Shown: positions 1 through 64,000 of the stretch, piece after piece | Layout of the letters: each line of letters opens with the position of its first letter | Position numbering within the stretch: the first letter of the stretch is position 1 | Position numbers and translations under genes: made by a program | Notes under the pieces: generated by a model | Seen by the model: the letters and a program-made list of their open reading frames with translations, nothing else | Database searches by the model: none | What the model was told of the DNA's origin: nothing | Source of the DNA: Eledone cirrhosa | Lineage: Eukaryota | Direction of reading: 5' to 3' | Length of the DNA stretch: 64,000 nt | Assembly (NCBI GenBank): GCA_964016885.1 | Contig: OZ024740.1 | Coordinates: 350,486,001-350,550,000 of the forward strand

Positions 1-1112
1 GTTTGTTTCCTTATGATTCATGAAATTGTTATAGCATATGTATTACATGATCCTAAGATACAATAATTGATCTAAAACCTTAATTGTAACAATATTAACA
101 GTAACTTATTTATTCTATTATATTATATTGTGTTATGTATAAATGACTAATGTCGTCTTGAACTTTAGACAATATACTCTTTGTATATATTTGGACAAAT
201 GCATATATCAAATTTAATAATAACTTTTTAAAGTTTAATTTAGATGCTTTAGGGCATTATAATTGTTAATTTTAAATTTTTAAAGTTATAACTGTAATTA
301 TTTTCTAAATTATATAGTGAGAATTATTTTAGTATGGGAAAATAATATAAGATAATATAATTTAATATGGTTTAACTTCGTGTTGATGAAAATACTAAGT
401 TTATTTCTCATGTTTGAAAATACTTTAAATATGATTTTATAAATTAAATATGTTAGTATACTTTAATATTAATATAGACATTTATAAACTTTTATAGCCA
501 GAAATATTATACCTTTAGATTAATCCATTATTCTGAACTAACATAAGGAATTTGAAATTTAACGGTCAGCCGGATAAGTTTGGATATATATGGTGTATAA
601 ATAATTGTTAATATATTTCTTATTAATTGAGGACTCGAAATTAAACCCTCATATAATTACATCCAGATATATTTAATATGTAGATAGATGGATACTTCTA
701 GATAATTCAAAGATTCGAGTTTACTCTTTCACAAAGCTATACCCAAATGTATATTCATGTATTTATCTATGGTTTATACTATAAAAATTATTCCCATTTG
801 TCTCTCTATCCTTGATCAATTCTCTTTTGCTTTCTATACTTCTAGTAACTATATTTTTTCCTCATCTATTTTTCTCTGTCTTTCTTCTTTCTTTCTTCTT
901 TCTTCAATAATTTAAATTATTTGAATCTCTAACAGTTATGTAAATTGCTATTATGTATTTTTAAGCTTTCTCACACGCACCCTCTGTATTATATGTAAGT
1001 TTTTTCATGTCTCAATCTTAAGGTATATAAATATTGAGTCTTGTCATATCATATTCACTACCATGACTGAATCTTAACCATCTACTATGCCAGGGTATGT
1101 CATGCATCATCT

Positions 1113-1179
1113 TATTTTATCTGATGAGGACGTACTGTTGAAGATAGCTCAGTACCTCTGAAATATGTATAATAAAATA
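1113..1179 (+). ncRNA. Minimal type-I hammerhead ribozyme (PLE pLTR type)
   Basis: tattttat-CTGATGA-[gtactg...cagtac stem II]-GAAA-tatgta-TA-ataaaata. Stem I is a perfect 8 bp, stem III (ATATGTAT) is self-complementary with G:U, AATAAA overlaps the 3' end, and (TA)n follows at ~1320. Confidence 0.75.
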
Positions 1180-1400
1180 TACTTGATCACACGAATGTCT
1201 ATTTTTGTTAATATTTTGAATTAATATTAATAACTCCGGAAAACCATTTTTGTTGAGTGCTTCCAATCTATTGTAAAACTCATTCTTTGATTTATTCATT
1301 GAACCTTGTTTAACCTTTAAATATATATATATATATATGCGCAACATTTTTTAAATCAAACCTGAAGTATTAGAAATTTTATTTATGAAATGATGAATTA

Positions 1401-2293
1401 TACGAGGTGTGTCAGAAAATTTCCAGGACTGATGTCACAAAAGATTTATTTCAAACCCAAACTTCACACTAAGAGTTTTCTCATTCAAAGTAACCCCCCT
1501 GGTGGAGTCTAATGCACTTTTCCATCCTTTTCTGCCACGCTTGCATGCACTCCTGGAAGGATTCTTCCGGGATCCTCCGCAGTTCCGTCGTCACGGCCTT
1601 TTTGATGTCGTCCACGTCTTCAAAACGGGTCGCCTCCGGGTCGTACTCGAAGATCCATGACTCATCCCCGGTGATGACTGTCCCAAGCAAGTCTGGTTTG
1701 GTTTCAAGACGCTCGCGGATGTCCTGGCACACTTGCATGCGTCGACCCTTCTGGTCATCGTTCAGCAGTTTTGGCACCATCTTCGCGCAGACTTTCCGCA
1801 TGTCCAAATCTTCAGTGAGAATCTTCCAGACGCTGTACCGATTCATGCCCAGCTCATTTGCCATCAGTCGAACAGTCAGCCGACGATCGCTACGCACCAG
1901 CTGCCTGACGCGCTCAACGTTGACCTCAGTCCTGGTTGTTGAGGACCTTCCGCTCCTGGGGTCATATTGCAACAATCAAAAACACCTGAGCGTGACATCG
2001 TCTCATCTCCATACACTTGCTGCAGCAATCTCAGTGCTTCTGACGGAGTTTTCCCCAACCACACCAGAAACTTCAAGTTTGTTCGTTGCTCTGTGCTCAT
2101 TGCTTGACGACCTGAAACAGAGGACATGTATATAAAATTATGAAGAAAAAAGTTTGATCGCTGCAGAGAGCTAAGATTACAGTTACATACTCCATGGGGA
2201 TTACTTTGAAGGAGAAAACTCACAGTGTTAAGTTTGGGTTTGAAATAAATCTTTTGTGAAATCAGTCCTGGAACTTTTCTGACACACCACGTA
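1401..2293 (-). mobile_element. Tc1/mariner DNA transposon, internally deleted non-autonomous copy
   Basis: Imperfect ~105 bp TIRs (tacgaggtgtgtcagaaaa... / ...ttttctgacacaccacgta) flanked by TA at 1399-1400 and 2294-2295; transposase remnants inside. Confidence 0.93.
1481..2100 (-). pseudogene. Mariner transposase remnant (HTH plus first catalytic Asp)
   Basis: EQRTNLKFLVWLGKTPSEALRLLQQVYG, a frameshift, then RKVCAKMVPKLL...TGDESWIFEYDPE joined directly to C-terminal RFEDVDDIK...GGYFE. The second and third catalytic Asp regions are deleted. Confidence 0.88.
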
Positions 2294-2338
2294 TACTTAA
2301 AAAATACATGTTATAACCTTATAAAAACCGATGATTTC

Positions 2339-2490
2339 AAAGAAATATTGATTTCGCTTCAAGCATAGCTTTATATAGCCCCCCCCCCCCCCCCGCGGTG
2401 TTTGCAAAGCTACGGCTTCCTAAAACTGTATTTCTTTGGAGATACGAAATATTGTATAAAGCTATGCTTGAAGCGAAATCCTATTTCTTT
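2339..2490. repeat. ~36 bp inverted repeat enclosing a decayed hammerhead-like motif
   Basis: gatttcgcttcaagcatagctttata pairs with tataaagctatgcttgaagcgaaatc. The internal gtatttc-tttg-gagatac-GAAA-tattgta-TA-aagc recurs at ~2711-2770. Confidence 0.6.
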
Positions 2491-2775
2491 TTTATTATAA
2501 GTTGAGCTAACTTATGCAGCTTCATATGCAAATGAGATTAATCACCTCATTTACACAGACGAGAAAAGTATATATTCTCAGCTGTCTTCTAGTCCAGCAG
2601 TCGCAAGCGGTGGGAGGGACCGTCCTGACGAATGCCAGTTAAGCCTGAAATGCATAGACGGTTGTCCCCCTTGCTTCTGCTGGACATCACCAGAGGGCGT
2701 TAGCCCGTCTGTGTTTGCATAGCTATGGCTTCCTAAAACTATTTCTTTGGAGATACGAAATATATATATATGCAC

Positions 2776-3450
2776 GCGTCTCCCTCACCATCCTCCGGGA
2801 AAACGCTTTCTCTATTCTTCCCGCCGGGGCCGCGGGGTCCACGTTTTCTCACAGTAGTGGGAGAGGCTAAAAGAACTGAACCTCTACTCCTTGGAACGAA
2901 GACGGGAGAGATACGTATGATATACATGTGGAAAATCCTGGAGGGACTAGCACCAAACTTTGGCATTGGGAGCTGGACCAACCCCCGAACAGGACGTTAC
3001 TGTGTGGTGCCAAAGGTCCCGTCTTCCACATTCAGAATGATAAGGACAGATATTGCAATAGCCTAGGGTTCAAAGGCACTCAACTCTTCAATAAGCTGCC
3101 GAGGGATCTGAGATATATGCATGGTGTGGACGTGGATGTTTTCAAGAAACATCTCGACACATTGCTATCCTGGATCCCGGATGAGCCCACAGCAACGCAC
3201 GAGGGAAACCTAAGGGCAGCAGCAACGAACTTCCTCTTGCACCGGTGGCCAACCAATACAGGCTTGATATAAAATGTGTAGCAACAAGGGCGGTGCGCCA
3301 GCATGGCTTCAGCCGGATGGTTGGAACAGGTAAAAGACTAAAAGAGTAAAAGAGTAGTGAGAGATGGGAAGAGGAGAGCGGGAGAGATGGAGAGGTGACC
3401 GTTGGAGTTTGGTGTATATATGTACTATTTAGCCTTAATAAAATGAATAT
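2776..3450 (+). mobile_element. 3' fragment of a CRE-like LINE, split by a later insertion
   Basis: 2776-2864 (cgtctccctcaccatcctccggg...) and 3353-3415 are collinear with 58156-58300 of the CRE-like fragment. Confidence 0.7.
2865..3352 (+). mobile_element. 5'-truncated CR1/L2-group LINE 3' end
   Basis: Peptides IYMWKILEGLAPN...RTGRYC and QLFNKLP...VDVFKKHLDTLLSWIPDEP; (AAAAGAGT)n-like tail; 12 bp TSD agtagtgRgaga at 2853-2864 and 3353-3364. Confidence 0.78.
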
Positions 3451-4472
3451 TTAAACGCTACTTCGGTATTGAATATTCTTTCCTCTCAGCCGTCAACTAC
3501 ACACACACACACATATATATATATATTTATATATATTTGTGCGTGTGTGCATTGTGGTCCAAAGGAAAGACAAAGAGCTTTATGAATTAATGCTCGAAGC
3601 ATATGAAGAAATGAATCACCACCTACTCGTTAACTTTCATTTGTGTGGCTAACATTACACAGCAAAAGTTGAGAAATATAAACGTAAACAACGCGAAATC
3701 ACGCGAAATTTTGTTTTAGCAATCACTGCACCCTCCATCTTATCTAAATTCATTGTAATCTGATTTCTTTTATAGTCTACATCATATGGATAAAGCAATC
3801 TCTCAAAGTTTCTGTATTTTACATATTCTAATATTCTACCTTCACTGATATAATAGCCAGAATGTTTTTCTCTAGTTCATATAATATCATCGACTTTATT
3901 GTTTCTTTTACAGAACAGCTAGTGCATGATTACATCACTTTCTAATGTATTTTTATCTATATCTTTTGTTCTCGGATTCTAAGTAGCTGCACATTCTCTG
4001 TTATATTTCTATTGTATTTCCTACAAATTTTGTTTTTAACATTTTCTGATAGCAATAGTGCATCAATTTCCTTCTTCAGATAACGTTTCCTGAACCACAA
4101 CTAACCTTCTCTATCATATTTCTCTCTTACGGTTTCTTTGAAGAATATGGAATAAACAACTTGTTTTCGCTACTAGTTTCGAGTTTTTCTTTCGTGTCTT
4201 CAGAATTTCCAGATTTTGTATAGCATATTTCATATTTATGAACATATTTTCCTATACTATTTCAAAATCACATCTAATACTTTCCTTTCAATAAAATGTT
4301 AATGTATTAGTAGTATGTTCCAGTTATGAAATCTTTTCTTTGATTTCCATATTTTCTTCAAAATGTTGTTGTCTAGCCTCTAGTCAGCCCTAAACGAGAA
4401 AGCCAACTTTTATGTTCTTTTGTCGGTTTAGCTTTCAATTATCGGCTTGTAGTGATGCTGAGGTATCGAATT

Positions 4473-4581
<109 letters not shown>

Positions 4582-4585
4582 AAGA

Positions 4586-4676
4586 TTTCATACCTTATCG
4601 AGTGCTTGCCTGCACTTCTGATTGCATTCGTTGGCTTAGCTGTGGCTCGAGCTTCGACTATGCTGTACTTCCATTT
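4586..4676 (+). repeat. Unclassified interspersed repeat, second copy at ~9026-9093
   Basis: Both loci share ataccttatcg.gtgcttg.ctgcacttctgattgcattcgtt...cgactatgctgtacttccattt. Confidence 0.75.
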
Positions 4677-5059
4677 GTATTACTATCACCTAGACCTAAT
4701 GATTAATTGATTAATTTAATTAGACAATTCTATTGAGTGGTTAATTATTTATGTTTGTTTAATAACGATCTGGTTGAGTGCTTAATTCAGTTTGTGTACG
4801 GAACTTATTCCATTGCTCATAATTTGAATTTGACCGCCAAAAAACCGGGTGTTAGCTCCCTTTGGAGAAACATGTGCTCTCACAACCGGCCTGGCGTCTG
4901 AACGAAAGACTGTTGAGAAAGTAAATCCTCTGTTCGATCTTCCAGAACCAACAACTGGCACACACCGCAAGCGGATTTTGTAGATTTCGGATTTACAGAA
5001 ACCTAACTGAGATATTGCAAAATATCGAAGTGATGGTCTAGATGTGTTATATATATATA

Positions 5060-5495
5060 CTAGCAGAAGTACCCGGCGTTGCTCGGGTATTAAATACCAG
5101 TTATGTATACCATTTATGTCAATACTTCAGTGCTGCTTGGAAAATTATACTTTTACAAAATCATCGGCATTTTCCAAAAGGGGGTCCCTGCCCCCAGGGG
5201 TTCCCTACTCAATATGTGCCAATTCTGAAAGTTCACATTCATCTGTAGAACAAACGTAGCCCATGTGTCAAGTTTGTGAAAATCGGTTGCGAACTCCAGA
5301 AGTTATGACGTTTTGTTGCATTGCACTGCAGTGCTTCAGTCGACTCCAAGGAAGTGGTTAAAGGGGGTTACCTGCCGGGAGACCTTATAATCAATATCTG
5401 GAAAAATGAAAGTGCCCATGACCATCCGGAGTACATAAGTAACCTATGTATCAAGTTTGGTGAAAATACTGTAGAAATGCATAAGGTTTACACAC
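5060..5495 (-). mobile_element. Non-autonomous Helitron (3' end clear, 5' end lost)
   Basis: The minus strand ends in the hairpin cccgagcaacgccggg, then tacttctg-CTAG|T. Confidence 0.65.
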
Positions 5496-5603
5496 ACACG
5501 CGTGTGTGTGTATTTGTGTGTGCGTATGTATGTCTATGTCCGTCGGCGCATACGTATGTACTGGCCTAAATCTTCACTATTTACTTTTACTATTTTAAGG
5601 CAA

Positions 5604-5702
5604 AGTTAAAATCCCGTCGAGGTTAACTTTGCCTTTCATCCTTACGGGGTCGATAAAATAAAGTACCAGTAATGTACTTGTGCCTAAAGTAGAAACAACT
5701 AT
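5604..5702 (+). mobile_element. tRNA-derived SINE, partial
   Basis: Core gaggttaactttgcctttcatccttacggggtcgataaaataaagtaccagt. Confidence 0.85.
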
Positions 5703-6113
5703 TTTAATAACTTCTGTCATTTTCGTTTACAATTTTATTTACACCATTCTTAAACTCCGGGGCTGGAAATCATTCGGTTATTTTACATTTTTAAATAGAA
5801 TATTAGTCTAACGACTCCATTCACACCATAAACTTGGTCTTGTCTTTGCATGAAATTGTTCTTCTTTTCCGTTCATTACCAAGGAACGTCTTCACGAACC
5901 AAAATATCGTCTTCCTGTTTTCCTTCGGCTGCAATGTTTCTCGAAATATTTAATTCTGCGTCCACAGATAGAATTTATTAGTTTAAGATCCCGTTAATGT
6001 TGAAAACAGCGATTCTTTGCTTAAACTTTCTTTCTTTCTCAACCACTCTCTCTCACACTCATTCATACCCCCTCTCTCTCTTCTTCCTACAGAATGGAGA
6101 ACAATAAAGAACA

Positions 6114-6225
<112 letters not shown>

Positions 6226-6606
6226 AACCAGCGTTAGTCGCCATTCTCTCTCTCTCTCTCTCTATCTGATTATCTTCTACCTCTCTCTGTATAACGACCT
6301 ATCTCACTCTCTCTCTCTACATCTCCCTTTCTCTCTTTAGATGTATATGTATATATGTGTGTGTGATATATATATATATATAGAGAGAGAGATTTGCAAC
6401 ATGTATGTAGTTTCATAGATTGTTGAGGGTATAAACAGAGCATATAAATAAATTTACAGTAGAATAACATAACAAATATATTTTAAATATATACATAAAC
6501 TACAATATTGAAGAAAATGCAAAGGAAGGGGTGAACAACGGAGCCAACACCAGAGCAACGTCGCGAGTACTGGGCAACCTCTCTAATTTTGATACAAGCC
6601 AGCACA

Positions 6607-7057
6607 CTGGCAGCGTTGCCTCGGGTGATGACGAGGCTGATGCGCTGAAATATTGTTTTAAAAGACTTTTTAATGGAAATGAAGCAAAATAGAAGCTTAA
6701 TGTTGAAACTTCGAACTCATGAATTTTGCAGGTTAACATTTTGCTGGCCCGAAAACTGTTTGTGTATTTTTGTACGCGTAGTTTGTTCGATAAACAAATG
6801 ACGCCATAAAAGGGAAATAACTCGTCTCTCATCTCTATTTATACATTTGAACTTAAAAATCAATACATTACAAATTCGATTTTTGCACTTGGCGTGGGTC
6901 GATTTGAAAAATCTTTTGACCGATGTCTCCGCCGGACCTTCATCTATAAGTGTAGCAATTTCACCGAAATTTGAACGTACGGTTTAAGAGGAGATGTGTG
7001 CCAACGGTTTTAGTAGACAGACACACAGACAGACAACCTCAGTTTTATATATATAGA
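6607..7057 (-). mobile_element. Non-autonomous Helitron
   Basis: Minus 5' end TCtatatatataaaactgagg (same as the 50979 copy); 3' hairpin cctcg-tcatcacc-cgagg followed by CCAG|T (CTAG variant). Confidence 0.65.
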
Positions 7058-7600
7058 CTAGCAGAAACCACCCGGTGGGCGGTTTTCTTCTAGCAAATCT
7101 AGTGTATATACTGATATTGTTGAAATTTGGATGAGAAATGTTTTCGGCACCACATGTTCACCGTCTCTCGGTGTGTCTTTTATGCATGTATAAATATATA
7201 TGTTATCTATACGGTGAAATCTTTGAAATAAATATATGTTAAAACGAAAAAGGAGAAAAAGAGATTAGTAACGGAAATATAAATGTTATGATACATAAAC
7301 GTTATGATATAACGATGGAAATATATCTTCAAATGGTCCTTGGCATGGTGTCAAGTCAGAACCGCCTCGAACTGGTTACTTCTGGCTTGTGCAAGGTGTC
7401 TCTATAGCAACCAGCGATTCCCTCGGCCTCAGTGACCAACGTCAGTGGAGAGGGGAAGGTAATGTTTCTATAGCGACAGTGTTTCTCTTGGTAGTACCAA
7501 AGTGGAGAAAGTAAGGGGAAGGTAATATTTCTGTAGCACCTACATTTGAGTTTTAGGGAAGGACAGACAGACAGACAGACAAACAGAGAAATGCCCATAT
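7058..7600 (-). mobile_element. Probable second Helitron joined head-to-tail to the previous one
   Basis: CTAG directly abuts the TC 5' end at 7057; the (GACA)n tract near 7560-7585 resembles the subterminal tract of the other copies. Confidence 0.45.
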
Positions 7601-7941
7601 ATTTCTGTGTGTGTGTATATATATATATACATATATATTACACACACAGAAATGTATATATATTTCTGTGTGTGTATATATATATATATTACACACACAG
7701 AAACGTATATATATTTCTGTGTGTATATATATATATTTATATTACACACACAGAAATGTATATATATTTCTGTGTGTATATATATATATTTCTGTGTGTG
7801 TATATATATATATATTACACACACAGAAATGTATATATATTTATGTGTGTATATATATATATTACACACACAGAAATGTATATATATTTCTGTGTGTGTG
7901 TATATATATATATTACACACACAGAAATGTATATATATTTC
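7596..7941. repeat. Tandem array of ~50-60 bp palindromic units
   Basis: About 6 units of atatttctgtgtgtgt(at)n-tacacacacagaaatgtat; each unit is its own near reverse complement. Confidence 0.9.
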
Positions 7942-8060
7942 TTAGAACAAAATTATTATTAATGTTTTGCTGTTCATAACAATTGGAATTGAAAAATTAC
8001 TTTTGAAATTATTAGTTATTTTACTAATGCTTAGATATGTAAAAATGAATCAATGTTTCT

Positions 8061-8253
8061 AATAATTGTTTCTGCTTTTGGCACAAGGCCAGCAATTACC
8101 CAATTCATTACTGGTACTTTATTTTATCGACCCCATGAGAATGAAAGGCAAAGTTAACCTCGGCGGTATTTGAACTCAGACCGTAAAGGGACGTAACTCC
8201 ATACTATGAAGCATGGTGTCCGACTCTCTACAGATTCTGCCAATCCACCGCCC
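8061..8253 (-). mobile_element. tRNA-derived SINE (MetaSINE-like core)
   Basis: Minus strand: gggcggtggattggcag (A box) ... gagttcaaat (B box) ... gcctttcat...ggggtcgataaa ... ggccttgtgcc, then an (ATT)n tail. Confidence 0.9.
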
Positions 8254-8533
8254 TAATGTCTGTACGTAATGAGGGAGTGAGAGGGGAGAGAAAGAAAGGC
8301 AGAGGTGAAGTGACGAAGTGACTCTCTCCCCCTCCTCCTCCTGCATCTCCCCATTCGTCACAGCGATAGAGGGGAGGAACGTTAGTGTGTTACAAAGAGA
8401 AAGAGTGAGAGTGAAAGAAACAGACAGACTAAAAGAGAGAGATAGCTGGAGAGAGAGAGAGATAGCAACCACGCGCGCACGTGTTTCCACTGTCGGACTG
8501 ACAGACAGAGAAATTGGTGGTTATATATTATAA

Positions 8534-8588
<55 letters not shown>

Positions 8589-8774
8589 TAAACGGAATAG
8601 AAAATGGTGACGAATTGTTCACAGTTGAAAAATGGTTTAATTAGGAATAAAAGAGTATTAGTGATTGTATGGGTTAGTATTCAGTTGTGGTTTTAAGTTT
8701 TTAAGTTTTTACCGGTTGCGCATTTCTAAATGCTTTTCAAAAATAATTTTGAGAAAGAGTGTCCGTGCTGTTTG

Positions 8775-8775
<1 letters not shown>

Positions 8776-8816
<41 letters not shown>

Positions 8817-8819
8817 TTT

Positions 8820-8914
<95 letters not shown>
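8776..8914. repeat. (TA)n microsatellite (another at 8537-8585)
   Basis: Direct read. Confidence 0.97.
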
Positions 8915-9089
8915 GTATTTTTTCTCGCGAGTCAGTTCTTTCGTTGCTATGGTCCCCGCGGCTGAATTACCGGTCGCTATCTTCAATTTGCAAGCCCTTT
9001 AAACGGAATGTTATTACTCTTAGGTTTTATACCTTATCGTGTGCTTGGCTGCACTTCTGATTGCATTCGTTCGACTATGCTGTACTTCC

Positions 9090-9148
<59 letters not shown>

Positions 9149-9290
9149 ATTGTTGCAGTTACTATGGCAACGCAAGAGGACTCCAGTCCTCACGTTGACT
9201 TCTCTGTGCATAGCTGATATCTTGTCTCGCTATTAGGACGGCCTCCGTCACAAGTCCATCATCCGTAACTTTGCTGATTATCGATTTATG

Positions 9291-9475
9291 ATAATTGTTT
9301 CTACTTTTGGCACAAGGCCAGCTATTAACTAGTGCATTACTGGTACTTTATTTTATCGACCCCGTAATGATGAAAGGCAAAGTTAACCTTCACGGGATTT
9401 GAACTCAGACCGTAAAGGGACGTAACTATGCTGGAAAGCATGGCGTCTCCACCGATACTGCCAATCTACCGTCCT
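9291..9475 (-). mobile_element. tRNA-derived SINE
   Basis: Same family as 8061-8253. Confidence 0.9.
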
Positions 9476-9838
9476 TATCGATTTGGACACAAGACATTTT
9501 AAAATGGCGTAAACATACAATACAACAGGAGGAAACTGATGATGTTGCAAATCTGTAGAATTTCGGTCGGTCACAATTAGTGTGAGTGAGTACACACACA
9601 CTCACACACACCGACGCGAGGTCAGAGAAAATATTTGATGTTGAGATTAGACCTGTCCAACGTCTTTTACAGCCATTGACAGATAGAGACTTGATAGATT
9701 TATGACCCTGACTGAAGACGATAGCAGTTGGCGTGTTTTGGCTGCTGAATCTTCATATGGGGAACAAAACTCTAGTGAGAGAACATCGTTAGTTTTTCCT
9801 CCCTCATATCAAAGATTTGAAGACAATTCATTAATCAC

Positions 9839-9902
9839 CTGATGAGATCAGTGATAATCGATCATGACCACACGATCGATCTATCTCTTATTGAAACATG
9901 TA
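9839..9902 (+). ncRNA. Decayed hammerhead-like motif
   Basis: CTGATGA...atcgatc/gatcgat hairpin...GAAA-catg-TA (ACATGT palindrome). Stem I does not pair. AATAAA and (TA)n lie downstream. Confidence 0.4.
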
Positions 9903-10037
9903 TATATATATAGTATAACTGAACAAAAAAGAAAAACGAACACAGACATATATGTGTTCAAATCGTAATGGACCAGAATCGCTAAGGTGAATAAAATACT
10001 AACTACAGACAATAGTTTCTAACTCAATACATGCCTT

Positions 10038-10097
<60 letters not shown>

Positions 10098-10184
10098 ATA
10101 TATATGTATGTGTGTGTTTAGATTTATATATGAATATATGTATGTATGTTTTTTATGAGCATATATATATATATATAGAGAGAG

Positions 10185-10703
10185 AGAGAAAATTGAGGTT
10201 GGTAATGGCACATGGAATATATAAGAGACAGAATACTTTTTTGTGAAAAAACATATAATTTTATAAGGTAAGGAAATAATAAAGGGTATAAAAAATGACC
10301 GGTTTCGATGGGTCTGCAAAAGCCATCTTTTCAAATGTTGATTAATATTAAGAAAAATTAATAATAAGAAGAGTTAATATTTGAGATTTGAAAATTCAAG
10401 TATAGAATTCATTGTGGGATTTCATAGTAGTTTTCATCTTGTAGCAACTCGTTGAAAACTACTATGAAATCCCACAATGAATTCTATACTTGAATTTTCA
10501 AATCTCAAATTTTAACTCTTCTTATTATTAATTTTTCTTAATATTAATCAACATTTGAAAAGATGGCTTTTGCAGACCCATCGAAACCGGTCATTTTTTA
10601 TACCCTTTATTATTTCCTTACCTTATAAAATTATATGTTTTTTCACAAAAAGTATTCTGTCTCTTATATATTCCATGTGCCATTACCAACCTCAATTTTC
10701 TCT
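10185..10703. repeat. Near-perfect palindrome, ~250 bp arms, 16 nt spacer, between (TA)n tracts
   Basis: 10185-10436 is the reverse complement of 10453-10703 with only about 1-2 differences seen. Confidence 0.96.
10550..10597 (+). ncRNA. Minimal hammerhead ribozyme with U3:A8 core variant (mirror copy on the minus strand at ~10292-10339)
   Basis: aacat-TTGAAAA-gatgg...ccatc-GAAA-ccgg-TC-atttt. Stem III is the ACCGGT palindrome, the cleavage triplet is GUC, and stem I pairs 4/5. Confidence 0.6.
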
Positions 10704-10734
10704 ATAACCTTCGTTTTGTGTAGTAAATTACACT

Positions 10735-10829
<95 letters not shown>

Positions 10830-10859
10830 ATACATATATGTTACAGGTTGCATTAACAT

Positions 10860-13440
10860 AGCGTGCTTCATTACAAACATCTAAAAATAAAGACCCTTGG
10901 TGAAAAAGGAGAATACAAAGGGGCTTGAATTTGTTGAGACGAGATTTAGATATTCTGGAAAGAAAGAATAAGGGTCATATAATTAAATCTGGAAAGAAGC
11001 AGGAAATAGAAAGTAAATACAACACTAAAATGAAAGGAGTAGATAGAGTTTGGGAACAAATCTTACAAAGATTTATTGCCAAGGCTGGCAATGTCAGAAG
11101 ATATGAGCAACGTATAAAGCAACATAAATTAAACAGAACATTTAATGTCGACCAGAAAAAGTTGTATCATGAATTAAATGGTGAGATAAAATATGATAAA
11201 CTCAACTGCCACGCAGGTGATAACAAAAGATTTTGGAATAGTATTTGGTGCGTGGAGGAAGAACATAATTGAAGAAAATCGGAAAAACAAGGCAGACAAA
11301 ACCGGAAAACATCAAGATCCAAAGAGAGGTAATTGCAAGAGTGATGTAGGAAAATGTTCACATGGAAGGCCCCAGGGCTTGAAGGAATTCAAAGTTTCTG
11401 CTCTGCACAGTATAATTTCGAGTGAAACGAATTACATACTTGAGGGTGAACAGGTAATTCCCAATTGGATGACTAGAGGAAAAACAGTTTGTGCTTCAAA
11501 GACCCAGCGAAGGGTAATGCTGTGGAAAACATTCGCCCTATATCTTACCTTTCAATACTTTGGAAGTTGATAACAAATCTTGTGGCAGAGGGTATGTATG
11601 ATTTTCCTGATAGAAGGAATATTACGAGATGAACAGAATGGGTATACAAAGGAGAGCAGATGAACAAGGGATCAACTCCTAATTGACAAAATGATATCGA
11701 AAGATTGTAAAAGGAGACAGACCAACTTAGCAATAGCTTTGGTTGACTATAAAAAAGCGCACGACATGGTAATTCACACTTGCATTATACAATGCTTGAA
11801 TCTATTTGGAGTCGCAAATAACATAGTGGATTTTATCAGTCGTAGTATGGGGAGCTGCAAAACAGGACTTACATCATCTGGTAAAGTTCTTGGAAAAGAG
11901 ACCAAGAAAGGATTATTCCTAGGTGACCATTGTTCTTTGTTATGTATGGCCCAATTGTATTTTCTGCTGAAAAAAAACAGCTTTCAGTTATCAACTGGAG
12001 GAAAAGAGCATAAAGATCAATAATCTACTCTTTATGGATTACCTTAAGATCCTTAGAAAAATACCAAGATCAGATTGACTCATTAGTCAAATGTTCAGTA
12101 ATAATATAGAATAGAATTTGGAATCAACCAGCATGGAATGTTGATACTGAGGAAACATAAGACAATATCAACTGATGGGATCATATTGGTGGTTGGTCAA
12201 GTCATGAAAGATGTTGAGAATGAAAGATACGATTATCTAGAATATTGGAAGCTGATAAAATCAAAGAAGGTGATGGAGAAGATTTTTGAGACGAAGCAGT
12301 TAAGGCGATTGAAACTAGTATTAAAGTCAGCATTGAATTGAGGAAATAAAATTCTGGCTGTAAACACATAGGTTGTGCCTGTATCGGGATGGAGTGTTGA
12401 ACTGGACACAAAACGAAATGTGGGCTTTAGTCATAAAAACAAGAAGACTTTTACTATGTGTGGTACATTACACCCGAGAAATGACATTGATAGACTGTAT
12501 CTAACAAGGAATATGGGAGGACGTGGTTTAATTGTGTGCGAAGACTGTATACGAAGTGAAGAAAACAGTTTAGGGTGATATGTTTAAAATACTGTAGAAC
12601 CATTATTGATTAATATAAACGACCCCTGGTAATAAAGTATGAAAACGGTATTAAAGAGGAGTACAAAAAGAGGACAAATGGAGAGAAGCTTGATAAGAGG
12701 GGAGAAGAGAATGCATGGTTAAATATCTGGAGAATAGGTGATCGTGTTGATAAGATTAACATATGGGAGTGGATAAGATAAAGTGACTTAAAGGTTGGGA
12801 TGGAGTCTTTGATCTGCGCTGCACTGAATCAATCCTTGAAAACAAATTATGTCAAGTAGTACCATATTGATAAGACTAGTGATTCCCGTTTTTGTATGAG
12901 TTGTAGAGCTAAAGGAGAGACTATATGCTGCATAGTAAGCGAATGCTCCAAACTTGCTCAAAGAGAATGTATGACAACATACCACTCATCGTTCACTGGA
13001 AGCTTTATGAGACGTTTAATATCGAGAGAGCTAAGAAATGGTATGGATATACCCCAAAGAGTGTCATTGATTACAAGGGGGTTACATGAGGTTAAAGTAT
13101 CGTGAGATTTTATGATATAACGTGACAATATGATTGAAGCAAACAAACCGGACATAATAATTGTCAACAAGAAAATCAAATATAGCATTATAATAGAAAT
13201 TATTTTTCATGGTGACAACAGAGTGAGTGAAAAAGAGGGGGGAAGATAAACAAGTATGGAGATTTCAAATGAGAAGTTGTCATATTATGGCAAACGAAAA
13301 AGATAGAAATAGTGTTGTAGTAGTTGGAGCACTCCGAATGGTGTGAAGGAGATTAGGGGTTTAGCTTCGGAAGCTCGGAGTAGAAATAAAATGATACACA
13401 CTACAAATGACCAGAAATTGAGAAGACGAATTGAAACATT
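10860..13440 (+). mobile_element. Degenerate R4/Dong-like RLE non-LTR retrotransposon
   Basis: Fragments: RRYEQRIKQHKLNRTFNVDQKKLY, LVDYKKAHDMV, LHPRNDIDRLYLTRNMGGRGL, C-x2-C...IVSECSKLAQ, NKPDII. Many stops and frameshifts. Confidence 0.88.
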
Positions 13441-13535
13441 GTTGTTTTGGTTCGCTCTTTCTTTCTCTTTCTCTCTTATACATACATTCGTACATCTACA
13501 CTCACACATACACATGCATACATACATACATACAT

Positions 13536-14049
13536 GGTGTCTGCAAACTCTGTTAAGAGCATTACTATCGCTTGTCAGATTATAGATAATTGTGCACCTT
13601 TAGGCTACAGCCAGGCACACGAACTTGTAACAGATCCTGAATAAGCAATGCCTGTGATTTGAAGGTTTTATAAGTGGGGAGAGGCCTTGCACTCGACCAA
13701 CCCAACTCTCTGAGCATCGAAAACACTACCGGAAAAGGAGAACTTGTTAACACCATCGGATGCTTCCGAAGACGCAGGTTTTTTTTTCCTTCTCCTAGAA
13801 AGGTGTTGTGACAACAACTGGGGACCTTTCACTCCCAGGTTAAACAAAGAAAAGTACTATTTGGATGGCCGTTGACTCTGCTGAGTTCCTCCGCCTTTCG
13901 CCTGGTCTTGTATTTCATCCCGCAGGGTGTCCAAATATTACCTTCCTCACCAAGCAAGCTTGGTGGGGTTGCCAGTTTAGTCAACGATCCGACCATGAGA
14001 CAGGTTGTACTGGGTTACATGTTACCGGTAGCACTCGAGAGCGACCTGA
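13536..14049. mobile_element. Unclassified GC-richer insertion between (ACAT)n tracts, possibly a LINE 5' UTR on the minus strand
   Basis: Sharp compositional boundaries and (ACAT)n on both sides; no credible ORF. Confidence 0.45.
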
Positions 14050-14145
14050 CATACATACATTTATTCATACATACATACATACATACATACATACATACAT
14101 ACATACATACATACATACATACATACATACATACATACATACATA
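14050..14145. repeat. (ACAT)n microsatellite
   Basis: Direct read. Confidence 0.97.
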
Positions 14146-17100
14146 CACAGTCAACGCATACATGCATACACAGTCAACGCGATCAGTCGCATATTTTGGC
14201 GTGGGATACTATTTATTAAATTTAAGATGAATACTATCTCCGACAGTAATGCCACAACTACAGTCATGTTGAATAACTGGTTATTCTTTTAACTATATCT
14301 TCTGAAGACACCTTTTATTCGAATTCGTAGAGATATCCGACTAAATACATAATTAATTTTACAAGGATTTGCTACAAACAGCATAGCTGAACACAACATC
14401 AACAACAAAATTAAGGAAGTACCGAAGACAACCAACAAGAAAGGTAAACAAACTTTATTCAGTTGTAGCTACAGAAGAAACCGAAATTATAAATTCTCTT
14501 GGATTTGCGAACTTAATAATGATTTATTTAATTGTTATAAAATGGCAAAAAACAATACCTCCATTGGCTATATGAACAGAATGAAGCTACACTGGGAGGA
14601 AATGCACCCAGAGCTAAATTATTTCACAGCGAAACAATTACGCCGACAAGCGACATTTGTTAAACGTAAAAATAAGATAAATAGTATTAATTGTAAGTCC
14701 CCCACAACAGACATGTTATCAACAACACGTGCTACAGGTCGCCATGCTACTAGACTTCCTAGCAACCAGGTAGAACAGCGTCTTGAAACAACTATGCCTG
14801 TAAGAAACTTGACACCACCTGTACCATCTAAGTCTACCTCGAATGCTGGGGAAAACACTATCGATGATAATAATAATCGAAGAAATAATAATAATAATCG
14901 AAGAAATTTGACACCACGTGTACCATCCGAGTCTACCTCGACTGTTTGGGAAAATACTATCGATAATGATAATAATCAAAAGTATAAACAATTGAAAATT
15001 TCCCCCAACGAAATCTTCCAGAGAGAAATTAATTCATGTATAAATTTCTCTCTTGCTGAACGTATTAAAACGACAATGTTTAATAAAAAACCAAATAATG
15101 AAATATTACGTGTTATTGACGAAATAGGGGATGAATATTTACGACGGATAAAAACCCCAACATTTTGGCAAATCAACGCCTGTTTATATGCCCTAGCAAC
15201 GACAGTGAAGCATTATCTTGGTGATAGCAGAGATATTAACAATAACAAAACACCACCAAAAATACCATCATATATAACTAAAATAGAAAAAAAGACTGCT
15301 GACCTACGAAAAACCATAGGATATGTGACAATGCTCCTTACATGCAAACAAACACAAAAAAACCTCACTCCTCAACAACAAAGAGTGAAAAATAAAATAG
15401 AGACGATGTTTGGTAACAGTAGAACCAGACCTCTTCAATATAAGCTGATCACCCTCAAACAAGAATTGAGAGCTGTTAGCGAAAAACGCCGATATCTGAA
15501 GAAGGTAGATGAAAGAAAAGTGCTTAACAAAAGATTCAGACGAAACCAAACATCAGTCTATAGAGATATGAAGAACAAAATAATAAGTGTCACTGAGGCC
15601 CCATCCCAGAAAGACATAGATTCCTTTTGGAGAAAAATATGGGGTGAAAAGAAGAATATCAACCAAGATGCAGTGTGGCTAAAAGAAATCAGAAAGAACT
15701 ATTGCTCCTACACTACAACAAAAACATACGAAATAAGTGAAGGTACCCTTGAGACTGTGATAGGAAAACTCCAAGATAAGAAAACACCAGGAAGAGACAT
15801 TTTTGTCGGCTACTGGTACAAACCGCTGATATTCTATCGGAGGTATCTTACTGACCTCTACCAACAAGTTCTTAAGGGAGATACACTTATACCAGAATGG
15901 TTGACATTAGCAAAAACATTACTGGTCCCCAAGAACAAAGACACCCACTTCGCAAAAACCTACCGACCCATTGCATGTATAAGATGTATACAGCCTTCCT
16001 GAACCTATTCCTCCAAGATCACTGTGAAAATAATAACATCATCACAGATGAACAAGCAGCTGGAAAGAAAGGGTTTTGGGGATGTGCTGAACAACTCCTA
16101 ATCAACAAAACTGCGATGTCGGAGGTGCGACAACTTAGGAGGAATATGGCTACAGTCTGGCTGGACTACAGGAAAGCTTTCGATTCTGTTCCCCAATCTT
16201 GGATGATAGAGGCCCTCCAGCTTGCTAAAGTCTTGTCATTAAACCCCTTGTCCTTTCTACTGAAGAAATGTGAGGGGTACATCATTGGCTCACAGGAGGA
16301 CAGAAATACGAACCTAACCCATAATTTCTTTGTGGACGATCTGAAACTCTATGCCAAGAATATGGATGGGATGAAGAAAAATCTTGACCTGGTTACAACG
16401 TTCTCAAAGGATATAGTAATGGAGTTTGGCCAAGATAAATGCTCATACATGACTGTAAAGCGGGGGAAAACAACAACCCAATCTAGCAACATTGTCATCA
16501 ATGGCCTAACTGTTTCACCGATATCTGATGAGGACAGCTACAGATACCTGGGGATAGATGAGAACATATCCTATAATGGTATCCGTAATAAAGAACGTGT
16601 AACCAGGGAATACTACACCCGATTAAGAAAGATCTGGTCATCGGAACTCTCTACGCAAAACAAAACAGTGGCTCACAATGTGCCTGTCCTAACACCAACG
16701 TTTGGAATACTCAATTGGACGATAGACGAAATCCGAGCAGTTGATGTTGGAACTCGAAAAATACTAACACAGGAAACTTCCACATCAACAGTGTCATAGA
16801 CCGCCTTTACTTGAAACGTAAGCAGGGAGGCAGAGGCCTAACATCAGTCCAGACAACATTTGAATGTCGCATCATATCTCTCCGACAACATCTACGAACC
16901 TCGAAGCGTAGGAGCCCGTTTCTCGAGCAAGTTTATCTGCATGAAACAGATAAGATCATGAGAGTTGGGAAGGAACTCCTCGAGAGATATTCCCTGTGTG
17001 ATAATCAAAAACTCACACCCAGGGAAGTCGCTCAGCAGTATCGCAGTGAATCCATGGATGAAAAAATGCATGCTTATCAGCAAAAAATCATGCATGGATA

Positions 17101-18110
17101 TGTTGCCAGGGAGCTCCAGAGTGAGAGTAATATAGATAAGGAAAGTAGTCTATCTTGGACCAACAACCGCTATATTGGCTCCCACTTTGAAGGATACGCT
17201 TTTGCAATCCAAGAACAGGAGATTAATACGAAATACCTGATTCACAAAAGAGATAGGGATGCAGGCAAAACACCTAGATGTGATAACAAGTGCAGACTCT
17301 GCAGAACTAACATCGAGGATATCACCCATGTCATCAGCAGCTGTCCAAAGATGTCATCGCGGTACTATCTACCCATGAGGCATGATGTAGTGGCCAAAAC
17401 ACTGTACGATGCAGTTCGTAAAAAAGATAGCCCCGATAATAAACACATTAAAAGCTACAGCAATGTGGAAGACATCCATGTACATAATATGAAAGAGTAC
17501 TGGTGGAATGTTCCAGTAAAAACACCAATAAGATGCAGGCATAACAGACCAGATATTATGATATGGGACAGGGAGAAGAAAGCATGCACAGTAGTGGAAA
17601 TTAGCTGCCCAGCAGATGCCAATATAATATCAAAGATTAGCGAAAAGGAGAATATTTATGCAGAACTAATGAGAAATCTGCAGATACTCCACCCTGATTA
17701 CACCTTCAGATTTATGCCTGTGATTATTGGGTCACTGGGATCTGTTAGTAACTGCCTCAATACAAATCTTGAGAAGCTAGGCTTCACAGGAACAGAAAGA
17801 ACACAAGTAGTTAGGAAATTACAAGTGCAATCCATTAATGGAACAGTAAAAATATGCAAAACATTCCAAAAATGTTGCATCTAATAACTGCATATACACA
17901 TGTGCAGATACAAAGCATATACACATGCACACATACAACTCAAAACATCCACTTCCACACATACAATAACATCCATATCTACACATGCAGACATGCATAC
18001 ATAATCTGCCTAGTTGATGTTGTGTAAATTCCAATGAGAGAGTCTTGTGTCTATGTTAGAAACCGACTCTCTCTATTGGTAAAAATTTGTGAAATTATAA
18101 AACCAGAAGA
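14146..18110 (+). mobile_element. Near-full-length R4/Dong-like RLE LINE flanked by (ACAT)n
   Basis: One original ORF now split into 14542-16002, ~15985-16799 and 16811-17884; the 3' end ...aaaccagaaga runs into acatacatacatac. Confidence 0.9.
14542..17884 (+). pseudogene. RT + CCHC + restriction-like endonuclease polyprotein (two frameshifts, RT deletion)
   Basis: YRPIAC, EQLLIN, WLDYRKAFDSVP, FVDDLKLY, YRYLG, GGRGL, CRLC...HVISSC, RHD, RPDIMIWD...VEISCP...KENIY. Confidence 0.93.
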
Positions 18111-19429
18111 ACATACATACATACTTATGAACAGTTACTGTTTTTGAATGAATATCTTCCTTGTAAAAGAATTAAATGCAAACACTTTCAACTATTCTTT
18201 CATACGCAAAATCACAGGGGTGGCTATTTTCTGATGAGGAGACAATAACTACTGAAATGCAGCATAATGATAATCTCTTGTGTTTTTCTATGTTAAGAGG
18301 AATCGTTAAACGTTATTACACGTCACACATTCTTTTCATAGCGAAAGCTTCTATTACAAAAACTGTAGTTATATCTATATTAAACTTACCCTATTTCTTC
18401 ACATATACCCCTTGTTCTATCATAAATAATACACACACACACGTACACACACCCATATTAGTATTAGTGTGTGCGTTAAAACAATAGGACTCATTATCAT
18501 TCTTTTGTTTACATTATTTCCAACTATATTTCTTCCAGATGTAACAATAAATTGTAGATTCATTTACACTCTTATTTCGGGATTTTACAATTCAAGAGCA
18601 TGTGAAAATGACATTAAGATATATTACTGTCCATTACCAGACCTTAAACATAAGTGTATTTATAACAGCCTGTTTCTAATTAAAAAAAAAAAATGCATGT
18701 TTTTATGAACATTAATAACATGTCGAAAATACTTCACTTTATGTCTTGAAATGTGAAATTTACCATGAGGATAGGATGAAATGTTTTTAATGTAATATCA
18801 TGCACAGTGTGACAGTTTTAAAAAATGCATGACGACAGGCTTGAATTGTGAATGAATGTTTTTGAACTTTTTCTTTGTATTTACGAGACGGTTTTACTAT
18901 TCTTATTACTATTGTTTTACTACTGTTATAGCTGTTATAATTGCAGTTTATAATGTTACAGTTATTGCTGTTGTTACTATTGATAGTCAGGAATATAGAA
19001 CAGAATATATCATATCGTGGAAGCCATTTTGAAAGGTGTCCACGAATGCAACGAGTATAAGAAAATACATGAACTGATAGAAAGTCTTCAAGTTAACTGC
19101 CTGCAAAAAGTAATAGGCAAACATTTACAGCCGAAATTACTTAATATTACTCTATCTGATTTGCAATCTTAGACAAAGTGATCACAATAGTATTACACGC
19201 TTCAAAAGGTTTTAAAGAAAAGTCACAGCGTCAGAGGAAGTTAAAAATACTTATTAATAAACCGTATTTCTACAAAATATGTATGAGTATATTACATCAT
19301 ATTATACCTTTATGTTATATTAAACCGAACTATATAGTTTTTACCTTCGTTTATTTGCAACTCGTAAGTAACAAGCATTAGAATCAAACATAGACGTTGT
19401 TCATGTGTGGCGAGCTTTAAGCCGGGATT

Positions 19430-20340
19430 GCTATTTTAAAACTATATTTGACATTTAGAGAAGTATACTGAACACAACATGGAAATATTTAGCAACTTCA
19501 TTGATTACAAGAAGGCCTTCGACAGGGTATAGCATAACGCCATGTGGAGAGTGCTGACGACATCGCTCTAGTAACTAGAAGTGAAAAAGATCTGCACAAG
19601 TTAATATGAAGACTGGAAAGAAAATCAAAGAAATGTAGTATGGAAATAAGTGTTAAGAAAGGCCATGTACTTGGGGGGGGGGGGGGGGGGGTGAAAGCCA
19701 ACAGTTAGAAGAGCCAATCAAGTTTGATGAAACAACTAGAGGAAGTGAAACAATCTAAGTGCTTAGATTGTGCCATCTCAGAGAAAGGCAAGTCAACAAA
19801 CGAAGCGAAGACAGGAACTGTGATTGCGATGACATCATCAAACAGACTAGACAACATCTGGAAGAACCGTAAGTTGAGCATCAAATCCAAACTGGGGGTG
19901 ATAAAATTAATAGTGATATACATACTACTATACGGATGTGAAAGCTGCACATACAATGAGGAAGTGAACCGGAGTATCAATGCATTTGAGATGAAATACT
20001 ATCGAAAATTGCTCGAAGTGAAATGGGGGAAAAAGTACCAACGAATGGTTTCGGAAACGTGGAGAACAGAACTGGTGTAGCCGAGATCTCGGCTAAAGAA
20101 AGCACAAGATCAAAAGCTGAAGTATTTTTGAGAGGTAGTGAGACACCACAAGTATCTGAGACAGGTGAATACTGAACGTGGGCGTGTGACAGACAGCAGG
20201 AGAAAAAGTTAGGAAAGAAGGTGCTGTCTGAGCGACATCTGCGCATGGATCGACAGGAGTCCCTGTGAGGCGATCAAAATGGCGGAGAAAAGAATGGTTT
20301 GGGGGAAATTGCAGAAGGTATTCACGGATCTTTGGTGTCT
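19430..20340 (+). mobile_element. Degenerate RTE-clade LINE 3' part with a (GAT)n tail
   Basis: FIDYKKAFDRV, ADDIALV, ILLYGCESCT, INAFEMKYYRKLL; followed by the (GAT/GGT)n tract at 20341-20494. Confidence 0.8.
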
Positions 20341-20889
20341 ATGATGATGATGATGATGATGAAGTTGGTGATGGTGATGATGATGATGGTGGTGGTGATG
20401 ATGGTGATGGTGATGATGGTGATGGTGGTGGTGATGGTGATGATGATAATAATGATGATGATGATGGTGGTGATGATGATAATGATGATGATGAAGATCT
20501 GACATTGAAAATTGATAGAATTTATCACAGGTGTACAATAGACTGCTCTACGTCAAAGGTTACTTGAAAATACGGATGTCAAGTTATATGATGTAATAAA
20601 TCAAGCACTAGCATTGAATCCACCTCAGAGGAATGTTAATCGCTATTATTCACTAACAAAATTATATACAGCTAATGTAGTATCACAGCCTTTACTACAC
20701 GGACAATGTATTATTAATGACTCTCTCCATCGGGTTGACATTCAAACAGATTATAACTGCTTTATTGTGATTGTCAAATTAATAAACGACAAGGTTGCCC
20801 TATTCAAAGTAAACCAATTTAATAACAACAACAACAGCAGTAGCAGCTCAACAACAGCAACAACAACATCAACAATAATAATAATAATA

Positions 20890-21520
20890 ATAATTGTTTC
20901 TACTTTAGGCACAAGGCCAGCAAATTAACCAGTGCATTACTGGTACTTTATTTTATCGACCCCGTAAGGATGAAAGGCAAAGTCAACCTCGGCGGGATTT
21001 GAACTCAGATCGTAAAGGGACGTAACTATGCTGGAAAGCATGGCGTCCGACCCTCTACTGATACTGCCATCCACAATGATTTCTGATATAGCACGAGGCC
21101 AACAATTTGGGGGGAAGGGGAAAATCGATTAAATCGACCCCAGACCGTGACTGGTACTTTATTTTATCGACCCCGTAAGGATGAAAGGCAAAGTTAACCT
21201 CGGCAATATTTGAATTCAGAACGTAAAGGGCCTTAACTCTATGCTGTGAAGCAGGGTGTCCGACGCTTTACCGATACTGCCAATCCACCGCCCTTTAAAT
21301 AATAATTTCTATATAGGCACAAGGCCAGCAATTTTGTGGGAGTGGGAAAGTCGATTAAATCAACCCCAGTGCATTACTGGTGCTTTATTTTATCAAACCC
21401 ATACAATGATGAATGGCAAAGCTAACCTTAGTGAGATTAAAACTCGGAAGGTAAAGGGCCATAACTCTATGCCGAAAAGCATGTTGTCTGACGATCTACC
21501 GATTCTGCCAATCCACTGTT
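20890..21520 (-). mobile_element. Three tandem tRNA-SINE copies
   Basis: Copies at ~20890-21073, 21076-21293 and 21301-21520, next to a (TAA)n tract. Confidence 0.9.
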
Positions 21521-21524
21521 CCAT

Positions 21525-24010
21525 TAAAGGAAGAAGTCCAGGAATATTAGAATAGAATTTGGGCAGAAGAAAAGAAACTACAGTCAAAATACTCCTTGGG
21601 ATGATTGATTATCAACTCACCCCACTTAGAAGAAAAAAAGTGGGAGGTATCAAGCTACAGGATGTAAGATCTACTCTCAGAAACTCAAGCAAATGCAAAT
21701 CTCCAGGAACGGATAAAATTCCTAACTTTTGGTTGAATTCTTTTTCAGATACTGTGATTAGACTTAACAATATTATTATGCAGGAATCAGTTAAGATGCC
21801 CTCTTAGCTAGTTAATCGTGCTACATTCCTACTTCTGAAAAACGAAGAAACAATTGAACCTAAAACCTAAAGACCACAGCAATTCTGTATAATATATTAA
21901 CATCTGCTTTGACCAAATATACGTAGAACATATTAACAGAAAATGGTATCTTCCTCAGTGAGCAACAAGACTGGAATCGCGAGTCCTATGGTTATAAAGA
22001 TCAGCTTCTCACTAATAAGCGCAAGAACTTATCAACAGTTTGGATAGAGTATAAAAAAAGGTTTTGACTGTCTACCCGATAGTTGGATTGAGAAATGCTT
22101 GGAAATTGATAAAATATCTATTTTAAGAAACCTTATGTTTCTTATTATGAAATCATGGAAGACTAACTGGTTTTGAATAATGAAAAGAAATATCTGAATG
22201 AAGGTGATGTTGAAATCTCATGTGATATGTTACAACTCATCTTTTGTTCAGCTTTGATATTCTATCCAGATTACTCAGTGAAACACAATGTGGCTATAAA
22301 GTGTATGAGGATACTATAGGTCATGTTTTTTACATGGAGGATTTAACGCTCTTGCTATTTAAGACAGAACTAAATGCACAGAGTAAGGTAACAGGCACCA
22401 ATACTTTAGAGATCCGTGCAATATGCTACAGTTTTAGCTTTCTGAACTGGATTCTTAAAGAGCTAGCAGGACTAGACAAAAAAAGAAAAATAATGACGCA
22501 GCATTTAAAATACACTACCCATAATCAAATGTACATATATTATACCTACCAAGAAGACAGGCTGGAAGAACTTTATGCAAACTAGAAATCTATTATAAAA
22601 TACAGTATTACTACACAAATATCCAAGGAAGAATAGTGGAGAGTTAATACAAATAGCCATGAAATATGAACAAAAAAAAAGAAGCTGAATTGTTTCTACT
22701 ATTGGCACAAGGCCAGCAATTATCTCAGTGCATTACTGGTACTTTATTTTATCGACCCGTAAGGATGAAAGGCAAAGTTAACCTCGGCGGGATTTGAATT
22801 CAGACCATAAAGGGGCGTAACTCTATGCTGGAAAGCATGGCGTCCGACCCTCTACCGATACTGCCAATCCATCGCCCTTAATTTATGAGGATAATGACAA
22901 CACGGAAGAAACAGCCACAGAAACTGCGAAAAAGATAAAATGGAAATTGAAAAGAAATCTTCAGAATGCTAAATCGATAGCAAGACAATTCCCTGCATAC
23001 CCAATACCTTAAAAAGATGAATTGGGAAGAAATTGATAAGCAAGATTCAGAAAACTGTTTAAGAAGCACTTGTGTAAAGGATTTTTAATTGGAGCATAAT
23101 ATCCTTGCTTCTTCACAAGAATATGAAGTAAAGGGGAAGAAACAATTCACCACATTATCTCTGGATACCTAGTCATAAACAAACATGATAGGGTTGGAAT
23201 TTACGTACATGATAGGGTTGGGATTTACGTACTCTGGAGGTTGTGCCAACACTACGAAATAACAACAGAAAAAATGTGGTACACACATACACCAGAGAAG
23301 TTTTCAGAGAATGACAAAACAACCATAACCTGAGATAGACCAATACACAAGGAGATCAAAATCAATCGGTCCAATACTGCTGTCAAAGACAACGGAAAAG
23401 TTGTTTTCTAACTGATACATCTATCAGGGAAATATATCCATCCCGGAATTGGATCAAGGCCTTTCTTAAACATCACTGCCAGTCCGCCTCCCATTCCAGG
23501 TCGACGAAAAGATGCATAGATCACAAAGTTGTCACAAATAGGGGATAGAGCGCGTATGTCGGAAACCCTGGTCTCACTGTAACGTTTATCGCTACTGACA
23601 TGAGATCAGTGAGCAAGTCATCTTACTTCCAGGACGACTCCATGCCACGTATATTTATAAACCGTACTCTTTGGATTGCAATGTTGGCTTGTTAGAGTTA
23701 AAAGGAAAAAATTGTCTGGCTACTTACACTCCGGGTGCAGTTGTAGATCAAGTAGTTCGATCTTCATATTTGTTTTGAGTACCTTTGTAACGATCTCAAA
23801 GATTTTTGATGGATTGATAGGAAACATAAAATTGAATCTTACAGTAGAAATGTTAGAGAAATTCTGTTTGTTTGGAATGACTAGGATAATACGAAAAGTA
23901 TTAGAGAGAAACTGGGAAAAGAGAAACGACAACATGATACCTAAGATCACTGGATGTAGTCTTTTGTCTTGACTAAACCACGAATTAAGATCAATCCTGA
24001 GGAAAACATG
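21525..24010 (+). mobile_element. Highly degenerate R4/Dong-like LINE with nested insertions
   Basis: KSPGTDKIPNFWL, HVFYMEDL, KHDRVG, C-terminal LEKFCLFGMTRIIRKVLE; interrupted by a SINE (22688-22877) and an unrelated segment at ~23430-23810. Confidence 0.8.
22688..22877 (-). mobile_element. tRNA-derived SINE
   Basis: Full family match. Confidence 0.92.
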
Positions 24011-24404
24011 ATAATAGTAATATATCTTTAGGTGTTACTTCAAAATTTGCAGCTGTTTCACATTCTATTCGAAAGTGAATTGTAGCAATTATAATAAATA
24101 ACAATTATGGTGATAATTTAATTGATTCAGGAAGTACAAACATTTCATTCGTACTTCTGCTGCCATTTATAAGAAATCGTCTATTAAACGTACTCTTATA
24201 ATTAATATGGATTCTTTGACATATAAGTAGATAATTAAAGGGTGGACTCTTAACGACAATATTTATAGTAATGAAACTGAAATAAATATAATGCTTCGTT
24301 GACTACTCTCGTAATTTGCAACCCAACTAAGATCAGTATACTTTAAAAGTGCTTGATAAATATTGGAAGATGTAACCAGTCCCGGTAAAATAGATTCTCA
24401 GGCT

Positions 24405-24502
24405 ATTTAGTCGGTAAGAGAGTCAGAAACCACGAGTTGCGGCCCGAGTTAAGACAATTGTTAAGACAATTTGAAATCTTTTCCAACATTGAATGTTAAA
24501 AA
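24405..24502 (+). repeat. ~95 bp interspersed repeat, second copy at 26445-26541
   Basis: tttagtcggtaagag.gtcaga.accac.ag.tgcg.cccgagttaagacaattgttaagacaatttgaaatcttttcca at both sites. Confidence 0.85.
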
Positions 24503-24739
24503 ACAAATTAAAATCATCTAGTCATCATCTTATTATAATTCTGTTTGTGTTTTGTCCATTCGTAACATACTTTACGCTTTAGTTACATACACACACATCT
24601 ACTGAGTTCCATGGCTTGAGAATTTCAGCAGAGTCAAATATTTTCGAAATTAATAATTTTTGCAGAAAGTCATAACCTGGGTTAAAGATAGTAGTCACTA
24701 CCTGGGTTCTAAAACACTATTTATTATTTAGCGATAAAG

Positions 24740-24962
24740 AGGGCAGTGTATTGGCAGTATGGGTACAGGGTCGGACGCCATGCCTTGCAGCATAGAGTTA
24801 CGGCCCTTTATGATCTGAGTTCAAATTCCACCGAGGTTAACTTTGCCTTTCATCCTTACGGGGGTCGATAAAATCAAGTACCTGTCACGCACTGGGGTCG
24901 ATTTAATCGACTTTCCTCTCCCCCAAAATTGCTGGCCTTGTGCCTATATAAGAAACCATTAT
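24740..24962 (+). mobile_element. tRNA-derived SINE, full length, sense orientation
   Basis: A box tggcagtatgg, B box gagttcaaattcc, core, 3' ggccttgtgcc...attatt. Confidence 0.92.
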
Positions 24963-25404
24963 TTAGCGATAACATACGCTTCTGAGCCCCGGTTCGAGTT
25001 GCGTCCCTTGAGGGTCTACCGATAAAATAAGCTTAAAAAGCATGTTTGTCTATTTTGCCCGGACCGGCTACGTAGCCTATTCCATAAATATTACAAATTT
25101 ATTGCTACTCCCAGTCAATATTATTCTGAAAAATATACATATCTATTTTAAAACAACCGTTTATTGAAAAGTGAGATGATAGTGGCCAATGTTTCTTCGT
25201 GGTGAGCCAGATATTTAGTGGTGAAAATTCCTAATAAATAAGGAATGTTGATTGAATAGTTACAAGTATTAAATAATTTTCTCCTTCCGCTGCATATAAC
25301 TAACCTACAATATAATATCTCAAGACAAATGTTTCTCTTTTGGACGATTGTACAAGAAACAAACATAATATAGTCCCATTGTATATTGATGATACACCTT
25401 TTAC

Positions 25405-25731
25405 CCCGCAAGGGTGAAAGGCAAAGTTAACCTTGGCGGGATTTTAACATAAAGGGCCGTAACTCTACCGACCCTCTACCGATACTGCCAATCCATCGCC
25501 CTTCCTTTCTTTCTAATAATAATTTCTAATTTTGACATAAGGCCAATAATGTGGACGAGGAGGAAGTCGATTAAATCAACCCTATCGCTTTACTGGTATT
25601 TTAGCTTATCGAACTCGGAAGGATGAAAAGCCAACCTGCTCTCGGCAGGGTTTGAACTTGACGTAATGAGGCTGGACAAATACTGTTAAACATTTGGCCG
25701 ACACAATAACGACTCTGCCAATCCGCCTTCC
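25405..25731 (-). mobile_element. Two diverged SINE copies
   Basis: Partial matches at ~25405-25501 and 25518-25731. Confidence 0.75.
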
Positions 25732-27156
25732 TTTATCACTGTAATAGTAATGATAATTACATAAACCCTCTTCAAATAAGACTGGAAAAGTATTATATCA
25801 TTCCAGATAGATTCATAAATTTGCAATTACCTTTTAAAAGAATCATAAGAATGTCACATTTATATTCTCCAACTTCTTATTCTTAAGCCTACACTTAGAA
25901 TATTCGATGAGTATAAAATATTTGTACTTCAAACAGGTGTCTCTATGGTGGTCATATCTTGTGTATTTATACAAAATAATCATTGTATATCTTCATTTTG
26001 AAGGACATTAAATATTCATGAGCAAAAACATTGATTGAACGAGAAGCCATTTTTAAATATGTAAGGAAAGAGAGTCATTGTTTAATAGCCAACGCCATTC
26101 AACTATTAAAGAGATCAAGAAGCTATTACTTTTATCTTCAACAACATACCTTCATCCTGTAACAGAAAAGTATCTTGTTTTCTCTGGAACTGGTTTTGCT
26201 TCTTCAAATTACTTTCTCAATTATTTGAGCATCGTCGCCAATCCATCAGTTTTATCACTATATGAAATCAAAAATTTACCTTTCAGTAAAAATTATGTAA
26301 AGAGGATGCGTTTCATCTTGTAAACAACGAACAGTTTTTTTTTCTCTGAAAAATTGTAAGGTGTATACGTGATATTAAACAACTAGAAACATTACATATT
26401 GTCTTCATAGTTTCCAAAGAATCATGTACAATATATATGTACATTTTAGTCGGTAAGAGTGTCAGACACCACAAGATGCGACCCGAGTTAAGACAATTGT
26501 TAAGACAATTTGAAATCTTTTCCACCATGAAATATTAAAAAGTAACCTACCCCTTTTTCAAAAATAAGAATGCAACTTCCATATGCTTATGTGAAGCAGC
26601 TACAAGAAGTCCCAGCTTGTGTATTGTATTATGTCCGCTCTTTCGATGTAGGTCATATGGGAATGAGGGACTTGTCCTTAACACCAAGGACGAGTCAATG
26701 CAATGAGCGAACCTGATGATCCCAAATCTTCCAGCGGGCTGATTCTGCAGTTTATGGACAGACCCCAAAATAAGGTTTCACGGTTAAAAGTATTAGTGCG
26801 GACTTTGACCTACCCCTTTATCACTTTTGCGGCATAGTAAGGGCAAGTGATAAAGACGGATGGGATATGACACCCAAAAGCATGCAGCGAGGTAGTGTCT
26901 ACAGAGGCATGCAGGTACGACAGTCCCCGTAGAACACGATATTACCTCAGAGAAAACCTTGTTGGTACACAAGTGGAAATAAGAGTCACTTAATGGGTTT
27001 CTATTCAGAAAAATTAGAAACACAAAAGAGGGAATGGACGGCCGACAACAACGAGGACAATAACAACAACAGTAGATCCCAGAAAACACCTTTTTCTTCC
27101 TTTACTCAGAGGAGGAAGGATGATGTCCGTCCTCTTCTGACTACGCAATGAAAATA

Positions 27157-27188
27157 GTAGTAGTAGTAGTAGCAGCAGTAGCAGTAGC

Positions 27189-27248
<60 letters not shown>

Positions 27249-27320
27249 TGTGTTGGTGATGGTAGTAGTGCTGGAGGTGGTGGTGGTTATGGTGGTGGTG
27301 GTGGTGTTGATAGTGATGGA
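27157..27320. repeat. (GTA)n/(GTG)n microsatellite
   Basis: Direct read. Confidence 0.95.
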
Positions 27321-27899
27321 GATAACGGATAAAGAAGAAAAGTGAGGAAACGTGTAAGGAGTAAATAAATGTGTAAGGAGTAAATAAACGGAGGAATTAA
27401 GGAATTAAATGATGATAAGGAGGAGCGGGGAAAATGGAGGATAGTGATGAAAAAGATGAAGAGCGGCAAGAAAAGGGCGATTATTATGATGACCATGGTG
27501 ACAAGGGGAATGACCACAGTGATGGATAAAAAAAGAAAGAAAGAAAAAAGAGAGAAATGGAAAGAAAGAAAGAAAAGAAAGCAAGAAAGAAAGAAAGAAA
27601 AAAAGAAAGAAAGAAAAGAAAGAAAGTAAGAAAGAAATAATATGGTGGCGAGGTCAGAAAAGAACTTTAACTACCCAAGAAGACAGAAAAGAAATGAGGA
27701 AAACTGGGACAAAAATGGTGACGTGATTGCTTTTGTGGAATGATGGCTTCATACAATAAATCTAAATTTTTATGAAAAACTGCCTTCGATCTATTGATAA
27801 TCGATGTGATTTCATCATGAATGCATTATAATTACTGATTCATAGAGTGGTCACAATACTAAGAAAGAGGAAAAGGAAAAGAGCTGGACATAAAAAAAA

Positions 27900-28530
27900 G
27901 GTACGAAATAAGAGATAAAGAAAATAATATACCACATGATGAACCGCCTGCGTAGTTCATAAACGGCCATTGGATGACATTAAAGACTCCTTTATTGATC
28001 AATGGGTATCCGTAAAAATAACGAATCTAAAAAGGAAAAAAAAGATTTGAAAACTAAATAGAGGCCATCATCTCTTGTCGATCGAATTTATCAAAGAAAT
28101 GGAAGTTTTTTGTTGTTGATTTTTAGGTCAAATCTAAACTTGAAGTGAGTAAATAGTAACAACAGAGATGACAAAATGACAGCAACTACAAAAGAGACGG
28201 TTATTCCTCTTCCGTTAGAACAATGTTCTTTTTTTCTTTCTTTTTTTGTAAGGAAGTTTCTGTAAAGTACCTAGAACAAACGGTTCTGTGCTACTCTGTG
28301 CATTAGTTTCGCCTCTTCAAATAACAGCAGCAAATTTTATTGAATATTGATGTGGGGGAAAGGATAATGTTGAACCTCTGATAAGCGAATGCAATAAATT
28401 TGCACAGAATGAATATAAACGGGCTATAATGTAGCACGAGCTGTCAAATTAAGAGCAGTGTTAAACATACGAGCTGCAAACGACCGAAAAAGGATGTAAA
28501 AACTGAGGGTGGTGGCATTACACTAATTTC
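27900..28530 (+). mobile_element. Very old R4/Dong-like LINE fragment
   Basis: Residual LISECNKFAQNEYKR...NVAR motif of the CCHC/RLE region at ~28375-28445. Confidence 0.5.
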
Positions 28531-29371
28531 CAATTTAAACGATCTAAGTCACCATCTTACGGAGTGTAATAAATCAGTTATATCTTTAGTCATAAAGAAG
28601 GCAAAACCTTGTAGATTTGACAGGATTGCAATATGTACTGATGTCAGCATTATAAAAATCGCGAGAAACTAGTGTGTGATTTCAACCATATGATTACTCA
28701 GGTACATCGTGTGATATCAATGGGGCGTGGATTATTGAAATGCTCTCTATTTGTTTAGATAAGTAATAAACTTACTGTGCGAATTAAAATACGAGCTGAT
28801 TACTTACTGCTCACTAAACCCAAGAAACTGATTTTATCGGAGTGTCTGAGATATTGAGAACATTATAACCGATCTTAAGTAAATGTCGTCATAAATACAA
28901 CAGGTAATGCATTTTGGTTGTAACAGCTACCATTTCAAGTATAAAATTATAAAGGCTGGATTAGTATGAAACTGGATTAGGGGAGATGTACTATATAAAC
29001 GGCTGAAGTAATCCATGTCAAAATAATTGTTTCATACCTCGATATTAGGGTTAACAGATGTAATGCAGAATTTCATTTTCAAAGATACATTAATTAAAGA
29101 ATTGTGAGAAGTACTCTTAAATTTTGTAGAACTCCTCAGCCTGTTGAGATGAATAATATTGATTCTAGGTAGGAGGTATTAAGTTAACAGATTACTGCTA
29201 CACGAGGCAAGTGAGAGTTATGTGGAAACTCTGGTGGATCGAATCACGGGAGTGAAGATTGGTGCCTATTCCTATGTAGGGAAATATAGACCTCCTCGGT
29301 CAGCTTACAATGCAAGCTTCCATTGTAAGCTGACCGTGTAGGTGTATATTTTGAATATACATCAAATATTG

Positions 29372-29431
29372 TATTTTATCTGATGAAAGCATAGTATAAT
29401 TTAGTATCCCCGAAATATGTATAATAAAATA
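29372..29431 (+). ncRNA. Minimal hammerhead, same family as 1113-1179, stem II decayed
   Basis: tattttat-CTGATGA-...-GAAA-tatgta-TA-ataaaata with identical core and stems I/III; preceded by a fold-back at 29282-29351 and followed by (TA)n at ~29515. Confidence 0.62.
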
Positions 29432-30354
29432 AATATGATGCTATAGTGATATTTTCCATTTATTACTATTGTTAAAATATATATATGCAATCCTTTTGGT
29501 CTTCGTATTTATTATTATATATATATATATATATGTATTTATATATATATAAAATAGATTAGATGAGTTGATAAAACAATCATAAGGGAAAGCGCAAATG
29601 GGATTTTGTAGTCTACAGTAAGACTGGTAAAAAAGAGTTTAGAGTTTAATACAATTAGTAAATTTCCAGTCATGGTAGTTTTACATCACAGAGCATATAT
29701 AAAAATGAATAAAATAAACACGGTTTAATTACATTATTTAATAGATGGACGAACATTGTTTTCAAATACAGAAGTACCGTTTTATTCCTCTGTATTGAAT
29801 TCTTAAGGATCATTAAATAATACATGGTAATTATTTACCAACCGCATATCAGAACATGTCCAAATTCGAAAACGTAAACATCTTAACATATAGTCGGCAA
29901 AACGGCAAAACTAAACTCACAGATTAAAGTTTATTAGTAATAAATATACCGTGTAGTAATTAGTTTGACTCTTAAACCTAATACATGTTTATAGACTCAA
30001 ATAACCATTATAGGAATAAAATTACAACTTATAAATTTAATAATACTTTTAATTAAAGTTTCCACCAATTTTAATACTAAATATATTAAGAAAAACGATA
30101 GAAAAATTATGGAAGCCTAAATTAGTAACAATGCATCAACCAGTAGGATGATTTCTAATTATTAAGAACTATAAGCTGTATTTATAGAGGTGAAAAGGAT
30201 TGTTTATAGGTTATGAGGGTATATTAAGCAAAACACATTCAGCTACATACGTACATATATCAATTCATACAAATATGTAGACTCATATATAAATACATAT
30301 ACACCACCACAGATACCTATAGATATACATATATGTACACACATACACACCTAT

Positions 30355-30396
<42 letters not shown>

Positions 30397-30414
30397 GCAT
30401 TTGAACAAGACCTA

Positions 30415-32494
30415 ATGGATATGATCATGGAGATCAAATTTACAAAACGTAAGAACAATAAACTACAGAATGACATCACGGCACTGCTCAATAATCTAAA
30501 AAACGCCAATGGAATTATTGTTAGAGCAGACAAAACATCAAACGTATATACCATGGATGTGGACACTTACAATAACTTCATCCGTAAGGAATTGCATAAA
30601 AAATACAGGAAAACTAATGAAGCCTCACTTAAAAACATCAACAACTCGGCATGTGATATTGTTAAAAAACTTTGTATTGACGATAGAACGCAACCCTTAA
30701 CACCAGCTATACCATCCTTCAACCTGAAGGACCACAAGGTAAACTTCGATACTAACCCTAATATTAGACTTATATGCCCCTCTAAATCTGATATAGGTAA
30801 AATTAGCAAATATATACTAGACAGAATTATCCCCCAAGTTAAGGTTAAAGTAGAGATTAAACTATGGGGTAACACTCATGAAGCAATAAGATGGTTTAAT
30901 AACATTACTGATAAGAAAAAAATCAAAATTTATTCAGTTTGATATTGATGAATATTATTCCTCAATTTCACCTGATACTCTACATGAAGCTCTTTCGTTC
31001 GCTAAGGATAATTCCGACCTTACGGATGCTGAAATTAAAATTATTATGAAAGCGAGAAAAACTATAGTTAAATTCGATGATAGCTACTGGGTTCGCAAAG
31101 ATAGACCTTCTAATTTTGATATCACTATGGGTTCTAATGATTCGGCGGAAGTAACAGATCTTGTGGGAATTTATATCACCCACAGATTACAAAGAAAATT
31201 CAAGGATCTCCACGGTGGAATTTACCGTGACGATGCGCTCCTATTAGTTAAGCATATGAATAACCAGAATTTAGAAAGGATGCGTAAAAATATCAGAAAG
31301 CTTTTTAAGGAACTAGGATTAAATATTACATTTGAATATAACCTCAAAGAGGTCAATTTCCTTGATGTTACTTTCAATCTCAATACAGATACAATTAAAC
31401 CGTTCCATAAACTAAATGAGAACCTTAAATATGTAAATACGAGTTCTAACCATCCACTCTCTATAATTAAATCCATCCCTAGAAATGTTTCTCTTAGGAT
31501 CTCCCGCCTATCGTCCAACCAACAAACCTTCAAAGAACATACCGAGTATTATGATGATGCACTTAGGAAAGCCGGTCACCTAGATAATATAGAGTATATA
31601 GTCAAAGATCACCAAAACACCCAAAATAAATCACATAGGAGTAAAAATAGCACAGAATCACCACCATACATACACTACCGCAATAGACACAATAATAGTC
31701 GCACACCACCAAACAGAAGGCGATGTAAGGAGTATATCTGGTACAACCCGTTCTATAACAACTCTATTAAAACCAATCTACCCTCAAAATTCTTTCGATT
31801 AGTTAGAAAACACTTTCCAACATCACATAAATATAATAAAATCTTAAACCCTAACACTATTCGACTTTCATATTCAACCGCCCCTAATATTGAACAACAT
31901 ATAAAAAAGCTTAACGCAAAACGGTTGTATAAACGCCTTCCAACACATAACAATACACGTAAAACATTAGCTATAACATCACAAAACAACAAACAACATC
32001 CTGTCCTACATAAGCAACCTCATCAACCCATCCATGGCAATACAACAACGCAAAATTATAATTGCAACTGTGTCCAACCAGGAATGTGTCCGTTGAACAA
32101 TCAGTGTCTTGAACGCAACATCGTATACAAATGTACTATCGAATCGGATAGACAGAAGTGGTACTATGTGGGATCTACAGCCACCTCCTTCAAATCACGC
32201 CTTTATAGACATCGTTATTCGATAAAACATGAAAACCAGCGTTATGTAACAACACTCGCAGACAAGGCTTGGCAGCTGCATGAAAATAACCAACAATTTC
32301 ACCTAAAATGGGATATAATAGTGACTGCCCCCCCATAATCCAATGGACAGGAATTTTGTAAATTATGTAATGTAGAATTATTTTGTATTATGAAATCCAA
32401 AAACATTTTATTAAATAACAGAATAGAGCGATCGTTATACTGTAACCATCGCTTAAAATCTACATTTTCATATTATAAATACTACCAGGATTGA
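30415..32494 (+). pseudogene. PLE reverse transcriptase + GIY-YIG endonuclease
   Basis: ADKTSNVY, QFDIDEYYSSI (frameshift in an A-run at ~30920), MGSNDSAEV, YRDD, FLDVTF, WYNP, CNC...CPL...C, VY...YVG...FKSRL. After an in-frame TAA at 32336-32338 the frame continues as CKLCNVE...LLNNR...CNH. Confidence 0.92.
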
Positions 32495-32967
32495 ACGCCT
32501 GTCTCTATCCCCGTTTGATTGTCAAAATAGATATGAACATTCTTTATTAGCCTTAATTCTATCAACTCTTCTATTATTTACCTTTTAATACAAACTGCTA
32601 TAGATAAAATGAGATTTCTGATTTCTTGATTCAATTCCCTAATGCATATACCAGCTGGCTACTAGCATTGATGTTATTTAGTAGCAATCGAAATCTCCTC
32701 CTTCCCCTATTGACACTTTATAATTAATACTACTGCACCAAATGACCAGCCCTGTCCACTGTCCAGTTGGTCAAGTAGAGATTAAAATTGGCACTCCCAA
32801 AATTCTTATTTAGATTTATTCATGGTATTCTCATTAAAAACCCATTATATACTTGTTTAGCAGTAAATTATTTTACCATCTGTCATATACTATCCCCTCT
32901 GTTCCTTCCTCTTTTACTAATATAAATACTTCAATTTTTCTGATTTTATCCAGTTTATCCAAAATCT

Positions 32968-33076
32968 CTGAAGAAGTGACAACTGATTATACATTTGCTA
33001 TCGAATACTTGCTAACATTATATGATTACGCAAGCAGCGATACATAGGTATTCGGTCTGTTACAGAAACATATGTC
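32968..33076 (+). ncRNA. Hammerhead core in the PLE 3' region (extended stem II)
   Basis: CTGAAGA-a-gtgaca...tgttac-a-GAAA-catatg-TC; ACATATGT palindrome; stem I is poor. Confidence 0.55.
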
Positions 33077-33307
33077 AATACCTAATAAATTCCTTTTTTA
33101 ACAAAAGCACTTTCATTTTATATTCATCCTTTCTATATATATATATATATATATATATAGATTTTGAGTTTATGTTGGTTGTATACCAACACCTCAGTAT
33201 GCAGGCTGGAGCACTCGACGAAGTGCGCAGGTTGGTTTGGTTACTCCGGAGTAGTGTAACATAAAGTTAAATAAAAGTCAAATGATTAAAATTTAGCTTC
33301 GTTTATT

Positions 33308-33362
33308 ACTGCTATATATATTTCAGTGACAGCCATCTTTGGCTGTGACCTCTTCAGGCAGT
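33308..33362 (-). ncRNA. Mirror copy of the intact hammerhead
   Basis: Exact reverse complement of 33464-33518. Confidence 0.85.
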
Positions 33363-33463
33363 TTGAATTAGTATGGTATAGACAAGTACATATGTTATTT
33401 AGGTGTATGACAATATCATACACCTAAATAACATATGTACTTGTCTATACCATACTAATTCAA

Positions 33464-33518
33464 ACTGCCTGAAGAGGTCACAGCCAAAGATGGCTGTCAC
33501 TGAAATATATATAGCAGT
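33464..33518 (+). ncRNA. Intact minimal type-I hammerhead ribozyme
   Basis: actgc-CTGAAGA-ggtcacagcc-aaagat-ggctgtcact-GAAA-tatata-TA-gcagt, then AATAAA. Stem I 5/5, stem II 9/10; predicted cut after 33513. Confidence 0.85.
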
Positions 33519-33562
33519 AATAAACGAAGCTAAATTTTAATCATTTGACTTTTATTTAACTT

Positions 33563-33614
<52 letters not shown>

Positions 33615-33760
33615 CATGGAAATGGCTTCATTTCTCCCGAATTAAACAGTTCTAGTCCTGTAGAAGCCATTTCTATATTAAATATTTATACTCTGCTATG
33701 TATTGAGTACCTTACTTACTGTGGTTATCCCGGATTGAACCCGGGATAAACGTATGTATA

Positions 33761-33819
<59 letters not shown>

Positions 33820-33959
33820 AGATATATCACAACAGGCATGTATATAAACATACCAACATACACATACTTATGCATACATACGCAAACACACACAAACATA
33901 CCAAGCAATTTCGTCCAGACAAGAGGCTACGTGAAAAAGGTGATAACGAGATAGAGGAA

Positions 33960-34085
33960 GATTCGACCCTAGGAGTGGAAAGGATGAATGGCAACTTTGA
34001 TTACGGCGGGATTTGATCTCAGAGCAAAGTGAACAGGAACAAATGCCGAGTAACATAGTCCTATGCCCTAATATATTTGCCAATT
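33960..34085 (-). mobile_element. Diverged SINE
   Basis: ggatgaatggcaac...ggcgggatttgatctcag. Confidence 0.6.
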
Positions 34086-34587
34086 ATGCTTCGACTTAAT
34101 ATTAGCAGAATATATACAAATTCTCAATTGGAGCTGAAATATAGCTATATTGGTTGATATTAAATAGGACATTGCAACTGAGAGGGACAAATTGTTGAAA
34201 TGAGTGGTCAAATGTACTCTTGTTTGACCATCCCACTTTTGTCCAGAAAATATATATTGAAATACCATTGTTTTAAGAGAGATCAGATTGCTATTTTTAT
34301 CAGATAAAATGACTATATAGCTGATCCCTTCCTGGCTCGAGTACCTGCATGCCTGTGTGTGAGTACCCGGTTTACTATAGGTAAATGGCATCCCAGCATT
34401 TCGTAAGAAACGAATAAAACATTTGATGAGAGAAAGGGCATCCAGCTATAAAACGCTACCTAAAGAAATTCCCATCCAAGTGATGACAGCATGAAAAAGT
34501 GGGCGTAAAACAAATGAGATATATATCGTCGTTTTTACATCCAATGCATGCATGTATACATACATGCACACACATATATACATACAT

Positions 34588-34621
<34 letters not shown>

Positions 34622-34686
34622 GTGTGTGTATACATATGTATACATGCATTCGTGCATACATACATATATTTATTCCACACAAATGC

Positions 34687-34815
<129 letters not shown>

Positions 34816-35635
34816 TGCGTGTGCACTTATCTTTCTTTGCATGATTGAATTCTCTGCTGTAAAGTCATTTTAATCAATTTTATGAATCAATTTTGGTTTG
34901 TTTCTTTTTTAAATTGTCTTTGTTTTGTTTTGCAAAAAGTTTATTTGGAACACGCGAACAAATAATAACGATGCTATTTCATGCTATTACTGACCTGTAA
35001 TCTTTTTATTGGCATTAGTGGTGTTTCGATTCGGCGTAGTTGTTGCTGTTGTTGTTGATGCTGTTGTTGCTGATGCTGTTGTTGCTACTCTTGTTACTGT
35101 CGATGTTAACATCTTCCAAAAGTTCATGTTTTAAAATACCTTCCTTTTCTCACTCAATCTAATTTTGAAGAAATTTAAAACCGGTTTTTGTTTTGGTTTT
35201 TGTTTTCTTTTAAATTATGTTATACAACTATACTGCACAATACAATTATACCATCCATTTCTCCGATTATTGAACGATATTATCATTTTATTATATTTTC
35301 TGTATTCATAACTTTTTTCTTTATGTCAGTCTCTGTCTGCCTGTCTATCCGTTGAAAGATTATTAAATTTATACATGATTTAAACGAATGGCACCAATAC
35401 TTGCATAATTTGTGTATAATGCAAATAAAAAGACAGTTGTTTTCTCTATTTTTCAATTATTATATTATATATCTTCTTTCGAAATATGTAATATTTCTTT
35501 CACGTAAAAGTATTTTGCATTTTATGAATATGAAAACCAATAAAATCGTTTAATATTTCGAAAATATTAACAATCACAAGGTGATATTGAAACCATATTA
35601 CTTTAGCTTCTCATTCTCTCCCTTATCTCCTCTAC

Positions 35636-35691
<56 letters not shown>

Positions 35692-35816
35692 TGCCACTGT
35701 TCCTTTTATTTGAATGCCTGTAACTCTGTACCACATATTGTTTATGTGTCTGTGTCTATCTCTCTTGTATATATGCGTTAGTTTGTATATCACTGTCTTT
35801 CTGACTCTATCTGTCT

Positions 35817-35819
<3 letters not shown>

Positions 35820-35886
<67 letters not shown>

Positions 35887-36010
35887 CCTATTTCTCTCTC
35901 TATATATATATAGGGAGGGAGTAAGAAAGAGAGAGAAAGAGAGAGAGAGAAAGAGAGAAAGAGAGAAAGAGAGAGAGAGAAAGAAAGAGAAAGAGAGAGA
36001 AAAAGAGAGG
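35820..36010. repeat. (CT)n-(TA)n-(GA)n compound tract
   Basis: Direct read. Confidence 0.93.
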
Positions 36011-38115
36011 GATCGTTAGTTCTGATTCGTCGAAAAAAATGTAAAAAACTGAGTGGTTCTTATCTTATCGATTGTTAAAAACAATTTTTTACCGTTTAGT
36101 CACGGGTGGAAAGGCAGTGTCCTTTACATTGCTGCAGAACTTGCAAAACTGGTAGGTGAGAGGGTGTCGAATATTTTCAAATAAGAGACAACCGATGGCT
36201 AACAACAGAACAGACTCCGCTTAAGGACCCCAAGAGCCAAGTGGTAATATTAAACAAGACGATGGATTATGACTACTATATAAATAGGCTACAGCCAGAT
36301 AAGAACACAAACAATGGAAATAACACCACAAGGTATCTTGCCCGTCACTCAAACAATTTCCTTTGTCTACCATCACGAACTGGTAGATTATTTTCTAGGC
36401 CCCTATAGTTGACCGCAGTAAAACTTGAACCCAAAGCATATGTGGTTCTTTTTTTATGGATCTCTCAAAGGGTGGAAATAAATTTGACCGAAATCCACAT
36501 TAAAAAAAACAAAACAGAATTGGAACAAAATATACGACTTATGGAACAACATACTGTGATACAGTTACTTGCTGTTATTGTTGTTATTCAACCACAGGTT
36601 AGGCTTAATGCAAGAGATATAAGTTAAGGCATCCAACCCTTGTTCATTCAGTCTTTTTGTTTACTTCCACAAACAGAATGCAATTTTAGGGAAATTCTGC
36701 TTATGTTTGTTATAGACTGTTTACTGGATTCCCTCATTGGCTTGTAGAAAATATATGCAATATATTGTTGACTGGGTTGAAGTTCACGGGGCGTAGGGCT
36801 GGAGAAGGCTACCATATCAGTCACCACACTTTCTTCGAAACATACTATTTCTACAATCAGAACAATAACCACGACGACGACGATAACAAATACAACGGGA
36901 ACATTAGCAATCACAACCATTACAGCCACAACTACGACTACCACCACCGCAAGAACGCCTTTAACTCATTGATTGATCAATTTTAGATATTGACATTTTA
37001 TATTTCAATTCCAGAACATTTATTTTGTTTATTTGCATATGTATGCTATTACTGATTTTTTTCTATTGATTTTTAATTGACCAGTTACTAGTAATATTTA
37101 TTCAGAATTCATAAAGCACAATTAAAAGTAAGATACAAATAAGAAAAGAACAAAACACTATGCCCTCTGTCGGTCAGCATATCACTTCTCTATCCTACGG
37201 AGATGGCATAAGCGTTGCTACTACGAACAAACAGCCAGTGATATCAACTATGGAGTGCCATTCCAACTCATGGAGCTTCTTTCTCAAGCGCGATGCCATC
37301 ATCTCGATTTGTAAGGAAAACAGAAGTCTGGAGGCCGAGGACATCAGTGGTCTCAACAGCAATTGGCTTACAATTTAATCAGTTTGTAGATGCTTGGTAT
37401 TTAGTCATCTTTTTCTCAGCGTTGCGGGCGGCAGAAGTCAGGTTTAAAGTCGAAGCGTTAACATTCGGGATAGAATAAGTATGACATTTAACATCCCAGA
37501 AAAGGGATTATTTTGTCCGGATGTCTACTATCAACGTGATCATGTTCAACAGGCTTTAGTTGTAACGGGAAACTGAGAGCATCGAGACAACGTTTTATGA
37601 TAACATTCTGAACACCTCAGCTATGGAAACATCTTGTATGTTGATGTGTAGAAAGTGGATGTGGTTCAAACTGGTTGTCAGTAGATCGACAGTAGCATCT
37701 GCGTCTCTCACACGCATGGAAGCACTCACCGTTTTGAAGGCTTACAGTTTTACAACCATGTTTTGTTTTCTCGTTTGTTCAGTGCTTCCCTGTTCTTTTG
37801 TGTTTTTTGTTTAACTACACCACGCGCAATCACCTCACCTCCAATTTTTCTAATTTGAATTCTTCCACAACAACGAATATTTCTGAATGTATTATTCAGT
37901 GACGAGAATTTTATTTGAGAAGTTCAGTAATTCTGCAGCGTCTTTGACAAACATTGCTTTAAGAATCTGTCTGTTAATGACAGATTCTGTTTCATTAAAT
38001 ATCATCAAGACTTTAATTACGAAAAAACATCGTGACTGTTGTCAGGCACCACAATGAAACATATTATGATATAATAATGACGTTGTTGATGATTTTTACG
38101 GTGATACTGATTATA

Positions 38116-38275
<160 letters not shown>

Positions 38276-38796
38276 CGATGATATGGAGGAGGTGGAGGAT
38301 TATGCTGACGAAAACAATGGACGAGAGTGAAAATGATAATGAAGGTGAAGGCGATGAGGTTGTCAATGATGAAAGTTGAGACGAGGACGATGGCCCTGAT
38401 TAAGGTCATTCCTGATCAAGCAAACCAATGATCTAAAATGTTTTTGCATCGAATATTCAATCTTTACCCTAGTTGACCTCCTCAACCGGCATATTATGGG
38501 AAAGGACTTAATAACAATCCCTTTTCCTCAGGCTAGAGACCAAACTCGTTAATCAACATATGTTATCGAAATTCAAGAACTGGTGTATTGGGCCTGGGTC
38601 TCATGATGCAATCGGAATTGGTCTCTGATGTCGATTGACACAAGATAAGGCTACACCACAGGCAAAAACTGACACTCACAAAGATATGCGTATAATTGTT
38701 ATAAAATAATTTTATTCGCTGTTCCACAGGTATAGAGTTCTTTCATTACCAGTTGGCTAAATAACTACACACACACACGCGCGCGCACACGCACGC

Positions 38797-38841
<45 letters not shown>

Positions 38842-38851
38842 AATATATATT

Positions 38852-39126
38852 TTTATTAAAATAACATTAAAGTTTAAGCAAAAATCGCTTAACGGGATCT
38901 TCTCCATTAATGAGAAGATCCCGTTAAGGGTGAAACCAGCGATTCTTTGCTTAAATTTTAATCTGTTATTTTAATAAATATTTGCTCTACGGTTTTATAT
39001 ATATTTATATATATATATTACCCTTATAGAGCCCTTTTAGTCTTCACATTTATTATTATTACCAGAAGATCCCGTTAACAGTGGAAACAGCGATTCTTTG
39101 CTTAAACTTTAATCTGTTATTTTAAT
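38852..39126. repeat. Palindrome (38852-38978) plus a tandem third copy (39063-39126) of a short repeat, among (TA)n
   Basis: cttaacgggatcttctc-cattaat-gagaagatcccgttaag; the unit aagatcccgttaa...gaaa..agcgattctttgcttaaa also occurs at ~5985-6030. Confidence 0.85.
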
Positions 39127-39230
39127 ATATATATATATATATATATATAGTGAAAAATGGAACGGGAACAAAACAGAGAGGTAGTACGAACAAAGGTTTC
39201 ACGCTCTTGAGAGTGGGAGGTGGTGGGGAA

Positions 39231-39261
39231 CGACGTTTCAGGCATAAGCCCTTCTTCAGGC
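39231..39261 (-). ncRNA. Ultra-minimal hammerhead-like motif
   Basis: Minus strand: CTGAAGA-agggc-ttat-gcct-GAAA-cg-TC. Stem I is weak; (TA)n lies ~80 nt downstream. Confidence 0.5.
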
Positions 39262-39849
39262 GAATAGTGTGTGGGAAGAGAGTTCCGAGGGTGTGTAGGG
39301 GAGTGGGGGAGAGACATTTAGAAAGGGGGGGAAGGAGGAAAAACGGTGGAAGGGGTACAAATAAAAATAAATATAAAAAAAATAAATATAAAAAAAATAT
39401 ATATATATATTGCCCAAACTGTTGATAATATACAAAGCAATCAGACACAGTAAAGAGAAATATACAATGAAAAAAATATATATAGAGAAAAAAATAACCT
39501 CGAACTTCAATTGACCTGTAATACTGAATCTATTTATACATTACTTAAGCTATTTCCCAGATATTAACTGTTAATGTGAGGATAGTAATTATTTGCCATC
39601 TGTCACTCTGACCAATCTCATTCATCGTTTCTATCTCTATATTATTCATTATGTTCATCTCTGTGTTTCGCCTGCCCCCCCCCCCTCTCATCTTCTCTCT
39701 TTCTCTCCCATCTCTCTTACTCTCCCTCTTCTTGTCTCTGATCCTAATCCGTTCCCGGTTGCTTATGACACAGATGATGTGTTTTCCATTGAGTCTGATT
39801 GAACATGAGTTTGAAGCTGCATTGTCTTGTATAGTCCTGTTGTATATGG

Positions 39850-39877
39850 AAAGCCGAGCGATGGTATAAAGGGCGCC

Positions 39878-39923
<46 letters not shown>

Positions 39924-39951
39924 GGCGCCCTTTATATCATCGTTCGGCTTT
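39850..39951. repeat. 31 bp inverted repeat centred on (TA)n
   Basis: aaagccgagcgatggtataaagggcgcccca-(TA)n-tggggcgccctttatatcatcgttcggcttt. Confidence 0.93.
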
Positions 39952-40789
39952 ATATATATATATATGTTGTTTTTTTGTTGTTGTAGATAAATCACACCAC
40001 CTGATTTAATACTACCACCTGGTCGGTCAACGCCTTTCGAGTAGTTTACTCTGATGCAAATATTTGTAGGAGGCTATTGTAGGGAGCTATTGTTATTATG
40101 ATATTATAGCGTACCAATACCCTCTACCATAACCCTAGATGACTCTCCATCAATAATACTAAACTTGCTGAAACGTTCTTTATGTTTCTTTTTTTAATTT
40201 TCTTATATCTACACCTAACACATTTCGTACTAACTCACAAACTACACTCCATACTCCACCCAAAGACACATATCTCTTACACTTTATACCCAAACTTCAC
40301 TTTAAAATGTAATATCTGTGTATATATAAATTCCATTCTGACCGCAATTAGCTTTTCACTCTTTACTTTTGCTCAAATCTCCTTTTGCTCATATTCCGTC
40401 CTTCAGACGGAATATGTTTGAATATATGCCATATAGCTTTCAATGGCATATATCAGTGAAAAATATAGAACGGTGCTTTCGACCTATGTATAGAGCCTGA
40501 CATAACTTTGAAAACATATTTAAAGTAACAACAACTACAAAAGTGAAAACAAAATCCATTTAAATATCTTCAGTAAATAAAAAACATCAAACCTGATCAA
40601 CTTTCACTATTTACAATCTAGACAGTTTTAAATGTCATTGTGATGAGAGAAATATCCTTTTAACGATCAGATGTTAATAAACAACATATTTATGCGGTCC
40701 TTGACATCATATATTTCTAATATTTGTGGAATTTGCTGTATTTGTCTGTAGATATGCACGCTCTGCTTAATTTACTGTGACTATCATTG

Positions 40790-41888
40790 CAAACAAGATA
40801 AGACAGGTTTTGTTGAGCCTTTAACTATTTCCTATGAAAATCGGTATTTAGAAATGTAGTAATTGTGCATTTATTTGGATCAAGGTCACTTTGGACATTC
40901 TGTTATGTTGAAGGAAAACTACGACTATGTGAAAATATTACTTGAAAAGATGCGGTATGAAGAGTACATCTTGACTATATGTGGATATTAAAAATCATTG
41001 GATTGCTTCTACAAGATGGTTATAACAAGTATCTTTACTTTTTGTGTCTTTCGGACAGTAGAGCAAACCGTAACCATTGGATACGAAAGACATGAACAGC
41101 CAGAAGGGAGTTCAAAGCTGAAGAGAAAATAGTTTTAAACATGTCTCTGTTTAATCCCAGTAAGGTTGTGCTTTGCCCATTGCATATCAAGCTTAGGCTA
41201 ATGAATCAGTTTGTGAAAGCTTTAAACCAGGATGGTGACTGTTTCTAATACATAAGCAGAAAGTTTTTCGCCTTGAATTATGGGAAAATTAAGGCTGGTG
41301 TGTTTGACGGGCCACATATTACGCGACTATTGCAGGACGCGCGGTGTTTGGAAACTTTGTCTGGTGTTGAAAATGAAGTGTGGAATGTTTTTGCTACGGT
41401 TGTATATGATTTCCTGGGAAATAGGAAGTCATCCAATTATGAAGAACTTGTGCAGACCCTGTTAACCAATTAAGTCTATGGAGTCTAGATATCCAGGCAG
41501 GTGGAATACAAACATGATGGCTGACTACAGCTAGTGTCTGCAAAGAGACTCTCACTATACAAGTTATTAACGCAAAGCAACAAAGAGACGGTTCATTCCT
41601 TGAATAGCTGAAATATCTATCCTAAGATGTGTAATTAAACATTTTATGTAATATATTTTTAAACAATAATAAGTACAGTTTGATTTGTGTTAGTTTCTTA
41701 TTTCAGTATTGCATTTAATGGTGAAATGGATGGGTTTTTTTTGTAGCAAATTAATTCCTGTTCAACAAAAGAAACTTGACACAAAAGAAAAATTTTGAGG
41801 GCATTACTGAACTCAGCACCATCACAATATATAAGACGAATTGTAAAAATAAAGACAACTAATTATTCTTTCAAAAATGTTCCCAGTG
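40790..41888 (+). mobile_element. Chapaev3-like (CMC) DNA transposon relic
   Basis: GHSVMLKENY, FLCLSDSRA, PLHIKLRLMNQFVKAL, KIKAGVFDGPHI, FLGNRKSSNY; the right terminus ...tgttcccagtg is the reverse complement of CACTGGGAACA. Confidence 0.78.
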
Positions 41889-42784
41889 TAATCAAAGGCA
41901 TTCTATATATGTCCATCCGGGTATAGTGTAGCTACATTATCCAATAGATTCTTATTAACAATGGTATGGCTCAGTTTGAGGGAGATTTTTGCTATTGTTC
42001 TTAGTGATTCGAGAAACCAGCCACATAGAGGCTCCGTTGTTGGCTCGACTGAAAATTTCATGTGGGGTAGAATGGGTCCTGAGAGATTCAGCTGGTCTTT
42101 TGAAGAGGACACCTACTGACGGAGATAATGACATTTCGAGTACTGTTGTGACAAATACACACATTCTTGATTTTTTATTATATAACTGTCAGCAACGTGT
42201 GAATAGTGAGTCAGATCAGTTAGGTTTACTATGAATGAAATTGATGTGTCTTTTTCCTAACTTGCCGTTAGCCAAAAGCTGTAAGACATCAGTATTTTAT
42301 CTAAGGGGATAACATGTATTTCAACAGCTTAACGCCATAAAAAATGGGATAAAACTGCAGCACATGTTGCGACATTTCCTAGAAATGATGGTAGAGAAAT
42401 AAAAAGAGGCAAGAGAGAGAAAGGATGACCATGTTGAGACCATATAAGGATAAAAGACAAAAATATAAATACAAAATGAATGGGAAAAAATGTAATGTAA
42501 ATGGAGAGAAAATTAGAGAGTGGAAGAAAAGAAAACGTAAAAAGGAAAGATATGTGATAAAAGAAAGCTATTTGGACATCCATCAAGACAGAAGTATTGA
42601 CGAACAGACAGAAAGCTTGGCACACACACATATATAAACAATATATAAATAGACATACAGACATACATAAACATATATATGTATGTCTGTATAGGTTTGT
42701 ATGTGCGTGTATACACAAATAACGAAGACTTTAAAAAACCTTCCCTACACACAGACACACACATATATATATATATATATATAT

Positions 42785-42888
42785 GTAGACACAGATATAT
42801 ATATATATATATATACACACAGATACACATACACACACAAGCACACCTACACACATGCACACACACACACACACACACACACTCTCAC

Positions 42889-42946
<58 letters not shown>

Positions 42947-43014
42947 GTGTGTGTGTGTGTGTGCATGCGTGTAGGTGTGCTTGTGTGTGTATGTGTATCT
43001 GTGTGTTTGTCTAC
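42785..43014. repeat. Quasi-palindrome of CA/TG-rich arms centred on (TA)n
   Basis: cagatacacatacacacacaagcacacctacac...ccca-(TA)n-tggg...gtgtaggtgtgcttgtgtgtgtatgtgtatctg. Confidence 0.88.
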
Positions 43015-43048
<34 letters not shown>

Positions 43049-43390
43049 GTATGCATTTATGTATAGTGAAAAAGAGAGAGGAAAACTAGACAAATAAAAC
43101 AAGATAAAGGAAGAATAAAATGAAAAGGAGGATATAAAAAGAAATTAGCATGCAAGAAAGGAGTAAAAAAAGTGCCAATAACAATAAAAGAGGCTCAGTT
43201 TGTATTCACTTACCCCCACTAACATCTAACACCTTCAACTGAATATCTCGCTCCTGTCAAAAGCTTAATCCCTCCTAGTACTCACATCAACGTTCTCACA
43301 TATACTTTACACTTTAATTTCATCAATAAACAGTCAAATAAATAAACAGATAAATAAATGGACGAATAAATAGATGAATAAATATATGAA

Positions 43391-43433
<43 letters not shown>

Positions 43434-43827
43434 CAAAAACTTTATGGACCTTCCCTACCCTTATTAAATCCCGTTCTTACACAATGTGCCTTACGCAACT
43501 CCCATCAACTCTCCTCTAATTCAATTCTTTAATTATTTTAGCCTCACCGATCAACAGTTTTACATCTTTCTATACTAACAATGCGAACAAATGTTGACAG
43601 CTTCCCGCCTAGTATTTCTTTTTTCTGTTACCGAGAATCCAAATAAATCTCGATTCTCTATGAATAATAGTTATACTAGCTCTTGCCCTGTTCTGCCTTA
43701 CTCTAATCAATTTACATTTTCTTTTTCTTTAAACTTACTGAGTGTAATTATACATAAGTTTTGTTACATCGACACCACATTGAAATTAAAGTCGTTGAAC
43801 TCAGACAAATTATATTCTTATTATATA

Positions 43828-43924
<97 letters not shown>

Positions 43925-44027
43925 GTTTACATATATATATATATATATAAAGTCATAGATATATGTGTGTTTTGCAACGGGTCACGTTGGGGCTCAATGA
44001 AGAATTAATAAATTAAATAGTCAGAGC

Positions 44028-44492
<465 letters not shown>

Positions 44493-46414
44493 TCTGTCTG
44501 TATTGCAAATTATACTTCGGTTTCAGAAATTCTATACTTCTTTGCTTTAAAAATTATTTTACATATTTTTTTAGTTTTTACCTGTGATGTCAAGGCAGTT
44601 TATTCAATGTTATTAGACAATATTAGAAACCGTGATCACACGTACGTCTATTTCCCCAGCTCCCAGTTAACCAATTACTGGTATTGAAATGGCAGACATC
44701 ATGTTAGAACATACCGTCGTATTTGGAACATTCACACATTATCTGAAAGAGCACTTCCAAGACAATTTATGCAACATTTCACACAATGCCAGCAATTTAC
44801 ATAATGCATGAGGAAAGAAAACTACATTTTCCTTATGGAAGTGATAGGTACGCGACCCAACATATTTGAATTTGCGATTTATCTGATTAAATTAAACAAT
44901 ATATATTCTCTACATGACAGCAAAAGCTAACACACACATTTTGTGTTTTATGTATATAAATTCTATTGCCGCTATTCTGGTGTTAAATTTCAATACTTCA
45001 TAATCTCAAAGAAATTCAATTAAAGATTTGCAGATCACACCTTACAGCTGCTTAGATTTCGAGTGATCAATATAATTTTCAAGCAAGAATTCAAGGAAAT
45101 TACTGATGGCGTGCATCACCCTTCACTAACGTTAAAAAAAAAAAACAGTCAATAAATTTCGTACAAAGTAAACTAATTTGGATATCGGTATTATATAATC
45201 TCACATTCTACAGGGCCGAAATTGTTGCGAGGTTGGATGTTCGTATGTCAATGGTGATAAGTTGGTTCCCTTGCTAAGACCTTTAACTCTCAAGTGTCGA
45301 ATTTAATAAATTCTACCTTGTGTTGTCGTTATTGTTGCTAAATTCAGCGTACTACAAAATGCCTCGTGGCAGTTGTTTAAATTTGCTGAGGTTGACTTAG
45401 CCTTTCATCCTTTCGGTGTTCATATAACAAGGTACACATCTGGGGCGATCAGTTGGCGAAATTGTAGGACGGGATATATTTTGTGGTATTTATTTCAGCT
45501 CTTTACATTCAAATCTCGCTTACAACTACTTGGAGGCTATATTCCATATGTCATCTGGTTTAATGCTATCATCTGGTCCCTGAGTGTCTTTCATTGACTC
45601 TACTCTGTTCCAGGATTTCTGGCCAGGTCCCCCCACAAGTATCGGAGACCCTGGAAAAATCATGTGTACTGAGCAATAAAATAATTAGCTCCGACTGAGT
45701 AGACCCGTGATAAAAATCATTCTTTTCACGACTATCTCGTTGTTTAAGAAGGTGAATTAACCTATGTGTCCTTACATGTTTACAGATTTTAAATTGAGGG
45801 AGATCTAGTTGCGATTTTAGCAGATTTCTCGACGACACACAAGTTCCCCTTTATTAAATTTTATTGAGGGACATTTTATCTCAGAGAAACATTGGCGGGG
45901 TTTCAGCTATGGTGTAGAAATATGGACATAATGAAATGTAGTTATCAGATTAGTGGTCAAGTATGTTTCATGACTGAGAAAGGTGTAGGAATGGAGGTCT
46001 ATTTTTTTTTTGTGTATTAGACAGCTAATTCTTGACATTGTTGATAAGATCAAGCTGATATATATCCAGTAGAGGATATTTGAAACACTTTGTTGTTACT
46101 GCCGTGCTTTAGCTCTAGGTTAGATTTGACCAAAGACACATATCAGCCAACGCATTCCACCGATGACTTCAATTTTTGTTTTTCTTAGCTATTTTATAGC
46201 CACAGAATAGTAGATTATATAACGTTTTACCTTTTTAATATGACAGGGCAATTAAAGTGCATTTTGCAAATATTTCTAGCAAATAAAATAAGCACAGAGA
46301 GGCCTTAGGAGTGGTTTATATTTAATTTGAGATAACGTATATGCATAAGAAAAATACCTTTGTAGAAAAGATGGGCGTAAAGTAGAGAGAGAGAGAGAGG
46401 GAGAGGGAGAGGGA

Positions 46415-46451
<37 letters not shown>

Positions 46452-47276
46452 CGAATATGCGTAGTAGGAGTGCACGTGTTTAAAAGTGACAACAAAAAGG
46501 TCGCTTATGTAAAGATAAAAAAATTGTAAGGGTTATAACAGAGATGGTAAAGTCTGTGTTGGAAAATGCCACATCGACGCTTGCTCAGGATACGAACTCA
46601 TAGGCATGCGACTTTTGATAGAGTCTGTGTTGGAAAGTGCCATATTGACGTTTACTCAGGATACGAACTCATAGGCATGCGACTTTTGAGCAGATTTCCT
46701 AACTCCTACAACCCCCCCCCCCCCCCCCCAACCATTATGACAAGTTAAATGTCGTAAATGGAAATAAATGTGTCAGAGTTTGAGTGAATGTGTTTATGTT
46801 TAAATGCATCTGTGAAAGAGCGTAAAGTGAAGAGAATGAATTACGTTGAATGTATGCTTCTCTATGTGAATGCGTATACACGTGTCTGTGTATGTATATA
46901 TATATATAGGTAAGTGTACATAGTGTGGCTGTATTTGTGTGTGTGTGGGAGGTGTGCATATTTGTGTTTGGGTGTTCTCATGTCTGTGTGTGTAATGAAT
47001 GGGATGAGTACGTACTTTCTTATTGCTATAAAACGTTTAAAGAGCTTCATACTTGAATGGAAACCTTTGGCGTCAAATTGGCTTGTCAGTTTGACTTCTC
47101 AAATTGGTACAGACACATTCATACGCTTAAAAATATACCACATACACATATATACACAGAAATATATACAATTACACACAAATACATACAAACACAATTA
47201 ATTATATCTATCTATCTATCTATTTATCTATATATCTATCTATCTATATAGATGTCTCTCTCTGTCTCTCTCTCTC

Positions 47277-47332
<56 letters not shown>

Positions 47333-49572
47333 CAGGCAGAGACAGAGAGAGAGAGACAGACACAGAGAGAGAGGGGGTGAAAGAGGAAAGGCGAGGTCTA
47401 GAATGAGAGATTAGAAGAAGAAAGGCAAAAAATATAAATGTAGGGAAAGTAAGGGAAAAAAAGGAATGTGATGACGAAGCAGAAGAGAAACTATGCAATT
47501 TGAGAAATAAATTTAAGATAAGTTTGCAATTTGCTGGCAAATGCTACGAGGATTAATAAATAGTTATTTCAACTGACTTAAAACTTTTTACTTTCTTGTT
47601 TGACTATCATATTCTATTATTCTTTCATTCTTTACTCTTTACTCTTCGTTTCTATTATTTCTCCGTTATTTATCTATTTATTCAACCATTCATTCATTTT
47701 ATATATCAGTCTATATTTTTTTCTATTTTCTTCACTCTTTCCGTTCGTTCTGCTTTCTTCCATTAATTATTAGAGCTATTATTATTTTCATTAAATTTTT
47801 TCTTGTTTATTTTTTCTTCTTTTTTCTTCTCACTTTCTCATTCCTCCCATTTTGTTTCCCCTCTCTTTTTATGTTTCATTTTAAACATTCTAATTCATTC
47901 TTCAACTTTAACTTTCTCACTCTAACTCTCACTGTCTCTCACACAGTCACTCTGTCACTCTTTCGTTATCTCTTTCTTTATCTCTTACTTTCTCTTTGAT
48001 ACCCCGTTTCTATGTGTTTCTTTCTCGCTTTCTTCCCACACAATATGGTCTTCAAAATGGCGATTGATTTCACACTAACAGAAAACATCATCAGTCTTCT
48101 TCGTGTTTTGATTAATTCTTGAATAGATCGACTCTAATGGAAATGAGAAGTAGAAAATTATGAAATCGATGTCAAAATAGCAAGCAGGTTGTCATATTGA
48201 GAACAAGATTTTGTAAAAAAATGTAAGAAAAACAAAATTCCAATTATTTATAGATAATTAAAAATAGGATTTCTTCTTTAAAGTTCTGCATTGTTTTGTA
48301 ATAAATCAGTTTTAACAAACTAAAAAATAAATACTTGCTTAAAATAATAAATATCTCATTCTTTTTTAAATGTCTTCGGGATATTATTTATTTCTATATT
48401 ATGATGATGAGTATCATCATCATCATCATCATCGTCGTTGTCGTTGTCGTCGTCGTCGTCGTCGTCGTTATCATCATCATCATCATCATCAACATCATCA
48501 TAAGTATTAGTAGCAGCAGCATTGGTTGTTGACAGAATCCAACATTTTTCACGAGGTTCTTCGAATTGTAAATAAATATTTTCTTTTCAATTTCTAGCTA
48601 CATAAAAAAAGCAGAGTGTTTTTCTCCTCAAGGAACGGAGGAAAATATGATGGGGGTTGTTGTGACGGGCAGAAAAGGATAATGTGTCATTTGTGGGCAA
48701 GAAAGATATCTGAAGACGTTTCGTTCTCAAAAACAACAACAACAACAACATCAGCAACAATAACAGCAACAACAACATCAACCATTATAATAACAGCAAC
48801 AACTGCAATATGATCAGTAGCAAAAACGAAACTAACTGTGGCAACATAAATACAGAAGAACAGGAATAGTAACGAGATAAAATCAAGAGATGCTGACTAG
48901 TAATGGAGCTTTTTAAGAGGATGTCTTTGGGTCATCGAGGAAAGTGGCTTCTAATACGTCCACGAAGCATTATACCTGGTGATATTATGGGACCCCAACA
49001 AGCAAGGGAACAAGGATGCTAATCTTTACCAGTAATTCTCTCATGTCGTCATAACCACAGCCAGAACCTCCAGCTCTAAACTTCAACTCCACACGATATT
49101 AAAAGGTGTGACATATCCAGAGCTATCGTGGTTCGATGACTACTTAAGCAGAACAGACCGACTTGTTCAAAGCTGGCATGTAGATTCACAATAACACTAG
49201 CGTGGCGTATATAAAGTCCGAGTATAAATGGCAGGAGCTCAAATGGAACAACGGGAACAGTATGAGAAAAGTGCTTCAACGGCTTAGAAACTCTCCAAGG
49301 TAAAACAAAACCCAAAAGCACTAATATGTTATTTCGCTTAACCTTTCATAATTGTACGGAGGTAATGAATAAGCTGGAAAAGAAAAATAAGTGTTCATAA
49401 GGAACAAAAATCATATGACTCCCTCTAAAAGCAAAAGATAGGATGCCAATCATGATTTAATAGTAGTGTATGTCCTCAGAGGAAGTTTAATTACGCTAAA
49501 ACTTGTTCTGTTACACTACCCTCTTTCCCCTCGTAATCTTTCTCTGATCATACTATTCATTTGTATCTATCT

Positions 49573-49611
<39 letters not shown>

Positions 49612-49994
49612 TATATCTATATATAAGTAAGAGAAATGAGAGAATATTATTACGCTGGGATATGTGATACATCAAGTGTAATGAAACGAATGGAAAATAG
49701 ACAAAACATGAACAAATGAGAATACAAGGATATGAGCAAAAAAAGTGGGGAACATCAAAAGCATAACAATAATAACGAAACATTTCAATCTTCAACCGGT
49801 GTTTCGGTATGAGAACAGTCGGGAAACCATAATTAGTGTCGACGATATTTCTAACAGAGTAATGCATTATTCGGAACAGAGGAATAACACGAAGGACAGA
49901 TATCTACGTACGGACGATGCCCGTATATACAAATAAGTAATTTGACGAACATAATAATTGTAAGTAAATATCTGGATATATATATGCAACATTC

Positions 49995-50203
<209 letters not shown>

Positions 50204-50413
50204 ACAGAGTGTTGTAGTTTGCATGAAACATTGTTAAATAGAAAACACAAATTTAGATAATTTTGAAAACTATACAATGCACTAGAAAGAAAATTAAAAT
50301 TGCTAAGATAATAAAAGAATCTCACCTTAACAAATTTAATAATCTCATCTTAAAGTATTTAACAACTGAGTTACAAAAGGAAGGCCAGTTCCCGTCATTT
50401 TTTTTATTATGTA

Positions 50414-50979
50414 CTAGCAGTCATACCCAGCGCTGCACGGGATAAGGTATTTTGGAACGCGGGCCGCCAACAGACCTAATCGTGTAAAAACTGCATACCT
50501 GGACAGTATGTAAAGAAAATAAACCGAATACTCTGATGGCTTCATAATCTTTAAGATTTTCCTCGATGAAGCAGTCCAAGGGAAATAACTCTAAATGGGA
50601 TTTAGACGTCACGCCCCCAAAAAACCTTAAAAAGGTGAAAAAAATGAAGTTTTTTACCTAATGCGAGTCATAAGCCATGAAAAAGTTGGATTTTCTTTGC
50701 TCACGGTATAAAGAAGAAACTGACTAATATATAGTTACACTTTCAAGGAAATCGGTCTGACGTAACCCTAAAAAGCTGAAAAAAACGCAGTTTTTCACCT
50801 AATGTGGGCCCTAGCGGATCAAAAAGTTGAATTCTTTTTATGTAAATAACACTCCCTGAAACATAAGTAATACACATGTAAAATTTGAAAAAAATTGGTT
50901 GGGTACTTCTCGAGTTTTAGGCATTCAAACTCACATACACACACACACAGGCAGACATCCTCAGTTTTATATATATAGA
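50414..50979 (-). mobile_element. Complete non-autonomous Helitron
   Basis: Minus strand: A|TCtatatatataaaactgagg ... hairpin cccgtgcagcgctggg ... CTAG|T; A/T target with no TSD. Confidence 0.8.
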
Positions 50980-51236
50980 TATCTAAGACGTGATTATGGA
51001 GTATTTTGATATTCTCAGACCGGGTCTCTTGCAACAGAAAGAACTTCGCTAAAGGCATCAGCTGATGATTCAGCCCACCACTCCAGAACAGATCAATTCC
51101 ATTAGGTGAACAGGTAATCTTTTATTTAAGATGTGGGTCGAATTCAGGAACAAAAATGCTGAGATGGAATCCAACTATGAACAACGAGAATGAGAGACAA
51201 ATGTCTTAACCACTATTACTATAACTCCTACAACAA

Positions 51237-51611
51237 ATAATTGTTTCTACTTTTGTCACAAGGCCAGCAATTATCCCAGTGCATTATTAGTACTTTATTT
51301 CATTGTCCCCGTAAGGATGAAAGGCAAAGTTAAGCTCGGCGGGATTTGAACTCAGACCATAAAGGGGCGTAACTCTATTCTACAAAACATGGCGTCCGAC
51401 CCTCTACCGATACTGTCCAACAATTTTTGGGGAAAGGAAAAGTCGATTACATCGACCTCAGTGCGTTACTGGTACTTTATTTTATCGACCCCGCAAGGAT
51501 GAACTGCAAAGCTAACGTAAGCGAGATTTGAACTCAGAACGTAAAGGGCCGTAACTCTATACCGCACAGCATGTTGTTCCACGCTCTAGCGATATAGTAG
51601 CCAATCCACCA
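51237..51611 (-). mobile_element. Two tandem SINE copies
   Basis: Family match at ~51237-51416 and 51421-51611. Confidence 0.88.
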
Positions 51612-51655
51612 TTCTAACTTCAACTACTACTAATAGTAACATTACTATTACAGTA

Positions 51656-51711
<56 letters not shown>

Positions 51712-51725
51712 CACTACGACCACTA

Positions 51726-51762
<37 letters not shown>

Positions 51763-52046
51763 ACGTGCTGCTACTACTGTGTTAGAAATATAACTACTTC
51801 AGATATATACCATATCAGAAATGTTTTTTGTATATCAAATGATAACCTGTTTCAGCTGCAAAGCTGTAATAGTAATTGCTTTAAATGTTTTCACCTTTAC
51901 ATGTTAGTCGTTCAAACTTTGATTTGTGAGGAGGTGCTGCGTATTTCTTGTCTTGTATCTTGTGAAAATATAAACATCTCCAGGCTTCCCGCGTTTTCTG
52001 CTAAGTTCACTACAAAACTCTATCTACAAATGGTCGGTAGATTGAA

Positions 52047-52050
<4 letters not shown>

Positions 52051-52100
<50 letters not shown>

Positions 52101-52820
52101 TCTCACATGCACACACACACATACACATACACGCACGCACATACACACAGACTCTCACATGCACACGCACGTAACATACACATACACGTACGCACACACA
52201 CGCGCACACACGCACAGACACAGACTCTCAGACGCATACACACACACATACACACACGCGCACACACACACTCACATACATACACACACGTACAAACACA
52301 CATACAAACACACGCACGCACTACAAACACACGCACGCGCGCACACACACATATACATACACGCACGCCCACACACACACACGCATCACATCACAAACAC
52401 ACACATGCACACACATGCGCACATACGCACACACACGCACACACGCGCACCACATACGCTCACACGCACACAGAGACACATCACATACACTCACACAAAC
52501 GCACACACATAGACACACACACAGACACACGCGCACATCACACATACACATATACGCAAACACATTTAGAGACAAACACACGCACATACGCACACACAAG
52601 AACATAGACACACACACAGCACACACGCACACACACAGACACCGAGACATACACACACAGACACACACGCATACACACACACACACGTATACACATACAC
52701 ACACACATGCACATACATACCAACATAGACACACACAAAGACACACAGACACACACGCATACAGACATACACACATACACATACAGACACATACAGACAC
52801 ATACACACACAAACAAACAA
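52051..52820. repeat. 770 bp degenerate (CA)n low-complexity tract
   Basis: Direct read. Confidence 0.95.
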
Positions 52821-52999
52821 GCGCATGCAAGTCTTATAAGGAACTATTCTAATGAGCATTTTATATTGTTTGGTTTCGAAATATGTAGCAATAAAGTATA
52901 CATGGAATGAAAATACATTTTAGAATTTTGTTAAACATAAATCATATATTACATAAAAGTATTACTGATGAGGAAGACTACGACGATGAGAATAATAAT

Positions 53000-53183
53000 G
53001 ATAATTGCTTCTACTTTTGGCACAAGGCCAGCAAATACCCAGTGCATTACTGGTACTTTATTTTATCGACCCCGTAAGGATGAAAGGCAAAGTTAACCTC
53101 GGCCGGATTTGAACTGAGAATGGCAAGGGCCGTAACTCTATGCGTCAAAGCATGGCATCAGACCCTCTACCGATACTGCCAAT
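53000..53183 (-). mobile_element. tRNA-derived SINE
   Basis: Family match. Confidence 0.9.
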
Positions 53184-53209
53184 GATGATAATGCATAAAT
53201 ACTATGTAT

Positions 53210-56200
53210 CTACCAACAACAACAATGATAACAACAACACCACCAACAACAACAGCAACACGAACAACTCCACGAACAAGGAAAATATTTCTTTTGCTCA
53301 AACCGTCCAAAAGAGGGAACTGTTCACATACCTTGACATTTCCAATGCTAGGGAAATGTTAAGCGATGCAAAACAGTACGTAACTTTTGGTGAGAGTGGT
53401 GCTTTCAGCATCACTTCTCCTCAACAGTTACGCAGATAAACTGTTCTAAAAACAGTAATTTTTAGCACGGTTTCAAATGTGTCGAAAAAACCAGTTCAGT
53501 TATCCCAAAACGATATTGAACTGGTTCTGAAGAATTCCATGAAGGATATTGCCTTCATCCAAAAAGGAAAACTTTTTGGAAGCATTTCGGTGTTGTTGAA
53601 AGACCAATTGACAGCACAAAAATATTCTGTATCGCCGATTGTGTCCCCCCATTACACCCTTTTCCCCATATATATGGGAAAAAGAACTCAAAAAATAAAA
53701 ATTTTGAACATTGCACCAAATGTAAACGTCTGGTGGATTCTAACGGGCTTCATCGATTTCGACGAAGAAACCATCATTTCGGTGGGAAAGTCCTCCAGAA
53801 TCACATTCAATGGTACAAGCATGGAAGTTCTGGTCCAAATGAGGCCATAACGGATAGCTAAAATACCCCAACGTGAGCCTCTGGATGGAATTTCACACAT
53901 AAACATTTCTGTTGAGGGTAGGCGGCCTTCATGTTACCACTGTTTAAGCAGTGGTCACCTGGGCTTACTGTCCTCAGTTAACTAACAAAAAAAAAGAGGC
54001 ACTACTGCCAACACCCAAAACAACAACACAACCACCACCACCACCACAACAACAACAGCAAAACGCAAACAACCAAAACAAGAACAACAAACCAACCGGC
54101 AAGCACAGTCCCACCCAACCCCACTCCACCTAAAACGACTGCAAAAACACCCACAAACACAACAGCTCCCCAAAACATACCCCTTCCAAATAACACAGAC
54201 ACCACGACGGACGAGGCCCCCACATCATCACCAAGTGGTGATGAGGGAGAGCCTCTCCGTTTGAAAAAGAAGAAAAGGCACCACAAGAACAAAAACACAA
54301 CAAACATCACTACAAACATACAACCACCAACACAAACAACACAAACATTACAAACAAAAAAACCCCGTCCCGAAAACAAAACCACGACATCACTCCAAAC
54401 ACAAACACCTACAACAAAACGAAAGCGCCCACAAGAATAACAGACAAAAACCACCGCAACGCAACAAGAACATTACACATACATAAACAGTAAAAACAAA
54501 ACTTTAATAGAGGTCATCTCCAACGACCCTTCGGTTTTCACCGAAGGGAAAACTTTTTCGAACTGTGTAGACAAACCTAATTTAAAGATGATTAGGGTCC
54601 CTACGGACACCTATAAGTCTTTAAAGGAAAACTTTCCTAAGGACGTGGGTAATCCTTGTGTTAAACCCATTAACCGCGTCCTTTTAAAAAGATTCCCCAC
54701 CCTCACCCCAGACACACCCACCCCAGACACGCCCACCCCACCAAACATCTCTGTCCCCACCCCGCCGGAAACCACCACCCACCCAGACAACTCCTCTAAC
54801 ACCCCCATGGAAACCGTGCGGCCTGATCCCCGGGAGACGAAGAGGTGAGTGTTTTCTTCTCCTCTTTTAACTTTTCAGAACCAACATAGTCAATATAAGA
54901 GTTGGGTGTGTGAATGTACGCGGCCTAGAAACAGGGCAGTATGGATGTAGTAGCCATTTGCGAGTTCAGTATCCACAGCGAGCGACAGCTGGCCCCCATC
55001 TTCGATGACTTTGAGATCTACGCATCTCTCTGTCAGCCGGGGGGCGGGGGCGGGGTTGCCGTTTTGCTGCGGAAACACCTGGGCCTCGTAACGCAGACGG
55101 TACATCTGGACCCAGAGGGTCGACTGGTGGTCCTAGACGTTGACGGTATTGAAGGTGCAGCCTTCAGGCTGGTGGCCGCATATGCCCCATCCGGGACACC
55201 GCGGCCAGACTTCTTCAAACGTCTAGAGACTTTTCTGGGAACGTCCCGCTCCATGCTTTTAGTGGGGGACTGGAATGGAATCCTAAATGCACGTTGTGAC
55301 TATGTAGGAGCACGTCCCGATAAGGGGGGGGGGTGTAACATCCTCAAACAGTTAATCGGCCGATTTGACCTGGCCGATAGATATCAACTACATTTTCCGA
55401 CTGTGCCACTGTGGACGTGGACTAATCGCAGCGGAACATCTAGATCTTACCTAGATAGGGTTCTAGTTAGAAATAAGGATAGGGACATGTTAAGCTGTCC
55501 ACAAATGTTCATGGTTGCCTATTCAGATCACAAACTAGTGACCTGCATGGTCAACCTTGATAGAAACGATAGACAAGGACCCGGCTACTGGAAGCTGAAC
55601 TTGTTGTTACCGACATGCAAAGTCTACAGTAGACGGATTAGCACTTTAGTTAAACAAGCACTTGACTGGGGCCATTGTCAACAACAGATGGTGGTACTTT
55701 CTCAAGAGGGCAGTTAGATTAGACTCGTTAGTTTTTAGTAAAGAATTAGCGTTAGATAGAAATAGAACCGAGAAAGAACTGGTAGATAAAGTAGAAGAGG
55801 CAATTAGAAGTGGCAACGTAGCCAGCGTGCTAGCAACGAGAACGGCCTTGGACCAGTTCTTCGACGCAAAGCATGAGGGCTGCGTTGTCAGAAGCAAAAT
55901 AAGTGCTCTGGGATACGAGGGAGCCAAAGCTTTTAGCTGGGACCGAGTGATGGAGGCAAAAAGTGGCAACAAGTCCACGATTCGGTCTTTGAAGGACCAA
56001 AACGGACGCGTGATACGTGAGCCGAAGCAGATGTGTGCGGCCTTTCAGCGGCACTTTGCTCAGCTGTTCGGGCAGGGCAGCGCGCCGGGAGGGGCTATGG
56101 ATTTCGGTCCATATCTCGACGGCCTACCGCGACTCTCCGACAGCGAGGCAAGGTTCTGCGAAAAGCCGATTTCAGCCGCTGAGATAGGGGACGCGTTGAG

Positions 56201-57800
56201 CCAATGCGGCAAACGCAAATCTCCAAGTTTCGACGGTCTACCCTACGAATTTTACGTAGCAATGCCGGACTTATTCTCCGGTCTCCTGGAAGCGGTCTAC
56301 TGCAACTGGCAACAGAACGGGAGAATTCCCAATTCTGTGACCGGGGGCGTAGTCACACTAGTCAGGAAGGCGAGAATAAGGGGGATGACATAGCCAACTT
56401 CCGGCCCATAACTCTGCTAAACACAGAGTTACAGATTTTGGCCAAGGTGTAGGCAAAGAGGCTGGCGCCTGTCGTCGAGAACCTGGTGCGAGAAGCGCAG
56501 ACATGCGCAATCCTGACCAGGTTCATACACGACAACCTCCACCTCATGCGATACATCACAGAGAGGGTAGGGTGTAAACCCGGCTTCGGTGGGGCCCTGA
56601 TCAACTTGGATCAGTCTAAGGCTTTCGATATGGTTGACCATCGTTACCTGGATGCGGTGCTCGAGGCGGCATGCATTGGACCCGTGTTCAGGGGCTGGAT
56701 TGCTGCAATGCATAACAGCAACATCTGCTCAGGGGTTAAGGTGAACGGCTACCTCTCGGAGCCGTTCCATATCACGCGATCCAATTCGACAGGGATGCAC
56801 TCTCTCCTCCCTTCTGTACGTATTGACTCTCGAGCCACTACTGCGGAAGTTGGAGCTATTTCAGAGCATCCCTCTGGAACCGGGACTGCGGAAAGCGGCG
56901 TCGGCCTACGCCGACGACGTTACAGTAATGGTGTCGAGCGCCTCGCAAATCGAGGAAGTCGGTACCTTACCGAAGGAATACGAAAGGTTCACAGGAGCGA
57001 AGCTGAACCGGGACAAGTCCATCGGTTTGCAACTCGGATCATGGAGAAGCAAACCAATAACTTCCGATGGCGTCGTCGGACGCTGGACGGAAGGACCAGT
57101 AAAGCTGCTGGGGGTCTGGTTTGGTCCGGACCTCCAGGTGAAGAAGAACTGGAACGGCCAAGGTGTTTGCACTCACCCAGAAGTGGGCCGAGTGCAAACT
57201 ATCCTTGAAAGGTCGAGCGGAGGTGGCGAACACTTTTATAGCGTCCGCCATCTACTACCGCTTGACCGTCGTGCCTTGTCCAGCCAAAACGCTCGCCAAA
57301 ATAGAGCGCGCGCTCTTCCAATTCCTTTGGAAGAGGCGGGCTCCTTTGGTGAGAAGATCCATCTGCTGCCAACGTTCTTCCAACGGAGGGCTGGGGATGC
57401 CGTGGCTGACGATGCGCAAACACACGCTCAGGCTGCGGCATCTCTACCTTTTCCTCACCGGACAACCGGTGTGGGTCTCGTTCGTGAGGCGAGCCTTCCC
57501 ACGACTCGTGTCGCTGACCGAGCTGCAGTTCTGGGTCAAGCAAAGACCGAGGAAAATGGGCGACTGGCACATTGAATGTGCTCAGGCGCTCACAGCCCTC
57601 TGGCAGGCGGACCTGGCGATCAGTGGAGACTCCACTTCGTCATTCTATAGAGGGTTGATCTGCAGCAAGTGCGACGACGTGCTCGGTGAAACTCTAGGCG
57701 TAGAGGAAGACGAACGGGCCAGTCTGTTCGGTAGGACCTTCCGCCCGGGACCGATGGACAACTTCCAAAGGTTCCTGGCCTGGCAGTGCTACCGAGGAGA
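53210..57800 (+). mobile_element. Tx1/L1-clade LINE, 3'-truncated, frameshifted
   Basis: ORF1 remnant with a zinc knuckle (EGRRPSCYHCLSSGHL...CP at ~53915-53975). ORF2 has APE motifs (GGGVAVL, AYAP, GDWN, YLDRV, SDH, PGYWKLN) and RT motifs (DGLPYEFY, FRPITLLN, DQSKAFD, YADD, KLLGVWF, GGLGMP). Confidence 0.92.
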
Positions 57801-57801
57801 T

Positions 57802-58350
57802 CTCTCAGCTCGAGCCGGCGGGGCTGCACCGAGGGGACGGCAAAAGGCCAGATGGCATGACCATCTTCCCGTTTCGCGGAGGTAAACATCTCATCTGGGA
57901 TGCCACATGAAATGACGAATTCTCCAGCGGCAACCTGGTGCAGTCTGCGGCTAACCCAGGCTCTGCTACGCTTCGAGCTGAGGAGGGTAAACTCTACAAA
58001 TATCGGTCGCTTTCCTACAGGTTTGCGGTCGAGCCCGTAGTAGTAGGGCTTTTTGGTGTCCTTGGTCCTAGGACCACCTTCCTACTTACCACCATCAGCA
58101 CAGAGTTGGCTCCTCGCAGGTGTGAACCTCGTGAGCTGGAATGGTTCTTCCAAAACGTCTCCCTCACCATCCTCCGGGGAAACGCCTTCCCTATTCTGTC
58201 CGCCGGGGCCGAGGGGCGGCCAGCTCGTGGGGCCCCATTTTATCACAATAGTGAGAGATGGAGAGAGCAGGAAAGACGGAGGCAGTGACAGTGGGAGTTT
58301 GGTTCCACTGTGTTCGGATCTGGTGTACATGTATATATTTATTTACCACA
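57802..58350 (+). mobile_element. CRE-clade LINE 3' fragment (RLE domain plus 3' UTR)
   Basis: [35 protein letters not shown]...AEEGKLYKY...FGVLGP...WFFQNVSLTILRGNA. Confidence 0.85.
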
Positions 58351-59089
58351 CCACATCAACTGTATATTTGAACGTTCACAATATTATTCCTTCCAGTAGG
58401 GAAGGATAGGGATGGAGTTTGGGGTGAAGGGATGCAATGTGTATGTAGGGAGGGGGCTTTTGGGAAAATGTGAACAAGAATAGGGAGAATATGGCGAAGG
58501 AGAAAAGGGAAAGAAAAAATGGAGGGGAAAAAGAAAGAAAAAGAGGGAAGGGTGGGGGGACACAGAAGAAAGTTGGAAAAAAGAATGAGGGAGAGGGTGA
58601 GGAGGAGAGGTAGGAGAAATTTAGGGGTTTGATGGAGTGAAAGAATATAGAATAAAAGATTGAGTGTAAGTGCCAGTAGAATAAATAAGTAAATAGATTC
58701 AACACCAAAGAAGTTCCAACGAAGATAATGTGAATCAATTAATGAAAAATAAATAAATTGAATAACATGTAAAAATGTGACAACTAAGTGGAATTGGTGG
58801 TCAACGGAAGAAACGTCTAGCAAATTGATGGTTAATAGTGATAGTCCTTATAATGATGATGATAAGAAAAATAAAATGTGATGGTAATTAATAAACTATA
58901 TATATATATATGCATAACCAAATAAAGCATAATTAAAAAAACTGACAATTAGAAATTAAGTGAATGAGAGATAAGTATGTAAATTAACATTCTTCTGACA
59001 AAGTAAATAATTAGTTAGAAATTGAAACCAAAATTAAAATTGGTCATAATAAAGATGCGGATAATAGTAATAGAGATGACGGGGATAAT

Positions 59090-59500
59090 AATGGTTTCTT
59101 ATATAGGCACAAGGCCAGCAATTTTGAGGAGGGGAAAATCGATTAAATCGACTCAGTGCGTGACTGCTACTTTATTTTATCGACCCCGTAAGGATGAAAG
59201 GCAAAGTTAGCCTCGGCGGGATTTGAACTCAGGCCGTAAAGGGCCGTAACGCTATGCTTCGAAGCATGGTGTTTGACGCTCTACCGATACTGCCAATCCA
59301 CCACCCTTATGACGGGATAATAATGATATTATCCCGTCATAAGGGACGCCATGTTTTGTAGCATAGAGTTATGGCCTTTGTCATTCTGAGTTCAAATCCC
59401 GCCGAGGTTAACTTTGCCTTTATTCCTTACGGGGTCGATAAAATAAAGTACCAGTAATGCACTGAGTAATTGCTGGCCTTGTGCCAAAAGTAGAAGCAAT
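59090..59500. mobile_element. Two divergently oriented SINEs separated by a 19 bp-arm hairpin
   Basis: Minus copy 59090-59306; hairpin 59304-59345; 5'-truncated plus copy ~59344-59500. Confidence 0.88.
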
Positions 59501-59884
59501 AATGATATTGATAAATGATGTCATCTGTAATGAACGCAGCTAACAATGACAATTGGACATGTATCACATTCGACGGAAAAAGGTAAACTGAACTGTTGAG
59601 TTTAAGTTCCTAGTATTTAAACTGTTGTCTAAGTTACCAGAAAGTTCTTATATATTTGAAAGTTCACATATATTTGAAACTTCCAGAATGCTCTAGGAAC
59701 TTCTAGAAAAAAATACTTTAGTTACTCAACGCTGAATCTGTCTGGAATTTACTGACAAATACGTCAGTTACAAAAATGTCGCTGTCCGAGTCACAAAATG
59801 CAAAGTTAGAGGAGAATAGTAGTCTTTTCCTGTGCTTTCTATGCAGAAGCAAGCAGGAAATAGCACTTATTGACCAAAGATAAA

Positions 59885-60147
59885 CAAGTTAAACTTCTGT
59901 TACATAGTGTAATTGAGAGATCACAGTTCCGATACTATGGGCATGTGGTTACAATGTTTCAGGAAAGAATCGCTGGACAGATTTTACGGGCAAAACCAAC
60001 AGTCAGGAGACCCAGGGGTAGACCCCGAGCAAGATGGTTGGATAACATTCATGAGCTTGTTGATCTCGCTTGGGGATCCACCCGGATCAGTTGGAGACGG
60101 TTGCTTCTGACAAGACCCGCTGGAAGGAGTGTTTGAGGAATCTGCCC
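59885..60147 (+). mobile_element. RTE-like LINE C-terminal fragment
   Basis: IERSQFRYYGHV...RRPRGRPRARWLDNI. Confidence 0.8.
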
Positions 60148-60748
60148 CTAGTTGAGGATTTTCTCTCTCCCATCATGTATTTGCTGTGCAATTTCGCTCG
60201 TGTTAATGATGTGGGGTTGCATATCCTTGATGTACTTCGGCATGCTGTCTATTGACATCCTACCAGACTTATTCGTGGATAGACATACTACCTCACCATC
60301 CCTTGTGCGCTGCTTGAGGCTAACCAAGCCTTCTACAGGTTTCCTCCCAAGTTGTTGGACCTCTGGTCTGCTCTGTCTCTTAGTATACCGGTCTACTATA
60401 TGTCTAATCTTATTTCTAGCTATGGTGAACTGTGCCTCTGTCTCGTAATCTATTTGTTGTGGTATGCAAACCCTTTTATTAAAGGGTAACCTCGTAGGAT
60501 AGATATTACCCATCTTATATGTTTTGTCAGCTGGGTTGAAGAATAATTTCTCTAAGGGGTTGTCATTATATCTATCGTCATAGTTGTGTGTGTTGCTATT
60601 ATTGTTATTATGGTGGTTGTTGTTGTTCCTATCATTAGCATTATTATTATTGTTATGATTGCTAGATGTATTGTTGCTGTGATTGTTAGATGTATTGTTG
60701 TTGTTTTCTCCACCGTTATTGTTGTTGTTACTGTTATTTCTACCATTG
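60148..60748 (-). mobile_element. Inverted upstream fragment of a PLE ORF
   Basis: GLVSLKQRTRDGEVVCLSTNKSGRMS...YIKDMQPH resembles the pre-RT DKS/DKG motif; it abuts the plus-strand PLE body. Confidence 0.6.
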
Positions 60749-62455
60749 TGAACTCAAAGATCTCCTTGATGAGAGCTCCATAGACCTCATCATGTACTCT
60801 CGTTACGTAGACGACATCAATATAGTAATAAGGACATCCCCACAAGAGAGCACTAACAAGTTTGATTTAGAACGTAGCACAATGGAAAGCATCCAGCAGA
60901 TAGCTAATTCCATACACCAGATTATAACTGTAACTATCGACTACCCTTCCAAACACCCTAACAATAGACTACCTGTATTAGACACGGAACTCTGGATTAA
61001 CACTATAGACGAGAGAGCCCAAATTCTCCACTCACACTATGCTAAACCCATGGCCTCCAAATACCTGATACTAAAAAACTCAGCAATGTCCAGTAGTGCT
61101 AAGTTTAGTATTCTGATCGCAGACTTGGTACGAGTGATGAAGAATGTGTCCCGCATGTGCGACCCAACAGAAATGGAAAGACACATCCAACACTTCATCA
61201 ACCGCATGCAGTTCTCTGGCTACAACCAAAGAGACAGAATCAGAGTATACGAAGGAGCCACGAAGAAGTATAAGACCCTCATAGAACTGGACATGAAAGG
61301 AATTTGCCCATTATACAGGAGCAAATGATAGAATAGCTTAGATAGGACTAGACATAAGATAGGGAGAGCCATCTCATGGTACGACAACCAGAGATACCAG
61401 AGTGTCATATTTGTGGACGCTACCCCAGGAGGGAAATTAGCTAACCAGTGTAGAAAGGCCCTGAGAAAGACCCACTTAAAGATTAAGGTGGTAGAAAAGC
61501 CAGGAACCACCATAAAATCCCTGATCAGCAAAACCTACCCTTTTAAGAAAACCCACTGTACTAATAGGAAATGTATCATATGTAAAGTAAACCCCCGGAT
61601 AAACTGTAAAACTAGAAACGTAGTCTATAGCATAAGATGTACAGAGGGTACTTGCAGAAACATGACAACAACATACATAGGCGAGACAGTTCGTAGTATA
61701 TGTGAAAGGATAGACCAACACTGAGGGGAACTAAAAGGACGAAAAAACGGTTCAGTACTATAAGAACATACCAGACAACAACACAACAGTAACATAGACA
61801 ACATAGAAATTAGAATAATATCTAAACATAGAAATGACCCAGCAGATAGGCAAATCAGAGAGGCTAGCCAAATAGAACTTAGAAGGCAAGGCTAAACAGA
61901 AAAAATGAATGGAATAACAATAACACCCAAACAAACAACACTGACCTAAGAGAAGTATAAATAAATAAATAAATAAATACATACACAAGCACAATAACAA
62001 CAAACATATATAAACACACACTAGTAAACTAAGATAGAATACAATAACCAATATACAGTCACCCAAACACGAACACACATCAAACAAAACACTATACACA
62101 AACGCAAACGCATGCGCAGAGAAGACAAAAACATAAACAAATAAATAAATAAATAAATAAATAAACAGACTAAATAAAGATGGCGTAGGCATACAATGCA
62201 ACGGGAGGAAACATAATAGCACCACTGACGATGTTGCAGATGTGCAACGAAAGAAGTTTGTTAGACTATATATGTGTTTGTGTCTATATTGTATCTGTAT
62301 TCTTGACCGTTGGTCAGTCAATGGTAACATTGAGGACCGAATAAATTAAATTAACCGATATAAAGGACACAGAAGCGAAAACCAACCAAAGAGTGAGTGT
62401 GTTCTGATATTAATTCTGGCAATATTATTACACAAATATGACCCTCCCCAAGTAT

Positions 62456-62460
<5 letters not shown>
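60749..62460 (+). mobile_element. Penelope-like element, 3' half (RT C-terminus + GIY-YIG)
   Basis: RYVDDI, LPVLD, HYAKPMAS, MQFSGY, FVDATPGG, C...C..C...NCKTRNVVY...YIGETVR; a hammerhead-like core at 62225-62252, AATAAA, then (TA)n. Confidence 0.9.
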
Positions 62461-62501
<41 letters not shown>

Positions 62502-62528
62502 GTTTGTAGTTGTAAGGCCAAAACAATG

Positions 62529-62889
62529 CAGGTATGGATATAGAATATAAATGCAAATGCAAAATATATTGTTGACAATTAGTCTTTTACCTTAAATTTA
62601 TTTAAATATCCTCAATTTTTGAGATAATATCTCTTCTTCGGAGGGAAGTAAAGTGGTTAATCCAGTATTCTAATTAGCTTGCCAAGTTATGCTGACAGGA
62701 AATAGTATCATACCATTTCCTGTCAGCATGACTTGGCAAGCTAATTAGAATACTGGATTAACCACTTTACTTCCCTCCGAAGAAGAGATATTATCTCAAA
62801 AATTAAGGATATTTAAATAAATTTAAGGTAAAAGACTAATTGTCAACAATATCTTTTGCATTTGCATTTATATTCTATATCCATACCTG
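62529..62889. repeat. Near-perfect palindrome, 175 bp arms, between (TA)n tracts
   Basis: 62529-62703 versus 62715-62889 with about 3 mismatches. Confidence 0.95.
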
Positions 62890-62920
62890 TTGGAATTGGA
62901 AAAAATGTCTTTAGATATAT

Positions 62921-62994
<74 letters not shown>

Positions 62995-63103
62995 ATGTGT
63001 GTGTGTGTGCGTGTGTGTGTTTGTGTGTGTGCGCGCGTATGTGCGTGTATATATATAATTAAAATCAATTAATAAAGGGTTACTTCACTATAATTGTTGT
63101 ATT

Positions 63104-63154
63104 GCATGATATATATTTCTCTTACATGGTTATGCATGTAACTTCATCAGATGC
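63104..63154 (-). ncRNA. Minimal type-I hammerhead ribozyme
   Basis: Minus strand: gcat-CTGATGA-ag-ttacatg-cataac-catgtaa-ga-GAAA-tatata-TC-atgc. Confidence 0.75.
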
Positions 63155-63931
63155 TCATAGGCGTGCGTATGCAATCATGCGGATATGTCACTAGTCATGC
63201 ATTACCTACTAGTTGTGATGCCAGCAGACATATATATGTGGCTGCGACATATATGTAAACAGGCATTTGTGATTGGTGTCGCATACGTACTTATATTAAT
63301 GAATAAACTTTACATTCAAATTTACGGAAGTACCTTGCATAAAATCCATATACATTTATGTGTTTGTTTGTTCTCTATTTAAACTATTTTTACTTATTCA
63401 CTTTGGTCATTCAGTTTATAATATATCAATTTCCTTTTTACGTTAGAGTTACTCCGCTTTATTTTCAGGTGGTGTGTATAGATTGATTTTTTATATCTAA
63501 ATTATACTTTATATCTATAGCAACATCAAAGGAAAGTGAATTTTTCAACTTGTTGAGAAGAATTGCCTCCCAACAGGTGATTCCGTACAGAATATGTGTT
63601 GACTTTTACATAAAAGATGAGGATATCGATGGAATGGCTATGATGTGGATACTAAATAACGATTTCTTTTATAGCTACAAAGCTGACGGCTAAGGGATAT
63701 TACATGCAAACGTTACGAAACAGTGTGAGCTTGGAACGATAAATGGAAGCAAATAGACTGATATATATATATATATATATATATATTATACAAACGGACG
63801 GTAAATATTGATGTAATTCAATTCAAACACTCAACATCATGTTACTTCTTCAAAATAAGAATGACGGAGTATAGTTAGAATGAGGAAAATGTTGAAGGTG
63901 TAGATGTTAAAGATTTCTTTATTAATAAAAT

Positions 63932-63995
63932 GTATGAATATTTCAATGACGATCATGATCCCTTGGTTATGTAACCATTACCGTGAACTCATCAG
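63932..63995 (-). ncRNA. Decayed hammerhead-like motif at the window edge
   Basis: Minus strand: CTGATGA...tggtta/taacca hairpin...GAAA-tattca-TA. Stem I is unpaired; AATAAA and (TA)n lie downstream. Confidence 0.35.
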
Positions 63996-64000
63996 ACGCC

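Follow-up and report, generated by a model that had tools for sequence, protein, structure and literature searches.

The palindrome at 10185–10703 and its hammerhead motifs

The window, that is, the whole 64-kb stretch of DNA that was analysed, contains an inverted repeat at 10185–10703, the arms of which (10185–10436 and 10453–10703) are identical in 250 of 252 aligned columns and differ by an extra T at 10237 and by T10378, which stands against an A. The arms are separated by a 16-nt spacer at the inversion junction (10437–10452), itself an imperfect palindrome with 8 of its 16 positions self-complementary. Judging from this anatomy, the right arm (sense on the + strand) would be a pLTR-like 3' end and the left arm (− strand, outward-reading sense) an inverted copy of it. 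An extension of 35 bp (10704–10738, + strand) is found on one arm only and fits the 30–40 bp "tail" of Penelope-like elements (PLEs), and the whole structure lies between two (AT)n microsatellites identified with TRF, at 10040–10177 on the left, the presumed insertion target, and at 10739–10839 on the right. Head-to-head inverted pLTR copies (their orientation being taken from the hammerheads), a microsatellite or AT-rich target and a tail on one end are features of PLE-type insertions, and all of them are present here. The tail renders the ends of the palindrome asymmetric, and a target-site duplication is not readable within (TA)n. The region 10185–10703 lacks the directly repeated tandem units, each with its own hammerhead, of which non-LTR retrozymes consist.

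Each arm carries the same hammerhead motif. The right-arm copy (10550–10597, + strand) is a type I motif, with a cut predicted from its sequence after C10592. Its stem I is made of 10550–10554 and 10593–10597, core positions 3–9 read UUGAAAA (10555–10561), stem II consists of five Watson-Crick pairs (GAUGG, 10562–10566; CCAUC, 10578–10582), G12–A14 occupy 10583–10585, and helix III (ACCGGU, 10586–10591) is followed by C17 at 10592. The identical 48 nt are found on the − strand of the left arm, running from 10339 to 10292 with U3 at 10334. The first-pass annotation had listed the palindrome, the UUGAAAA core, stem II, the ACCGGU helix III and the GUC site, and every one of these is present in both arms; the one-sided 35-bp tail and the (TA)n flanks had escaped it. 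U4, G5, A6, N7, A9, G12, A13, A14, the A15.1-U16.1 pair and H17 are all in place, as is the closing pair of stem II (G10.1-C11.1). The 3:8 pair is Watson-Crick but consists of U10555 and A10560 instead of C3 and G8. That such a swap is tolerated, as the annotation had stated, agrees with section 8 of PMC3088659, which recognises it as an active-compatible covariation that occurs naturally and cites earlier in vitro activity. No unpaired base separates positions 9 and 10.1, G10.1 coming immediately after A9. Helix III is very short and palindromic, as in PLE minimal hammerheads, and is predicted to form a 6-bp duplex between two molecules.

Stem I (U-A, A-U, C x U, A-U, A-U) has four A-U pairs out of five and does not form in the predicted fold. 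The C x U mismatch noted earlier is therefore real, but the impairment that was attributed to it would be a minor handicap compared with burial of the motif in a long hairpin (see below), and a helix I of 2 bp is natural in the PLE hammerheads of Drosophila virilis (PMC4209133).

The motif is far beyond chance. With a descriptor requiring a paired 3:8 core, at least five stem II pairs, a palindromic helix III and four of five stem I pairs, a U3:A8 motif appeared in one of 283,053 dinucleotide shuffles of the arm and a motif with any paired 3:8 core in six, while no U3:A8 match was obtained in 1,456 shuffles of the whole window stripped of its microsatellites. When one stem mismatch was permitted, a match with an A3:U8 core was also seen at +35524. 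Rfam reported no hammerhead in the 64-kb window at the gathering score, and around 10550–10597 none of its hammerhead families matched with E values up to 10, the other matches being weak or driven by microsatellites. The expectation that standard searches would miss this family is correct as far as Rfam is concerned, but Rfam likewise misses a canonical CUGAAGA motif at 33469 in the same window, so that the failure is not due to the U3:A8 swap.

The two cores lie on opposite strands, separated by 221 nt, and point outward, so any single RNA contains one sense hammerhead and its exact complement. The description "paired hammerheads" thus holds in that two motifs exist, but not in the sense of a cis dimer, as each strand has one sense and one antisense copy. 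A double hammerhead in cis was considered and is ruled out by this strand geometry; the palindrome offers no second copy on the same strand. In nearest-neighbour models the read-through RNA is predicted to fold into a 251-bp hairpin (−399 kcal/mol, 97.5% paired on either strand), in which the stem II closing pair would have a probability of about 1e-28. The isolated motif is predicted to favour another helix (−9.0 kcal/mol, z −1.13, with 28 of 200 shuffles as good), and its double-hammerhead form is estimated at −5.9 kcal/mol against −22.7 kcal/mol for the best dimer fold; the corresponding estimates for the canonical motif at 33469 are −37.8 and −43.8 kcal/mol. Because these models ignore the core and tertiary contacts, the argument is weak, yet it speaks against activity of the palindrome copy, and judging from the predicted folds the hammerhead is most likely silent at its locus. 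An RNA initiated at the centre of the palindrome could cleave solely through pairing with a second molecule.

Related motifs, sister palindromes and other repeats in the window

A solitary U3:A8 hammerhead motif is located 1.6 kb from the palindrome, at 8704–8746 on the − strand (core 8740–8734, stem II GCAUU/AAUGC, an A13C lesion, and ACCGGU). It reads from 8746 to 8704 within a unit of ~190 bp (8586–8776, − strand) that lies between two (TA)n tracts. This motif has the same seven-base UUGAAAA core with no extra base, together with G10.1-C11.1 and H17. The stem II pairs are G-C, C-G, A-U, U-A and U-A in the solitary motif and G-C, A-U, U-A, G-C and G-C in the palindrome, so that four of five differ on both sides while all are Watson-Crick, as counted by coordinates. 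When the window was shuffled block-wise 2,480 times, a U3:A8 motif with at most one core mismatch was found twice with any palindromic helix III and never with ACCGGU, by a descriptor that was fixed after the motif had been seen. Its flanks have no similarity to the palindrome (441 of 500 shuffles score as well), which indicates that the solitary motif belongs to a second family and is not a copy of the palindrome. Two further remnants lie in this region. A unit of ~180 bp between TA tracts (8915–9095, − strand) has, behind a short hairpin, an ACCGGU palindrome (8969) and is possibly a further decayed motif of the U3:A8/ACCGGU type. At 9833–9908 a CUGAUGA core is followed by a stem II region of 47 bases, then by GAAA and finally by the palindrome ACAUGU, which runs directly into a TA tract, so that stem I has been lost.

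Two sister palindromes with (TA)n flanks are found elsewhere in the window. The one at 33261–33565 (305 bp) is identical in 150 of 150 columns and carries the outward canonical CUGAAGA hammerhead at 33469, with a AUAUAUAU helix III and, in both arms, a C.C mismatch in stem II (33479); a structured extension of 101 bases is present on its left side alone (from 33161). The other, at 62529–62889, is identical in 167 of 170 columns and has extensions of 30 and 25 bases (62499–62914). Its outward minimal hammerhead (62777) has U4C and G12A in both arms, with position 17 differing between the arms, and 28 of 195,213 shuffles of the arm fit the minimal hammerhead equally well. The sequence of these two arms suggests that their shared changes come either from a decayed template or from arm-to-arm homogenisation.

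Both sisters lie within ~1 kb downstream of a PLE-like RT/GIY-YIG ORF. The ORF regions (~30217–32490 and 60690–61724) contain MGS, YxDD and VY..YxG motifs, which we take to be characteristic of the reverse transcriptase and GIY-YIG domains of PLEs. Pfam gave no family for any of the four PLE-like ORF pieces tried, and 91 of the 92 homologues of the ~30217–32490 ORF are unnamed, so the PLE label of these ORFs rests on the motifs, as they are known from PLE RT and GIY-YIG domains, and on the unnamed homologues. The first PLE-like RT plus GIY-YIG ORF extends over 30217–33135 but is interrupted, near 30900 by a frameshift and at 32338 by a stop, and degenerate hammerhead pieces follow it near 32968 and 33066. 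The second (60690–62300) is more decayed, with a degenerate hammerhead at 62225, and its 3' region shows a match to 9501–9555 (86% over 36 bases), where a decayed hammerhead half is found at 9536.

Taken as a whole, the window consists of AT-rich repeat DNA of an animal, in which mariner-like, non-LTR and Penelope-like remnants occur. Long and nearly intact ORF pieces of a non-LTR retrotransposon occupy 14353–17884 (RVT_1, E 6.6e-11), with a C-terminal region that is presumably restriction-enzyme-like, and a more decayed relative of this element lies at 10904–12023. An internally deleted mariner-like element is found at 1399–2295, with inverted ends of 104 bp (95/104 identical), and a MITE-like structure at 44028–44320, with inverted arms of 69 bp (66/69), a 155-bp core and TA repeats on its right. 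A SINE-like repeat of ~190 bp is abundant (8056–8257, 9285–9478, 20872–21518, 22688–22880, 24740–24965, 51236–51611, 52983–53183, and 59087–59506), with certain copies in tandem or as inverted pairs. For the endonuclease ORF at 54929, the best named homologue comes from Argonauta hians, with 50% identity across 65% of the query (three hits among 2,807 candidates), which weakly suggests a cephalopod host.

Origin of the palindrome and of its core

The palindrome is most likely a real but ordinary repeat remnant and not a new kind of ribozyme system. The best explanation, and one we hold with considerable though incomplete confidence, is that it is a truncated, ORF-less Penelope-like insertion that was inverted by fold-back and that carries the hammerhead of a U3:A8 lineage, silent in this copy. 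What the sequence shows is the anatomy, a motif beyond chance and a second U3:A8 motif; the PLE origin, the fold-back mechanism, the family-level fixation of U3:A8 and the inactivity are inferences. The two sisters, which share the plan of the palindrome, were counted as support for the PLE reading of 10185–10703. PLE insertions are described as having an inverted 5'-truncated copy beside a pLTR, a tail of 30–40 bp that is often one-ended, and (TA)n targets (PMC8557442); a 31-bp tail on one inverted pLTR has been noted, together with frequent head-to-head palindromes that were interpreted as self-priming (PMC3846280), and the tail has been traced to two reverse-transcription start sites (PMC11167929).

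On this basis, a PLE RNP most likely nicked the (TA)n tract, and reverse transcription would have begun near the 3' end of the pLTR, 111 or ~146 nt downstream of the hammerhead cut site, these two alternative start sites leaving the 35-bp tail on one arm only. About 250 nt further on, synthesis would have turned back, by self-priming or by a template switch at the central imperfect palindrome, and a second, inverted copy would have been laid down, which would produce the head-to-head inversion and duplicate the hammerhead once with the bases of its template. The parent lineage would use U3:A8 in place of C3:G8, with a palindromic helix III suited to dimer cleavage. In the parent element, a dimer could be cut between tandem pLTRs on the same strand by way of the ACCGGU helix (PMC6765202).

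No PLE coding sequence was detected in the palindrome by blastx against the 92 PLE-like homologues (best E 2.5), and nothing below E 0.98 was obtained for its flanks. Matches by tblastn were confined to 30397–32491 and 61581–61751, with none at the palindrome. The lack of a linked RT plus GIY-YIG ORF is expected for a heavily truncated copy, but it makes the PLE membership indirect. A putative coding remnant at the centre of the palindrome (VATR*KLL*, on both strands and faintly like a PLE C-terminus) was rejected, since blastx gave E 2.5 at best. Further copies of the palindrome family were found neither within the 64-kb window nor, with two exact patterns, in GTDB genomes, nor in phages; a plasmid match to the arm (47 bases, 85%, AT-rich) was judged to be due to chance. 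Scans for sigma-70 promoters and terminators remained at background level and are irrelevant to an animal genome.

An alternative that we consider unlikely, while giving it more weight than those that follow, is that the palindrome represents an ORF-less head-to-head class of PLE, either mobile as a whole unit or with its arms converted, and that a lineage of several families is fixed for U3:A8 and ACCGGU without the extra base. If an ORF-less palindrome class did exist, the divergence between arms and that between arm and consensus, compared across thousands of copies, would allow the way in which PLE inversions arise, and selection on PLE hammerheads, to be tested directly in the genome.

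The U3:A8 core might also be private to this locus, under the same PLE origin, the template having decayed before the inversion or the arms having been homogenised later, so that the ribozyme would be dead and the pair accidental. Two routes would lead there, namely C3U plus G8A, or the deletion of a single base from a core of eight, such as UUGAAGAA. It is true that the extra base after A9 is missing, so that the core may stem from an 8-base core by a one-base deletion, that stem I has its C x U mismatch, that apparent lesions are present in both arms of the sisters (U4C and G12A at 62777, and the C.C pair of stem II at 33479), and that Fig. S3 of PMC4209133 has one motif with a U3.G8 core among its 56. 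The remaining core bases, the five Watson-Crick pairs of stem II and the helix III palindrome are intact, however, and by a crude likelihood ratio the inheritance of U3:A8 is preferred to decay through two targeted transitions, by a factor of ~15 (at 30% divergence) to 1,000 (at 5%). An unrelated element nearby, moreover, shares the seven-base UUGAAAA core without the extra base as well as ACCGGU, and its equal lack of the extra base points to a lineage trait. In view of this evidence we find private decay rather improbable, and from the sequences of the two families U3:A8 is probably a real lineage trait. The double change had earlier been read as a sign of selection, with reference to its presence in both arms. 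That argument fails, because the arms are one template copied twice and U3:A8 in both of them is one observation, and because the sisters share apparent lesions in both arms, so that both-arm presence adds nothing; what the proposal gains instead is the second U3:A8/ACCGGU motif at 8740.

There is a similarly small chance that the palindrome is a mobile, non-autonomous head-to-head pair of pLTRs, copied whole by a PLE enzyme in trans and carrying a hammerhead on either strand. Three such palindromes occur within 64 kb, pLTR sequences are reported to suffice for mobilisation in trans (PMC3846280), and arms that are 98–100% identical yet share lesions would also be expected from repeated copying of a palindromic template. 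The three palindromes are, on the other hand, unrelated in sequence and differ in arm length (252, 150 and 170) and in their tails; a fold-back during a one-off insertion accounts for them without a new class, and a perfect hairpin of 251 bp would be a poor template in which the ribozyme is blocked. Use by the host, either as a hairpin RNA that feeds small-RNA silencing of the PLE family or as a switch that holds the ribozyme off until an RNA is initiated at the centre, seems very improbable to us: the extensive pairing of the read-through RNA on either strand would suit it, but the surroundings are microsatellites and decayed repeats.

We give almost no credence to an assembly or library fold-back artefact, for although the inversion is near-perfect and such structures are noted to trouble assemblies (PMC8557442), there are two differences between the arms, a one-sided tail and flanks that are unlike on the two sides, and all three long palindromes examined have hammerhead-bearing sequence at their centre, a preference not expected of an artefact. 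Just as little is to be said for a DNA transposon of the foldback or MITE type whose AT-rich sequence resembles a hammerhead by chance. This reading would explain the long terminal inverted repeats in a TA target and the missing Rfam match but neither the rarity of the motif among the shuffles nor the one-sided tail, unexpected for a MITE, and Rfam misses the canonical motif at 33469 as well.

Comparison with known hammerheads and PLE insertions

The novelty implied by the first-pass annotation does not stand, since both the core variant and the opposite-strand arrangement have already been published. The U3-A8 class was sought with its own descriptor in 2014, when about 1,300 matches were reported in Schistosoma mansoni, and dual minimal hammerheads 100–700 bp apart on opposite strands were described in the same paper, which includes a UUGAAAA+A family of PLE hammerheads (PMC4209133). 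Among the 56 motifs of its Fig. S3, two have U3-A8 (one of them UUGAAAA plus A) and one has U3.G8, two lack the unpaired base that PLE minimal hammerheads typically have between positions 9 and 10.1, and the three mollusc rows all have CUGA cores (PMC4209133).

Literature searches returned only PMC4209133 for a hammerhead with U3-A8 and nothing for one with C3U and G8A. For a cephalopod with Penelope-like elements and a hammerhead ribozyme only PMC8557442 matched, and for non-autonomous head-to-head palindromic Penelope elements only a plant review did. A genome paper on the giant squid gives Penelope repeats and 235 Hammerhead_1 matches, its available part making no mention of core variants (PMC6962438). 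A PLE hammerhead of a probable cephalopod with U3:A8 plus ACCGGU was not found in the accessible parts of these sources, and Lunse et al. (2016) or the supplements of a 2026 preprint (see below) may cover it.

The significance of the locus is modest, in that it extends a known U3-A8 PLE variant to another animal lineage, probably cephalopod, though the evidence for this is weak. None of the 56 motifs that the 2014 survey lists combines U3:A8 with an ACCGGU helix III (PMC4209133). Natural swaps from C3:G8 to U3:A8 in more than one family would be evidence for selection on PLE hammerhead catalysis, but one truncated copy cannot settle this matter. PLE hammerhead variants reportedly cleave as dimers (Lunse and colleagues, 2016). 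The insertion of PLE hammerhead mutants is described as unaffected in vitro (PMC11167929).

The closest known counterparts of the hammerhead are the Cercyon PLEs of Schistosoma mansoni (Sm3, Sm4), with which it shares the type I fold, the U3-A8 core, a short stem I and a palindromic helix III, as well as an occurrence in dispersed truncated copies and in opposite-strand pairs 100–700 bp apart (221 nt here). It differs from them in that the listed Sm(4) motif is UUGAAAA plus one A, whereas here no unpaired base precedes G10.1, in that helix III includes a palindromic insertion of 2 nt (ACCGGU), and in that the host apparently belongs to another animal group. The PLE hammerheads with a small palindromic helix III of the Drosophila virilis, mosquito and shrimp type have C3:G8 in those listed (PMC4209133). 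With the inverted-pLTR insertions of endonuclease-bearing PLEs, as presented in PMC3846280, PMC8557442 and PMC11167929, the palindrome has in common the head-to-head inversion, the palindrome at the junction, the 30–40 bp tail on one end and the AT-rich or (TA)n target, but no RT-EN ORF was detected between or beside its arms at 10185–10703. The animal non-LTR retrozymes, according to the accessible part of a preprint (bioRxiv 10.64898/2026.07.22.740005), are likewise non-coding, have type I hammerheads and are thought to derive from PLE pLTRs; they consist, however, of directly repeated tandem units, each with its hammerhead on the same strand, and the structure at 10185–10703 is an inverted pair.

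Follow-up and report, generated by a model that had tools for sequence, protein, structure and literature searches.

The perfect palindrome at 33261–33565 of the window, the 64-kb stretch of Eledone cirrhosa DNA analyzed here, is very probably the mark of a recent, single, heavily 5ʹ-truncated insertion of an abundant endonuclease-bearing PLE family into (TA)n. The 3ʹ pseudo-LTR of the element would have been copied twice, once with its optional tail and once without, and the two copies joined head to head. We therefore regard the palindrome as most likely a clean, young example of a published PLE insertion by-product, and not a new class of ribozyme element.

The palindrome lies within a longer insert between two TA tracts

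The two arms pair at all 150 of their 150 positions and enclose a loop of 5 nt. No ORF of ≥100 amino acids was found in the palindromic unit, where the sole ATG-started frames are of 16 and 22 codons, and BLASTN of the arm found no further copy elsewhere in the 64-kb window. A sequence-only reading of this DNA had described perfect 150-bp arms, a 5-nt loop, the absence of an ORF, and a (TA)n tract adjoining the right end, all of which we confirmed; it had also called the copy young, which is how it looks. The extent that it gave, 33261..33565, is correct for the palindrome but too narrow for the insert, which also takes in 33160–33260. The insert runs from 33160 to 33565, is flanked by (TA)n at either end, and carries its tail on a single side (Table 1). 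Any target-site duplication would be concealed by the TA repeats.

Family members were examined in contigs from four public sequencing runs (X1, X4, X5, and X6), representing four samples from two studies under three organism codes. The tail was covered at high summed depth in all four runs (33176–33260), with 33160–33175 skipped in the contig coverage because it adjoins repeat. In X1, the summed contig depth was 287–359k over the tail and 722–724k over the outer arm, these being sums and not copy numbers. Contigs leave the arm at 33275, and among the 24 of 194 loose-end rows listed, 17 X1 contigs run into TA at this point, representing tail-less ends. One X6 contig matches 33177–33286 with 1 difference in 110 and crosses the border between tail and arm, its 26 letters on the arm side falling short of the 31-letter bridging standard. 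As the tail is present on the left side only, the unit is not strand-symmetric, contrary to the earlier description.

Table 1. Coordinates of the insert, its parts, its upstream neighbor, and the two sister palindromes in the window
Feature	Position	Strand	Description
Second palindrome	10185–10703		252-nt arms, 1 substitution and 1 indel, 16-nt loop
Hydra-like PLE copy, separate	30397..33133	+	5ʹ-truncated; frameshift near 30900; stop 32336–32338
(TA)13 tract	33134..33159		Left boundary; presumed target, from sequence
One-sided 101-nt tail of inverted copy	33160..33260	-	Family sequence, not host DNA
Left arm	33261..33410	-	Inverted 5ʹ-truncated copy of PLE end
AATAAA	33307–33302	-	Directly 3ʹ of left-arm hammerhead
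Minimal type-I hammerhead, left arm	33308..33362	-	Mirror of + motif; predicted cut after 33313 on -
Inversion junction	33408..33415	+	TGA 33408–33410 common to both copies; 5-nt loop
Right arm	33416..33565	+	Direct copy of PLE end, without tail
Minimal type-I hammerhead, right arm	33464..33518	+	Predicted cut after 33513
AATAAA	33519..33524	+	Directly 3ʹ of right-arm hammerhead
(TA)24 tract	33566..33613		Right boundary; presumed target, from sequence
Third palindrome	62529–62889		175-nt arms, 3 substitutions, 11-nt loop

The arm belongs to a family that continues past the palindrome center

Contigs of all four runs carry the arm past the center into non-palindromic upstream sequence. Among the 24 of 194 loose-end rows listed, such ends were seen behind 33406–33410 in X1 (5 + 10 contigs), X4 (2 + 1 + 1), and X6 (1), and before 33408 in X1 (13 contigs), X5 (5), and X6 (2). 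The earlier suggestion of a non-autonomous, self-contained retrozyme-like unit is not supported, as the arm continues into a longer element in four of four runs and the layout is not a same-strand tandem repeat. The sequence-only reading had itself named a contrary case, in which other copies would prove to be ordinary 3ʹ ends of coding PLEs with random inversion points, and this case is borne out in part, by the upstream continuation found in every run.

The contigs of the arm family are from <90 to >99% alike. A single variant letter at 33364 is carried by at least 74 X1 contigs; the family thus comprises many divergent copies. Inward of 33372, the X1 summed depth falls from 724k to 202k (again sums, not copy number). 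An exact-pattern scan of viral and metagenome contigs with a 21–23 nt piece of the hammerhead gave 0 matches in either set.

The contig letters at the junction were then read by eye. The direct and the inverted copy share the TGA at 33408–33410, giving a microhomology of 3 nt, and the plus strand from 33408 onward, loop included, is ordinary family sequence. Arm, loop, and tail are all of family origin. At the junction, one X4 contig is an exact fit to the window, and others differ from it by one to a few letters past the TGA; the letters preceding the TGA largely agree between contigs. Because the letters vary past the TGA but agree before it, the small hairpin at the center is not a fixed family feature. 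No contig piece spanning the window's own center was present among the 32 of 3007 pieces listed, and X4 had no cover at 33421–33450, a hole that proves nothing. None of the five joint rows (0/5) falls at the center, where a contig sharing the window's center would lie straight.

The upstream letters, of which ≤30 are visible, give 7–8 open codons ending in the TGA at 33408–33410, and in a second sequence variant the position of the TGA is unchanged. It is possible that this TGA is the stop of the parent ORF, and, judging from those ≤30 letters, the arm may comprise the parent's stop codon and all that follows it. The upstream letters may resemble the ends of Neptune-type proteins. The PLE nuclease alignment in the supplement of PMC8557442 ends at a conserved N.

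Each arm carries an outward-facing minimal hammerhead

Both arms have the character of a PLE pseudo-LTR with a minimal hammerhead, as had been proposed from the sequence. In the plus-strand motif, stem I pairs 33464–33468 with 33514–33518 (5 bp), the core occupies 33469–33475, stem II 33476–33501, and GAAA 33502–33505. Stem III is an 8-nt palindrome, A-TATATA-T, and the cleavage triplet is AUA. The core of the minus-strand motif is at 33357. Helix II of the arm hammerhead has 7+3 bp; the pair closing stem II is G-U, and a C-C mismatch lies within this stem. These departures from an ideal hammerhead stem II are common to both arms and so were already present in the template. The outward type-I motif followed by AATAAA in each arm is thus as described earlier, though to call the hammerhead "intact" was slightly generous given the G-U closing pair and the C-C mismatch. 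The arm motif also differs from the canonical type-I hammerhead, with its 6-bp helix I, 4-bp helix II, and loop contacts.

When the hammerhead motif was folded in isolation, stems I and II formed the minimum-energy structure (z −2.3, with 5 of 200 shuffles equally good). A hammerhead descriptor matched 0 of 20,000 dinucleotide-shuffled arms; over the whole window it matched at three places, two of which are these arms. No Rfam hammerhead family was present among the 100 matches listed for region 28000–38000 at E up to 10. The microRNA models of Rfam matched the hairpin below threshold only, an effect of the perfect stem.

Read-through RNA is predicted to bury the ribozyme

RNA folding was then predicted for transcripts of the palindrome. 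At six transcript lengths where the hairpin could form, read-through RNA gave a probability of 0.9995 for the long hairpin and ≤1e-12 for hammerhead stem II, and the predicted energy of the 150-bp hairpin RNA was about −290 kcal/mol. Read-through RNA would therefore form a 150-bp hairpin with the ribozyme and the poly(A) signal buried, since the antisense arm is made first from either side. The 150-bp dsRNA hairpin suggested by the sequence-only reading is thus predicted by folding; the competition that it envisaged between this hairpin and self-cleavage is not, with the antisense arm made first and stem II at so low a probability.

RNA starting at 33408 was predicted to form stem II with a probability of 0.999 and stem I with 0.67. 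Only RNA starting near the center would expose the hammerhead, and a partner or protein would be needed for the cut. When two hammerhead units were co-folded, the intermolecular structure predicted was not that of the active dimer. As the two hammerheads lie on opposite strands, there can be no cis dimer, and any cleavage as a dimer would have to occur in trans. Minimal PLE hammerheads are reported to have no activity as monomers and low activity as dimers (PMC4209133), and the hammerhead of PAc needed its protein (PMC11167929). By folding prediction and by analogy with these systems, the palindromic copy would most likely be inert.

Head-to-head hammerhead palindromes recur in the window

At least two more head-to-head hammerhead palindromes are present in the window, with sequences unrelated to the arms (Table 1). 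The one at 10185–10703, from an unrelated family, has the U3-A8 variant of the hammerhead core in each arm, a tail of 35 nt on one side (region to 10737), and microsatellites on both sides. In the palindrome at 62529–62889, degenerate hammerhead cores are followed by AATAAA, and short unique stretches flank it on both sides before microsatellites are reached (62499–62915). There is also a decayed inverted pair at 38849–38981 with a direct copy downstream (region to 39135), and a 70-bp palindrome at 29282–29351 immediately precedes a hammerhead motif that is similar to one at 1121 (region to 29440). Five of the eight perfect stems of ≥14 bp listed have a hammerhead or hammerhead-like motif within or beside them, two with a full core in both arms; the remaining three, at 39865, 42655, and 59304, are without a hammerhead. 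The presence of at least three such hairpins in 64 kb suggests a genome densely supplied with potential sources of long dsRNA in the form of PLE scars.

Proposed origin of the palindrome

We propose that the element's nuclease would nick both strands of the TA tract, and that reverse transcription, primed by each end of the tract, would start at one or the other of two internal sites, yielding a tailed and a tail-less copy. The outer site would give tail and arm on the top strand, and the inner site arm, loop, and TCA on the bottom strand. Both cDNAs would stop after about 150–250 nt, and their complementary 3ʹ ends, TGA and TCA, would be joined by annealing or after one cDNA had snapped back. 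The hammerheads and AATAAA signals would be passengers of the pseudo-LTR. A PLE protein acting on AT-rich DNA has been shown to cut and extend both strands, and it starts reverse transcription at two internal sites, one on either side of the tail (PMC11167929). For inverted ends, PMC3846280 favors self-priming on an antisense template, and the step by which PLEs make such ends is left undefined in the relevant passages of PMC8557442 and PMC11167929. DNA folding did not favor a stable snap-back at the three junctions (z −0.64 here; 0.75 and 0.10 at the sister palindromes), so the joining step is not decided by folding. The same layout in the unrelated sequences at 10185–10703 and 62529–62889 counts for the insertion, and the 101-nt tail, about three times the published 30–40 bp, counts against it.

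The 406-nt unit of tail and palindrome could instead be a non-autonomous element, copied whole by the PLE enzyme, with a fixed center at the parent's presumed stop codon. Such copying would agree with the stem II departures shared by both arms, which were present in the template, and many short copies would fit the drop in X1 depth inward of 33372; PLE pseudo-LTRs are also described as yielding non-autonomous derivatives (10.64898/2026.07.22.740005). Variable 5ʹ truncation, or divergence, would account for the drop equally well, however, and contigs of all four runs pass through the center, with variable letters at the would-be hairpin. The perfect 150-bp hairpin RNA would moreover be a poor template, at the energy predicted above, and would bury the neighbors of the tail-side signals. 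Finally, unrelated families share the layout with loops of different length (5, 11, and 16 nt), as expected of a generic by-product, and we consider copying of the whole unit decidedly unlikely.

Perfect identity of the arms, and the absence of the center from the 32 pieces listed, are also what an assembly or library fold-back artifact would give. This is very unlikely here, as the inversion ends at the family's tail-less 3ʹ end and is followed by (TA)n without duplication of flanking host DNA, the two sides differ by the family tail, and the sister palindromes carry 2–3 differences between arms, unlike a read fold-back. Conversion can keep the arms of a palindrome perfect, and a single PLE end might have been made palindromic after insertion, through hairpin-capped break repair or intramolecular conversion. 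Two back-to-back insertions would have a similar outcome, and PLEs do insert into or beside earlier copies (PMC6765202). Yet a 3-nt overlap at matching family positions together with 150 nt of identity would hardly come from independent events in a family of such varied contigs, and the layout recurs in unrelated families, making either of these histories extremely unlikely.

Relation to known PLE and hammerhead systems

The single 5ʹ-truncated insertion that we favor can be set against published elements. The typical structure of Penelope has inverted pseudo-LTRs arranged head to head, a palindromic junction, and, optionally, a tail (PMC3846280), and an inverted 5ʹ-truncated copy, a one-sided tail of 30–40 bp, and a bias for (TA)n are found in all endonuclease-bearing PLE clades (PMC8557442). 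Pen2 and Pen3 of Adineta vaga (PMC3846280; scheme in PMC8557442 fig. 2) share with the insert their head-to-head pseudo-LTRs, a palindromic junction with a short overlap, a tail at one end only, a (TA)n target, and a hammerhead in the pseudo-LTR. The palindrome described here differs from them in being without any ORF remnant and in its tail of ~101 nt, rather than 30–40. The published 30–40 bp is typical and not defining, and the sister palindrome at 10185–10703 has a tail of 35 nt, compared with 101 nt here.

The arm motif resembles the minimal hammerheads of metazoan PLEs, which are type I with a short helix I (5 bp in the arm), a long helix II, and a palindromic stem III (PMC4209133). The same paper describes [quoted passage not shown], and the two arm motifs, ~110 bp apart on opposite strands, are within the 100–700 bp that it reports for Schistosoma. 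The G10.1-C11.1 pair is highly conserved in minimal hammerheads (PMC4209133), whereas the arm motif has G-U at this position and a C-C mismatch in helix II. Non-LTR retrozymes (PMC7229834; 10.64898/2026.07.22.740005) are likewise short and non-coding, with a type-I hammerhead and kinship to PLE pseudo-LTRs. They are, however, same-strand head-to-tail repeats from which the hammerheads cut out a monomer, whereas the palindrome has one motif per strand, and no RNA carries two in the sense orientation.

PAc, the Anolis Poseidon system studied in vitro (PMC11167929), cuts and extends both DNA strands, and its two internal start sites for reverse transcription would explain tailed and tail-less ends. 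An ATG in stem II precedes the cut site by 24 nt here and by 26 in PAc; the frame that it opens in the palindrome closes after 16 codons. With its junction resolved to the base, showing a 3-nt microhomology at the presumed stop and an unusually long one-sided tail, the palindrome is suited to tests of how PLE inverted ends are formed.

Our literature search found neither a palindromic non-autonomous PLE family nor PLE twin priming. A fixed-center palindromic non-autonomous PLE family, improbable as we hold it to be, would be new. In its fullest form, inversion would preferentially take place where a small hairpin spans the parent's stop codon, with onward copying of the whole tail-plus-palindrome unit. 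This would make a high-copy, hairpin-forming non-autonomous element, with its ribozyme off in read-through RNA and on only in center-initiated RNA, that would supply ADAR or Dicer with many perfect dsRNA substrates, a scenario to which we assign a low probability.

A separate Hydra-like PLE and other elements of the window

The Hydra-like PLE at 30397–33133 lies between its own (TA)n tracts. Its frames have 92 homologues, about 27–44% identical, one of them named from sea cucumber, and it carries DKT, CxC-x5-C, CxxC, and CxH, the Hydra-clade motifs of PMC8557442. Pfam gave no match in two frames of this copy, and its identity is based on the homologues and these motifs. The sequence-only reading had placed a "coding PLE" upstream of the palindrome; a PLE it is, but coding-derived, being 5ʹ-truncated and frameshifted with an in-frame stop. 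We considered the arms as the pseudo-LTR of this neighbor and rejected this, as BLASTN (word 7, E up to 0.01) gave no match. By its sequence, the Hydra-like PLE is a separate insertion and not the source of the arms. Its X1 summed depth was 5–30k over the body and 112–121k at the 3ʹ end (not copy numbers).

At 32968–33090, the end of the Hydra-like PLE has an odd hammerhead-like motif with a full core and a palindromic stem III. Its stem II is 90 nt long, and there is no stem I strand 5ʹ of the core; 8 nt within stem II (33045–33052) are complementary to 33077–33084, just past the cut site. The motif is outside the permutations given in the pertinent part of PMC10085705.

A broken PLE at 60148–62260 has RT and GIY-YIG remnants on the plus strand (60748–61920); its upstream part, which is PLE-like, lies on the other strand, and at 62225 a hammerhead-like core is present. 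Single minimal hammerheads with a palindromic stem III were seen at 2618–2665, 39259 (minus strand), and 63150 (minus strand), and an inverted pair of ~45 nt without a hammerhead surrounds a TA tract at 39843–39958. Two broken LINE-type elements (RVT_1, Exo_endo_phos) lie at 14353–17884 and 54929–57885. A dispersed repeat of ~180 nt, SINE-like by appearance only, has at least nine copies across 8062–59506, including an inverted pair at 59151–59467.
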